The position numbers and the translations under genes are program-made. Positions 1 to 64,000 of a DNA stretch of 64,000 nucleotides are shown here, piece by piece. The notes beneath the pieces were generated by a model. It had not been told where the DNA came from. It saw nothing but the letters and a program-made list of their open reading frames with translations, and searched no databases. The stretch's first letter is position 1. Every line of letters starts with the position of its first letter. This stretch comes from Bigelowiella natans CCMP2755 (Eukaryota > Protista > Cercozoa): positions 1 to 64,000 of the forward strand of contig ADNK01001958.1 in the NCBI GenBank assembly GCA_000320545.1, given 5' to 3'.

Positions 1-101
1 TCTCTCTCTCTCTCTCTCTCTTCATCATTATCAAGGAGAATGTAATGTAAGGTCTACATTGTTGTTCATATGTTTCTGTGATAACACACCAAACGAATAA
101 G

Positions 102-925
102 ATTTGAGGCGATTGTACATGACCTGATGAGAGACGATCCAAATCCTTGGAGATCTGCAAACAAAGGTGCTGCTTCATGCTGTTAAGTCGTGAAATAGGG
201 GGGGGAATGAGAAATTTCAGAAGAGAAAGAAGAAGAAACAAAGAAACGACAACAAACGGACAACAAATATAAATGTTCCATAACACATGGAAATAGCATG
301 GAATGCAGTAGTCTTGCTACTGCTATCCTGATCTCTCCTAATCTCTCACATATTTATTATTATTGCTATTATTAGTATATGTATATACATCAGCATATAC
401 TACCTATTTATACCCTATATCTCCACTCATCCACCATTGTTTTTAAAAACTAGTACCCAATACGATCTGTTTCTTGTGCTGCTACTAACAAGCTGCTGCC
501 TACCAATGATGATGATGATGATGATGATGATGATATATAGGCGATGAGCTCATTGACAACGATCAAGACTTCATCAATTATTTCTTCGGTCAGACTGATA
601 TTCCATTCTCTCTTCTTCTTCTTCTTCTTCATCTGTGTGCTTGATGGAGTAGTTGTTTGGTTCTTGGATAAAAATGGGGAAGATTCTTGACTAAATGAAT
701 ATAGCTGCTACATGCATGTATCAATCCATTCATTCAGCAGTCATTACCACGTTGTCATTCGCCTACTTGCTTCACCAGATGTTAATGTGTGTGTGTGTGT
801 GTGTGTGTTGTGCACTTGTGCTTTTAGGTGACAGAATGTACGTATTATCCCCATACTGGAACATCCTGGTAGTATTTTAGAACAACTGAGATTATAACCT
901 TCGCTCACATCTTTCCTCTTCTTCT

Positions 926-957
<32 letters not shown>

Positions 958-1207
958 CTTTGCTACTGCCGCTGCCTGATGGATGATGGCAAACAATATC
1001 CCTGTGTAGATTTCCATTCATCACGATATTGCAGGAGGTACTTTGTGTTGTTCTTGTTGTTGTTCTTCTTCTTTTCCTAAGGAAACATATAGAGCACGAC
1101 AACAAACAACATTAGCCAATACAATATAAAATAAAATATTGTGTTAAGTAGTCCTACACGATCGAAGATGAAGGGTGGTAGAAACTTGCTTCAACCCAAC
1201 CATCTTG

Positions 1208-1241
<34 letters not shown>

Positions 1242-1945
1242 CGTTGTATCCTTTTGTACGTGAATGTCCTTAACATGCATGAAGCAACCACCAATCGTCA
1301 GAAGGTGGTCCACGATGTCGTTACACTAGTTTATTACCCTTAAATATGTATTTTGTCATTCAAATACTACTATTGCTGCTACTACTGCTACTACTACTTC
1401 TACTACTTCTACCATGATACTAGTGATAGTGTAACTCACAAAGGAATGATAAGAAGAAGCTGTAGTGTGTATAAATTCTACATAGCAGCTTTCTCCTCTT
1501 GTTTTCTTTCCTATCTCCCTCCCTCCTGTTCCATTCTGTGCCTTTGGTTGTGATGTACTGTTTTAGATGGGGTCGCTAGCCCTGTGACAGAGTGGGGAGC
1601 TTTCATCGAAGATAGTGGAAGATTTATCAACTGGCTGCTTAAATTCAAGAGGTCAGCTGCAAAATAAGAATAATAAGAACAATGATTATAATAAAATATA
1701 ACATGCAATGGTAATGGTGGTCACATGTGATTATGATGTCATGGGTGGTGAATGCAAAACATGACTGATGACGATGTTGTTACGAATAAGTTGGATGTGG
1801 TGGTGGTAGCAGCTTTATGTAGTTGTGTAGTTCCTAACATGACCATATACTTACCAGTAAATAATTGTTGTTCTTTCATTGTTATAATTATACAGGAATA
1901 AGCGACTGGTGAAAATGATCCATATGGTTAGTGAATGTCTTGTAC

Positions 1946-1994
<49 letters not shown>

Positions 1995-2221
1995 TGTTGA
2001 CTGTGCTCAATTCATTCCGTTCTTTCAATTATCATTTATCCACAGTGTGAGCAGTTGCGACGTAGTTATAATGATGATAATGATGATGATCTGTATTATT
2101 ATTATTATCATTGTTATCATCATTAGGGAAATCCCAAGCCCAACTGGCCATTGTGGACTAAAGACTGCACGGTACTACTATTACTAGCATTCATTGGACA
2201 ATTGGAGTAGTTTACAAATTA

Positions 2222-2258
<37 letters not shown>

Positions 2259-3237
2259 AGTAATTATTGATGATAAAAATCGATCATCATCCATAGGAGA
2301 ACAGCGACAATGGTAGCGATGACTCATTGAATGGGTGGAAGATTCCCTCCAAATGGCCATGTCCTGATGGCAAGGTGCTGCTGCTGCTACTTCTTTCTTT
2401 CTGATGATGATGATGACAATGGTATCGATGGGAGGAGTGGTGGTGCTGCTTGCTTATGATGGTAGTGGTGATGAAGTTGGGAAATGAAAATATGTTTTCT
2501 TCTCAGTAGACCATCATCATCATCATCAATATCCTTTTATTATTTCTGTTATCATAGACTAGTCGTGCATCGTCGTTGTTGTTGTTGTTGATGATGATGA
2601 TGATGATGCTGTTGCGGCTGTGTCGATCTCCTTAGACTTCAAGACCAGACTGGTGGCGTTGGTATTTCATAGAGTCTGGGTAGTAATTTCCAGCTTTCAC
2701 AGCAGCAAGCAGACCCCTAGATTAGCTATTATTCTCTCTCTCTCTCTCTCTCTATTTTTATATCTTTCTGTTTCATAATACTATCTCAATCCCTAAGATC
2801 ATCATCATCATCACGTTATCATTATCATTATATATATGCATCTATACTACCATTAGTGAACCTGGTTTGGCCATACTCTCCATCCATAAGACATTCTGGG
2901 TTGTTAGTTATCTATGTTACTACAAGTATCATGTTTCTTCTTTCCAAAATAGCCGATCTTCAGCTCAAAAATGGGCACAATAACGCAGATATGTTGTTTA
3001 CACGTATTTCAACATATCACATAATGGAAAAAACTTAGATGAGGAATAAAGGTAAAAGTCTTGGGGCTAATGGTGATGTAATGATAATTCTTTCAATAGA
3101 AACGATACGTTGATGAAGTGGCAACGATGTGTCAAAAGTTCTCAAGTGCGGCTCAGACGACAGCGAAAACCACGTCTTTGACGTCTATAACATCGCGAAT
3201 ATGCAAATATCCTTACATCGTGACAAGTGACATGTGA
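102..3237 (+). CDS. Glycosyltransferase family 8 protein, 3' part (5' end outside the window), about 12 exons
   Basis: GT-AG exons splice in frame: FEAIVHDLMRDD.. / DELIDNDQDFINYFF / DRMYVLSPYWNIL / ..KRLVKMIHM-GNPKPNW.. / ..IHKTFW-KRYVDEV..SDM* (TGA 3235-3237). DQDxxN and HxGxxKP-W are GT8 motifs. Confidence 0.75.
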
Positions 3238-4171
3238 GTAAAAATTCACCTAATTATATGTAGCTTATAGCAGACAGAGCCATATATGAGCATTTCTTCT
3301 TTCACTTTATATTGAGTCATCAAAACTTTATCATAGGAAACATGCAGGCTGGTACGAAACCATTCTTCCTACAAAGTCGATAAAAGTGTGGTCTGAATTG
3401 GTAACGTGATGATTGTGAATCGATGCTTTCGCTTCATGCATTGGAAGTTATCATTAAGTGATTGTACCAAAATAATAACTAGAGGAAATAGTTAAACTCT
3501 GAAGAACAATAACGAAGCCGTGTGTGTTTCGAGTCCCATCAGAACAAGTTGTGTATCACATAAAGATGGCAGAAAACTTATTAGCTTTTATCGTCGCAAT
3601 GCAGTTGTCGATCATGCGCGCACCGTCATCGTACATTACTTCAGTGCGAATTAGTGTATTGTATGTGCGCATCGCATATAGCCACGGCTTTGTTCACAAA
3701 GCGTGACAATGTGCTGACAAGCACGCCGCATTGCTGTGGAAGTGCCCACGACATTCATTGCCAGCACAGCTAGGCGAGCGCCAGCTCTAGACATGCTCAT
3801 TCTACTATAGCTCGTGTATGTACAACAATGAAATACAATACACGCTACGTACGCAGGAGTACAGAACACGAGTGAGTTTGAGATGTATGTACGTGGGGTT
3901 TGCGTCGCGCATGAATCTGCACAACTAGACTAGCGCCAGCGCTATAACATTACACGTTTCTATCAGCGATGCGATTGCTCTTGCATTATGCGTAGTGTTG
4001 TCGTCTTTTGTATATCAGCATGTAGATCATTGATTGAAATATAGCACTGGTTCCAATCATGTGTCAACTACAAGAAGCACGATAATGAGACACCAGGAAT
4101 AATGTCAAGTCCCACGCTCCATATTCTTTGTTTAATCTCTACCGATTAAAAAATTTCCATGTTGAAAGATC

Positions 4172-4717
4172 TCAATTTTTCGTTGGATGGGGGCCTAGCT
4201 CTGCCTCTAGTTCCTCCTCGGCAACCTTCTCCGCCCTGAAAAATAACATAAAGCGTTGGGTATTCGGTTTCATATCATAGAAAGTGTAAGCTTTACCATC
4301 TATAAGGAGACAAGTCTTCTTTGAAGCATAAAAGAATTCCTGCGACAGTGCTTCCGCCAATAACACCGGCCAGGGTAACCTGCTGCTCAAAGGTCATTGC
4401 CGGCTGCTCAGCTTCGTAGAAAGGCTAAAAAAATATATGTGTTAGAACATTTGAATCATTAACTAAATTTGTTTCATACAGTTCCTTTCCATGGCTCAGC
4501 CTTTCTAGCTCTGGCAGTATGTATGTAACGTCTTGGAACAGCAGCAAGCCGTCGTACCCTGCGTAGAACCGCTTGAATTGCTGAATATAGTAATAATGCA
4601 CATATATTTGTTCAATATGACTACAATTGACTCAAATTCAATTTAACACATGGCCACCCCGGTGAGGATAAAATCACGTTCTTCGATATTCGCTAAACAA
4701 TCGCCGGACTTACCCAT
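4172..4717 (-). CDS. Small mitochondrial protein resembling complex I subunit NDUFB11/ESSS, 4 exons
   Basis: Spliced: MAIQAVLRRVRRLAAVPRRYIHTARARK (Arg-rich presequence)..TLAGVIGGSTVAGILLCF (one TM) KEDLSPYRWAEKVAEEEL..KN*. A TM followed by D..WA..A..L resembles the ESSS family. Confidence 0.55.
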
Positions 4718-5152
4718 TGTAATTATGTCTTGTGGGGAGGGGAGCGGTGTATGCGTTCAGATTCAGGACGTTTTTTCCAAAAAGTAGGATGGATCCAAAA
4801 AAGGACTAACATCCCAATAGTTTCATGTCGTATATACTATTCTTGTTAGATCTGTTGCATACTTGGAATACAATATGTGATCATTGTTCAGCAATAATCT
4901 GACTAGCTGGCCTTATTTCGATTTGGGGTAAAATCCAGGCTATTTTGGTCCTTTTTGCTTTGAATTAATGCTTTTTTAACTGAAACTCGGAGCTCAGCTC
5001 AGTCAGCAGAAGGACAGTTGGTTCGATTCGACAGCGATGGAGCCCGATTAATGCACAAACCTCTTCTATCCCGTGATTGTCCAAGAGCAAGTAAATATTA
5101 CTTACTTTGACTCAGTTCCTTCCTTCTACAAAGTAGTGGCTTCGAAGTAGAA

Positions 5153-5769
5153 ATGGATCCAAATGATGGAGACAATGCAGTTGCAACAGCATCGCAAGCG
5201 AAGGTCTTCTCAAGTATCGACTGCCTGTGCTCTGTTTCATTGTCTCATCGTATATTTCATATCTAATAAACAGCTCCAGTTCGATCTTGTATGGCTTGCT
5301 TCGAACCCCCTCACATATGTGGAGCGAAAAGGCCCAAATTCTTATGTAACGCAACTTGTTGAGCTTGAAATACATGTGTCTAAGTACGTTTTCCGTCATC
5401 TCGATTTATGATGTTAGGTACATTCCGTTCATCCTTTGGATCTGATCACAGAACAAAGGGCTCTGGCAAAGGTATCATTTTTCATCCGGCATTCCTCTTG
5501 GTTGATCTTTCGAGTATTGGATAAGTTTAATACTGTTCAGACTTTAACGGAGAGTGGGATGAAGCTCAGGTTCAAGAGGGACTACGCTACTATCGAACGA
5601 CTCAGCACAAACGTAGTTATTTAATGCACGGATAAGAGTTCGCTTTTGACTAAAATGTTGATTGGTTGACTCCTATAAAATCTGAAGGTTATATTGGGGT
5701 GCCGTGTGCTTCATTATACTGGGCATGGAATACCTTCAGGATTGGGTTTTGAGGTGGTCTTATCATCAT

Positions 5770-5803
<34 letters not shown>

Positions 5804-6093
5804 TGCACCAGCACCATCATCAATCTTGTACATTCGAACAAATGCTACAATTGTGTTTTAAAAACAGACGGATAGCGGTCATATGCATCTTGTAAGGACA
5901 GAAACTCTCAGGGCGTTAATTGAGACTGGCGTCAAAGGTGAACAGTTTGGATTGTGTGTGGAGTTGTAATCAACACTGTTGTTTGCTGTCAGAATGGAGG
6001 TGTAGAGCTGGTTTTCGTCGCTGCTTGTCACTCAGAACCAGCGGGAATGGCATTCGTTAAAGCCAAGGTTTATTTTTCTTATTCTTCTTCTCC

Positions 6094-6134
<41 letters not shown>

Positions 6135-6292
6135 GGGTACATTAGCGTTGCAACGAATGGATGGACTATTAGCAGCTGTCAACAGCTGAGTCATGATGAC
6201 AACTTGTATATGGGAAAAAGAGAAAAGGAAAGTAGTAATGGTGATGTTCTGAGGGATAGAGAAGTTATGGTATATGACTTATTAATCGTATC

Positions 6293-6324
<32 letters not shown>

Positions 6325-7506
6325 CTGCTGCCTATAAATTAGGTCAAGCACGTCATTGCAGTGCGCGTCCGTGAACGTGTTCAAGATGAGGGGGCAAGAC
6401 ATTTTCAGAATCAATTTTATTTGGGACTTGTAAGGGGCCGCACAGTCAAGGTATCAATAGTAATCTAGTCAATCATGATAACAGTAATAATGACAAAAAT
6501 AATAATAAGAAGAAGAAGAATTTTAGTGATAAGAGACAAGAAGAAGAAAAATTTCAGTGATACTAGACAACCCATTCTGATTACTTGCTTATATAGTGCT
6601 GGTTTGCGGTCAGATGATGATGATGATGATGATGATTTACGTGCCATTTATGATGCAATGATCATACTTTCATCTATAGGACGCTTTCGATTTTGCACAG
6701 AAGAGCCTACAGGTAAAGATGGACAATGATTGTCCTTTTGAAGAAGCATCGTATTAGTCTCCATGTGATTTTTTGTTGGATATTCTCTCTCTCTCTCTCT
6801 CTCCCCCCCCCACCCCCCTCTCCTAGAAAGTCGTTCCGTTAAGGTGTTATCTGATGGTATCTATTATTACTACTCTCTTTTTGACTTGTTATCTGGGTGT
6901 TGGTTGGTGGTGATGCCGTGATGTTTATCAGTCAATACCAGGATTGCTTCACGCCAAGGATGAAGCCAAGAAGTATCTTCTGTTGCCGGAGACTGCGGAT
7001 CATAACGTGAGAATATTTCCAGATCTTAGTCGAGGAGAAGTGGAAGATCATACCAAGGCTCTGTCAAGAACTAACCTTCCGACCTCTGTGCCACAATTTA
7101 TGGGTCGCAATCCGCAAGTGCAGAACATCGTTCAGAAGTTCCTCTCTAAGAAGTACGTGAAAAGAACACACACACACACACACACACACAATCAGAGAGA
7201 GCGAGAGAGAGATCATCATTATCATCATCATCATCATCATATAGAAGTCGTCTTGTTACCTTGGTGGGGGAAAGAAATGTCGGGAAAACGGCTATATCGA
7301 TCGACGCTGCTAGATATATGCACGATCGAGGACATTTTAAGAATGGCGTGTTTTGGATGAGATTTGAAGAATTCAAAGCATATTCTTCGGAGCAGGTATG
7401 TGTGTGTGTATGTATGTGTGTGTGTGTGTGCCATCATCATCATCATCATCACCATCATCATCATTACCAGCAAATAGAGGAAGGAGTAGGTACTAGTTGT
7501 AGTAGT

Positions 7507-7544
<38 letters not shown>

Positions 7545-8541
7545 TGTGCTAAGAGGTGGTCCTGAAAATAAGTCCTCTCTTCCTTCCTCCCTTCCTTCTT
7601 CGTTATCTTATAATTGTTGTTTCTATGAATTCGCAGACAATTGTAGAGCATATTGCGGCAACGATGGATTTGATTGAAGACACTTCTTCATCGCAAAAAC
7701 CAATAGTACGGCTACTAACTAAATCATGAACTTCATCACCACCTCCTCCTCCTTCTCCTCCTCCCTATCCCTTCTTTTTGCTACACTCATATATAATCTC
7801 TCTCCAAAATCTTGTTTCTGTTTTTGGAGGGGGGGGGGGGAGGTCTCTACTGCTGCTCTATTTTGTTGTCTACTACTCTTTGATCATCATCCTTCTCCTT
7901 CACTACAACGACTACTAATCACGAGCATCACCCACCCCCACCACTACCACCCACCTCACAGTCCAAGCAGGAACTGCTGCATTTGCTTCGGAGTAGGGAT
8001 GTTCTTATGGTTTTGGATGGGTTAGATCCTCTCCTCAGCCCTGCAACCACAACAACAATACATGGTAGTATAGGTGGTGATGCCCCTCCAAGCATCATGC
8101 CATCTTACTCCTCACCCCAGACTACTGCAAAGAAGACAATGATGATGAGCAGCAGTGCAGGTGGCGGTGGTGGTACATTCACCGATGATATTCCTCCTGA
8201 TTTCTTTAAGAGCAAATCTGTTGCCTCATCTACTACTACTACCTCTCATCATTATCATCACCAAAGACATGATGGAAAAGGAGGGAGAGGAGGAGGATTA
8301 AGGAGGAGGAACACTATAAGCTCTCCTTCAGCATATTCCATTCGTAGCGCTGCTGTTTCTTCAATATCTGCTGCTGCTACTACTGCAACCTCAAAGAGAA
8401 ACATAGCCATTGTGTGTACTACTACTACTACTACTACTACTACTACCTGTATGGACTTCAATCCATTCACTTCCAACGATAGAAGAACCCATTCGTCACT
8501 GTGTTAAATATATGATGCATGGCTCGAGAAAGATGATGATA

Positions 8542-8574
<33 letters not shown>

Positions 8575-8995
8575 GGGCTGTTAATGCTACTGCTAGCAAA
8601 GAATCATTAACGACGAGTGTTGATTCGATTGTTTGATTATTGTAGCTGCATTCATCTTGAGCAAGGACTGAGTAGTATTGATAGTAGTAGTAGTAGTAGT
8701 TGTTGTTGTTCTTGTTGTTGAATTATCTTCTTCTTGGTCAACATCGTTTCAGGTAATTACGGATATATTGCGTCATTGCCCAAACGTATCGATCTTATGC
8801 ACGTGCTGCAATGGCGTTGGTGTTACGCGAGAGGTAGTCGAAGAGGAAGTGCTAGTCTTACCGTTCAAAAGCAATAGGATCGTTGCATCTCTTTTTCTCA
8901 ATCTTCTTGGAAGTGCTATCAAGCCAAAGCAGGTTACAGTACTCAATACAGCACTGCGAACACACACAAACACAAAGCTTGAAATCTGCATCAAG

Positions 8996-9038
<43 letters not shown>

Positions 9039-9416
9039 GTCGGTCTTGACCCCAGAAAAACACATAGTGCGGAGCACATGCACGCTGCACTAAGCAACCA
9101 TTTCCTCATTACCAAGATTATCAGAGGTAGTATTGAAATGGGTGTATAGCATGATGGATGGTGCTACCACGTGCTGAACACATGCAACTGTATACCTTTT
9201 TTTTTCTTTGTCATACTATGCGAATTCGTATTATTATTATTAATACTAATAATAATGATAATCAGTAATAACACACCCGTACCTCCTCCTCCTCCTCTTT
9301 CACAGGAAGTCCTGGACGCTGTTGGGATGCACACGTGCTTTTCAAGAAAACCAAAGGAGATCTTATCAAGGTGCATAGCTCATCGATCGATCGATGATGA
9401 TTCATATTGTTTACAA

Positions 9417-9466
<50 letters not shown>

Positions 9467-9519
9467 GTATGCGACATATACTGTGAGGGTTCATGATCTA
9501 TATTAGCTCTTGATTTATG

Positions 9520-9583
<64 letters not shown>

Positions 9584-10203
9584 TAGTGTGTACATATTGA
9601 TTGTTAATATGATATTCTTGCTGTTATCTCCATTATTATTATTATTATCATTACTATATATTATAAAATGTTATTTCTGTTTTCAGGTGATCGAATTAAT
9701 GCGACATCACCTACTGCCCACTGAGCAACCAAAGCCATTAATATCATTAACATCATCATCATCATCATCATCACCCGGAGGTGATGGAGGCGTCAAATCT
9801 GGAGTTGTTCTTCTTTCCCCAACACCTCCTCCTCCTCCTCCTCCTCCTCCTCTTCATTCCTCTCCCTCTTCTTCTTCAAATCTAACGGATACTAGCTATC
9901 TGCCGGTATGATCGATCGATGAATCAATAAATGCGTCCATAAATCAATCAATAGAAGGGAGAGAGAGAGAGAGAGAGAGACGGAGAGAGAGACTTTGATG
10001 TCATCATATTTTCATCATCATGCAAGCAAGAAGAGGAGATAGACCATAGAACGAGGAGATGTCATCATCGACGAGAAGAGTATAAGTAATCAACGATCAT
10101 GGAGATGATGATGATGATGATGACTGCTGCTGCTACTATGCTTACTACTTGAAGGTTAATAGCAAGGATTTAAGAAGCAGGCAATACGAGAAATCAAGGT
10201 TGC

Positions 10204-10239
<36 letters not shown>

Positions 10240-10367
10240 TGCATTATCTTCTCTGTTGTTGTTGTTGTTATATATATCGTTGTGTATGTCGTAGCGATCA
10301 TGATGATGAGGATGATTGTACCGCTCTCCCTTTCTCTCCTCCGCATTCTCTCAAAGAAATGCTCTTT

Positions 10368-10398
<31 letters not shown>

Positions 10399-10583
10399 CG
10401 ATGACGATGGTGATGATGATGATGATTCATACTCATATATCGACTGATACTACTGTATAATATACGTCTGGTAGCAAACTGCAGGACAAGAAAACAGAGA
10501 CCTTTTGGAAAGTTTTCGGGGTAGGATACATAAGAGAAGACCGACTAACACTCGTCATATCAACAAGATCATCAATGATGATA

Positions 10584-10616
<33 letters not shown>

Positions 10617-10796
10617 ATAAGTAACGATACTTATGATTCTCTCTTTTCCTTTTATTTTCCAAATATATAATGTCCATCATCTTCTCATATGATCGATCGA
10701 TGGTTGGATGAATGGATGACTAACGAGCAGCCTGGGAGAGTCGAGATATCACTGCAGCAATTTAAGGATAGGTAGAAGCAGCATTACTAGTGTAGT

Positions 10797-10831
<35 letters not shown>

Positions 10832-11336
10832 TATCACCATCACCACCATCACCATCATCAATCACCACCAGGCTTCTCAAATGGTTTTGTACTGACACAA
10901 GAACACGGAGAAGTCTAAGTAAAGGTAGATGCTGCTGTTACTGCTATCTTGACGGCTGCTGCTGTTAAAAAGATGGTAGAAGATGGTAGAAGAATGACGA
11001 CAGAAAAGAAGTGTATGAGGAGACTAATTCTTACTATCTATCGCTATCATAGTGGTTATTTCCAGCCCAAGATCTCTTCCTCCTCCTCCTCCTCCTCCTC
11101 CTCCTCCTCCTCCTCCTCACCACCACCACCACCACCATCCAGATGATGTGGATGCGCTATGTTTGACATGCTCCCAACTGATAAACAGATGATGTGGATA
11201 AGATATGTTTGACCTGCCCCCAACTGATAAAGTGCACAAGGAGGTAGCTATCACTACTACGTGCTGCACTATATTATGTTCCGAATATTATAAGAAGTGT
11301 GTGTATACATACATACATGTTTATAATATATGTATG

Positions 11337-11377
<41 letters not shown>

Positions 11378-11524
11378 ACTCATATATGTATATTATATCA
11401 GTGTCATGATAAATAAAAAGAAAAAAGAAGCTTTACTTATGAACCTACCTACCTACCTCCCTCCTAGCACTTGTTCTTCATCATTTTCAAGTGATGATTG
11501 ATCATCATACATTCTTCCACAACG

Positions 11525-11559
<35 letters not shown>

Positions 11560-13025
11560 ACCCTACACCACAATACCTCGAAATTCAAGTGGTAATAATC
11601 CATTATTAAATAGTGAGTAGTTTAATCTTGTTCCTCTTCCTTTATTTCTCCTTGATATTATTACTTACTACTCCTAAAAGCGGACGTGTGTCGAAGGATG
11701 ACTTCCACAAATGGTACTTCGCTTGGTACAAACGATTCAGAAAGCCATTTCACCAGATTAGGTTCTTTAAAGAATAGTTCCAGTAGTAGTAGTAGGAGGA
11801 GGAGGAGGAGGAGGAGGAGTAATAGCGAAGATGATATTGCTGCTGCTGCTGCTGCTGCTGTTATTGTTGGTGGTGATGATACAATGATAGTAAGGATGGT
11901 AGTGATTATATTAATTGCTACTCGAACGATGTAGAGAAGGCTATTCATGCTAGTAGAAGAGGCAATGCATGCTAGCTGCTGCTATCTGCTATTACTGATG
12001 ATAACATGATAACGTGATTATGCCCTGCTACTATACATATCATTCTGAACAAAAGGCACTATTGGAACTCGTGGCTAATTCTTGGTGTTTCCACAACGCG
12101 GGACAAAGTATACTATTAGTACAAGTAGTGGTGGTAGTAGTAGTTGTAGTAGTAGTAGTAAAAGCGGTACACACAATACACTCACATACGCAATAACTAC
12201 TACTCCTACAACTACTACTACTACTGCAGGTATCTTCAGTGCTCAGTGGATCTCGTGAAGGAAGTTTTGTGATACGAACAAGCATAAATCATCCTGGTTG
12301 CCTTGCACTGGGGTGGGTAGTAGTTAGTTGTTACTCATTGATGATTGATTGGTTGGTTGATTGATGGAGTCGATGATAATAATAATAATAAGAAGAAGAA
12401 GAAGAAGAACAACAACAACAACAACCATTATGCCCGATGATGGTGATGTTAGTGGACAACCACCTTTAGATTTACATAGATTTACATGGTTGCAATAGTC
12501 CTCCTCTCTTTGTTCGCTTTCTCCTCCTCCTCCTGCTCCTCCTTTTGGAAACGACTTATGCATTCCTTCATTAGTTATTATGATTTCGATGATGATTATG
12601 ATAGTGGTTATCTTTGTTCTTTCTTCTTCTTCATCTTCTTCTACCTATCTAGGTATGTTGACAGCGACAGAAGTATTGTTCACGTTAAGATAGATTATTA
12701 CAATGCCGCCCCTGGCGACGATGAGGAGGAGGATTTTGAAGAAGAAGAAGAAGAAGGAGGAAGAGGGTGATAACAAAAACTACCTTAAAAAAAATAACAA
12801 TATCAGTGAATAAATAATGATGATAGATTATCATATCTTGCATTCAGTCTTAACTATATTGATTCGTGTTGTGTATGGTGCGAAAACAGGACATTTCGCA
12901 CATTCGTCGGGCACAGAGGGGGGCATGAGGCGTTCAATAGTTTGTCGCAGTTGGTGTTAGATTTCAGGAAGGTTAGTCAATCGCTTGTCGCATTTGGCCT
13001 TTTAGATTTTAGAATGGATAGTCGC

Positions 13026-13059
<34 letters not shown>

Positions 13060-13101
13060 ATAGTAGTAGTAGTCGATGCTGTTAACATCCCTGATTGTCT
13101 G

Positions 13102-13135
<34 letters not shown>

Positions 13136-13434
13136 GTATAAGCAGCTTTGGTTTGTTGTGATTAATCTCCACATCAAGGTTCAGGAATATGGTACGGCCA
13201 TATATTATAATAACTATTACAATAATACACATTTTCTAGGCAACATCACTGCATATGGGTTCGAAGGAAGAAATGCTACTCCGGTTGTCACAAGTTGCTG
13301 CTGCTGCTGCTGCTGCTGCAGAGTGTGACGGCGGTTTGAATAATGATAGCAAGAAAAACAAGGATATCGAGCAACGTGAACCAGAGATAAATGGGGGGTA
13401 CATATCTATGGCGAAAGATGACTTCAAACACGAG

Positions 13435-13465
<31 letters not shown>

Positions 13466-13675
13466 AGCCTGAGGATAGTAGTAATCGTGGCGGTAGGGAG
13501 GAAGAAGAGAATAATGCAGTAGCACGAGCAGGAGGGGGCCATGATGGAAGCAGCCTTCTTCCTCCTCGTAAACATCATCATCCTCACACCGCTGGGGAGA
13601 GTAGCGCCATCGATTCAGCCGTAGCTGTTGATAATGACCGTCACCACCACCAGCAGCAGCAGCACCAGTATAAAC

Positions 13676-13711
<36 letters not shown>

Positions 13712-14698
13712 AGCGCCGACTTGCCCCCTCCTCCTCCTCCTCCTCCTCCTCCTCCTCCTCCTCCTCGTTTTCTGTGGAAACAGCTCCCAAGTTTTGGCAA
13801 TGGGTACTAATGAGGAGATATGATGATGATGATGCTGATGATGATGATGATGATGACCCACCTTAACTGTGATTATAACCAACGAACAACCATATGTTCT
13901 GCTCTTTCTATCGTCATTATATATTGATAATCGTCATCACCATCATCATCATCATTTACCATTTATTCACCATCATCGTGATCGATCGTTGCCATCCTCA
14001 GAGTAGTAGGTGACTGAGCACCCTCCTCCTCCTCCTCCTCCTCCTCCTCCCTCTCTTTCCTCATATTATTACTACCACTACTACTACTAATACTACTACG
14101 TCAAAAGCCGGGGCAGAGTAGTGTTAGGGGAACGGAGTGGAAGGTGGCTTTAAAGAAGGCGTTCTTACGTCACACCCGTGCTAAAAGACCTCTCAGTGAA
14201 CAAGCACTGAATCTGATGTTTGGCATGATATCCGCCACATCGAGCGGCTTGGTAGTAGAGTAGTAGTAGTAGTAGTAGTAGTAGTAGCGGTAGCAGTAGT
14301 TGTTGTAGTAGTAGGAGTAATAGTTATAGTGGTATTAGTTGTAGAAAATGAAGAGGCTATTTTATTGATGTGTGTTGTATTCCGAATAATCTGAAGCAAG
14401 TTACGTGATGATGATTGATGATCAACCAACGAATCAATTGATCAACCAATCAATGAATTAATCAATAGGTTTTTAGAAATCACTTTGAAAAATGGTATAA
14501 GTGCTGGTATGAGCCGTTCTGTTCCACAGTGTGTAGAATTAGGTATATCTGCGTATCAATATGATGATGAAACTTGCTCATGCTACCCATCATACATACT
14601 GCAGAAGAAGAGAAGGACAAGATGTTGCTGATGAGTCACAAGTGGTGGCCAGCACTTCGACTTCTTTCTTTTTACCAACACCACCACCACAACTGCTC

Positions 14699-14738
<40 letters not shown>

Positions 14739-14858
14739 CTGCTATTATCATGATCACAATCTGTTGTCGTCTACCAGACACCTTTGGGATAGCTTTGTGA
14801 TTCTTGGAGTAACACATTCAAGAGAGAGCGTTCGGAACATACTCCAGTATGAACAAAG

Positions 14859-14905
<47 letters not shown>

Positions 14906-16104
14906 GTAAAAGGAGAGAGAGAGAGAGAGAGAGATTTAATGTATCTATCTATCACCACAAAGTGCCGATGATAATATCGTCATCAATCATCAATTATCAT
15001 CATCATCATTATCACAAAATTCACGGTGAAATAGTAATGAGTAGCTGCGACTTAAAATATGATCGATTGATTCGATTGGACGCGCACTCGTCGTAGGAAT
15101 GACCAGTGCGGCTCGTTTGTCCTCCGTCTGAGCGGCAATGCTCCGGGATCTCTGGCTCTAGGGTATTATAATAATAATTATTATTATTACTATTATCGCT
15201 AATATATTATTATTACGTAATAGTAGTAGTAGTAGTAGCAGTTGTAGCAGTTGTAGAAGAAGAAATGCTCGATTAGAAAAGAAAGGAGAATAGGAAAAGG
15301 GGGAAGAGTACACTAAAATTGTTCTTACCCAATATGGAAGTGTCATCGGTCGTTGAGAGGACAGAGAGATAAGTAGACGAACAGACAGGGTTTTAGAACA
15401 ACCTTAGAAGAAGAAGATACATTGTTTAGTTCTTTCTTCTAGTCCTTTCTTGTATTATCGTCATTTTTCCACCACCATACTCATCAGATACGTCAACGAG
15501 AACAGGAACGTTGTGCATATGCAGATTATCACTGGAAGAAGAATGTAAGTGGCTGATCAAAGAGGATGTGTGCATCTTATTATTATTACTACTTCATCAC
15601 CATCGTCATAGTCACTTTCATCATCGTCTACTGATGACATTGCCGACATTGCCATCATCGACAAAATCACCATCACATGCAATCAGGATGGGTGAAACCA
15701 ACGCTTTCATGGTGCAGTTGGAAAACCGCAAGTATTTAAAGTTTGACACTCTTGAGGAGCTCGTCATAGCACTAACACCGGTTGGTAGTAATACTACTAC
15801 TAGTAGTAGTAGCAGTATATCAATCAATCAATCAATCAATAATAAACCAATCCATCGGCCGCATCATAACGCGCTCGTAAAATTGCTGGCTGCCACGTCT
15901 AATCGTGATACAACATATTCAGGCAAAGATGCTACATCCAATCCCAAAGGAATGGTTGTTCCATTCTTAGTCAATTGATAATGAGAGGTAGTCTATCTTC
16001 ATGATGTATAATTTACTTGCTTCCTGTTAATATGCATTGCACACCTTCATAAATTTGCACAGGTGCAAGCGATGTTAAAGCTGAGATCTAAAGAGTATAC
16101 ATAG
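5153..16104 (+). CDS. Large multi-exon protein: CHAT (caspase-like) protease + STAND P-loop NTPase + two STAT-type linker-SH2 modules; ends approximate
   Basis: VLHYTGHG (His 5724) and VFVAACHS (Cys 6026); LPTSVPQFMGR, Walker A GERNVGKT (7267-7290), Walker B LMVLDG; module 1 ..FHKWYFAWY..HYWNSWLILGV..GSFVIRTS..GCLALGYVD; module 2 RPLSEQALNLMF..FEKWYKCWY..HLWDSFVILGV..GSFVLRLS..GSLALGYVN..FDTLEELV. Confidence 0.75.
11140..11231 (+). repeat. Diverged 46-bp tandem duplication spanning a splice acceptor
   Basis: cagatgatgtggatgcgctatgtttgacatgctcccaactgataaa followed by cagatgatgtggataagatatgtttgacctgcccccaactgataaa. Confidence 0.85.
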
Positions 16105-16653
16105 ATCAAATGCTACGAAGCACCTTAGCCATGACTTTAAACCAGCTCAATGAGTTTATTAACAATTAAATGAAGATGGTGTACATTCAAAAGTTCACTA
16201 TTATCTACCAATATCCGATTAGCGACAAATCAAACCAACGACTACCATAAATTCCATTGTGTGAGATCACCAAAGAGGTAACTGATGGTGTAATTGTCGT
16301 TGTTGTTAGTGTACATGCGTGTTGTGCGATCGATTGCTAGATGCATGCATCCGCATGTCTAGATGTGCTTTTCTCACCAGCTCACGCTACGAAACGAGGC
16401 GTAACATGGATTGTAGCAATCGAAAGTGAACAGTTACGTTGTTCCTGCGGAGCACAAACCAGCCATTTTGACTTTTGAATTGCATGCTTCGCACACGTAC
16501 ATGCATGCTGCGCGCCACCGAAGCTGTCATGGTAGCATGCATGGATTGACTGAGAAACGGTGGCACGGATCGCTGAGTGCTAGACAGTGCTGGGTGATCA
16601 TTGCATTGGAACACAATTTGCGCACGCTGGCACGGCTAGACGGCACAACTAGA

Positions 16654-16979
16654 TGTAGCGCGTACCACTACGCGGGCACAAGTCACGTGCGACAACAAAG
16701 GGGTTGTCGCGGATATAGAATATAGATAACGTAGATATTAATACAGCATAGGCACGTGGGTTCCGGCGGGACTCATGGCAGCACACCGGAAGTGTGCTGC
16801 CCCACGTGCGGCGGCATTCGCGAAAGCTTCGCGAATGATTACGCAGTGCACGATTTAATAAAAATATAATCTTTAATAAAAATAAACACAACTCTTCAAA
16901 AGGAAGCAAACGTGCCTTTCCCCCCCCCTGCCTACTTGTGCACGTAGCGCCTCGGCCTGTGAACACCTTACGCGCAACA
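16654..16979 (+). repeat. 5' LTR of copy 1
   Basis: TGTAGCGCGTA...TACGCGCAACA, an 11-bp terminal inverted repeat with 1 mismatch; appears identical to the other three LTRs; contains AATAAA motifs. Confidence 0.97.
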
Positions 16980-16984
16980 ACCTT

Positions 16985-17002
16985 TGGCTTCCACACACGG
17001 GA
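16985..17002 (+). other. Primer-binding site (tRNA identity unresolved)
   Basis: TGGCTTCCACACACGGGA, 5 nt after the LTR; the complement ends ..GGAAG-CCA like a tRNA 3' end. Same sequence at 55363-55380. Confidence 0.7.
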
Positions 17003-17018
17003 AACGATTTGACTAACA

Positions 17019-20000
17019 ATGTCACAGCAGCTAGAAGAACAGCAGGACTTTGGCTCGCAGGCCGTGCAAGGGCACGAGCAGAAACAGGAAAGGAAGGGCG
17101 ATACGGACGCTAAGGAAGGAGGAGGAACACCTCCACAGGCACCGCCGGGACCAGCACCCGGGATTAAGAAAGCAGATGCAGCAGCAGAGGCACTGGAGAA
17201 CTTCTACGAGGCGGACGACGAGGACGTGGCCGCCGAAAGCAAGAAGGTCGTAATGGCATTACGAGCCTTGCGACCCAGGGCGAGCAACTACGCCAAACTG
17301 AAAGTATCGATAGAATACAAGTATCAGACACATGATGTTTGGGCAGCTATCATGCAGGACATCATGGATTACGAAGCAGACTTACCTCCAGAGTGGGCAG
17401 CTTTGTTTAGGAACGACGGGGGTCTGGGCGCCTCGCGGGGGACGACCCAGAGCACCGTCAAGCAGCAGCAGCCGGTACAGCGGAACACCCAGTTCATGTC
17501 TGTTAAAACAGCACCGGTTATGATAACGAAATACAACGGGAAAAGAGGTGAGGCAAGGAGGTGGTGGAAGAACGCTAGGAGTATACTCTGCGACTTTACC
17601 CCTAACCCCACCGAAAACGACAAGCTCAAATGGCTAGCTATAATAAAGCAAGCCATGGACCTTTACGAGACAGGCAGGACCCGGATCAGGCAGCTAGAGA
17701 AAATACACACTACAGTTAGTGGGCTACGAGACGTTGAGGCGATAATGAAGGCTTTTGTAAATGAACAGGATGCTAACTCCCTACCCCAGGCTATTAGAAA
17801 ATACAGAGCAATGATGCAGCATGAGAGAGAACCTGTTAGAGACTTTGCCACGCGCTTCCAGGATATGATCGACGAACTACATGATTTTAATTACAACACA
17901 GGTGATGATCAGGCAAGGTTTGAAGAGTTCAAGTTAAAGATAAAGGAATCCACTTACGTTACGGAGAAAGGCTACACCACGATGGAGGCAGCAGTGCAGG
18001 CTATATCCCTACGCGAGCAGGAGCAGGACCGCAAGTTTACCAGCCCTAAGGTACCTGGCATAGGAAACATTAACGCTATTAAGCCGCAGCGAGACTGGTA
18101 CAAGGACAGGGAAGGTAACCGACGTTGCGGATACTGCTCACGTAAAGGGAAACACACCGCTAAAGACTGCAGAGACAGGAAAGAAGGACGACCCAGGATG
18201 ACGATCAGGCAGCTCAACGAACACTACGAGAAGTTAAAGAGAAAGAAAGGCAGAGGACAAGGATATAACAACAGCAAATGGCAAGGCAGCAACAACGGGA
18301 AGAACAATAAATATAAGAACAAAAAGCAGAACAGTATCAATGCTATACAGCAGCAGATAAACGGAATATTAGATCACCTTAAGCAGGCGCCGACGAAGAC
18401 AGCAGTACCAGCAACGCAGGACCAAGACAAGCCCATGACCCTAGACGACATAAAGAACTTAGGAGTATGCAACATTAATGACGAAGACGCTAACAGGACT
18501 ATCAAAGTTGCTATGACCAAGGTTAAAGTTAAAGACAGCTACGGAGACTACAAGAAACTACCTGCCCTTTGGGATAGTGGCAGCATGCCGAAGTCCTTCA
18601 TAAGCCTAAGCACAGTAAGAAGGTTAGGACTATTGGATCAAGTGACTAAGAAAGAACGTAAATATGCTCAAGCAGACGGAAGCTCTTCCATGAAGACCGT
18701 CGGTGAGCTAATGCTAAAGCTACAGATACCTGGCAGCGACGCGGAGACCCAAATCAAGACCCGAGTAGCCATGACTTTATCCATGGAACTACTCCTCGGA
18801 CAGGATGCCCTAGAAAAATTAGGGGGGATCATATCATTCTACAATCACAAGATATACTTTGCTAAGTTGCCAAAGAAGTCAGGCAGGACCATCAGCCAGA
18901 ACATGATACGGCTTGACGAGTGGACCTCTGAGTCAAGCGTTAATGCGTTAGAGTTTATGGACCTAGCGGACAACAAGCTACCTACACCTACCGAGCTACG
19001 GAAGAAGAACCCCGGCAAGACCATCCGACAGATAACGGAGCTACTGGACAAGACCCCCCCAGCTGATGATTGGGATATCGACAAAGGCAAAAAGTACATT
19101 AATAAAATATTAAACGAGAAGTACTCTGACATCACCAAGCCGACGACGAAGCCCTCCAGCAAGCTTACCCCAGTAAAGATCGAGCTAAAGAAGGGATACG
19201 AAGAGTGCATCATCAATGACCCAGAACATAGGCGACCGGAAGCGGACTGGGAAAAGATAGAGTGGCAGATCAATGAATGGGCAAAGGAAGGGAAGATAGA
19301 GCCAAGCAACTCACCATGGAACGTGAGACATGTGCTAGCTAAGAAACCTACTTACCCTTTCTTCCGCCTGGCGCACAACTTCATCCGCCACAACCGAGTA
19401 ATAAAGAGGATCCAGACACCTACACCAAGGATAGATGACGTTATTGAACACGTCATAGGATACAAATACTACTCTTCCCTAGATAAAAATGAATCATACA
19501 TGCAGACACCCATCCACAAAACCTCCCGCCCCATTACCGCGTTCTCCAGCAGGCACAGGAAGTGGCACTTCGTCGTATTCCCTTACGGCCTAAGCATATC
19601 AGGGGATGCGTTCAGTAGTCAGAACTACAGGGCATACACACATGATGGGATGGCGTCTGTGTTGTGGGTGTTTGTGTTTGTGTATGTGGATGATGACATA
19701 ATATGTACCAACACAGTCGTCGCTCAGATCTTCCTCCTGGAAAATATATTTATTAGGTTTGCACACTTCGGTTTTACTATTAGACTGCAGAAGTGTACAT
19801 TCCTAGCTACAAGAATCAAGTGGTGTGGATATTACCTGGAGCAAGGCCGCATCACCCCAAACCCCGAGAAAGTAGCAGCACTACAGCAAGCCCCTAAACC
19901 TAAGAATGCAAAGGAGTTAAAGTCATTCTTGCAGACTGCAGCTTGGATACTACGTAGGTTCTCCCCTACCTACGCTAGGACTGCAGCTGCTTTTACTACT

Positions 20001-21992
20001 GCTTACCGGAAGGAGAACTCTGTAGGCCTCAGCTTCGCTAAGGTGTGGGCCAAGGCTGGCCTTGATGCCCACTTCGATAACCTAATAAAGTTATGCAGCA
20101 ACACCCTATTGAATGCTAAGCTAGACACTACTAGACCAGCTACCCTATGGACAGACTGGTCTAAGCTAGGTATGGCTGCTGTACTTACCCAAGACCAGCA
20201 GATCATACGGGTGTGGGGCAGGGCCTGCACAGCAGCTGAGGCCAAGTACAGCCCTACAAAAGGAGAGTATAAAGCCATGACTGAGGCGCAGAGGAAACTA
20301 AGATACTACCTGCTGTCGGTGCCCAGCTTCACCTTAATGACTGACCACAAGCCCCTCCTAGGCATCGACCGCAAGCTCGAAGCGCCTAACGATGAGTATG
20401 CAGCTATGAGGGCGGACACGGAAGAGTTTAGGGACAAGAGGACAGTGGTCTACGCACCAGGAGACAAGCAGCTTGCTGACTATTTCAGCAGGCTGTTCGA
20501 AAAGAAAGTCCCTACCCAGGTCACCCCTATGGTTAACGCGATTACCTTCGAGGACGGCGACTTCCTGCCTGAGCCAGAGGAGCTCCAGCACCTTCAAGAA
20601 CACCTGGATAAATACAAACACAAGCATGAGGTACTTAGTGATAGGATATATGTATACACTAATAATGTTAGGCGTACCTACGTGCCACGGCGGACCAGGG
20701 GAGCCCTTCTCTTTACCGCCCATGGACCTGCACACGTAGGAGAAAACCATATCACTGCTCTACTCTACCATTACTACTGGCCCTACAAGCTAAAAGAGAT
20801 AAGGACATACCTGCGTGGCTGCAGGTGCTCCAGCTTGAAGGCGGCAGGCGTCGCCACCAAGGAGTCCAGCAAGAGCCGTGCATCTAAGAAAATCAAAGCA
20901 AGGAACTTCTTAGATATCGTGCAAATTGATGTTTATAAGTACGATGGCTATCACTACCTTACCTTCGTTGATGTGGCCACTGGAAAGTGCTGGGTTAAAA
21001 AGATTATCAAGGTCAACGTTGCTAAGAAGAACAAAGGCTTATATAAGCAGAGGCTTACTAACTGCTACCGTACCTGGGAGTCTGAGCTCCAGGCTATCCC
21101 TGATGAAGTTAGCATAAACAAGATACCAAAGAAGTTACATGTGGATAATGAGACCTCTCTTCTACAGCTACCACACCCTAATATTGATGCCTCACCTGTA
21201 TACTATGCCCAGTCCAACTCCAAGGTAGAGCGACTCCACCGCACCTTGGCCAACCTAAGCAGGATAAATAGCACCACACCAGACAAGATACAAGGGTTAG
21301 TAAACGACACCTTCACGTCTGGGGGAGGTATCAAGGATAAGGAGAGGGAAGAAGGCGACGACAACGACGACGATACCGAGAGCGAAGACGAGAAGGTCCC
21401 GTACGATGGCCGAGTTCTAAAGGAAGGACAGTATGTTAGGGCCAAGGTAAATCTGAGATCGAGAAATAAACAAGACCCCTTCTGGGGTGGCGTTGCAAAG
21501 GTTACCGAGAGGAAGGGGAGGAAGCAGTACTACATCTATGATGGGAACAGGGTCACCTTGCGCCACATCAGTCACCTAAAGAATTATGATATCGGTGAGA
21601 AGCTCCTAGAGGATGTTAAAGTAAACCCTACTGTGTGGGAGCGAGCAATGCCTTGTTTAGGACCCCGACCTAAGTTCGATGTGGAATATGGAAACAATAA
21701 GGTCAGGGTGAACGACGATTGGCGCATGAAGATTGTCTATCTAGGCTACCCTGGATTACGAAATATGGAGAGGGTAGCTATGAAAATAAAGGACGGAAAA
21801 TATCAGCTACTCTACCTAGCTGTTCCCGACTTACCCTTTGAGCACTGGTATAAGGTCCTGGGGGACCTTGATGCAGAGGGCTGGTATGGACACGAACCTA
21901 AGGACGAAGGTGAGTTCTGGGTAAGCGACAAAGGAGATAAGGTTAGAGAGGAATCTATTACCTGGTGGTTGGTGAAGTTCCGAAAGCGATGA
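17019..21992 (+). CDS. Gag-Pol polyprotein, 1657 aa, with C-terminal Dam-like extension
   Basis: Zn knuckle CGYC-x5-H-x4-C; protease ALWDSGS; RT YVDD; RNase H TDWS..E..TDHKPL..LADYFSR; integrase HGPAH..CRC, QID..VDN..KVER; SH3-like segment ending RHISHLKNY; then about 134 extra aa. Confidence 0.97.
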   Translation: MSQQLEEQQDFGSQAVQGHEQKQERKGDTDAKEGGGTPPQAPPGPAPGIKKADAAAEALENFYEADDEDVAAESKKVVMALRALRPRASNYAKLKVSIEYKYQTHDVWAAIMQDIMDYEADLPPEWAALFRNDGGLGASRGTTQSTVKQQQPVQRNTQFMSVKTAPVMITKYNGKRGEARRWWKNARSILCDFTPNPTENDKLKWLAIIKQAMDLYETGRTRIRQLEKIHTTVSGLRDVEAIMKAFVNEQDANSLPQAIRKYRAMMQHEREPVRDFATRFQDMIDELHDFNYNTGDDQARFEEFKLKIKESTYVTEKGYTTMEAAVQAISLREQEQDRKFTSPKVPGIGNINAIKPQRDWYKDREGNRRCGYCSRKGKHTAKDCRDRKEGRPRMTIRQLNEHYEKLKRKKGRGQGYNNSKWQGSNNGKNNKYKNKKQNSINAIQQQINGILDHLKQAPTKTAVPATQDQDKPMTLDDIKNLGVCNINDEDANRTIKVAMTKVKVKDSYGDYKKLPALWDSGSMPKSFISLSTVRRLGLLDQVTKKERKYAQADGSSSMKTVGELMLKLQIPGSDAETQIKTRVAMTLSMELLLGQDALEKLGGIISFYNHKIYFAKLPKKSGRTISQNMIRLDEWTSESSVNALEFMDLADNKLPTPTELRKKNPGKTIRQITELLDKTPPADDWDIDKGKKYINKILNEKYSDITKPTTKPSSKLTPVKIELKKGYEECIINDPEHRRPEADWEKIEWQINEWAKEGKIEPSNSPWNVRHVLAKKPTYPFFRLAHNFIRHNRVIKRIQTPTPRIDDVIEHVIGYKYYSSLDKNESYMQTPIHKTSRPITAFSSRHRKWHFVVFPYGLSISGDAFSSQNYRAYTHDGMASVLWVFVFVYVDDDIICTNTVVAQIFLLENIFIRFAHFGFTIRLQKCTFLATRIKWCGYYLEQGRITPNPEKVAALQQAPKPKNAKELKSFLQTAAWILRRFSPTYARTAAAFTTAYRKENSVGLSFAKVWAKAGLDAHFDNLIKLCSNTLLNAKLDTTRPATLWTDWSKLGMAAVLTQDQQIIRVWGRACTAAEAKYSPTKGEYKAMTEAQRKLRYYLLSVPSFTLMTDHKPLLGIDRKLEAPNDEYAAMRADTEEFRDKRTVVYAPGDKQLADYFSRLFEKKVPTQVTPMVNAITFEDGDFLPEPEELQHLQEHLDKYKHKHEVLSDRIYVYTNNVRRTYVPRRTRGALLFTAHGPAHVGENHITALLYHYYWPYKLKEIRTYLRGCRCSSLKAAGVATKESSKSRASKKIKARNFLDIVQIDVYKYDGYHYLTFVDVATGKCWVKKIIKVNVAKKNKGLYKQRLTNCYRTWESELQAIPDEVSINKIPKKLHVDNETSLLQLPHPNIDASPVYYAQSNSKVERLHRTLANLSRINSTTPDKIQGLVNDTFTSGGGIKDKEREEGDDNDDDTESEDEKVPYDGRVLKEGQYVRAKVNLRSRNKQDPFWGGVAKVTERKGRKQYYIYDGNRVTLRHISHLKNYDIGEKLLEDVKVNPTVWERAMPCLGPRPKFDVEYGNNKVRVNDDWRMKIVYLGYPGLRNMERVAMKIKDGKYQLLYLAVPDLPFEHWYKVLGDLDAEGWYGHEPKDEGEFWVSDKGDKVREESITWWLVKFRKR

Positions 21993-22035
21993 AGGTCTAA
22001 GGGAATAAGGAAGGAAGGAAGGAGCAACGTGACTT

Positions 22036-22043
22036 GGGGGAGG
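22036..22043 (+). other. Polypurine tract
   Basis: GGGGGAGG abutting the 3' LTR, preceded by a (GGAA)n purine run; same at 60414-60421. Confidence 0.85.
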
Positions 22044-22369
22044 TGTAGCGCGTACCACTACGCGGGCACAAGTCACGTGCGACAACAAAGGGGTTGTCGC
22101 GGATATAGAATATAGATAACGTAGATATTAATACAGCATAGGCACGTGGGTTCCGGCGGGACTCATGGCAGCACACCGGAAGTGTGCTGCCCCACGTGCG
22201 GCGGCATTCGCGAAAGCTTCGCGAATGATTACGCAGTGCACGATTTAATAAAAATATAATCTTTAATAAAAATAAACACAACTCTTCAAAAGGAAGCAAA
22301 CGTGCCTTTCCCCCCCCCTGCCTACTTGTGCACGTAGCGCCTCGGCCTGTGAACACCTTACGCGCAACA
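22044..22369 (+). repeat. 3' LTR of copy 1
   Basis: Matches 16654-16979 base for base as read by eye. Confidence 0.97.
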
Positions 22370-22407
22370 TAGACAACTGATGAACGATTTGTGCTGAAAA
22401 TCGACAT

Positions 22408-22438
<31 letters not shown>

Positions 22439-23137
22439 GCGTGTGCCAGTTGTGCATCTGCACTGTTGTGACTGATGCATGACGATGCAGCAGCGCGTGG
22501 AGGCTGACTTGAGTGGATGAACGATGAATGACGTCAGACGAGTGTGCACATCCAAGGTGCAACCACGGCTAAACTAGCAAAAGCATCCTCAAAAGTGCGA
22601 ATTTCCAGTGTCGCTTCTCCTGCTGCGGTGAGATCATGCAAACATTGAAAGGTTCCTTTTGCATCCGTCGACCACGAGCCACAACAGGTGCAATCACAGG
22701 CGGTGCATGACCAGCGGTGGACCAAGCTCAACTCAAGCTAGCAAGGACCAGTTGTCTGCCACGTTTTCTTTCGCTATGCAAACAATCACAAGCAACGCAT
22801 CAAATGATGAATGAATGAATGAAATGTTCCCATCGTGCAGCCGAAAGGATCATCAGAAATGCTTGGTCCGAAATGCTTGGTCCCACCTCCTGAATGATCT
22901 GCAGGGTCACATCGTGATGAATGTAGCGAGAATTACTAGGAACGTAGGTCAAATTGAGGTTACGACAAGACTAATTGATTGATTAAATAAAGGTGATGTA
23001 GAAAGTTCAAGATCCATGGGGATTTTGGGATGCGACATGCAAAAACAGCCGTCTCGATCTCAAAAGTGAGTTTGAAACATAAACAACACGTGCCCCCTGC
23101 TGCTCTACCACGTGCCAATTGTCGTCATCTGTACCAC

Positions 23138-24337
23138 ATGGGGTACACTCAGCACTCCCTCGCGAAGAATATCCTTATATTCATAGTTGCAAGCATCCAT
23201 GCAACGGTTACAAGCGGAAGACTGCAACGCTACAATACAAACATTCGCTCCCAAAGCCAAACCATAACACAAGCACGGCCCTCCTCACTAATGCATCATA
23301 GCAACGCAGCAGCTGATAGGTATGTACACTCTCTGAAAGATCACTTTGTTTTATTCAGACAACTGAGTTACCCCTTTTATTGCCACAATTTTCGCTCATA
23401 GACCAAGTTATGGGTCACCGTCTTCATCAGCAGCACCTGCAACAGCGTCGAGAAAAGCCTCCAGAGGGGCGATGATGAACCAGGTTACTGCAAATCAATC
23501 TCTTACATTTTAAAAAAATAGCATTTGTATTGTGTGTTTTATGTATCTATCAGATGCATTAAAAATACTTATATTTCTGACGATCAAGGGAACGTATTTC
23601 CATTATTACACATGAATCCAGACTCACATCACGCAACCAATATCCTATATGAATGTAAAATCTAATTAGGTTATGTAATATCTGTGGGATGTAATTTTTA
23701 ATTTTATTTCAACTAAAAGGTTTTTAGCCCCAGGGCTGTGAATGAAATCACTAGCGAATTGGCTCTAACGGATGCTGCCAGGGGGGCAATCAGTGTGACC
23801 AGATTGGTGCTACAAGCTGCCGTCAATCTATCAATATTGGCACTACTTGGTCGATTTGTAGTCGATACTACCGAAGGAGTAGATAGGTGAATCTTGAGAT
23901 ATTATTTCTGCATTTAAGCGATGAAAATCAAATTTTATTGTTTTTCTAGGAATGATAAGCTTCCACAGCAAATCATCAATGCAACAGAACCGATTCTTGC
24001 GCCAGCTAGGAAGGTAGTGATGCTGAACTGTTTGCCAAGGAAAAATTGATTCTGAAAATTTTGTCGCAAGGTTATCCCTTACTTGTTCGAAGTCGACGCA
24101 TCTGCATTGGCTATTATTGCGGTATTTTTTTTTGTCTCACCTGGACGAACTATTAAACTTTGACATATTTATGCGTCATTCGAAAAGGTGCTAACGTTTG
24201 TCAATGAACTCTTCATCGGGGAGAGGGTATGTCAAATATAAACTTGACAACTTCATTTGGTGCAATGAAATAAAAATTATGAGAGACAAATATATATTTA
24301 TCAGGGAATACTCAGTATGCTTGCCGCGAAACGATGA
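23138..24337 (+). CDS. YGGT-family protein, CCB3-like (cytochrome b6 haem assembly), bipartite plastid leader
   Basis: Spliced: MGYTQHSLAKNILIFIVASIHA (signal) + S/T/R-rich transit..LPQQIINATEPILAPARK-VIPYLFEVDASALAIIA-VLTFVNELFIGER-GILSMLAAKR*. TEPxLxPxRxxIP is the YGGT motif; E..G..G.L at the end is CCB3-like. Confidence 0.75.
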
Positions 24338-25366
24338 TGAGCATTATCGCTTGTGCACAGCTGAAGGTACTCGGATCTGAACATATATGCATGCTAACAG
24401 CTGATTAAATCCATCAGATTAGACCTGATAGGTTTGAATACATTAGGTAATAACAATAGCATTGATCTCATTGCGCATATCTAGATGCATAATTATCCAG
24501 CTGAATATAAGCAAGAGTGGAAATCCGATTTATTTTCACGTCGAAACTGTTAATGCTTTGGGCTAGTTGCCAAGATCAGCATGTAGATAGATAATGACAA
24601 TTTTTGGGGAAAAATAAAAAAAAAAAGGCAGGAATTGTTCCAGAAGCCATGCTGCTGTGCATTGTGATTGGAGTTGTGTTTTGCTTGCATGTATGTCGAC
24701 AATGAATGTGAACTTGCATCGCAGGCCCGCAACACTCGCTACGTCATCGCCGCAACATTGAGATGACGCTTTACTGGCAAAAGTCGAGATAGCAAGGGGC
24801 TAGCCCTCCATCTCTGGATCATCTCGACTTTCTGCATCATCAAGCTCGTTGTTATTCGAGCTGATGACGTTTCGATCTAGCGTTGTGCTTGACAGGGCTC
24901 CCAGTGCGATGCAGACTTGGACGCGTGCTTTTGCAGCCAAGCGCACGTGTGGATTCATAGCATCAACAATTCATCGCGACATCCATCTCGACTTCACTTT
25001 TTCCCGCCCAACGTACGTGCATGCTGATCTTGGCAAGTAGCCTTTGATGCCTTGGTGCACACACATCATGATAAAAACATCGCTCAGCAGGCAATCTGGG
25101 CAATCATCATGTATTGCATCCAATCTCATCTTGCATGCTTATCTGCGCTGCACGAGCGCGCGCATCTCAGATCTTGGAGGACACACAATGGACACAACAC
25201 AGCGCAAGGAGACATGTGATGTGCATGTCCATCACATACGAAACAGTGTGGCATGCTGTCATTGTCATGTGCACGGCTCCACATGACAGGCGCGCATGCG
25301 CGTATGTGCTGTCTGCATGCTAATGTACATCAAACCGCTGTAGGTTACATTAGCATAACTATAGAA

Positions 25367-25407
<41 letters not shown>

Positions 25408-25614
25408 CATATATGTGATAAAGAGGCAATTGAAAAGATTTAAAGATTCATTACATCCGTCTTATATATAGAGGTAACGAGTTACTAAATAATAGCTACG
25501 AATGGTGACATTGTCATCCATCGTGCCGTATGTGACTCCGCTGTGCGCATTAACTATAAGTGTAATTTACAGCCACATTAACACGGCGGTGTAATTATCT
25601 AGATCTATCAGCTT

Positions 25615-27019
25615 CTATTTTTGGAAGCCACTACAGAGTTATAAACCTTAAGCAGAGCACCTTCTGTGTCTTTCATTACATAGTCTTGCAATAACTTAAC
25701 CTAGATATTTGAGCACGAAGAAATGGTGAAAATTTCCTTCTGGAGGTAGTGGTGAAAGGAAAGGCTAGCAATGAAATCCATACCTGTTTTTCCCCACAAC
25801 GCTCTTTCACTACTTTCATAAATCCGGTCAAAAATTCGTCTTTATCGAGATGACCTGACCCGTCTGCATCTAATTGCACATATATCTTTTCTATCTGATT
25901 CTTTTGGTTGAGTTCTCCAAGCCATATTCGCACATTTTTTTTCGATGAGTTGAGTATTATCTGAATATAGAATATACATCAGAAATGCAACTAGGAGAAA
26001 GTTACAAACTAAACAAATACTACCTTCTCAATTTTTTCCCCCGTCTCTGTCCCCATCGAGATACCGTATTGACTGTTACTTCCTGAAAATGTTGACACAG
26101 CAGCAAATGAAAACTTCGTGACAGAACACAAGAGATTTTTGTATTTGTAAGTACGCACCTTTCAACTTTTTGAGGCAACGATCTTTCACAACTAGCACAA
26201 AGTACCGAAACGCACTGTTGAAATAATCCTAGTAGTAACGTAGTAAAGATTACATAACAACAACATATCGATCAGACCATGTGTAACAATCATGAATGGT
26301 GCTGCTGTTACAACTCAATATATCGGATACCTTCATTAATCCGTTGACCTCCTTTTTGTCCAATGTCCCGCTACTATCATTGTCATAGTCTCCCCATATC
26401 TTTTCTGAAACGGTATTCGAGTATCTTGAGAAGAATTGTGTTATTTTGATGAAGTGGTGATGTTCTTCATATGTCGTAGAGATTATTGGGAAACTTAGAC
26501 ATTATTTTGTGAAAGCTAGTTTTCTACATCGGTCATCTTACCTAGGACTTCTCTATTCATAACTGCCGTTTGCATATGTATCTTTTTTGCCTCTTTTTCA
26601 ATTTGATCCTGATGATCGACATTATATCAGGAAGTATTCTAGCTTTAGAGAGTGCTTACAGTTACAACGCCATTTCTAGTCATCCAAATAACCAATTACC
26701 TCAACCTCGTCCAAGACGCTTTCACTCTCACCAGCATCTACGCGCTGTTGCGCTTCTTTGAGCATTTTCTATGCAGATTAGTCAACAATAAAACTGTTGT
26801 GTTTGATGACATAGTAGTTTTGAGCACGCACGTACCTTCCATCTTGTATTATGATTCTCACGCATCTTTTTGTAATCTATGAGTAGAAGTTTGGAAATAT
26901 TATTCGCCTCCTCTCCCTCAACTTCCGGAGCCATCGGTGGTTTACTTGCTCCGCAACCTTGAGGAAGAGTTGCGTGTTAGAAGAAAAATTTAACTTCGTT
27001 AGAAGGAGACGCTACCCAT
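25615..27019 (-). CDS. EF-hand calcium-binding protein with N-terminal myristoylation/palmitoylation motif
   Basis: ATGG|intron|GTTGC gives MGCGASKPP; EF loops DNDSSGTLDKKE and DADGSGHLDKDE; last exon VKLLQ..ASKK*. Confidence 0.75.
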
Positions 27020-28011
27020 ACGAATTTTAAGCCCGTATCTCCAAGCCTCTGCGTTTGATTGCTGTTTTTCTTCAGAGTTGGGGGGCGACACAGTGCACCG
27101 ATCGATGCCGTTTTGCTGGGGGGTGAGTTTTCTTGGTAATTTAGTACAAAATGGAGTGCATTTTGTGTGTACGACATCAGATAATCCATATCTCATGTTG
27201 TTACTCGCATTCTCTTCTTTCTCAAAGGTTTACGTAGTATAATTGTTGTTGTAGTTGTTGTTACGAGATGGTCGTTATACTATTCCGAATACTTCCTATT
27301 GCTTAAACACCAAATTCGGATGCATCGATTTTATTTTTGTTATTGTCGTTGTTTGCGAGAAAAGATAGTGATAGGAATACTTCGTATAAATATTTACAGA
27401 ATAGTAGAAGAAGGCGAAAGGCAGAATCCACTCGACGATTACCGACGATGATCATCGCATTGTTCTCACTTTGATTCCTCCTCCTCCTCCTCCTCCTCCT
27501 CTTCCTGCTTAATGGCGATCGTAAGAATCAAAAAGCCTGCTTCGCATTAGGAATTCCGTCGTTGTGTTCAAAGTCTGCTGCAACACTCACGGTTCATCAC
27601 TTTCACCTGATCACAACGGCATGATGTTACGGATCTGCTATCAGCACTAGCACTTGTAAACGGTCTGCTTTCCTTGACTCCGATGATGTCGATTTTGGGG
27701 CGAAGCTGCTGTAGTAAATTCTCTTGCTCGAAGCGAGTGTCCCATAAGAGTAATAATGGAAGGAGTTTTCGGCCGTCTACAGCATCCTGGTGAAGGCACG
27801 CGTGTAGATCAACATTTTCCTTCTTGATGCATGCCTTTTTTATCAAATGCCATTGCAATTCTTTTCTTTAAAGTTAGCTGTGCCATAATTCCCTCATAGG
27901 TTCCGGCCGTCTTCTGGCTTCGGAGTAGCCCCAGCTTTACTACTACTCCTCTCCACCCTTTTGACGACATGGTGGCGCTGTGTCTCCGTCGCTCCTGCAG
28001 ACCAACGCTTC

Positions 28012-29352
28012 ATGCTCTCTCGAAAGCCTGCAATTGATGGAAAACCAAGCATGCAACTACACCACAAAAGACTCTATCAAAAAATATTTGGAACTGGCAA
28101 GAAGACAAAGAGGGGGGGGCTCAAACCAGGGAAAAAGGAGCGACTCAAGCTAAGAGCAGCAGCAGAAAGCATAGAAAAAATAGAGAAACAACAAGCGCGT
28201 ACCAAGAAGAAAGCTCTTGAGGAGGAGATGCGACGTAAACTTACTCGTGAACTCCGTGCAGCTAACATGTCTCGTGTCAGGCTGCGCTCGCTTATCTCAC
28301 CTCGAGAAAGAGTGTTGATGCTAACCCGACGAGATCCTCAAACATATGGCAACATGCTTCAGAGGCACGCATCATCTAGGAACACAACGAAGTTGTCCCT
28401 AAAGCTTTTAAAAGAAGCAAAGCACCAATTAGATACTCAGAAACGAAAGGAAATTTACATGGAAATGAAAAGGGAGCAGCAGCAAGCAGGCTACGAGGAT
28501 GATCCTTATGAAATGAGTCTTGCGAAAGGGCCGATTCGTGATGATGACCATCATATGTTACTAACTCCACCAGAATTGGACGAAATTTTCAACATCACAA
28601 GATATAGGGAAAAAAGGGGAAAGAAAAGATTTGGAGGATCCATAAGACATACAAGAAAGAAAGAAACCATTGCGGATCGAGTCAAAGAAGCTCTCGCTCA
28701 AACCGATGATGCGAATAAAGATGAGATCAAAGGATTGAGTTCGGTCATGTACATAAGCCATATTCCCCCATATTTCCAAGAACGCGAAATGAAGGACTAC
28801 TTTGGGCAATTCGGCAAAATACTTCGGGTTCGCTTATCTCGCAATATGCGAACGAAAGCGTCAAGACATTATGGATTTATCGAATTTGAAAATCCAAAAG
28901 TTGCTCATGCAGTTGCGAAGGAGCATAGACGTAACTTATTTAAATTTTTAATATACATCTATATATTCTGAAACTACAATACTTTTTCCACTTTCATTTT
29001 GCTTCAAAATTTTCATTGTATACTCACGATTTCCCAATCATTTTAAAACAAAAATTCTATTGTCTCTATTCTTTTTGTAATTAGATGACTCTCATTTTTG
29101 TCCACCTTTTCAGTTTTCCATATTTCCAATACGAATCTCGTATGCAAAGTCATTCCCATGTCGGAATTACACCCGGATTGTATGAGCTCAAGGGCATTGA
29201 AAAGGGATTGTCAGAAGATAGATGCAGTGCGTCATAATGAAGCATCGGATCAAGTAGAAGTGCAAAGGAATAAAAAACGTATCGCCCAGCATGCTAAACG
29301 ACTTCGAAAAGTCAGGGAACTGTGTGGAGAATATAATTATGTGCAAGAATAA
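28012..29352 (+). CDS. Nucleolar RRM protein, NIFK/Nop15-like, with long basic N-terminus
   Basis: VMYISHIP..YFGQFGKILRVRLSRNMRTKASRHYGFIEFE..; after one intron LVCKVIP..LHPD. Start codon uncertain. Confidence 0.8.
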
Positions 29353-29892
29353 GCGATTAAGTGGAAGGATGTGAGCCACAGAAATTACCAAACATGAATA
29401 AAAGCTTCAGATTCCAGTTAACAATTAGTTCGTGCGCTATGCCAGTATTTTGTCGATACCGAAGAGATATGGACGTGCGTGGCAAATTAATTACATCAAT
29501 ACATTGCACCTCGTAGGATATCATGCTGATGCTTCCATCTAGCCATCTCTGTCATCACAACCAATATTACTTGCTTTATTATTATTTTTATTCACATGAT
29601 ACAGCGCAAGCAATATATAGGCCTAGGCTGTATGTACATTGGCGACATGGTGAGGCGACACATCTGGACATTTGCTGATGGCATGAGTGGAATATTTTTG
29701 GACTTTGCATTTGCAACCTATTGCGACTACTAAGCGTAAAACTCGGAACTATAATGATTATCATTGCGCATGCACCAGGTGAGAGTGAGACAGCAGAAGG
29801 ACTGCTACATGCTGACCGATCGAACGAGGCAGCGACTATCACAAACTAGCGACATTTAATGTTGTCGGTGGTGTTGTTGCGAACACTAAGCT

Positions 29893-31728
29893 TCAGTCCA
29901 TCGGCATTAAATTCGATATTGTCTTCATTGTAACCTAAATAATAGTACACTTATCGGCACAGGATACGGATACTTACACGAGAAATATGGATGCATACGC
30001 AGAAGTATAGGGGTCAGGAAATCACCTGTTCGTTTCCGTAATCTCCAAGCTCATTTACTATCGCATCTGCGCCACTGAAATCTTCATTTCCAGTATACCT
30101 GACGCATAAATGTAATATGATTGAGCATTGCTGAGGATACTACCAAACATCCATAAATTTTAGTCCGGTGCATAGTTTTACAGGTCAAGAGCAAAAAGGT
30201 ATCAGTATTTCTGCTTCAATCCTAAATATCTGTGATAAGGATCTCCCAAGTTTCTTTCGCTAGAAAATCATGAATTTCAGTGCCGGTAAAGAGAATGATA
30301 CTACCCGCTTTTGGTCACCACCACAGTCATTCCAGCGGATTTGCCTGACCAAAGAACATATTTTTGAATTGAAAATAGGTTGTTGGAAAAACAAGGCATC
30401 GCTATTTTCGTTGTCATCATCATCAACGTAAGTTCAGAGAGAACATTTGTAATGACACTAAATCATGACACCTGCACATTTTCCAATGTGCGAGTCCTCA
30501 ATAACCGCGCACCGAGAAGGATCTATTCCCTTTTTTAACGAAGAACAAATATTCACATCTCAACCATTAGTCAATACTGTTGCAATTAGCGATCTATCCA
30601 CCCCATTACAGGAACCGAAAAAGGTGAGAGATATTGATGGAAAACAATATTTTGTAGAAAGTCATTCCTCTCTGTCTTCAGTTCTACTGAAGGTCTTGTA
30701 TTTGCAGCATCATAGAGGCACTTGTGTTTTTGTGTATCTCGAATCTCCTCTATCTTTTATGTTAACATCCCAATTACTAGTTCTTTGCTTGCGAGGAGAT
30801 AGACTGCTGGATCGGGTTTCTTCTTTGGGACGATATCACCTGACGAAAGAGTAACATAACGACAAGAAAGCGTCCAGATTTTACTGAAAATCACCAGCAA
30901 ATATCGAGAATTCCTTTGCCTTCTCCTCTCCGAGCAGATCCACCACCTATGTAAAAAAGAAAATAGAAGACTGTTGAATAGTACATCACGTATTGCGCCT
31001 CTTCTCCTCTTTGTTTAAATTGACTACTACTAAATCTTGGTACCGCTGATACGGACTTCTCATTCGAAGTGGAGCAGCAAGCGACCTATACACATCCATC
31101 GCAGTACCGGAAGAAAGATCGTTAATTCATCACGTTGCTGCGGTATGAGCACACACACGCGCATGCACACACGCACAAACACCCGCAATGTACTTATCTG
31201 TATCTTTGAAGTGATTACAATCGCACTTACTAATGCGAACATAATTACCTTCACGCCATTTGAAATTGCTTCTGAGACCAGCCTCTTCACACCAGGTCTA
31301 TGCAACAAACAACATGGGGGGGGAAAGCGAATATTGGGGACAGAAACCGATCTTCTGATTGGGTAGGAGGAGAGCAGCATCGTTCATTATGGCCGCACAA
31401 TTGGCAACTTATATATTACAGAGAAACTTTACCATTAGTTCAAACACCTTAATTGCAGCTCGCCTTTAGTGATCATCTCGCTAAAAATATCGGTCTTAAG
31501 TAGATGAATCTCCTTCACCTGAACGTTGCAGAGGGAAGCAACAGTTTGTTATCATCTCAAAACAAAAAGAATGCGCACACAAGTGACACTAAGGATGCCT
31601 ATAGATGGACACAGACCCTTCTCGCCCTTTCTTCAGCATCTGTTGGCCAATCCTGAGGCCACCCAACTTGATTGAAGTAAGCGGTCATTCGCTCCTGTTT
31701 AAGTGGGGAAACGCACAGTCCACATCGG

Positions 31729-31762
<34 letters not shown>

Positions 31763-32758
31763 GAAGAAGAAGAAGAAGAAGAAGGGTGCAGATGTCCTGA
31801 TACTCTCCTCGTCGTCGTAGTCGTCGTCGTCTTTTATGGTTACCTTTCCTCCACCGACCTCCAGAAGCCTTCCGTACCTACATTTTGGGGATTTAATGAG
31901 AAGGAAACTAATCGCAACTCAACCGGCTGATAAACTATGCTATGATAAATTACTATGATTTTATGTATAAAACGACAGTGGATGTGCTAATTAGAATGGA
32001 AAAGTGTTTCTTTTACTCTTCCACCCCCCATTCAAATCCGAGGCCTTTCTCATTGAAGGCACGATTGAACGCAACTCTGAACAACAAGAAGAAAAATGTG
32101 GATGTGAACCACCGCCATGTTACATTACGTTCGATACTACTAGATTAAGTAACGGCAGCTATCTTGCGCTGGCATTACCGATGTCCGTCCTTTTCAGTGT
32201 CAACGAGCACCCCGTCACAATCAAACTAAGTCGAGTAGACAAATTACATTATCAAGAGGGTTGGATCTCTAGATTATCAGAAAGAACCGGGAGGACTGGT
32301 AAGCATAATACGGCAAAATATCTATAAATACACTCACTCGCACTTTCAATCACGGACATCATGACACATCACACTGTTACAATGTACCAGGAGTGCCTCT
32401 GGCATGCGACCATGAGCCCTCACATACTGGCGCCCTCTCAGAGCTGTTGTAAAGCTCCCCTGTAGATAGGGTGACAGATGATGGGGTACTGATCTGGTCG
32501 TACTAGATAGAAATGAGTTCCTCGTCCTTGGACTCTGCAGTAGGAGCTGAGAATAAAATGCTTCCTCCACTCAGTTGTTGCTGCTGTGCGACTGTTACAA
32601 AAACATCGTACCTCTGGAGTCACCGAATTCCGCTTTGCCATTGCGTACGACATAGCGCACAGAAAAGTGACGGAAAATGTGATCCCGAGAAAAATGCTTA
32701 CTCTCGTCGAGCGCCTCCTTATCATCATGTGTCGAACAGCAGGCCACGTGGATGCCAT
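29893..32758 (-). CDS. cbbY: CbbY-like HAD hydrolase (XuBP phosphatase family), bipartite plastid leader
   Basis: Spliced: PEALL-FDCDGVLVDTEKDGHR-VAFNRAF..YGRLLEVGGGK-ERMTAYF..PGVKRLV..KKPDPAVY..IEDSHIG..YTGNEDFSGAD; hydrophobic segment then transit-like peptide at the N-terminus. Confidence 0.88.
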
Positions 32759-32974
32759 GGGGGTGGCAAGGGGAATTTCAGTCTCGGAATTATTTTTAAT
32801 CCACAGGGGAAATTATGCACATTTGGAACACATTTTGATGTCGCTCATGCCAAACGCTGTGACCTTCCTCTGGCTTATTCAGGTAAAATCTCGAGAATTC
32901 ACTCAACATGGTGGTAAATGTACCCACGTGTCAGTTCTTCACCGGAGACTCTCCGTGCGGGAATACTCGGAATA

Positions 32975-33517
32975 CTCCATTCCGGGAAGATCTTCACACG
33001 TGACTCCAACCACAATGTCTGTCACAGTCCCAAACGATTGCGCACGTCAACATGAAACACACGCTAGAACGTGAAGAACCCAGCGTGTTTTGCTTTGCTG
33101 GTGCGACGACAATCTCAGCGCTTGCCACTAGACCATTGCAGCGTTGCATGCTAGGTTGTGCTGATCAACACGACGATCACCCACACCGCTCACTGGCATG
33201 GTTGCTGCTGCAATGTGGACGTGTTCAAGTGTTGCAGACGTGCTTGCAACAACAGTGATGCCTGACATGATCGCTCACAGCTGACAGGCTCTTCATTCAT
33301 TGGAATAAGCTCTTCTTGTCAAAAGTGCAGGATCAGAAGTGGTCATCCACTCATCGATCTCACTCGTTCGATTTGTTTTGTTCGCAGCTAGCTAGCTAGC
33401 TAGCTAGTCTTCACATCGTGTTTGCATCTCAATTTTCGCCACATGGGAAAGAACCAACGCGCCATTTTCGCTTGCTTGCAGCATCAACGAGCACATCGCA
33501 ACTTGAGCATGGCAGGT
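32975..33517. other. TpA-depleted intergenic island
   Basis: 9 TA dinucleotides counted in about 540 bp; 8 are in CTAG, including a (GCTA)n run at 33387-33407. Confidence 0.85.
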
Positions 33518-33597
33518 TACTGGGTTAACACCAGAGATCGCCACAAAAATTGCCGGTGTCATTAGCAATTAAATCTAAAATCTCAAAGCATGTTGTT

Positions 33598-36099
33598 CTA
33601 GCTGCAGTAATATGCAGTTTGATTCTCAGGCGAAAAAGTGCGATCTCCGTGGCCATTGATGACATGGTCGACTGATCCTTGGCCATTGAGAAAGACGCTG
33701 AGCGGAGCTCTGAATCTTTCAACGAGATTCTCAGGGACATGAATACCTGATGTCACGTTCACGGGATAATCTCTGAAATAGTGGTAAACCCCCAGTGCCC
33801 ACGCATCATGGTCTTTTACATCATCTCCAACGCGATATGAAACGAACTGTTTTTCTCCATAGGACTGGTCAACATCATATGGAAATTCAGACTGGTAGAA
33901 GAAACACCTGAATCCAAACGCAGAAGGTTATGAAAAAGTTTTAACAAAAAAGAAAAAGGATGGGATCAACGTTTAAAATGTTGCTTTATACTATGTTTCT
34001 TCCTGGGATCTCTCTTTGTACTACCTGCCCCTCTCCCCAGTCCACAAGGTTAAATCGTTGAGAGTATGTTCAACTGCCAAGCCGTACATAGTGACGTCAT
34101 TTCCCTCAACAACCATCCCTGTTTCACAAGGATTCTTGCTGCCGTATACCTCCCCACCCACAGTGTGATCAGCTCGCCATAACCACAAGTTATCACCGAT
34201 CACGTGACCACTATTAATCTCAACCATCCGAGCGGCCTGCACTTCGTTCACATCTGGGCCTCCCACGCGAGCAAACACGTCATACAAGAACCCTGTAGTA
34301 GTAGTAGTAGTAGTAGAAGTAGTAGTAGTAGTAGCGTATAATATTGAAGTCGATTAATGGAGGCATTTACTACTGCTGGATCATAAGGCGTGAAATAAAA
34401 AGAGGACACATGATCACAACATAGTGTACAGCCACAACAAACAAACAACATTAAGGACGAGTAAGACAAGTAAACACAACTGCAATATTTATCTTCACAT
34501 TTTTTGGCACAAATACCAGGATTGGAGCTGTTGCCCTCATACGAACCTCCTCCCCATTGAAGCAGTGTGGGAGACGACTTTGGTCCTGCCTGCAGCAAGA
34601 CGCCAGCGATACGAACACCGTCCAGATCATCCGCGACGATAATGCATGGGTTCCCGTTGGCAGATATGAGTGTTGCCATTCCTAATCCGAGCAGCACCTG
34701 CCGTGAATGGCTGAATATGAAGAAGAGGAGAAGAACAATTGCCATCAATTTAATATGATTGCGAGAAGACTTCAAGGGATGCTATTGTGAGCAGTGTGTT
34801 GTGGCCATAATACGTTATCTTGAGAGGTGCCTCAAGAGAGTAAATAGCCGGCGAAAGAACAATGTGCAAACCCAGCGCCAGTTGAAAGTTGATCATATCA
34901 GCGGTGTCGTTTGGCTGCGTCACATAAACTTTGCTGAAATCGACACTCTCGACCAGATCTTCTTCTTTTTCTTCTGTCTTTTTTGATTGCCAACTTGGCC
35001 CAGATACATTTGTGCGCAATTGAGGAATATTTAGTGTAAACTTGCCCTCAGAGCTGATGGAGAGGAACGGCTTTTCTGCAATTACAGGCGTCTCTTCCAC
35101 AGATGTTATCGGACCCTCACTACTGTCTGTGGTGTGAATTGAATGTGGGCGGTATCGAGGTCGATAATCTATACGAGAGCTCATCCCTCGCACAGCAGCT
35201 TTGTTTTGGCTTTTCTCCTTCTTCAAGAACCGGGAAGAGTTACTACTTTGGGAGTTCTTTCCGCAGTGAGAGTTAGGAGCTCCTTCAACTCCGACGAATA
35301 CCATATTCCAATTTGCACCCTCCCATTTTGCGACTCTGGAATTTCTTGTGATAAATTGTTGTTGTGAGCCTGACTGCGCCACGCCGTCCACAAGAAGATC
35401 AGCTGCAAACCCCCCACTAGAAAACCCAGCATATGCGTATGGGGGGACATATTGGAAGAGGAGGAGATCGTTCACAATCCATGCCCTTCTCAAGGGAGCA
35501 GCCTGTGACACGGCCCAGATCATCCCATTGGCGCCGTTCCACCAGCCATGTGCAGAAGTCGACTTGAAATTCTCGGCCTTAAATTGGTATGTTAATCTTA
35601 TTCTTGGAAAATAATAGAAATTTTTAAACAATGATCACGAACCGCTCTCCAGAAGGTATCAAGCGCTCCTACACTAGGATTGTAATTAGCCTCCTCGCAG
35701 TGTACGCCCTTGTCTCCTGAAAACACTACGTCTTGAGGTTTCAATCCTAAACCTAAGACTTGAGTGTAATAGCCTACTGGAACATCAACTTTGTACTCCC
35801 CCGGAGTAAACATAAGTACAAATCTCTTCTCGCTAAATTGTCCATTTTCGGGAGGGTTGTGGCCACCATTTTGCAAATAAATCTGATTCATATACAATTT
35901 GCTACTTAAGCTGCTGCAAAAAAATGATCATTCCTTCTACAACCTTGTTGACAGTATCTTGAATGTTCTCCGTCGTTGGGTCGAAGATAAACACGCTATC
36001 TGGCCAGTTGGGAGGATTTGGCTGTATTGAAGTACCCCCCACTCCTTGCAACCAGAAAAGCAGCGATAGCAGAGGGGTGGTGGCAGTAAACGAGGTCAT
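33598..36099 (-). CDS. Secreted GH55 exo-beta-1,3-glucanase (bacterial-type GH55)
   Basis: Signal peptide; VGYYTQVLGLG, ALDTFWRA-AENF, WAVSQAAPLRR, SGSQQQF, WLWRADH, GLAVEH, FYQSEFPYD; stop TAG at 33598-33600. Confidence 0.85.
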
Positions 36100-36420
36100 C
36101 AGACTTCTTCCTTTGCTTTACCTTCCGACATTGCTCACTTTGTACCAGCCCTTTTCCACTAAATTCCATGTCGTCTGTGCGAATGTGAGTGGGAAACTCC
36201 ATCATTCATAAACTAAATGACAGACTACCGGTACTAACTGACAGTATCAGGATGTTGTTGTAATTGTTGTTGTGTTGCCACTGTGAAGATCATTTTCAAA
36301 GATAACCCTAACCGCACAACTCCAACATCATTGATAACCGTCAGGCAGGGGGGAGGAGGAGGAGGACGATGAGGGCCCTGTTGTTATATCTCTGACGAAA
36401 AATATCGTCTTGGACGCAAG

Positions 36421-39400
36421 ATGGGAGGGGACAGGGAAGTAATGTTGGAGGAGAATGGAGAGGTTGGAATGGACGAAGACGGGTTTGAGGACCAGAGTGA
36501 AAAAGATCCAGAGAAAATCTTGATGGATAATTGCTCTCGTTGCCAGCACCGACGTATTAGTCGTAAGAGAATGGTTGTATGGCTACTCATCTCTATCCTC
36601 CTGGTACAACCATCGATCTCGTATCCAATATTTGTTTAAACACGCATACACATGTATAATTAATTACAACATCAAGGCGTGCGCGCAATGGCGGCAAGGT
36701 CGTGATGATCCTGGGAAAGATGCAAGCCATCACCCTCTTCGAAGATCGCCATGGGCACCAGAAAGAGCTGAGAGGGGCCAAAAACTTCCGCGCCCTTGGG
36801 ATCCGCCTGGGGGCGTTGGGATATCGTTGCCTGCTCCGGTATGTGTGTGGTAGATAGAGGCACACCATCACCATCTCACAGAATATGTAGGTTGCTAATG
36901 GCGGTGCTCCGGGGAATATTATTGTTTTCGCTGATGATTTAGGTCTACTATGGAGTCTTCTATGTCCCGTTTGCGATCATGATAAGCTACCCATTATACG
37001 CTTTCATGTAAGAATGAAAACAAGCCTTCACAGTAGTAGAAATAGTAGTAGTAACAGTGGCAGAGATGTTGTAGTACAAGAGTGTTAAGGCTTTGATCTC
37101 ACGTTGATCTTTGTCCCGGAAACAGGCGGGAGATTACACGAAGTATATGCCCATTCTTGCATCGACGAGACCCTCTGCTTCTAGATGTCAAGCTGAAGGT
37201 CTACTACTCATGCACGCATGGAACAATCCCACGCGAATCTTATGAGAATGATGTTTTGGTTTCATAGAGAGGGGGCTACCGTGTCTGCAAGTTCATACGA
37301 TCGTACGTTCTATATATCAGAGTATCCTTCCCTCAGTCACTATGCGTGCTCTTGTTGTCTTCAGATTATCATCGTTCTTTCTTACATTTCACGCACTAAT
37401 GGCTGAGAATAAATAGTTCTTATGTTCCATTTTCATTCTTTTTTATTGCCCACGAATATTACCACATCTATCAGATATAAAGGACGACGAAAGATACTGA
37501 AAAGGTAGAGCGCTGTGATTTAGGCTGTGCTGCCTCCAGACAACCACTAAATTGAATTGAATCTCATAGTAATTACATGTATGGCAGCCGTATTATTCCT
37601 TCTATTCCTCCCCCTCTTTGCCTACCACCCATTGTTGCTGTTTCCTTGCTAATAGGCGCGTGGAAGTGGTAGATTCACTGACAGGATATCAAATCAGAGT
37701 TGAGAGCAGAATCCTTCGCACCTTGGTAAGAGAAGGAAGATGGTTTCACTTCTTCCGGCAGTAATCCAATAACTCGTGCCTTTTTTCGCTGCTATTTTCG
37801 TTAAAAAGGAAAATCAGAATCATGCGCGCATACTCTGGGCGGCTGCCGATGGGGACCTTGCCCTTGTAGTAAATCGTACATTGCCAATCACAATTACATA
37901 ACAGTGTTTTCTGATTTAATCTTCTGCACAAAGGCCGAGCGGACGATGAAAGACATTCCTCTCTTAGAGTAATAGCATTTGTTTATTGTACTACTATCAC
38001 TACTACTACGACTACTGATGATGATAGCAGCGATGGTAAATTCTCTCTAGTACATGCTGCATGTGCATTCAGTATTCTACGCTTTGTACTACACGCATCT
38101 TTGAACAATCACGAAGCGTTTGTGTTTAATATCCATAATATCATCAGACGATGCACCGTCTTCGACTATGAAAATCGATCACCCGTATTTCTTGCAATCA
38201 TGAGGTTAATATCTACACCTCTTCACACCAAAAAACTACCAACTACAACAACAACAACGGCACTATCGTTTCTGCCTCAGTTAGTGACTAACTCTCATAC
38301 TACTACTGCTACTATTACTGGTACCACTACTACTAGAAACCAGTCGCACATGGTGTCTTATCTGACGAAGATCGGTGGTTTCGACTTGAACCGAGGCCCT
38401 AAACACAACCCTGGGCTCTCACCATTATACCTGGCTGTGCGGGTATTAGTTAGTACTGCTAATGTCCTCTTCTTGCCTATCTTTTCTCTCTTCCTGAATC
38501 GAAACAGCCATGATGATATACTTCGACCTAACACATCTTGCTGGCCCTCTTAGAATAGCGATCACAGCAGCGTGAGAGCTTTACTGGAGGCTGGGGCTAA
38601 CGTACACGTATCGAATCCTAGTGAAATGTCGGTAAGTACAGATGATGATGATGATGATGTTTCAAAAGCAGCAAAAGTTAGATGTGATAAGTAATGGTGT
38701 ACGTCATCTTATCCGGTTGATAGGTGGTTTCATCTTGTATCTTCCCATTTTTCATACCGCTCCACACATTTTGCTATAATAACTAACAGGCCAAGCCATT
38801 AACCCTCGCAGCGAAGATCGGAGATGTCAGATGGAACAACAATCATCATCATCATCTTCATCATCATCATCACCAATATTTGTTAAATAAATGCTATTCG
38901 TCTTTCACACAAAACAATACATATTTCTCCGCCGTTTGATTCCAATATAAACAATTGAATGCTGAAACTATACGGTCCTCATATTGATTCATCATCATCA
39001 TATGCGTAGGCTGCTATCGTTCGTGAGCTCCTACGATTCAATGCAGATCCGAACTATAAAGTAAATATTAGTAGTCGTAGTAGTGGCTGTGTAGAAGAAG
39101 AAGGGGAAGAAGAAAGAGGTTGCCGGTTGTGTGTGATTACACCATCAGGCTACTAATGTATCTTTTGATGCAATACTGTGCCAAAATTTTAAAAAAAAGA
39201 TCGATTCAATCTCTTAAGGAGTTGGCTTGTTACGATATCTTCTTCATCATCATCATCACTATCATCATCACAACCATTATCCATCACCATCATCTTATTC
39301 TTTCTCTTATCTCCTCTAAAGATTGACAGGGGGAGGGTCCCTATGCTCCACGACGCGATCAAAGTCTCTTCTAGTTTACAAATAAAAGCACATGTGTTCG

Positions 39401-39984
39401 TGAAGAGAAAACCGAAATACGTGAAACTTTGCAGTGTATGCGTATATGTACATGTATGTAAGCACGCATGCATCCATTCTCCATCATTACCTTCGCACTG
39501 GCGTGGTGTCTTCGTCGCAGTAGATGAGTTGTTCGATGTTTCTCTCTCGTCGTTATGCAGTCGGATTCAGTATCAGTAGTAAGATCACTTCTGGAGGGTG
39601 GGGCAAATCCAAATGCAGTTATGAAAGAAGGTGAGAGAAGAGTGACTATACTAGAGATAAGAATAAGCAAACGTGGCTTGTAAACGATGAAGGTCAAGTA
39701 GAATGTGTGATGTTGTATTCGACACTCCTCATCCTCTGCTATCCCTATCTGTCCCCCCCCCCCCCCTTTTCAGAGAAGATGGATGTGACTGCTTGCATGC
39801 TGGCAGCAAAGTCCAAAAATCACGAGGTTTGTTTGTTGTCACCCTACAAAGAATATAGCAATAACTAACAACATCGAGAATCGAGTAGTGGTACCTATTT
39901 ATTTGTATTGGGCAAAGGGTAGTATTTAGCTTGCAGATGTATGTAGAGATGTATGATTGCTCTTACAGCAGCGAGGTCGATGAT

Positions 39985-40029
<45 letters not shown>

Positions 40030-42610
40030 TTCTATAGATTCTAAGCTTGCTGCTAAAATACAACGTGGATGTTAATGCTTCTAACGAGAAGGTAGTAAAA
40101 GTAGCAGCAGTAGTAGGTAGTTTTAATTTTGTGGGAAAGTATCATTTAAAGGTTGATTTGCACTGAAAGTCGTCGTACAGGGTACTACTATAGCCAAATA
40201 TTATCGAACGAACTATTTAAGCAATCTAAAAAGCAGCCTCAGAGCTCGATATTATCGATGAAAGCATGTTCCTCCTGTAATCTTTCAACTTGGCCGTCGT
40301 TTTGAATATGTTTTACTGTGTGTCTGATTAACAACATTGAAAGGGCACAAGCGCTCTCATCTGCGCCGTATTTGAGAAGGATTTGGACGCTATGAGAATG
40401 CTTCTCAAGTACTACTTCCCGCTTATGCGAAATACACGTTTTAACGTATAGAGATTGTTGTTGTCTTTTCGTCGCGTTATTGGTGGATCATGACTCCCTT
40501 ATTATTAGTTACTTTTGCCTATTTATGAGGGTGATGGTGATGATTCTGTCCCTGCTACTATAATGTTGGCATTTTCACTTGCTCAATACGCATCATCTAT
40601 CATTTAACCAGTGCGGGGGCATATCCTGATTCCGTGTATCTCCAACGCCAACCTGCAAGCTCCAACTCTTTTCAATCATATCTGCAAAACCTTAACAGAT
40701 ACTTAAACTTAACCAGAAGGAAATCGACGACGGAGTCGCAAGCACTATCCTCCCCTCTCATTTCATCATTATCATCCTTAGCACCATCATCATCGTCGTC
40801 GTCATCATCGTCATCGTCATCACCAAATACGGAGCATTATTATCCTTCTGAGAAGGTGGGTCCTGTATTACTGTCATCATTATTGAGTGGTTTCGGGTGA
40901 ATCATTCTCTTTTCCCCTCTTGTATGTGTATTCATTCACCCACGCTATCAATGCTGCAAAAGAACGAATGGGATTAGTATCAATAGTCACAATGACAACT
41001 ACAACAAAAATAACATAATCGCCATCATTATCAACAGTGCTTCTCGTTACGAATGCACGATCTACAAGCTGAGGCGTTGAGGAAGTGGGAATGCTACCGG
41101 AGCAAGGCCTTTGAGGCTATACAGGCTGCAAAGGACAATAACGACAAGATAGCAGCAGCTATCAATCGAAAGAATAGAGACTCCCGTGTCATAGAAAAGA
41201 AAGAGGGGGGACAGGAAGGACAGCTCTTGGAAGAGCATAGCAACGATAACAACAACAACAACGAGATTGGGGGCCTAAGTAACAAGATCGACAGCGCCTC
41301 CTCTTCTGCTTTCATTGAGATCGGAATTACACCGCTCATCTTCGCATGCCAAGGCAACAAATAGTTCCTTTGAAGAGGACTTTTCAGTTTTGTGACCGTT
41401 GTAATTGTACGTCTTTTGTGTATGATGATAATGATTAGCATCATCCTCGATTATTTTTCGTAGCGTTGAACTATTCATAATTTATTATCGATATCGTTCT
41501 ATCGTAGTCGCTAAATGTCATCATCCTCTTCTCTAACTTTCCCTCTTTTTCTTCTTCTTCTTCTTCTTCTTCTTCTTCTTCTTCTTCTTGTTCTCTTTTT
41601 GATGCTGCTGCTTCACATTCACCCATTAGCTGGGGATGTGGAGATGTGTAAGCTGCTGTTGTCATTCGGAGCAAATGCAAACTTTAAGCACAAAGATCCA
41701 GGGTAAACATGGATTGAAACAAAAAAAAGAAAGAAAGAAAGAAAGCATATTTGAAGGTGTAAAAAAGATTATTTCCATCGACACTGACATCTTCTTCTTC
41801 TCAGCATCTGTCCGCTCATCCTTGCAGCTACGGTTGATTCGAAACGAGAGGAACTAATTATAACGAGCCTGTCTTGACACGCGCACTCTCTAACTTGGCG
41901 CTGAATTTACCAAAGGGGATGTATCTACATTGCTGATAAATATTTGTGCTTGATGTGTCACCTTGCGCTTTCTCCCTACTTACTGTTTCCATCCTCCTTC
42001 ATATTTCCAATTACTACTATCACTATTGTCTATCCACCATACATACCGTCGTCTTGAAAGGGGGGGCACACTGAGATATGCATGCTACTCCTGGAAAACG
42101 AAGCCGATCCTGAAGCTCATGACCTTTCCGGAGGGGTACATCCTACGTAAATGTATAATATATGCGTGAAATACACTCGAGATGTCGGGATGAATAAGGG
42201 GGGGGGGGGGATAGAGGGGTGGGGCTTGATGGAGCAAGTTGGGTTCTCGAGTGACGGTGTTAGAAACACTTCGGAATATAATATACTAACGAATACGAGG
42301 TCAAGCTCATGTTGATGTTGATGATCGATTTCAACATTCTTGTAATTTTCACCAGACTGCAGGGGCTAGAGCATTCACCCAGGGATTTATAGAATTGGGA
42401 AAATATCTTCACTCACACGAGCAAGAAAGTCGTCGTCGTCGCCGCTCCCTCGGAAAGTCTCACACAATAGATGTTTTTACGTCGAAACAATCTCAACATC
42501 ATCACGAGCAGCAGCACCACACATCGTGGCAACGTGGAAAGGAAAGGGAAGGCAGAGGTATGCATCTGCAGCAGAATGCACGCATTGTTGATATTCCAGA
42601 TCCCGACTAG
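36421..42610 (+). CDS. Ankyrin-repeat protein, many exons; 5' boundary uncertain
   Basis: SPLYLAV..VRALLEAGANVH, KPLTLAAKIG..IVRELLRFNADPN, GITPLIFAC..VEMCKLLLSFGANAN, GHTEICMLLLENEADPE. Exons in 36421-38000 could belong to a separate gene. Confidence 0.7.
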
Positions 42611-43353
42611 ACAAAAAATCATTAAAAACAGAGTAGCAGCATTGCATTGTTGCTATTATTGTGATCGTCATAGCTAAACTCGCGTACAAAGTATTGTACC
42701 ATGGAAATGCACCTAGCAGGGCTGTACGTTCGCATAGTATCTGGAACATGCATACAATTAATGGATCTACACGTGTATGGGTATCATATTGGCTGCTGTT
42801 TGAAATCATGTGGTTGTGCTTGATAATGGTGCTATCACAAGCAAGCAACAGCACGCACTGCGGCGCATGCTATGCGTTTATGCATTGTACTACACCATTG
42901 AAATAGCATTTACACAATACACGCCGTGAATCGTACGCAGTCATTTGTGTATTGTTCGGTCGGCATGCTGGCACACCATGAGTAGTAACGCATGCAGCAA
43001 AATCGTAGCACTGGTGTACTAAGCTGGAGGCTTTTATCTAGTGTATATATGATGATTCAGTTACATGAGTCAAATGATGTAATAAGGACGCATTTAAAGC
43101 TTGCGCGCTCCAAGATAGCTTCGATCAAGACAGTACAATCATCATGATGAATTCACACGTACTTCTCACTCGCTAGCCAGATAGAAGCCTGATTAATTCG
43201 AACTTTCTAAGCGGTCGTAACCCAGTTAATTTAAGTCACCACGGTAATTCTCTGTGGCCAATTAGAAGAATTGTCATAAGGAGCCTAGCTTTATTGTTTA
43301 CAACCTCTAGCTATGTGGAATCAATCTGCATAATATATATAGCGAGCTTCAAT

Positions 43354-43585
43354 TTATCTATTTAAACCATGGCAAAGATCACCTGCTGATCTATTTGCCA
43401 TGTGACCAGTCGAGTCACAATGCCGTATTAAGTTTATCTCACGAATGAAAAACTTTCCACAGTCTTTGCAGCAAGTAGCAAAGGGGAGAGGGGAGACGAT
43501 TCTCTCGACGTCAAATTCAGGTCTACACCATTGAGACGTTAAGTGCTTTTTCAAGTACGCCTTGTATTTGAACCTGTACGTGGGA

Positions 43586-43642
<57 letters not shown>

Positions 43643-44231
43643 CTTTTGGTATGTTTTAAATTCCACTGATTTGTCATTAAAGGGCCATTGTTAATGATAT
43701 ACTTATAAACGGCAAACATTGAAAAAGCATACGGTCATGAGTCACCCGTCTCTGCCATTTATTCTTACCGTCTGAAACATCTCCCACAAGCGTATTTCCG
43801 GGTCGAAGCATGGGTCGAGTTCATATGTGCATGAAGATACCGCCTTGCCGTGAATCCCCGCCCACATTTGGAGCATTGGAAGCGTGGTGGACGGTGTCGA
43901 GCATCTAGGTGGAACTCAAGCTGACGGCGATTGGCTAAAAGTACTCCGCACTCAGTGCATTGCTTAGGTTTGTGGTGGATCTCCATGTGCTTCCATCGCC
44001 TAGCCGCAGTCACAAATGTTCTGGTAAATAACAACAAGGGATAGGAAGAAGGCGAAAAGGATCATTTGAACGTGCGAGGGCAGCATCAATGATATACCTC
44101 AATACTACTTTCAAAACACATCATCATCAGCATCATGTGGTGTTTTAAACTGCCCACTCCTCCCTTTTTTTAAAAAAAAAACGATGCTCTGTGTAAGTTA
44201 GCAACGTGTTGGTGTGCGTGTGTGTATATAT

Positions 44232-44282
<51 letters not shown>

Positions 44283-44830
44283 GTGTACGTCGTCGTCCTT
44301 TCATCTTTCAACCCACCTGTTACAGCGAGTACATGAGCGCTGACTCCCATATCTATGCGACATTGCATGTCTTTTCAGGTTAGATTTTTGTGTGAAGACC
44401 CAACTACAATTCTCACATCTGAAGGCACGATATGATGACTTCCCAGTGTGGAGAAGCAAGTGTCGTTTGAAGTTGGTTTTCTTCGTAGTAGTGTTGCATA
44501 TCTGGATTCATACAAATCGACGTGAATCGAATCAAACGACGAACGAGTGCGAGTGGACTGACGTACCATGCACAAGAGCATCCCTTCCGAGAGCGGAATA
44601 GATACATTGTTCCAAAAGTCTGCAGAAATCCGAGTCCTTCTCTTTCCGCCGTTGTTGCACGTTGTTTGTGCTTGTAGCTGCTGCTCGTGACCTGTTAGTG
44701 AAGCTATCTCGAGAAACGTTTCTACCTTGGCTTCTGGAGGGGTGTTGCCGCTACCATCAAGGGGGGTATCATCGGGTAATACAGTAGCAGCAGTAGATAG
44801 TATATTGGAGCATTTTGGCATCGACGCCAT
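43354..44830 (-). CDS. C2H2 zinc-finger protein
   Basis: CTECG..HLDARH, FQCSKCGRGF..HMNSTH, YACGRC..H, CKDCGKFF..HCDSTGH. Start approximate. Confidence 0.8.
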
Positions 44831-45349
44831 CAAAGCAGGTGCAGCGGCAGTAAAAGCGTAGACAAGGAAGGTGATAATATTTAATTGCAAAGCCAGAAAC
44901 CACAACCGCTGTCTGGCGGTGTAGAGACGGGTAGATCAAGAGAATATCTTCCTTTTGTTATAATTTGGTTGTTCTTATCTCCTTCTTCCTCTCCTCTCTC
45001 TTCTTCGGCTGCTCCCAAAGAATGTTTGTCGGTAGACTAGCACTTACGCACCAGCTTATTCAGAACACGTCACCACCACCTCTACGCGTTGTGATCGTCG
45101 CTTCTCACGCGTTAGAGCCTGTGAATCATCGTTTCACACGTGTAGTGGGAGAAGAAGGAGGGAGGGCATGATGATCGCATCTCCATCAGTGAAGACCCAT
45201 GCGATCGATGATGTATCGTTTTTTATTTATCATTTAGACTTTTTATTTGCGATGTTTGTGGGTGTCATGTTGTTCATGCATGAAGATCTTGGATTGTAAT
45301 TTTTATTAGGATGTTTTTCGCATGAATTTAAGACCAAAATAGTTCTTAC

Positions 45350-46367
45350 TCAGGATGAATTTTGCCCTGTCCGCTGTGCGCGGCCTGCAGTCTGCCCCGC
45401 TAGTTTGCGCTAGTCAGTCCTCACTGAAGCCAGTTCGACGAGGCAATGCATTTCGCACATTGCAAGTGTCTTGTCACACTTTGGAAGTGTAGTTTTTCAT
45501 CATTGTTCCCATTGTTCTCATTGTTCTGGATGACCGATCGAGCAACAAGTGTTGTGAAACGAGCCCCTCATTTTCCATGATGATCCAGTTGATTGAGGGG
45601 GGTGTGGATGAGTTTGCACATCCCACGATCCTTTCAACCGCTCAATTGGAATCACTTCATTCATTCATTTGTTCACGGATGAGTGTGTCACACACTGGCA
45701 CACACCACACACCACACACGATGGAGGAGCTTGTGCAGCGTGCGAGGCGCGGTCGCCATCGCGAAGTGTGGTGACCACCGACACGGTGTGCAATGTGCAT
45801 GACACGTGATGTGCAGTGCATGCACCGTGTGCACTGTGTCCATTGCAGTGCACAGGGTGCCAAAAAATCTCCAGCTCGATGACTTTGCTGGAGGCGTTGT
45901 GGTGCCACCCAGTTGCGCCCGGCACGTTCGTTTCCGTGGCCTTTGTCTGACTTCCAGCAAATCCACACCCCCACACACTTGACATGTCATTCTCTGGTTC
46001 TTCCCGCTGACTCAAAGCCTGACAAGGCGTTGCACTCCCACCAGCTGAAAAACTGAAGGAAGTGACGTCCGAACCTTTTGATTCTCAGTCCAACACGCCA
46101 AACATTGCAGACACGCAATGTCACATGTGTGTCCATCATGAACTTGACGCGTGGCGGCGTTTCCAAATCCCAAGCTAGCAAGGTGACTCACCCAAACCTC
46201 TGGACCTGCTGGTGCCACGTGTTGCTGTGCTTTGCGATGTCGCAGCTGCAAAGGTGCACTCTGGACATGCTAGCATGCATGAAGACACGAAGCATGCTCG
46301 CGCTCGCGTTGGCCCAGCTAGCCAGCGTGTGGTGCATTGCATGTGCATGATGACGACTGCTTGGCGG
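45350..46367. other. Strongest TpA-depleted island
   Basis: No TA between 45492 and 46175; 6 TA in about 1 kb (5 CTAG, 1 GTAG); rich in TG, CA and CG. Confidence 0.9.
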
Positions 46368-46969
46368 TAGATCCTGCTACCTTGGAGAACCAGCTTCACG
46401 CCCCCCACAATGAAGGGCACGTGAACAATCGGTCGTAGCAGCTGAGCCACAAGTGTGCAAATTCTGCGGTTGACACAACGTGCACACGACGCTACGTTGT
46501 AGAAATTGCAAGAATGAGTAAAATGTATGGTGAATGGTTCGAAAAATGGGACCCAAATGTGGTTCATAATAAACAAGTATACGCGCACAGCAGCATGTAC
46601 AAGCCCGGCCATGTGCTACGTGGCTGCACAACACTAGAACACATGGCATGCGCCACTGGCGGCATCTATATGCATCACGACATGACTAGATGACGGTGCA
46701 AATGCAAGATCTAGCATCTTGGCATTGGTTCATCGACTAGCTAGAGGGGGAAGGTGAGTGCACGGAGCGTCGCTACGCACACAAATGCACACATGTGAAT
46801 ACATTATAAAGTTTACATTACATACAAGTTGCCAGGCATCATCACAAATACATCATTGCGTGACTGTATACCTGATTATGCATGATAGCTTAGTGCATAT
46901 TGATTGAGGAAGATCTGACAATAACCTTAATATATAACCTTAATATAAAACTTAGAACTGTTTCGTTTA

Positions 46970-47578
46970 TCAGGCCGTTCCTCCTATCTCTTCCTCCCCG
47001 TTACTCGGTGCATCAGTTCCTAGCTTGAATGCTGTTCCTTGAAAGTTGTTATCTTGCTGTGGAGATTGGCTAACCTGCTGGTAGCCGCCTCCTTGACCAT
47101 TAATGGGGCCTTGATCCGAGGCACCGTAGCCAGACTGCTGCCCAGCTTCTGAACGCCAATTTGGATCTGCGATATCATGGAGAATATCTCGAAGTTCTCT
47201 ATACAAGAGATTGCTTATTATACTAGCGATCAGGTAGAAGACTGTTCCGGCGATTACTGTTGCAACGTATAGATGGTACTGCCATTTGGTTGTTCCAGGA
47301 ATTTTTGTAGCCTTGGTAGCAAGGAGGACGATTCTGACTGTGCTCCAGAAAAAGTCCATTCCAGTGTAGATGCAGTAGCATAGTACTTGGTAAACGTTGA
47401 AACGATTTGGGTCGCGTATAGCACAGTAGCCGATGACGGCACCGATCATATCGAACATGCCATCTATTACGGAAAGGCAGCTGAACTCCATTATTGCCAG
47501 GATCACGTGGAAATTTAGAGCAACCCAGAGAACACTTGCTATCTTTTTCGCCTTCGGAGTGGGAATCAATGTAGGCAT
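46970..47578 (-). CDS. Membrane protein with about 4 TM segments and a G/Q-rich tail; function unknown
   Basis: Open frame with four hydrophobic stretches then GGGYQQ..FQGTAFKLG; an upstream exon is possible. Confidence 0.7.
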   Translation of the reverse strand: MPTLIPTPKAKKIASVLWVALNFHVILAIMEFSCLSVIDGMFDMIGAVIGYCAIRDPNRFNVYQVLCYCIYTGMDFFWSTVRIVLLATKATKIPGTTKWQYHLYVATVIAGTVFYLIASIISNLLYRELRDILHDIADPNWRSEAGQQSGYGASDQGPINGQGGGYQQVSQSPQQDNNFQGTAFKLGTDAPSNGEEEIGGTA

Positions 47579-48340
47579 ATCGCTGAATCCAGAGACTATG
47601 TAGATAAACACAATATAGAGAAAAGTGAAGAAGTGGTTGACTCGTGACACAAAAGGCTATTGGGAAAAGGAATATTGGAGGAATCAAAAATAGCATCTAT
47701 GCTGATTTTATGCACCTATAAATAATTACCTAAACACATTTTTCCTTTTCCACAGGCTTAAGTTGCTTTGAAGAGAAAATTATTAGAAGAATCGGTTGGC
47801 AATAGGAACGGAGGATCTGGCAGCCGCTTCGTGTTAGCGCCCCCCTCCTGTTGCTCCTCCTTCGTCTGTCTGCTATTTAATTCGAAACAAAGAGGTGATT
47901 TCGTGGTCCTAAGACATGCAATTATGGATGTCGTATGTTGCAATGTTTGGGCTTTCCCAAAAGGATTCTTCTAAGTTTTCATCTCTTCATCTCTGCCTTT
48001 TCTGGTTTGGACTTAAACCTTATGCGACTTGCTAAATGTCACACTTCCAGTGCAAATATATGCGTATTTGAATCTAAATTTGAAATCCTTGTTGTCATGT
48101 ATCCCTGAAAACTAAAACAAAACGCGAAAGGCACTGAGTTCTCCGTTTGCGACAAGGATGCGCACTAAAGAAGTTATTCAAATGTAGTGACATTTCGCAG
48201 CCGAAGAAAATACCGAGGGTTGTTTTTGGAGGAGAGTCTCGGAGAAACCTCTGAATGGTGTTGAGATGGCTGATGATGATGGTTTTGACTATGCGCTGTT
48301 GAGTGGTCACCAGAGCCTTTCATAATTCGTGGTGTCCACG

Positions 48341-50539
48341 ATGGTGTCCACGATGCATCACCGAAAACGGCCTCCGAGCGCATTCAGGGAAGCTTGGGGT
48401 TCCAAAAGCGCCGCGTCGTCAGGGTGGCGAGAAACTCTCCCCAGCGATGATGGTAAAAAGAGGGAAGCGAGCGACCTGGTGCATATTGTTTGGTTCAAAA
48501 CAACAGATCTTCGGATCCATGATCATGCCCCTCTTACTGAGGCTCACGCCGCTGCCGCGAGAACGCATGGTAGCGTTCTTCATATACTAACATTGGACAA
48601 TAAGTGGTATGGATCAGAAGCGAAATCGAGATGTCTGAAGATAACGCGTACAGGTCGACGCAGGGCCGAGTTTTTGCATAACAGCATCGTTGACTTGAAG
48701 AAAACCCTCTCCCAACATGGACAGGAGCTACACGTGTACTTTGGCTCCTCTCGGGATGCATTTATAGAGCTGAAATCTATCTTCAGAAACATTGTGAAAG
48801 TGCATGCCCACGGACCTGAGTTTATTGATGAGGAGAAGCAGGTCGAAGATAGTGTGTGCGCTGAGCTCGGAGACTCCATTCCCTTGTCAACACACTGGGG
48901 ATGGACACTTCATCACATTGATGACCTCCCAGCATCTATGAAGAAGGGAGAAAAGACACCAGGACGGTACAAACCTTTCTTAAAAATGGTCCAGAGAGGA
49001 AAGAAATCGGCAACGGCACGAGATCCATTTCCAGCACCGGGAATATGGGCCTCTCAGGCAAGGTTTGAACCACCAGCTGTCCCCGGCTCCAAATGGATGC
49101 TTCCGAGCCCTTTACAATTATCTGGAGAAGAAATAAAGATAAGAAACCCGATTGAGACTGAGGGAGGGGAGCAGATGGGACTGCAGGCCATGAAGCGTTA
49201 CATTTGGACAGAAGATAGGTTGCGTAAATACGTAGGCTCAAGCGACTCCATGTCTCCAGGCAAATACAATGCCCTCAATTCAACCACAGGACTTTCAGCA
49301 TATCTTGCACATGGTTGCATCTCTCCTAGACTGCTTTACGCAGAAGTGCAACAATATGAGAAGAAGAGGGTTAAGAATCGATCAACATATTGGGTATTCC
49401 ATGAGCTTGTTTTCCGTGATTTCTTCGTGTTCAGTGCCATTCGATGGGGAAACACTTTGTTCCATAGGCGTGGTCCATTAAACTCATCAGGCCATCCTTG
49501 GAGGAAGGATAATGCGGAGACGCGTAGGCTTTTCCGAAGATGGACCGAGGGGCTGACAGGATACCCATTTGTCGATGCGGGAATGCGACAACTCCGGACG
49601 GAGGGCCGTATGCCTCATTTACTCCGACAGATCTGTGCTGGATTCCTCGTTCGCGACTTACGCATTGACTGGAGATGGGGGGCTGAGTGGTTCGAGAGAC
49701 AGTTAGTAGACTACACGCCTGATGCAAATTGGGGGAATTGGGGCTACAGAATCCTCCCGGTGCAACAGCTCCTCCCTCTGGAGCAGAAGCATCTGACAAG
49801 CCTAGAGATCCTTAGTTGGCCTGTGGTGCATGACCCACATCAGGAATACATCCTCAAATGGATCCCGGAACTAAGACAGCTTGTGACAACAACGTCCTCG
49901 AGTGAAAAGGCTTGTGATACAGTAAACATACGAGAGCCGTGGAGGTTGGCCAAAGGATATCGAAGAGTCGCCCGCATTGACATCACACCAAAGCGGGACT
50001 CTCCTGTCTGGATTATGAGTGTCAATCGGAACAACTGGCCAGAATACCAGCAAATGATGACAGGATCAGCCTGGACACTACAGTTTGCGGAGGGAAGCAA
50101 GCAGTCATTATCCAAGGGAAAAGATGGGTCAATCTCGTCTTCAACTTCCATGGAGGACCTGCCCGTCATCGATGCAAGGCTGTGCCCTTACGTGCATCCT
50201 GTGGTGACACCAGTTGAGCTGGAAATTCTTTATGATAAGATTCCTGTTGATCACTCGTGGGGTGAAGGCAGAGGAGGAAAAGGAAGAGGAGGAGGAGGGG
50301 GAGGAGGAGGAGGAAGAGGCCGGCGGAGCAAAAATAGCAGGAAGAGAGGAGGCCAGATCCGCAATCACAGGAAGAACACCAGCAATGGAGTAACTAGTAC
50401 CGGTGGCAAAGTAGAAAGAAGGGGAGATGTTCGATCACGGGTCTCCACCAACCGTCGTCGTCGTCGTCATCGTGGTATTGTAAACAGACAGGATTTACCC
50501 CAGAAAAAAGCTAGTGCCGCAGATGGTACATGGTCTTGA
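48341..50539 (+). CDS. Cryptochrome/photolyase-family protein, CRY-DASH-like, intronless
   Basis: WFKTTDLRIHDH, LSAYLAHGCISPR, NRSTYWVFHELVFRDFF, TGYPFVDAGMRQL, IDWRWGAEWFE..VDY..NWGNW. Confidence 0.9.
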   Translation: MVSTMHHRKRPPSAFREAWGSKSAASSGWRETLPSDDGKKREASDLVHIVWFKTTDLRIHDHAPLTEAHAAAARTHGSVLHILTLDNKWYGSEAKSRCLKITRTGRRRAEFLHNSIVDLKKTLSQHGQELHVYFGSSRDAFIELKSIFRNIVKVHAHGPEFIDEEKQVEDSVCAELGDSIPLSTHWGWTLHHIDDLPASMKKGEKTPGRYKPFLKMVQRGKKSATARDPFPAPGIWASQARFEPPAVPGSKWMLPSPLQLSGEEIKIRNPIETEGGEQMGLQAMKRYIWTEDRLRKYVGSSDSMSPGKYNALNSTTGLSAYLAHGCISPRLLYAEVQQYEKKRVKNRSTYWVFHELVFRDFFVFSAIRWGNTLFHRRGPLNSSGHPWRKDNAETRRLFRRWTEGLTGYPFVDAGMRQLRTEGRMPHLLRQICAGFLVRDLRIDWRWGAEWFERQLVDYTPDANWGNWGYRILPVQQLLPLEQKHLTSLEILSWPVVHDPHQEYILKWIPELRQLVTTTSSSEKACDTVNIREPWRLAKGYRRVARIDITPKRDSPVWIMSVNRNNWPEYQQMMTGSAWTLQFAEGSKQSLSKGKDGSISSSTSMEDLPVIDARLCPYVHPVVTPVELEILYDKIPVDHSWGEGRGGKGRGGGGGGGGGRGRRSKNSRKRGGQIRNHRKNTSNGVTSTGGKVERRGDVRSRVSTNRRRRRHRGIVNRQDLPQKKASAADGTWS

Positions 50540-51437
50540 CAAAATTGCAGGTCACATAGAATTTTAGCTGTGGCTTGGTCACAAGTCATGTTTCAGCGCT
50601 CGATCTCTGTCTGAATAAACTTGCAAGTAAAAGCCTCCATCCATGTTGCAGATTGGCGCTGGCAATGATTCCCATCATCGATCGAAAATCATTCAGATGC
50701 ACTGTTGCAAATGATGCTTGATGACAACATTGCATGAAAGAAGTATCGAACGTTAGTTCTTCAAGCATGCACAATGCAACATCATCGATTAAGGCGCATA
50801 GCAAGCTTTAGTGCGCAGATACATGTTACACGGACTAGTAGAGTCCATGTACGTGTACGCGTAAAAACACATGCACATTTTAATTATTCATGTGTGCTAA
50901 AATGTACATGTATACTTTTCACATCCACATATGTACCAATCATGTCACGACACATGTTCTAAGAGCAGTCTGTGGATACATGTGTCCATTTAGACATTTG
51001 TGCGCTGCTTTGTGCCACACATGAGTTTAAAGGTACATGTGAAGTGGTCGATGCACATGTCACAGCCACAACACACGCATAGGGACTCATAGAGTCAACA
51101 TGATGTGCACGTACATGCATGTGTTTCATTGCGCCCACATGTGCACGCAGCGACGACGCGCATGTACCAAGCATCATGGACAATGCATGCCAAAGCAAGA
51201 TTCGAATTCTGGCCTTGCACACATTACTGTTGTCGATGTGATCGATTCAATTATGAATGGAGGTAGTACTTACGTACACATGTGGCTGTCATGTGGAACA
51301 CAACTCCTACATTCACTGTTAATTTCTTATTTGGACTAATAGACATATTAATTTGCCGTTTCGTATTTGAAACGCACGTCAATTAAAATTCTTAATTCTA
51401 TCTTAACAGCGCTGAATAAATATTCTCATATTTTTCA

Positions 51438-53643
51438 CTATATATACTCGATAAAATCTACATTAATCTTTTTATGTTCCATATCAACTTTGAAAACCCT
51501 AATTCTAATTTTTTGCCCCTCTCTCAAATCCTCCTTTTTTGGCCCAGCAAGACGTTTTTTGGACGCATAAAACATAAGACCTTCCTTCTCATAACATCCA
51601 AAATCAACAAAGCATCCAAAGCTATAAAGCTGGGTCACGATACCAACATAATCTCTTCCTACATGCACTTCTTTTAGAGAGACCTTTCGATTGTTGTGGC
51701 TGCGATTTTCTGTTTTCTTTTTGTTGTGATCAGCGCCCTCCCTCATAAGTTCCCCCTCTCTTGTTCCCACAGTCTTACCCACCACCTTATATTCTTTTGA
51801 AAAACTCGCTGCATCATTCATGTTCGATTCTTCAAGTTTCTGCTCCAGCATGAACATCGGAATATCATCGACCGCATTGTTCTCAGTAGTATTCGCATAG
51901 TCGATTTTACATTTTGAGAACGATGCAGCCCTTTCCTCTGACTTCAATTCCGTACCGAGGTGAGGGAAATCGTCTTCTTTGGTTACAAAATTACTTTGAG
52001 GCTGCTCGTTGTAAACTTCTTTTACACCGTTGAAATCCAAATTAATTCGTAATTTATCTTGTGTGTGAACTGCATGAATCCTAACTTTCACTATCTGGCC
52101 GAGTTTTAGTGTATGGACGAGATTTCCTAGCCTATTTGCATGTAGCAATCCATCCTTCTCGTAAACGTTGATATCAACAAAAACTCCAAATGAAGTAATT
52201 TTAACAACTCTCCCCTCACAGATGCTGTCTGGCTTGAGATCTGTAATGGATCTTTTCCCCCCCCTTGGAACCAATTCCTTCTTCGTCCTTCTTGCTGCTG
52301 TAGGAACGGTATTTACGTCCTGTTTTTTGGGGGGCTTATCCTGTTTCAATATTGCCGCGAAACTCCTTTTGTTTTCCTCCTCCTCCTCCTCCTCCTCCTC
52401 CTCCTCCTTCTCCTCCTTCTTCATTTGATCTGATCCAAGTATGACTTTCGTCGGACAGATCACATTCAATCTTGCTGATGCTATCTCATGTTTCCATCCA
52501 GCCCCGTGAATAGGTTGTTGCTGTCTTTGTTCAAACTCTGCATTGGTGACTTCTGATTCCTTTTCAATGTTGTTTCTTTGTGCGCTACAACTCTCTTTGT
52601 AGGAGCTGCCTCTTCGCTTATGGCCACAGTACCCACAGAACAAAAAATCTCTCGGGAGTTGACCTGAACATTGGCGACAAGTCCATAAAGCTTTGTTTCT
52701 GTGGAAGCGAGCCATTTTTTCTTGGTGGTGCTTCAATTTCTCAGACGTATGCTTGCTTCTCTCTTCTCTAACCTTCGAAATAGACGGGTCGATTTTGTTC
52801 CCTTTCATCGAACTGTCTTCTCCCTCATTGCAATCATGAACATCCAACATTTCGACTGCCGTTGGAGTCTCTTTGTCGCATGTATGCGCACTCGGGATCG
52901 CGAGGTCGGATCTTGATCCTTTTGTTGATTTACTTTCATTTTCGATATTCCTTTTTGCACTCATCCCATCATCATCTTTCACCGTCGCTTCCCTAACTTT
53001 TTCCATATTCAACCTTCCTGATATAATCGGTGCCCTAGCAAATACCATTCCTAGGTGCTCAGTTTGTATCGCTGCAACTTGGATAACATCCCCAGTCTCA
53101 AGATGACTCCTCAAGTCTTCGCAGCTTCTAGGGGATAGCGACAACCAACATGCATCCTTATCACCAAGCAGATTAGAACTGCATGTAGCTTCTGGCGGTC
53201 TCAGACCAAATTCTCTTGACAATATTCCAATTAATCCCCATTCGAATTCTATCTGGGCATATTTCTTATCAACAGCCATCACAACCACAGGGTAAACCTA
53301 AATAGGTAGATGCTACACTGGAAGCTCTTCCTCGCATGAATTAGGTGTCTAGTACCTGTCCAGACTCCAGCTTGTCCGTTATAACACCGTCATCCAAAGC
53401 GAAGGATAATTCGGAGGCTTTGCACGCCGTAACCTTTTGAATGTATTTAATCATACCTATACACTCTGTCTTTCTACTTCTATCCCCTACCTCGATCGCT
53501 GTGGCAATGGATTTCATTGATCTTGACTGCACGTCGCACTCATTTGTCTTTGTCGAGCAAATACTTTCATCTGTCGTTGGCTGCTTGTGGTTGCTACTTG
53601 GGTCTTCCTTCTTCTTCGTCATCGTCGTCGTCTTTTCTTTCAT
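51438..53643 (-). CDS. S1 RNA-binding domain protein with Zn ribbon; one intron (about 53298-53355)
   Basis: GRVVKITSFGVFVDI..DGLLH and GIVTQLYSFGCFVDFG..EGL S1 repeats; CRQC..CGYCG. Confidence 0.8.
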
Positions 53644-54030
53644 CGTACTTTCCGTTGTTGCGCGCTTCTGCGCTCGTTGCGACGACCGGATGAAACAAGG
53701 GAAAACAACTGTCTGTTTTCGGTAGTTTTTATGTCGTATATGCAAAACGGCCTGTAAATGATCCCAATTTTCACAGTCTGACTATCTTCGAGTCTCCCGG
53801 AAGCGGCTCCAATGTTCTCGAGAAGGATCTGGATGATCGCAACAGCCGTAGGCCATTCAGAAGGTACGTCTCATAAAAAATGATGTCGCATTGGATGACG
53901 ACCGATGTGAATAGGAACAAACGCCGGTCGTTTTCCTTTGGAGACTAGTACATTCTTCTGTATTTTTAGGAATAGTAACTTGGACCGTCACCATCACCAT
54001 CACGGTTGATGAGGGAGATCTGACTAGATC

Positions 54031-54316
54031 ACCTCCCCCACTTTCTACCCAGAAAACTTTGACTAAGACAAGAGAAACGAAAGAATGGATTAGACCCTTG
54101 TTCTGGGTCAAACATAAACACTTAGTTCATGTGTCTTTCCTTTGTACGAATGAAGTATTTCCACAACACCTCTCGTCTCGGGTCTATTTGTAAATCATGT
54201 GGTAGTACTTTCAATTAACACCTCACATTTCATTCAATTCGACTATTCGAAGATGGAGGATTTGTGGTCAACCTCTGTCAATTGAACATATCTGGTGATG
54301 GAACCTAATCCCCAGT
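54031..54316 (+). repeat. Dispersed direct repeat, copy A
   Basis: Shares acccagaaaactttgactaag..gacccttgttctgggtcaaacataaa..gtacgaatgaagtatt, tctatttgtaaatcatgtggtagtactttcaattaaca and gaacctaatccccagt with 61779-62011. Confidence 0.9.
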
Positions 54317-54598
54317 GCATCGGTGACACACAAAAGCTGAATAGATACTGAGGCATTCCCTACAAAAGGGGCCTTTACTATTGCTGTCATTGACGTCATC
54401 CTGGACATTTCACAAGTTTCCTAAAGGATGTGTAGTACGCACTTGTTAATTTTTTTGTTTTTAATTTCAAAGTTGACAATCTGACATCTTTTGGACAAAG
54501 CACAGTTTGCCTGCCGCAGATCGATAGTCGAACAACAATGCACATCCCTATACATTCAACAAGGATGACACACGCAGTAGACTGTGCACGGAGATTCA

Positions 54599-54734
54599 CT
54601 GTGCACGCTAAATTCAGCAGGCGGACGAAGGCAGGTCATATTGTGCATGCACGCACGCAGCAAAAAGCGAGCAGGACAAGTTGAACGACAACGGACATCC
54701 CTTCTTTCGCGCCTGCTGAATTCAGCGGGCACAG
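54599..54734. mobile_element. MITE-like relic, 136 bp, with 25-bp terminal inverted repeats
   Basis: ctgtgcacgctaaattcagcaggcg (54599-54623) vs reverse complement of 54710-54734, ctgtgcccgctgaattcagcaggcg: 23/25 match. Confidence 0.6.
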
Positions 54735-55031
54735 CGACTCTGCTTTGCAAAGCCTGCATGCGTATCCCATGACACATTGTCAAATTTGGTTGTGCACACA
54801 ATGACGCATGATGTGTGATGAATGAATGCGTTGCTGAGCATTTGATCAGATGCCAATAACGTTAGCTACGTTGTGAAAATTCCATCATGAGATTTCTTCT
54901 GCACACCGCTCCTTTGCCAGCGATCTCATCGTCATCCAGACTCAAAAAGATGGCTTCATGAAAACACGCAAAACAAGAAAACTCATGTTCCATCTTTCAG
55001 TGCACTCTGATCATTTCAGGGCACAATGCAC

Positions 55032-55357
55032 TGTAGCGCGTACCACTACGCGGGCACAAGTCACGTGCGACAACAAAGGGGTTGTCGCGGATATAGAATA
55101 TAGATAACGTAGATATTAATACAGCATAGGCACGTGGGTTCCGGCGGGACTCATGGCAGCACACCGGAAGTGTGCTGCCCCACGTGCGGCGGCATTCGCG
55201 AAAGCTTCGCGAATGATTACGCAGTGCACGATTTAATAAAAATATAATCTTTAATAAAAATAAACACAACTCTTCAAAAGGAAGCAAACGTGCCTTTCCC
55301 CCCCCCTGCCTACTTGTGCACGTAGCGCCTCGGCCTGTGAACACCTTACGCGCAACA
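55032..55357 (+). repeat. 5' LTR of copy 2
   Basis: Same 326-bp sequence as the copy 1 LTRs. Confidence 0.97.
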
Positions 55358-55396
55358 ACCTTTGGCTTCCACACACGGGAAACGATTTGACTAACA

Positions 55397-58300
55397 ATGT
55401 CACAGCAGCTAGAAGAACAGCAGGACTTTGGCTCGCAGGCCGTGCAAGGGCACGAGCAGAAACAGGAAAGGAAGGGCGATACGGACGCTAAGGAAGGAGG
55501 AGGAACACCTCCACAGGCACCGCCGGGACCAGCACCCGGGATTAAGAAAGCAGATGCAGCAGCAGAGGCACTGGAGAACTTCTACGAGGCGGACGACGAG
55601 GACGTGGCCGCCGAAAGCAAGAAGGTCGTAATGGCATTACGAGCCTTGCGACCCAGGGCGAGCAACTACGCCAAACTGAAAGTATCGATAGAATACAAGT
55701 ATCAGACACATGATGTTTGGGCAGCTATCATGCAGGACATCATGGATTACGAAGCAGACTTACCTCCAGAGTGGGCAGCTTTGTTTAGGAACGACGGGGG
55801 TCTGGGCGCCTCGCGGGGGACGACCCAGAGCACCGTCAAGCAGCAGCAGCCGGTACAGCGGAACACCCAGTTCATGTCTGTTAAAACAGCACCGGTTATG
55901 ATAACGAAATACAACGGGAAAAGAGGTGAGGCAAGGAGGTGGTGGAAGAACGCTAGGAGTATACTCTGCGACTTTACCCCTAACCCCACCGAAAACGACA
56001 AGCTCAAATGGCTAGCTATAATAAAGCAAGCCATGGACCTTTACGAGACAGGCAGGACCCGGATCAGGCAGCTAGAGAAAATACACACTACAGTTAGTGG
56101 GCTACGAGACGTTGAGGCGATAATGAAGGCTTTTGTAAATGAACAGGATGCTAACTCCCTACCCCAGGCTATTAGAAAATACAGAGCAATGATGCAGCAT
56201 GAGAGAGAACCTGTTAGAGACTTTGCCACGCGCTTCCAGGATATGATCGACGAACTACATGATTTTAATTACAACACAGGTGATGATCAGGCAAGGTTTG
56301 AAGAGTTCAAGTTAAAGATAAAGGAATCCACTTACGTTACGGAGAAAGGCTACACCACGATGGAGGCAGCAGTGCAGGCTATATCCCTACGCGAGCAGGA
56401 GCAGGACCGCAAGTTTACCAGCCCTAAGGTACCTGGCATAGGAAACATTAACGCTATTAAGCCGCAGCGAGACTGGTACAAGGACAGGGAAGGTAACCGA
56501 CGTTGCGGATACTGCTCACGTAAAGGGAAACACACCGCTAAAGACTGCAGAGACAGGAAAGAAGGACGACCCAGGATGACGATCAGGCAGCTCAACGAAC
56601 ACTACGAGAAGTTAAAGAGAAAGAAAGGCAGAGGACAAGGATATAACAACAGCAAATGGCAAGGCAGCAACAACGGGAAGAACAATAAATATAAGAACAA
56701 AAAGCAGAACAGTATCAATGCTATACAGCAGCAGATAAACGGAATATTAGATCACCTTAAGCAGGCGCCGACGAAGACAGCAGTACCAGCAACGCAGGAC
56801 CAAGACAAGCCCATGACCCTAGACGACATAAAGAACTTAGGAGTATGCAACATTAATGACGAAGACGCTAACAGGACTATCAAAGTTGCTATGACCAAGG
56901 TTAAAGTTAAAGACAGCTACGGAGACTACAAGAAACTACCTGCCCTTTGGGATAGTGGCAGCATGCCGAAGTCCTTCATAAGCCTAAGCACAGTAAGAAG
57001 GTTAGGACTATTGGATCAAGTGACTAAGAAAGAACGTAAATATGCTCAAGCAGACGGAAGCTCTTCCATGAAGACCGTCGGTGAGCTAATGCTAAAGCTA
57101 CAGATACCTGGCAGCGACGCGGAGACCCAAATCAAGACCCGAGTAGCCATGACTTTATCCATGGAACTACTCCTCGGACAGGATGCCCTAGAAAAATTAG
57201 GGGGGATCATATCATTCTACAATCACAAGATATACTTTGCTAAGTTGCCAAAGAAGTCAGGCAGGACCATCAGCCAGAACATGATACGGCTTGACGAGTG
57301 GACCTCTGAGTCAAGCGTTAATGCGTTAGAGTTTATGGACCTAGCGGACAACAAGCTACCTACACCTACCGAGCTACGGAAGAAGAACCCCGGCAAGACC
57401 ATCCGACAGATAACGGAGCTACTGGACAAGACCCCCCCAGCTGATGATTGGGATATCGACAAAGGCAAAAAGTACATTAATAAAATATTAAACGAGAAGT
57501 ACTCTGACATCACCAAGCCGACGACGAAGCCCTCCAGCAAGCTTACCCCAGTAAAGATCGAGCTAAAGAAGGGATACGAAGAGTGCATCATCAATGACCC
57601 AGAACATAGGCGACCGGAAGCGGACTGGGAAAAGATAGAGTGGCAGATCAATGAATGGGCAAAGGAAGGGAAGATAGAGCCAAGCAACTCACCATGGAAC
57701 GTGAGACATGTGCTAGCTAAGATACCTACTTACCCTTTCTTCCGCCTGGCGCACAACTTCATCCGCCACAACCGAGTAATAAAGAGGATCCAGACACCTA
57801 CACCAAGGATAGATGACGTTATTGAACACGTCATAGGATACAAATACTACTCTTCCCTAGATAAAAATGAATCATACATGCAGACACCCATCCACAAAAC
57901 CTCCCGCCCCATTACCGCGTTCTCCAGCAGGCACAGGAAGTGGCACTTCGTCGTATTCCCTTACGGCCTAAGCATATCAGGGGATGCGTTCAGTAGTCAG
58001 AACTACAGGGCATACACACATGATGGGATGGCGTCTGTGTTGTGGGTGTTTGTGTTTGTGTATGTGGATGATGACATAATATGTACCAACACAGTCGTCG
58101 CTCAGATCTTCCTCCTGGAAAATATATTTATTAGGTTTGCACACTTCGGTTTTACTATTAGACTGCAGAAGTGTACATTCCTAGCTACAAGAATCAAGTG
58201 GTGTGGATATTACCTGGAGCAAGGCCGCATCACCCCAAACCCCGAGAAAGTAGCAGCACTACAGCAAGCCCCTAAACCTAAGAATGCAAAGGAGTTAAAG

Positions 58301-60370
58301 TCATTCTTGCAGACTGCAGCTTGGATACTACGTAGGTTCTCCCCTACCTACGCTAGGACTGCAGCTGCTTTTACTACTGCTTACCGGAAGGAGAACTCTG
58401 TAGGCCTCAGCTTCGCTAAGGTGTGGGCCAAGGCTGGCCTTGATGCCCACTTCGATAACCTAATAAAGTTATGCAGCAACACCCTATTGAATGCTAAGCT
58501 AGACACTACTAGACCAGCTACCCTATGGACAGACTGGTCTAAGCTAGGTATGGCTGCTGTACTTACCCAAGACCAGCAGATCATACGGGTGTGGGGCAGG
58601 GCCTGCACAGCAGCTGAGGCCAAGTACAGCCCTACAAAAGGAGAGTATAAAGCCATGACTGAGGCGCAGAGGAAACTAAGATACTACCTGCTGTCGGTGC
58701 CCAGCTTCACCTTAATGACTGACCACAAGCCCCTCCTAGGCATCGACCGCAAGCTCGAAGCGCCTAACGATGAGTATGCAGCTATGAGGGCGGACACGGA
58801 AGAGTTTAGGGACAAGAGGACAGTGGTCTACGCACCAGGAGACAAGCAGCTTGCTGACTATTTCAGCAGGCTGTTCGAAAAGAAAGTCCCTACCCAGGTC
58901 ACCCCTATGGTTAACGCGATTACCTTCGAGGACGGCGACTTCCTGCCTGAGCCAGAGGAGCTCCAGCACCTTCAAGAACACCTGGATAAATACAAACACA
59001 AGCATGAGGTACTTAGTGATAGGATATATGTATACACTAATAATGTTAGGCGTACCTACGTGCCACGGCGGACCAGGGGAGCCCTTCTCTTTACCGCCCA
59101 TGGACCTGCACACGTAGGAGAAAACCATATCACTGCTCTACTCTACCATTACTACTGGCCCTACAAGCTAAAAGAGATAAGGACATACCTGCGTGGCTGC
59201 AGGTGCTCCAGCTTGAAGGCGGCAGGCGTCGCCACCAAGGAGTCCAGCAAGAGCCGTGCATCTAAGAAAATCAAAGCAAGGAACTTCTTAGATATCGTGC
59301 AAATTGATGTTTATAAGTACGATGGCTATCACTACCTTACCTTCGTTGATGTGGCCACTGGAAAGTGCTGGGTTAAAAAGATTATCAAGGTCAACGTTGC
59401 TAAGAAGAACAAAGGCTTATATAAGCAGAGGCTTACTAACTGCTACCGTACCTGGGAGTCTGAGCTCCAGGCTATCCCTGATGAAGTTAGCATAAACAAG
59501 ATACCAAAGAAGTTACATGTGGATAATGAGACCTCTCTTCTACAGCTACCACACCCTAATATTGATGCCTCACCTGTATACTATGCCCAGTCCAACTCCA
59601 AGGTAGAGCGACTCCACCGCACCTTGGCCAACCTAAGCAGGATAAATAGCACCACACCAGACAAGATACAAGGGTTAGTAAACGACACCTTCACGTCTGG
59701 GGGAGGTATCAAGGATAAGGAGAGGGAAGAAGGCGACGACAACGACGACGATACCGAGAGCGAAGACGAGAAGGTCCCGTACGATGGCCGAGTTCTAAAG
59801 GAAGGACAGTATGTTAGGGCCAAGGTAAATCTGAGATCGAGAAATAAACAAGACCCCTTCTGGGGTGGCGTTGCAAAGGTTACCGAGAGGAAGGGGAGGA
59901 AGCAGTACTACATCTATGATGGGAACAGGGTCACCTTGCGCCACATCAGTCACCTAAAGAATTATGATATCGGTGAGAAGCTCCTAGAGGATGTTAAAGT
60001 AAACCCTACTGTGTGGGAGCGAGCAATGCCTTGTTTAGGACCCCGACCTAAGTTCGATGTGGAATATGGAAACAATAAGGTCAGGGTGAACGACGATTGG
60101 CGCATGAAGATTGTCTATCTAGGCTACCCTGGATTACGAAATATGGAGAGGGTAGCTATGAAAATAAAGGACGGAAAATATCAGCTACTCTACCTAGCTG
60201 TTCCCGACTTACCCTTTGAGCACTGGTATAAGGTCCTGGGGGACCTTGATGCAGAGGGCTGGTATGGACACGAACCTAAGGACGAAGGTGAGTTCTGGGT
60301 AAGCGACAAAGGAGATAAGGTTAGAGAGGAATCTATTACCTGGTGGTTGGTGAAGTTCCGAAAGCGATGA
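55397..60370 (+). CDS. Gag-Pol polyprotein, 1657 aa (copy 2)
   Basis: Same as copy 1 except VLAKIPTY vs VLAKKPTY (T57723 vs A19345). Confidence 0.97.
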   Translation: MSQQLEEQQDFGSQAVQGHEQKQERKGDTDAKEGGGTPPQAPPGPAPGIKKADAAAEALENFYEADDEDVAAESKKVVMALRALRPRASNYAKLKVSIEYKYQTHDVWAAIMQDIMDYEADLPPEWAALFRNDGGLGASRGTTQSTVKQQQPVQRNTQFMSVKTAPVMITKYNGKRGEARRWWKNARSILCDFTPNPTENDKLKWLAIIKQAMDLYETGRTRIRQLEKIHTTVSGLRDVEAIMKAFVNEQDANSLPQAIRKYRAMMQHEREPVRDFATRFQDMIDELHDFNYNTGDDQARFEEFKLKIKESTYVTEKGYTTMEAAVQAISLREQEQDRKFTSPKVPGIGNINAIKPQRDWYKDREGNRRCGYCSRKGKHTAKDCRDRKEGRPRMTIRQLNEHYEKLKRKKGRGQGYNNSKWQGSNNGKNNKYKNKKQNSINAIQQQINGILDHLKQAPTKTAVPATQDQDKPMTLDDIKNLGVCNINDEDANRTIKVAMTKVKVKDSYGDYKKLPALWDSGSMPKSFISLSTVRRLGLLDQVTKKERKYAQADGSSSMKTVGELMLKLQIPGSDAETQIKTRVAMTLSMELLLGQDALEKLGGIISFYNHKIYFAKLPKKSGRTISQNMIRLDEWTSESSVNALEFMDLADNKLPTPTELRKKNPGKTIRQITELLDKTPPADDWDIDKGKKYINKILNEKYSDITKPTTKPSSKLTPVKIELKKGYEECIINDPEHRRPEADWEKIEWQINEWAKEGKIEPSNSPWNVRHVLAKIPTYPFFRLAHNFIRHNRVIKRIQTPTPRIDDVIEHVIGYKYYSSLDKNESYMQTPIHKTSRPITAFSSRHRKWHFVVFPYGLSISGDAFSSQNYRAYTHDGMASVLWVFVFVYVDDDIICTNTVVAQIFLLENIFIRFAHFGFTIRLQKCTFLATRIKWCGYYLEQGRITPNPEKVAALQQAPKPKNAKELKSFLQTAAWILRRFSPTYARTAAAFTTAYRKENSVGLSFAKVWAKAGLDAHFDNLIKLCSNTLLNAKLDTTRPATLWTDWSKLGMAAVLTQDQQIIRVWGRACTAAEAKYSPTKGEYKAMTEAQRKLRYYLLSVPSFTLMTDHKPLLGIDRKLEAPNDEYAAMRADTEEFRDKRTVVYAPGDKQLADYFSRLFEKKVPTQVTPMVNAITFEDGDFLPEPEELQHLQEHLDKYKHKHEVLSDRIYVYTNNVRRTYVPRRTRGALLFTAHGPAHVGENHITALLYHYYWPYKLKEIRTYLRGCRCSSLKAAGVATKESSKSRASKKIKARNFLDIVQIDVYKYDGYHYLTFVDVATGKCWVKKIIKVNVAKKNKGLYKQRLTNCYRTWESELQAIPDEVSINKIPKKLHVDNETSLLQLPHPNIDASPVYYAQSNSKVERLHRTLANLSRINSTTPDKIQGLVNDTFTSGGGIKDKEREEGDDNDDDTESEDEKVPYDGRVLKEGQYVRAKVNLRSRNKQDPFWGGVAKVTERKGRKQYYIYDGNRVTLRHISHLKNYDIGEKLLEDVKVNPTVWERAMPCLGPRPKFDVEYGNNKVRVNDDWRMKIVYLGYPGLRNMERVAMKIKDGKYQLLYLAVPDLPFEHWYKVLGDLDAEGWYGHEPKDEGEFWVSDKGDKVREESITWWLVKFRKR

Positions 60371-60421
60371 AGGTCTAAGGGAATAAGGAAGGAAGGAAGG
60401 AGCAACGTGACTTGGGGGAGG

Positions 60422-60747
60422 TGTAGCGCGTACCACTACGCGGGCACAAGTCACGTGCGACAACAAAGGGGTTGTCGCGGATATAGAATATAGATAACGT
60501 AGATATTAATACAGCATAGGCACGTGGGTTCCGGCGGGACTCATGGCAGCACACCGGAAGTGTGCTGCCCCACGTGCGGCGGCATTCGCGAAAGCTTCGC
60601 GAATGATTACGCAGTGCACGATTTAATAAAAATATAATCTTTAATAAAAATAAACACAACTCTTCAAAAGGAAGCAAACGTGCCTTTCCCCCCCCCTGCC
60701 TACTTGTGCACGTAGCGCCTCGGCCTGTGAACACCTTACGCGCAACA
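60422..60747 (+). repeat. 3' LTR of copy 2
   Basis: Same 326-bp sequence. Confidence 0.97.
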
Positions 60748-60956
60748 GCACGTCGCATGCGCAACACGAATGCTGGCCTGCGCTTGGCATGCATTGAAGA
60801 CACAACAGCAGGAAAAAGTGCATGCAATCAAAGCACTGCAGCCGCCACATTGCACAGCTGCATTTGGATGAGAATTGAAAAGATTTAATCAATTTATTCA
60901 ATGAGTACATGTCCGTCTCGCATCTTTCAGTTTCAAGTTCGGCATTCAAGGTTAAT

Positions 60957-61373
<417 letters not shown>

Positions 61374-61778
61374 TCAATGTTTACCTCCTCGGCTTTGGTT
61401 TCAATGAGTGAATGAATAAATGAAGAGATTCGTAATCGTGATGCAGGTCGTATGGGAAGATGAATTGTGTTCTTGTTCAAGGTGCACGAAGAAGAAGATA
61501 AAATCGCTTGCCGTTTCATCTAAAAAACTATGCCGTTTTATCTAACAAAATGCGTGCCGATATCCTTCTCGGGATAATCCTAAACCCATAAAATGTATAT
61601 TTATGTATGTATACAAGTCTCCAAAGAAAAATGGCCTGCATCTGCTCCAATATACCAACGCTGATGAGGGCATAGTCGTATGCGACATCATTTTTTATGA
61701 GACGCAGCTTCTGAATGGCAAGTTATCACACAAATCTCGAGAAATCCGAGGAGAGAACGAGTATCAGCTTACTCGATT

Positions 61779-62011
61779 ACCTCCCACCCTCAACCCAGAA
61801 AACTTTGACTAAGCCAACAGAAACGAAAGAATGGATCAGACCCTTGTTCTGGGTCAAACATAAAAAATTAGTTCATGTGTCTTTCCTTTGTACGAATGAA
61901 GTATTCCGCCCGCTCTCTTACACCTCTCGGTACGTTAGGTACAGTAGCCGTCTCTGGTCTATTTGTAAATCATGTGGTAGTACTTTCAATTAACAGAACC
62001 TAATCCCCAGT
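61779..62011 (+). repeat. Dispersed direct repeat, copy B
   Basis: Diverged copy of 54031-54316 with indels. Confidence 0.9.
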
Positions 62012-62185
62012 ACTCAGTGTGGTGACTGCTTTCCGCTTTTCCATGCAATCGATTATCGGCTTATAATTTTAGGAAAAATTTCGAAGCCCTAAATGTGAAG
62101 AATTAGCACTCATAACACCTGAAAGAGTATACCTCTTTTCTCTTCTCGCATTCATGGTGATCTGGTAACTCTTCTGAACAAAAGG

Positions 62186-62298
<113 letters not shown>

Positions 62299-62584
62299 GA
62301 CGCCTGAATACTCAAAAACTAGGTATTTTTCATCTCCATCTAGTGGGATTGTTCATCTAATTCTGGCTGTAAAGCTTGTTATAGAATCATTGATGTGGGT
62401 TTGGGAGCCCCCTTTCAAGTGGTAGTAATTACGTGTAGAATCGCCAGCACTAGCAGTAAACAGAACAATGGCTCGTTTTATATGTAGCAGCACAAGTTGA
62501 TGATGTCGTCAAAGTCTTATAATTTTTTTAAATTACTGTACTTGGATAGATAAAATCGTAACCATCATCTTTATCATCACCATT

Positions 62585-62616
<32 letters not shown>

Positions 62617-62631
62617 CATGAAATGGCTACA

Positions 62632-63787
62632 GGGAATATCCACTGCTCTTTGACTATCTACACGTTCTCTCCGTGGTGCTGACAGCTTTGGTTCGTACAA
62701 TACACATCATTCTCTCGAAATCATCTTCCTCGTCTTTCTTTACTTTATTATCATGAAGATATGAGATTTTGAAAGATGGGGCAGAAGGATGGTGAGGAGG
62801 AGGAGGAGAGTAACAAGAATATTCTCCTACTCCTCCAATTTCTTCATTCCTGAAAATGGTTATTCGGATAGAAAGAAAAAAGACGAGTAGTTGAGAAGTA
62901 GAGATCCTCCTCACTGTTATTGACTGGTTATCATCTTTGCCATCTTGCATCATTATATTCTTAGATATTTCCGTACGGGGGATCTGCTTTAACCACCTTC
63001 TTATCTCCAGGTTGTGGAAGAAGATGCGTGCTAATCAAACAGCCTTTCCTTATAGAATTGATAAATCTGCATGAGAACAAACCTCTCCTTGATCAAAATT
63101 TTATCACACTTGGTGTGAGCATATACGTTTGCGAGCATAGTAATGATAAACGATTACCTTAATGCTACAAAGCTCATTTCTTCCATAGAGAAGTACAAGC
63201 CCACTATTCCTTTTTGTGTTGAAATATATGGTAATGTCGAATGTAGAACCTACCTACATAGACATATCCCTTAAACCGCGACACTATCTTCATATTTTCC
63301 CTTTTTATTGGCAGTTTTGCTATCATCATTGCAATTCGTGTCCTTTTTCCGAGAAGAAACGTAGTGGCATTGTCTTTGTTGGGGGTTCAAATGGAAGGAA
63401 CTCAGTAGTCCTAAGGCTTGTTGCTAATAATCTCGTGATATAGTTCATCATTACGATACGATGATGCAGGTTCTATGACAGCACCTTTGATCACTGCCAC
63501 GGCAGGATTGTGTTTCGTCACGATCATAGCTTTAGAGACATGGTCAGCGATTGATGTGTGTGAATGGGGGATTCAGTAGTAGTGAGAGCAGGATTATGAT
63601 AGGGATATGGTAGGGTTACTACCTCTCAATGACTTGGAACAAAGATGGTTATGTTATATTTATTCGTCATCATCATTTCCCTCCTTGTCTTTCCTTCCTC
63701 GCTGCAGGTCGATGTGTGTACGCAGAAAGCATGGAGGAATACAAGCCATACTTGAAGACTCAATTCAAAGTGTCTACATGATTCCTG
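62632..63787 (+). CDS. Possible partial multi-exon membrane-protein gene
   Basis: Candidate AG..GT exons EYPLLFDYLHVLSVVLTAL and GSMTAPLITATAGLCFVTIIALETW-SMCVRRKHGG..; no family recognised. Confidence 0.3.
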
Positions 63788-64000
63788 GTACTGCTGATCA
63801 TGAAATCGTGTTTTTGCGGTGATTAGTAGATAGATATGACGATGGTTTCAACAGTGATGGCCACACAGTTAACATCATAGGCAGCACAAAAACACGAAGA
63901 AGAAGAAGAAGAAGAAGAAGAAGACAAAAGAATGGAGAAAATGAAAGAGGGAGGGAGGGTGGGGGTTGTTTAGAGCCTTTTCTTTAAATTGTCTAAGTGG

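Follow-up and report, generated by a model that had tools for sequence, protein, structure and literature searches.

The window analysed here, the whole 64,000-nucleotide stretch of contig ADNK01001958.1 from Bigelowiella natans CCMP2755, contains two LTR retrotransposons of 5,716 bp each, which differ at a single base, position 19345. The LTR pairs are all identical where compared, and each copy is bounded by a 4-bp target-site duplication. Gag-Pol, a polyprotein of 1,657 amino acids, is encoded in one open reading frame, and the elements are laid out as follows:

16654–16979, + strand: copy 1's 5′ LTR, 326 bp long (TG...CA), with the target-site duplication TAGA before it
16985–16994, + strand: likely primer-binding site, starting TGG
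17019–21992, + strand: Gag-Pol open reading frame (gag, protease with DSGS, reverse transcriptase (RT) with YVDD, RNase H, integrase, SH3-like segment, predicted Dam-fold tail)
20532–21587, + strand: integrase, with a zinc-binding part, a D-D-E core and, from about 21399, an SH3-like segment at the C-terminus
22036–22043, + strand: polypurine tract, adjoining the 3′ LTR
22044–22369, + strand: copy 1's 3′ LTR, with TAGA after it
55032–60747, + strand: copy 2 of the element, with the target-site duplication GCAC and one base unlike copy 1
21670–21834, − strand: GT-AG intron of an antisense transcript, crossing the tail domain; one of at least 15 joints over the element

The direct LTRs, target-site duplications, polypurine tract and likely primer-binding site, at which one contig of the DNA run X14 departs from the element into tRNA-like letters, are features of a Ty3/gypsy LTR retrotransposon. 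The protease, RT and RNase H motifs and those of the integrase stand in the correct order, the integrase being of the DDE type, and the Pfam matches of protease and integrase lie below cut-off (Integrase_H2C2, E 0.0022). Counted by eye, the integrase core has 28 residues from the second Asp to the Glu, and the SH3-like label rests on a sequence pattern together with a weak ribosomal L21 match. A DIRS retrotransposon is ruled out by the direct LTRs with target duplications, with no recombinase match in P0001, and a Kuafuortervirus by the RT motif, which is YVDD rather than the [IVL]ADD given in the part of PMC11673190 used here; an LTR pattern search of viral contigs found no match. In an RT tree of 49 rows, all covering at least 250 residues and with P0070 as the stand-in for P0039, which was dropped, the nine rows of the Bigelowiella-element clade sit on a branch 1.83 long with support of 100/100. 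Since this tree holds neither named references nor an outgroup, it does not fix the superfamily.

Spliced antisense transcripts span the element. An antisense protein is unlikely, because 10 of the 16 segments between the listed introns stop in all frames.

A methyltransferase-like tail behind the integrase

The first-pass annotation described about 134 further residues after the integrase segment ending in RHISHLKNY, and translation of 21588–21989 agrees, with a TGA stop at 21990–21992 in the frame of the polyprotein. The tail and its landmarks are:

21588–21992, + strand: 134-aa domain with a predicted Dam/PCIF1 fold (tail of copy 1), from the model, Foldseek, and structure and profile matches
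21675–21689, + strand: FDVEY, putative remnant of the strand 1/motif I region
21744–21755, + strand: GYPG, where profile alignment sets the catalytic NPPY; tail residues 53–56
59966–60370, + strand: tail of copy 2, identical to that of copy 1

A profile search among 1.84 billion proteins returned 47 that match the tail at E ≤ 0.001. An integrase/SH3-like segment precedes the tail in all 23 of these that have at least 37 upstream residues, four of the 23 having been in the profile used for the search. With this many matches and so constant a position, the tail is no chance sequence. Its identity to six relatives is 29–36%, beside 32–39% for protease and 41–60% for RT and RNase H, and Pro80, Trp87 and Trp126 are invariant across the 38 rows of alignment A1, which excludes the near-identical Bigelowiella models as well as P0023, P0053 and P0058. 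The tail thus appears to be kept under selection. Four occurrences of the motif [IV]NA[IL], against 0.08 expected, fall at junctions between Gag/Pol domains; the last of them marks the start of the integrase, and the motif is absent past residue 1172. From its places alone, we infer that it is the protease cleavage site; a protease cut between integrase and tail is probably lacking.

The tail was modelled from the 38-row alignment with a pLDDT of 96.5 and a pTM of 0.90; a single-sequence fold reached a pLDDT of 39 and was discarded. Searched with Foldseek against BFVD, the tail gave 14 matches (E ≤ 0.001, with a best value of 2.1e-6; probability 1.00; TM 0.58–0.66), comprising six named methyltransferases, five of them N6-adenine enzymes, one uncharacterised protein and seven unnamed ones. 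Against the PDB, Foldseek found no match at E ≤ 0.001, although methyltransferases fill most of the top rows. The best solved structural match is human PCIF1/CAPAM (Z 8.1, rmsd 3.5, 122 aligned), and the zebrafish protein matched at Z 7.0 among 48,161 chains; a Z of 7–8 taken alone is middling. Profile comparison by hhalign scored 31.4 for the tail against 15 phage Dams (maximum of 100 column shuffles 21.0; reversed 15.6) and 31.4 against three chlorophyte-type DAM-LTR domains (21.3 over 60 shuffles), with moderate probabilities of 54% and 62%, a span of residues 13–100 only and a low score in global mode. The Atlas gave a lead at 0.91 from the relative P0026 to a cluster in which 14% of members bear PF05869; with P0003 it gave no usable match.

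Nothing meaningful was found for the tail in Pfam, PHROGs or PDB sequences, and the gathering cut-off of Pfam PF05869 Dam (28.1 bits) was not reached, the best match being one of 38 rows at 14.4 bits (E 0.032), with no match for P0003. A tblastn search of phages with the relative P0025 found no match at E 10, and a search of the genome contigs with T1 Dam found no loci. A chromodomain is rejected, there being no Pfam chromo match and the confident model being an alpha/beta methyltransferase fold; an env reading of the tail was likewise discarded on the predicted fold. The first-pass annotation had proposed a Dam/DIRS-type N6-adenine methyltransferase fold, and the model, Foldseek, the PCIF1/CAPAM match, hhalign and the Atlas agree: the tail almost certainly adopts the predicted fold shared by Dam, DIRS and PCIF1 domains. 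This would place it in the same fold family as the DIRS1-type MT domain and the PCIF1 clade (Group-2 clade 1 in the portion of PMC4738411 used here). The phage Dams of PF05869 (T1, HP2, lambdoid), which are the best Foldseek matches, share its fold and motif order at 10–14% identity, but the tail lacks NPPY and has a shorter segment between motifs I and IV.

Catalytic motif and SAM-side segment

The first and last residues of an NPPY-type motif are the catalytic and base-stacking residues, and METTL14 is catalytically dead through changes at those same positions (PMC8287941, in the part drawn on here). None of the 34 complete motifs among the tail relatives fits the catalytic [DNS]PP[YFW]. They comprise 16 GYPG, three GFPG, seven G[CHR]PG, two SFP[LF] and six others, the closest to canonical being the SFPL and SFPF of P0054 and P0057, and 31 of 35 rows have Gly where the base-stacking aromatic would stand. 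The earlier suggestion that NPPF/Y had become LGYP is therefore right about the loss of the motif and one residue off in register, since the profile alignment pairs NPPY with GYPG; the search that it proposed for relatives with intact NPPF/Y turned up none among these 34. Its mapping of DLFA to DVEY is plausible, with the register of the motif I Asp left ambiguous between Asp31, which 26 of 32 rows retain, and Glu33; Asn36 is kept in 23 of 33. The spacing of motifs I and IV is 20–22 in the tail family, whereas 14 of 15 phage Dams have 33–38 and two DAM-LTR domains have 35, so that the shortened SAM-side segment noticed at first pass amounts to 11–18 residues fewer than in phage Dams. The anticipated loss of catalysis agrees with these counts: adenine methylation by the tail has probably been lost, and the tail is likely a pseudoenzyme whose catalytic motif is absent family-wide.

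The first-pass annotation took such a domain to be foreign to LTR elements with a DDE integrase, which no longer holds. Methylase-carrying LTR elements (DAM-LTRs) were described in a May 2026 preprint in five lineages, chlorophyte, chloro-ochrophyte, ichthyosporean, Pyropia and Euglena (bioRxiv 10.64898/2026.05.21.726589). Like the Bigelowiella element, they are non-DIRS LTR elements of Ty3/gypsy order with a DDE integrase and a Dam-like domain within the polyprotein, and the ichthyosporean lineage likewise has no chromodomain. An HMM search at E < 1e-5 recovered their domains, which mostly retain Asn-Pro-Pro. As a tendency with exceptions, their hosts carry AMT1 (nine of 13) and their copies show raised 6mA, and the benefit proposed for them is that they write 6mA, or attract it, in hosts with AMT1 (bioRxiv 10.64898/2026.05.21.726589). 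In contrast, the Bigelowiella family is missed by Pfam and has a GYPG-type motif, and its host is listed with AMT1 = 0, as tabulated there after searching proteomes (PMC12695648 supplement table 1). In the RT tree the Bigelowiella clade stands apart from the chlorophyte-type DAM-LTR group sampled (L126, P0067, P0068), the sole described lineage compared, and its RT-RNase H forms a long branch separate from this one DAM-chromovirus-type group. Bigelowiella and Rhizaria have no mention in the main text of the preprint (bioRxiv 10.64898/2026.05.21.726589), whose supplements may list Bigelowiella, and a literature search found no description of the Bigelowiella element lineage. What is new here is a Pfam-invisible, long-branch DAM-LTR clade with a fixed, conserved and apparently dead motif.

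Compared by description, DIRS elements have a tyrosine recombinase, repeats that are inverted or split, and no target duplication, whereas the Bigelowiella element has a DDE integrase, direct LTRs and target duplications. Their DIRS1-type MT domains in retroelements are described as likely inactive (PMC4738411, in part), and the ancestor of the clade may have captured its domain, the candidate donors being elements of DIRS type and others that carry DAM.

Insertion sites and the proposed role of the tail

The flanks of the two copies bear on what the tail might do:

22370–22869, no strand: flank of copy 1, TpA-depleted and CpA/TpG-rich (TpA obs/exp 0.16)
54532–55031, no strand: left flank of copy 2, TpA-depleted (TpA obs/exp 0.26, and 0.17 over the 300 bp next to the element)

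In this pattern of two sites, spotted after the fact, the four 300-bp flanks have TpA obs/exp values of 0.55, 0.16, 0.17 and 0.23, at the 16th, 1st, 1st and 3rd percentile (345 windows), and one flank is less depleted at 500–1000 bp (38th and 61st percentile); the element itself stands at 1.13. The two sites also have a 7-mer in common on their left. B. natans is reported to mutate TpA by an adenine-centred process (bioRxiv 10.64898/2026.01.13.699255), and the depletion at both sites hints, with n = 2, at the mark of this mutator. Within the family, 16 of 18 amino-acid changes in P0016, a B. natans copy, fit TpA to CpA/TpG, Tyr is absent from P0022 (1,243 residues) and P0030 (670 residues), and P0048, P0050 and P0058, relatives from metagenome records, are also nearly Tyr-free. 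The TpA-poor flanks are one weak hint in favour of steered integration; they could also come from insertions surviving in junk DNA.

Chromoviruses bear an accessory chromodomain at the integrase C-terminus. The Bigelowiella element has its accessory domain in the same place, but with a predicted alpha/beta methyltransferase fold. The role of the chromodomain in chromoviruses is stated in the introduction of the DAM-LTR preprint (bioRxiv 10.64898/2026.05.21.726589), and the tail may do the same job: a captured Dam-type domain without its catalytic motif would stay fused to mature integrase and serve as a tether without enzymatic function, drawing integration preferentially to foreign DNA that is silenced and has already been mutated. 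As a whole, this dead, integrase-fused tether is our best reading and a tentative one; that the partner is a protein or chromatin instead of a flipped base, together with the targeting role itself, has a chance approaching even. The net charge of the tail, with a median of −5 and a negative value for 22 of 31 rows, favours a tether, but it separates the tail little from phage Dams, which are slightly acidic as well (median −1).

The tail could instead be a part of the particle or intasome that serves its structure or handles nucleic acid, holding the RNA/cDNA of the element or stabilising integrase with no role in target choice. Its constant place behind the integrase fits this, as does the short stretch between the second Asp and Glu of the core, which may need a partner; Iyer et al. 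suggest that DIRS domains without activity may bind transcripts of their own element (PMC4738411, in part), and METTL14 is a dead scaffold that aids RNA binding (PMC8287941, in part). The mostly acidic make-up of the surface speaks against such a part, which would also leave the TpA-depleted flanks to chance or selection, and we consider it unlikely. Direct reading of a modified base in target DNA (6mA, a deamination product or modified T) is close to the role proposed at first pass, that of a nucleic-acid or modified-base reader, and would draw on the retained adenine-methyltransferase fold predicted here, on the adenine-centred TpA mutation of the host (bioRxiv 10.64898/2026.01.13.699255), and on Phe110-Trp111, which in a global alignment falls on the Phe conserved within the GR[LI]xF stretch of phages, RlmJ stacking with another aromatic (PMC8287941, in part). 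That proposal is weakened to quite unlikely by the Gly at the stacking position, the same change, F187G, abolishing RNA binding by METTL16 (PMC8287941, in part), by the mostly acidic domain with its acidic loop 101–110, and by a host listed with AMT1 = 0 and AMT6/7 = 0 (PMC12695648 supplement table 1), for which the literature consulted here gives no demonstrated modified base.

Counter-defence, with the tail as decoy or shield of new copies against the TpA mutator, would suit two copies that retain TpA between depleted flanks, and the Tyr-poor metagenome relatives look as though their hosts mutate TpA too. The youth of the copies suffices to explain their intactness, however, and protection is incomplete in P0016, P0022 and P0030, which makes this very unlikely. 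That the tail remains an enzyme, with a changed substrate or non-canonical active site, is highly improbable: GYPG is fixed without drift, Asp31 and Asn36 are mostly kept, and the SFP[LF] of two distant members is near canonical, but Gly occupies both key positions of the motif, the SAM-side segment is short, and even NPP-bearing DAM-TE domains gave no 6mA in E. coli (bioRxiv 10.64898/2026.05.21.726589).

Although its host is listed without AMT1, the element family, which is very young, seems to be doing well there, and its fixed, non-catalytic motif with a conserved predicted fold argues that the domain can be retained for a job besides methylation. HMM screens undercount DAM-type LTR elements of this kind. 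B. natans is culturable, with a reported TpA mutator and many near-identical copies of the element, so the targeting question is answerable from the existing genome assembly alone. It is a long shot that the tail, in this host lacking 6mA of the AMT1 type, reads the mark or protein flagging foreign DNA for TpA hypermutation, steering integration or shielding copies; if true, the tail would be the first module of a transposon to target the TpA pathway and a ready-made probe for its mark.

The element and its C-terminal tail

The element, an LTR retrotransposon, is present twice in the window:

16654-22369, LTR element copy 1, 5,716 bp
55032-60747, LTR element copy 2, 5,716 bp

A single base separates the two copies over the whole element. 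The LTRs (326 bp, TG...CA) show no differences in 3/3 pairings compared, and the target duplications of the two copies are TAGA and GCAC. Each copy carries one ORF of 1,657 aa, in which Pfam recognizes RT and RNase H over the cut-off and the protease, integrase zinc domain and gag under it. JGI Bigna1 models at 99-100% identity made up 8/9 homologs in one search and 16/16 in another; their labels point to Bigelowiella natans as the host, and the matches indicate a young, multi-copy family. The integrase core (20919-21230) has a CxC zinc motif and only 28 residues from the second Asp to the Glu; it apparently still works despite this divergence, since the target duplications are fresh. At the likely PBS (16985-16994), one contig of the DNA run X14 runs on into letters resembling a tRNA, which may offer a clue to the primer.

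The 134-residue tail quoted in the first-pass annotation matches the end of the ORF translation letter for letter. A phmmer search of 1.84 billion representatives gave 47 tail matches at E≤0.001, and an integrase/SH3-like segment lies upstream in 23/23 of those with at least 37 upstream residues, four of which had been part of the profile. In an RT-RNase H tree (49 rows, without named references, long-branch joins flagged by the tool), nine rows form a clade on a branch 1.83 long (100/100). Eight of these carry all or part of the tail, while the ninth, L058, stops where the tail begins. The clade stands apart from the chlorophyte-type DAM-chromovirus group (L126, P0067, P0068) in this tree. 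Our comparison element, L126:4396-8411, is a gypsy element of chromodomain type, a label resting on a sequence pattern, with a separate Dam-like domain (WLCPPV) N-terminal to the protease; it resembles the chlorophyte DAM-chromovirus group of Fernandez-Moreno et al. (bioRxiv 10.64898/2026.05.21.726589). Against six relatives, tail identity (29-36%) is similar to that of the protease (32-39%), with RT, RNase H and integrase core at 41-60%, so the tail is conserved rather than decaying.

A predicted methyltransferase fold with an altered motif

By sequence, the tail query found no meaningful match in Pfam, PHROGs or the PDB, and one of 38 aligned tail members weakly matched PF05869 Dam across the motif region (E 0.032). 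AlphaFold2 with the 38-row alignment gave pLDDT 96.5 and pTM 0.90 (pLDDT 39 without it). Searched with this model by Foldseek, viral structures yielded 14 matches with E no higher than 0.001, the strongest at 2.1e-6 (TM 0.58-0.66); the six named as enzymes are all methyltransferases, five of them N6-adenine. Against the PDB, Foldseek gave zero matches at E≤0.001. The best solved-structure match was PCIF1/CAPAM (Z 8.1, rmsd 3.5, 122 aligned), recovered in a wide structure search at Z 7.0 with a top 50 of nearly all methyltransferases or their relatives, in agreement with the single clade in which Iyer et al. (PMC4738411) place DIRS domains and PCIF1. With hhalign, the tail scored 31.4 against 15 phage Dams (probability 54%, E 1.3e-4; 100 shuffles ≤21.0) and 31.4 against three DAM-LTR domains (probability 62%; 60 shuffles ≤21.3). 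In the Atlas, a tail relative adjoins a PF05869-bearing cluster at 0.91. The predicted model and the profile and structural matches thus agree on the Dam-like N6-adenine methyltransferase fold that had been read from the sequence, and the first-pass annotation's fold reading survives its own refutation check.

The canonical catalytic motif occurs in 0/34 complete tail motifs, which comprise GYPG (16), GFPG (3), GCPG (3), GHPG, GRPG and AYPG (2 each) and six singletons, SFPL and SFPF among them. The loss of NPPF/Y reported by the first-pass annotation therefore stands; its register, LGYP, shifts one residue rightward, as the profile alignment pairs NPPY with GYPG. Motif IV lies 33-38 residues from the motif I Asp in 14/15 phage Dams, and two DAM-LTR domains have a spacing of 35. 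In the tail the spacing is only 22 if counted from Asp31 or 20 from Glu33, either of which may be the motif I residue. This supports a shortened SAM-side segment and, with the motif loss, the view that the tail is probably catalytically dead.

Antisense transcription and the reported host TpA mutator

Comparing contigs from four runs with copy 1 revealed, among the joints listed, 15 with CT..AC ends, each a minus-strand GT-AG intron between 56 and 165 bases long:

17298-21834, minus strand, at least 15 antisense introns over the whole element

X16 contains all 15 listed joints, X15 contains 13 and the metatranscriptome X17 contains 8, these three being RNA or likely-RNA runs, whereas the DNA run X14 has 0. 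Spliced antisense RNA is thus made across the whole of the element, tail included, from one or more of its copies. The transcript is probably non-coding and is a possible dsRNA source for silencing.

A host mutator converting TpA to CpA/TpG has been reported, with viral and probably transposon DNA as targets (bioRxiv 10.64898/2026.01.13.699255). It attacks this family: single TpA transitions account for 16/18 amino-acid changes in the decayed B. natans copy P0016, and P0022 and P0030 have no Tyr. Relatives from metagenomes (P0048, P0050, P0058) and a transcriptome set (P0023, P0072), have 0-1 Tyr with Y-to-C/H changes, suggesting TpA mutation in further hosts of the clade. The mutator's signature is also found in patches at 33001-34000, 45001-46000 and 54001-55000, where TpA obs/exp is 0.33-0.45 and CpA/TpG is raised.

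TpA obs/exp is 1.13 inside the two young copies, against 0.55, 0.16, 0.17 and 0.23 in their four 300-bp flanks (percentiles 16, 1, 1 and 3 among 345 windows), which indicates that each copy inserted into an old, already mutated patch. As evidence of targeting this is only a hint (n=2, post hoc, one flank ordinary at larger scale), and selection against insertions in genes could also produce TpA-poor flanks. Host genes in the window include:

27889-28971, RRM protein
48326-50539, photolyase/cryptochrome family
51438-53297, S1-domain protein

Both insertion sites share GGCACAA (16642-16648 and 55020-55026), 6-12 bases left of the LTR, possibly a target preference or else chance. A 140-230 bp repeat (54020-54220, 61768-61995; 80-91% identity) flanks copy 2 on both sides and may represent an older element that copy 2 interrupted.

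Possible roles of the tail

Four [IV]NA[IL] motifs (0.08 expected) lie at Gag and Pol junctions, at residues 351, 440, 641 and 1172, with none beyond 1172. From these positions the motifs are probably protease sites, which would leave the tail on a mature integrase of ~485 residues. The tail has a median charge of -5 and is negative in 22/31 members (phage Dams, median -1), weakly favouring a protein partner above DNA. We tentatively place a non-catalytic tether before the four other readings, while regarding it as far from assured. That the tail is a structural or RNA-handling part is rather unlikely.

The proposal that it reads a modified base is kept as a rival, a doubtful one. Catalysis in m6A enzymes depends on the first residue of the motif, and its last residue stacks against the adenine; METTL14, without both, is inactive, and METTL16 F187G abolishes RNA binding (PMC8287941). 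By analogy, both adenine methylation and flipped-base reading through the usual pocket are unlikely for the tail, and its acidity weakly disfavours DNA. A different aromatic could replace the stacking residue, as proposed in RlmJ (PMC8287941). Counter-defence is improbable, and an altered enzyme more so.

The architecture is less novel than the first-pass annotation supposed when it took the domain to be missing from DDE-integrase LTR elements, because Fernandez-Moreno et al. describe Dam-like domains in five Ty3/gypsy lineages (HMM, E<1e-5), inactive in E. coli (bioRxiv 10.64898/2026.05.21.726589). Inactivity was proposed earlier for the MT domains of DIRS retroelements (PMC4738411). The five lineages mostly retain Asn-Pro-Pro and mostly have AMT1-bearing hosts, whereas the tail clade has a dead motif. 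Its host is entered without AMT1 in a supplement table (PMC12695648), which makes the preprint's model of 6mA exploitation a poor fit. The preprint's main text mentions neither Bigelowiella, Rhizaria nor Cercozoa, and literature searches returned no paper describing the tail-bearing Bigelowiella lineage. What appears new is a clade that Pfam misses and in which the dead motif is fixed, living in a host with no AMT1 entry, and its value would lie in a family-wide pseudoenzyme motif and a testable connection to the host TpA pathway.
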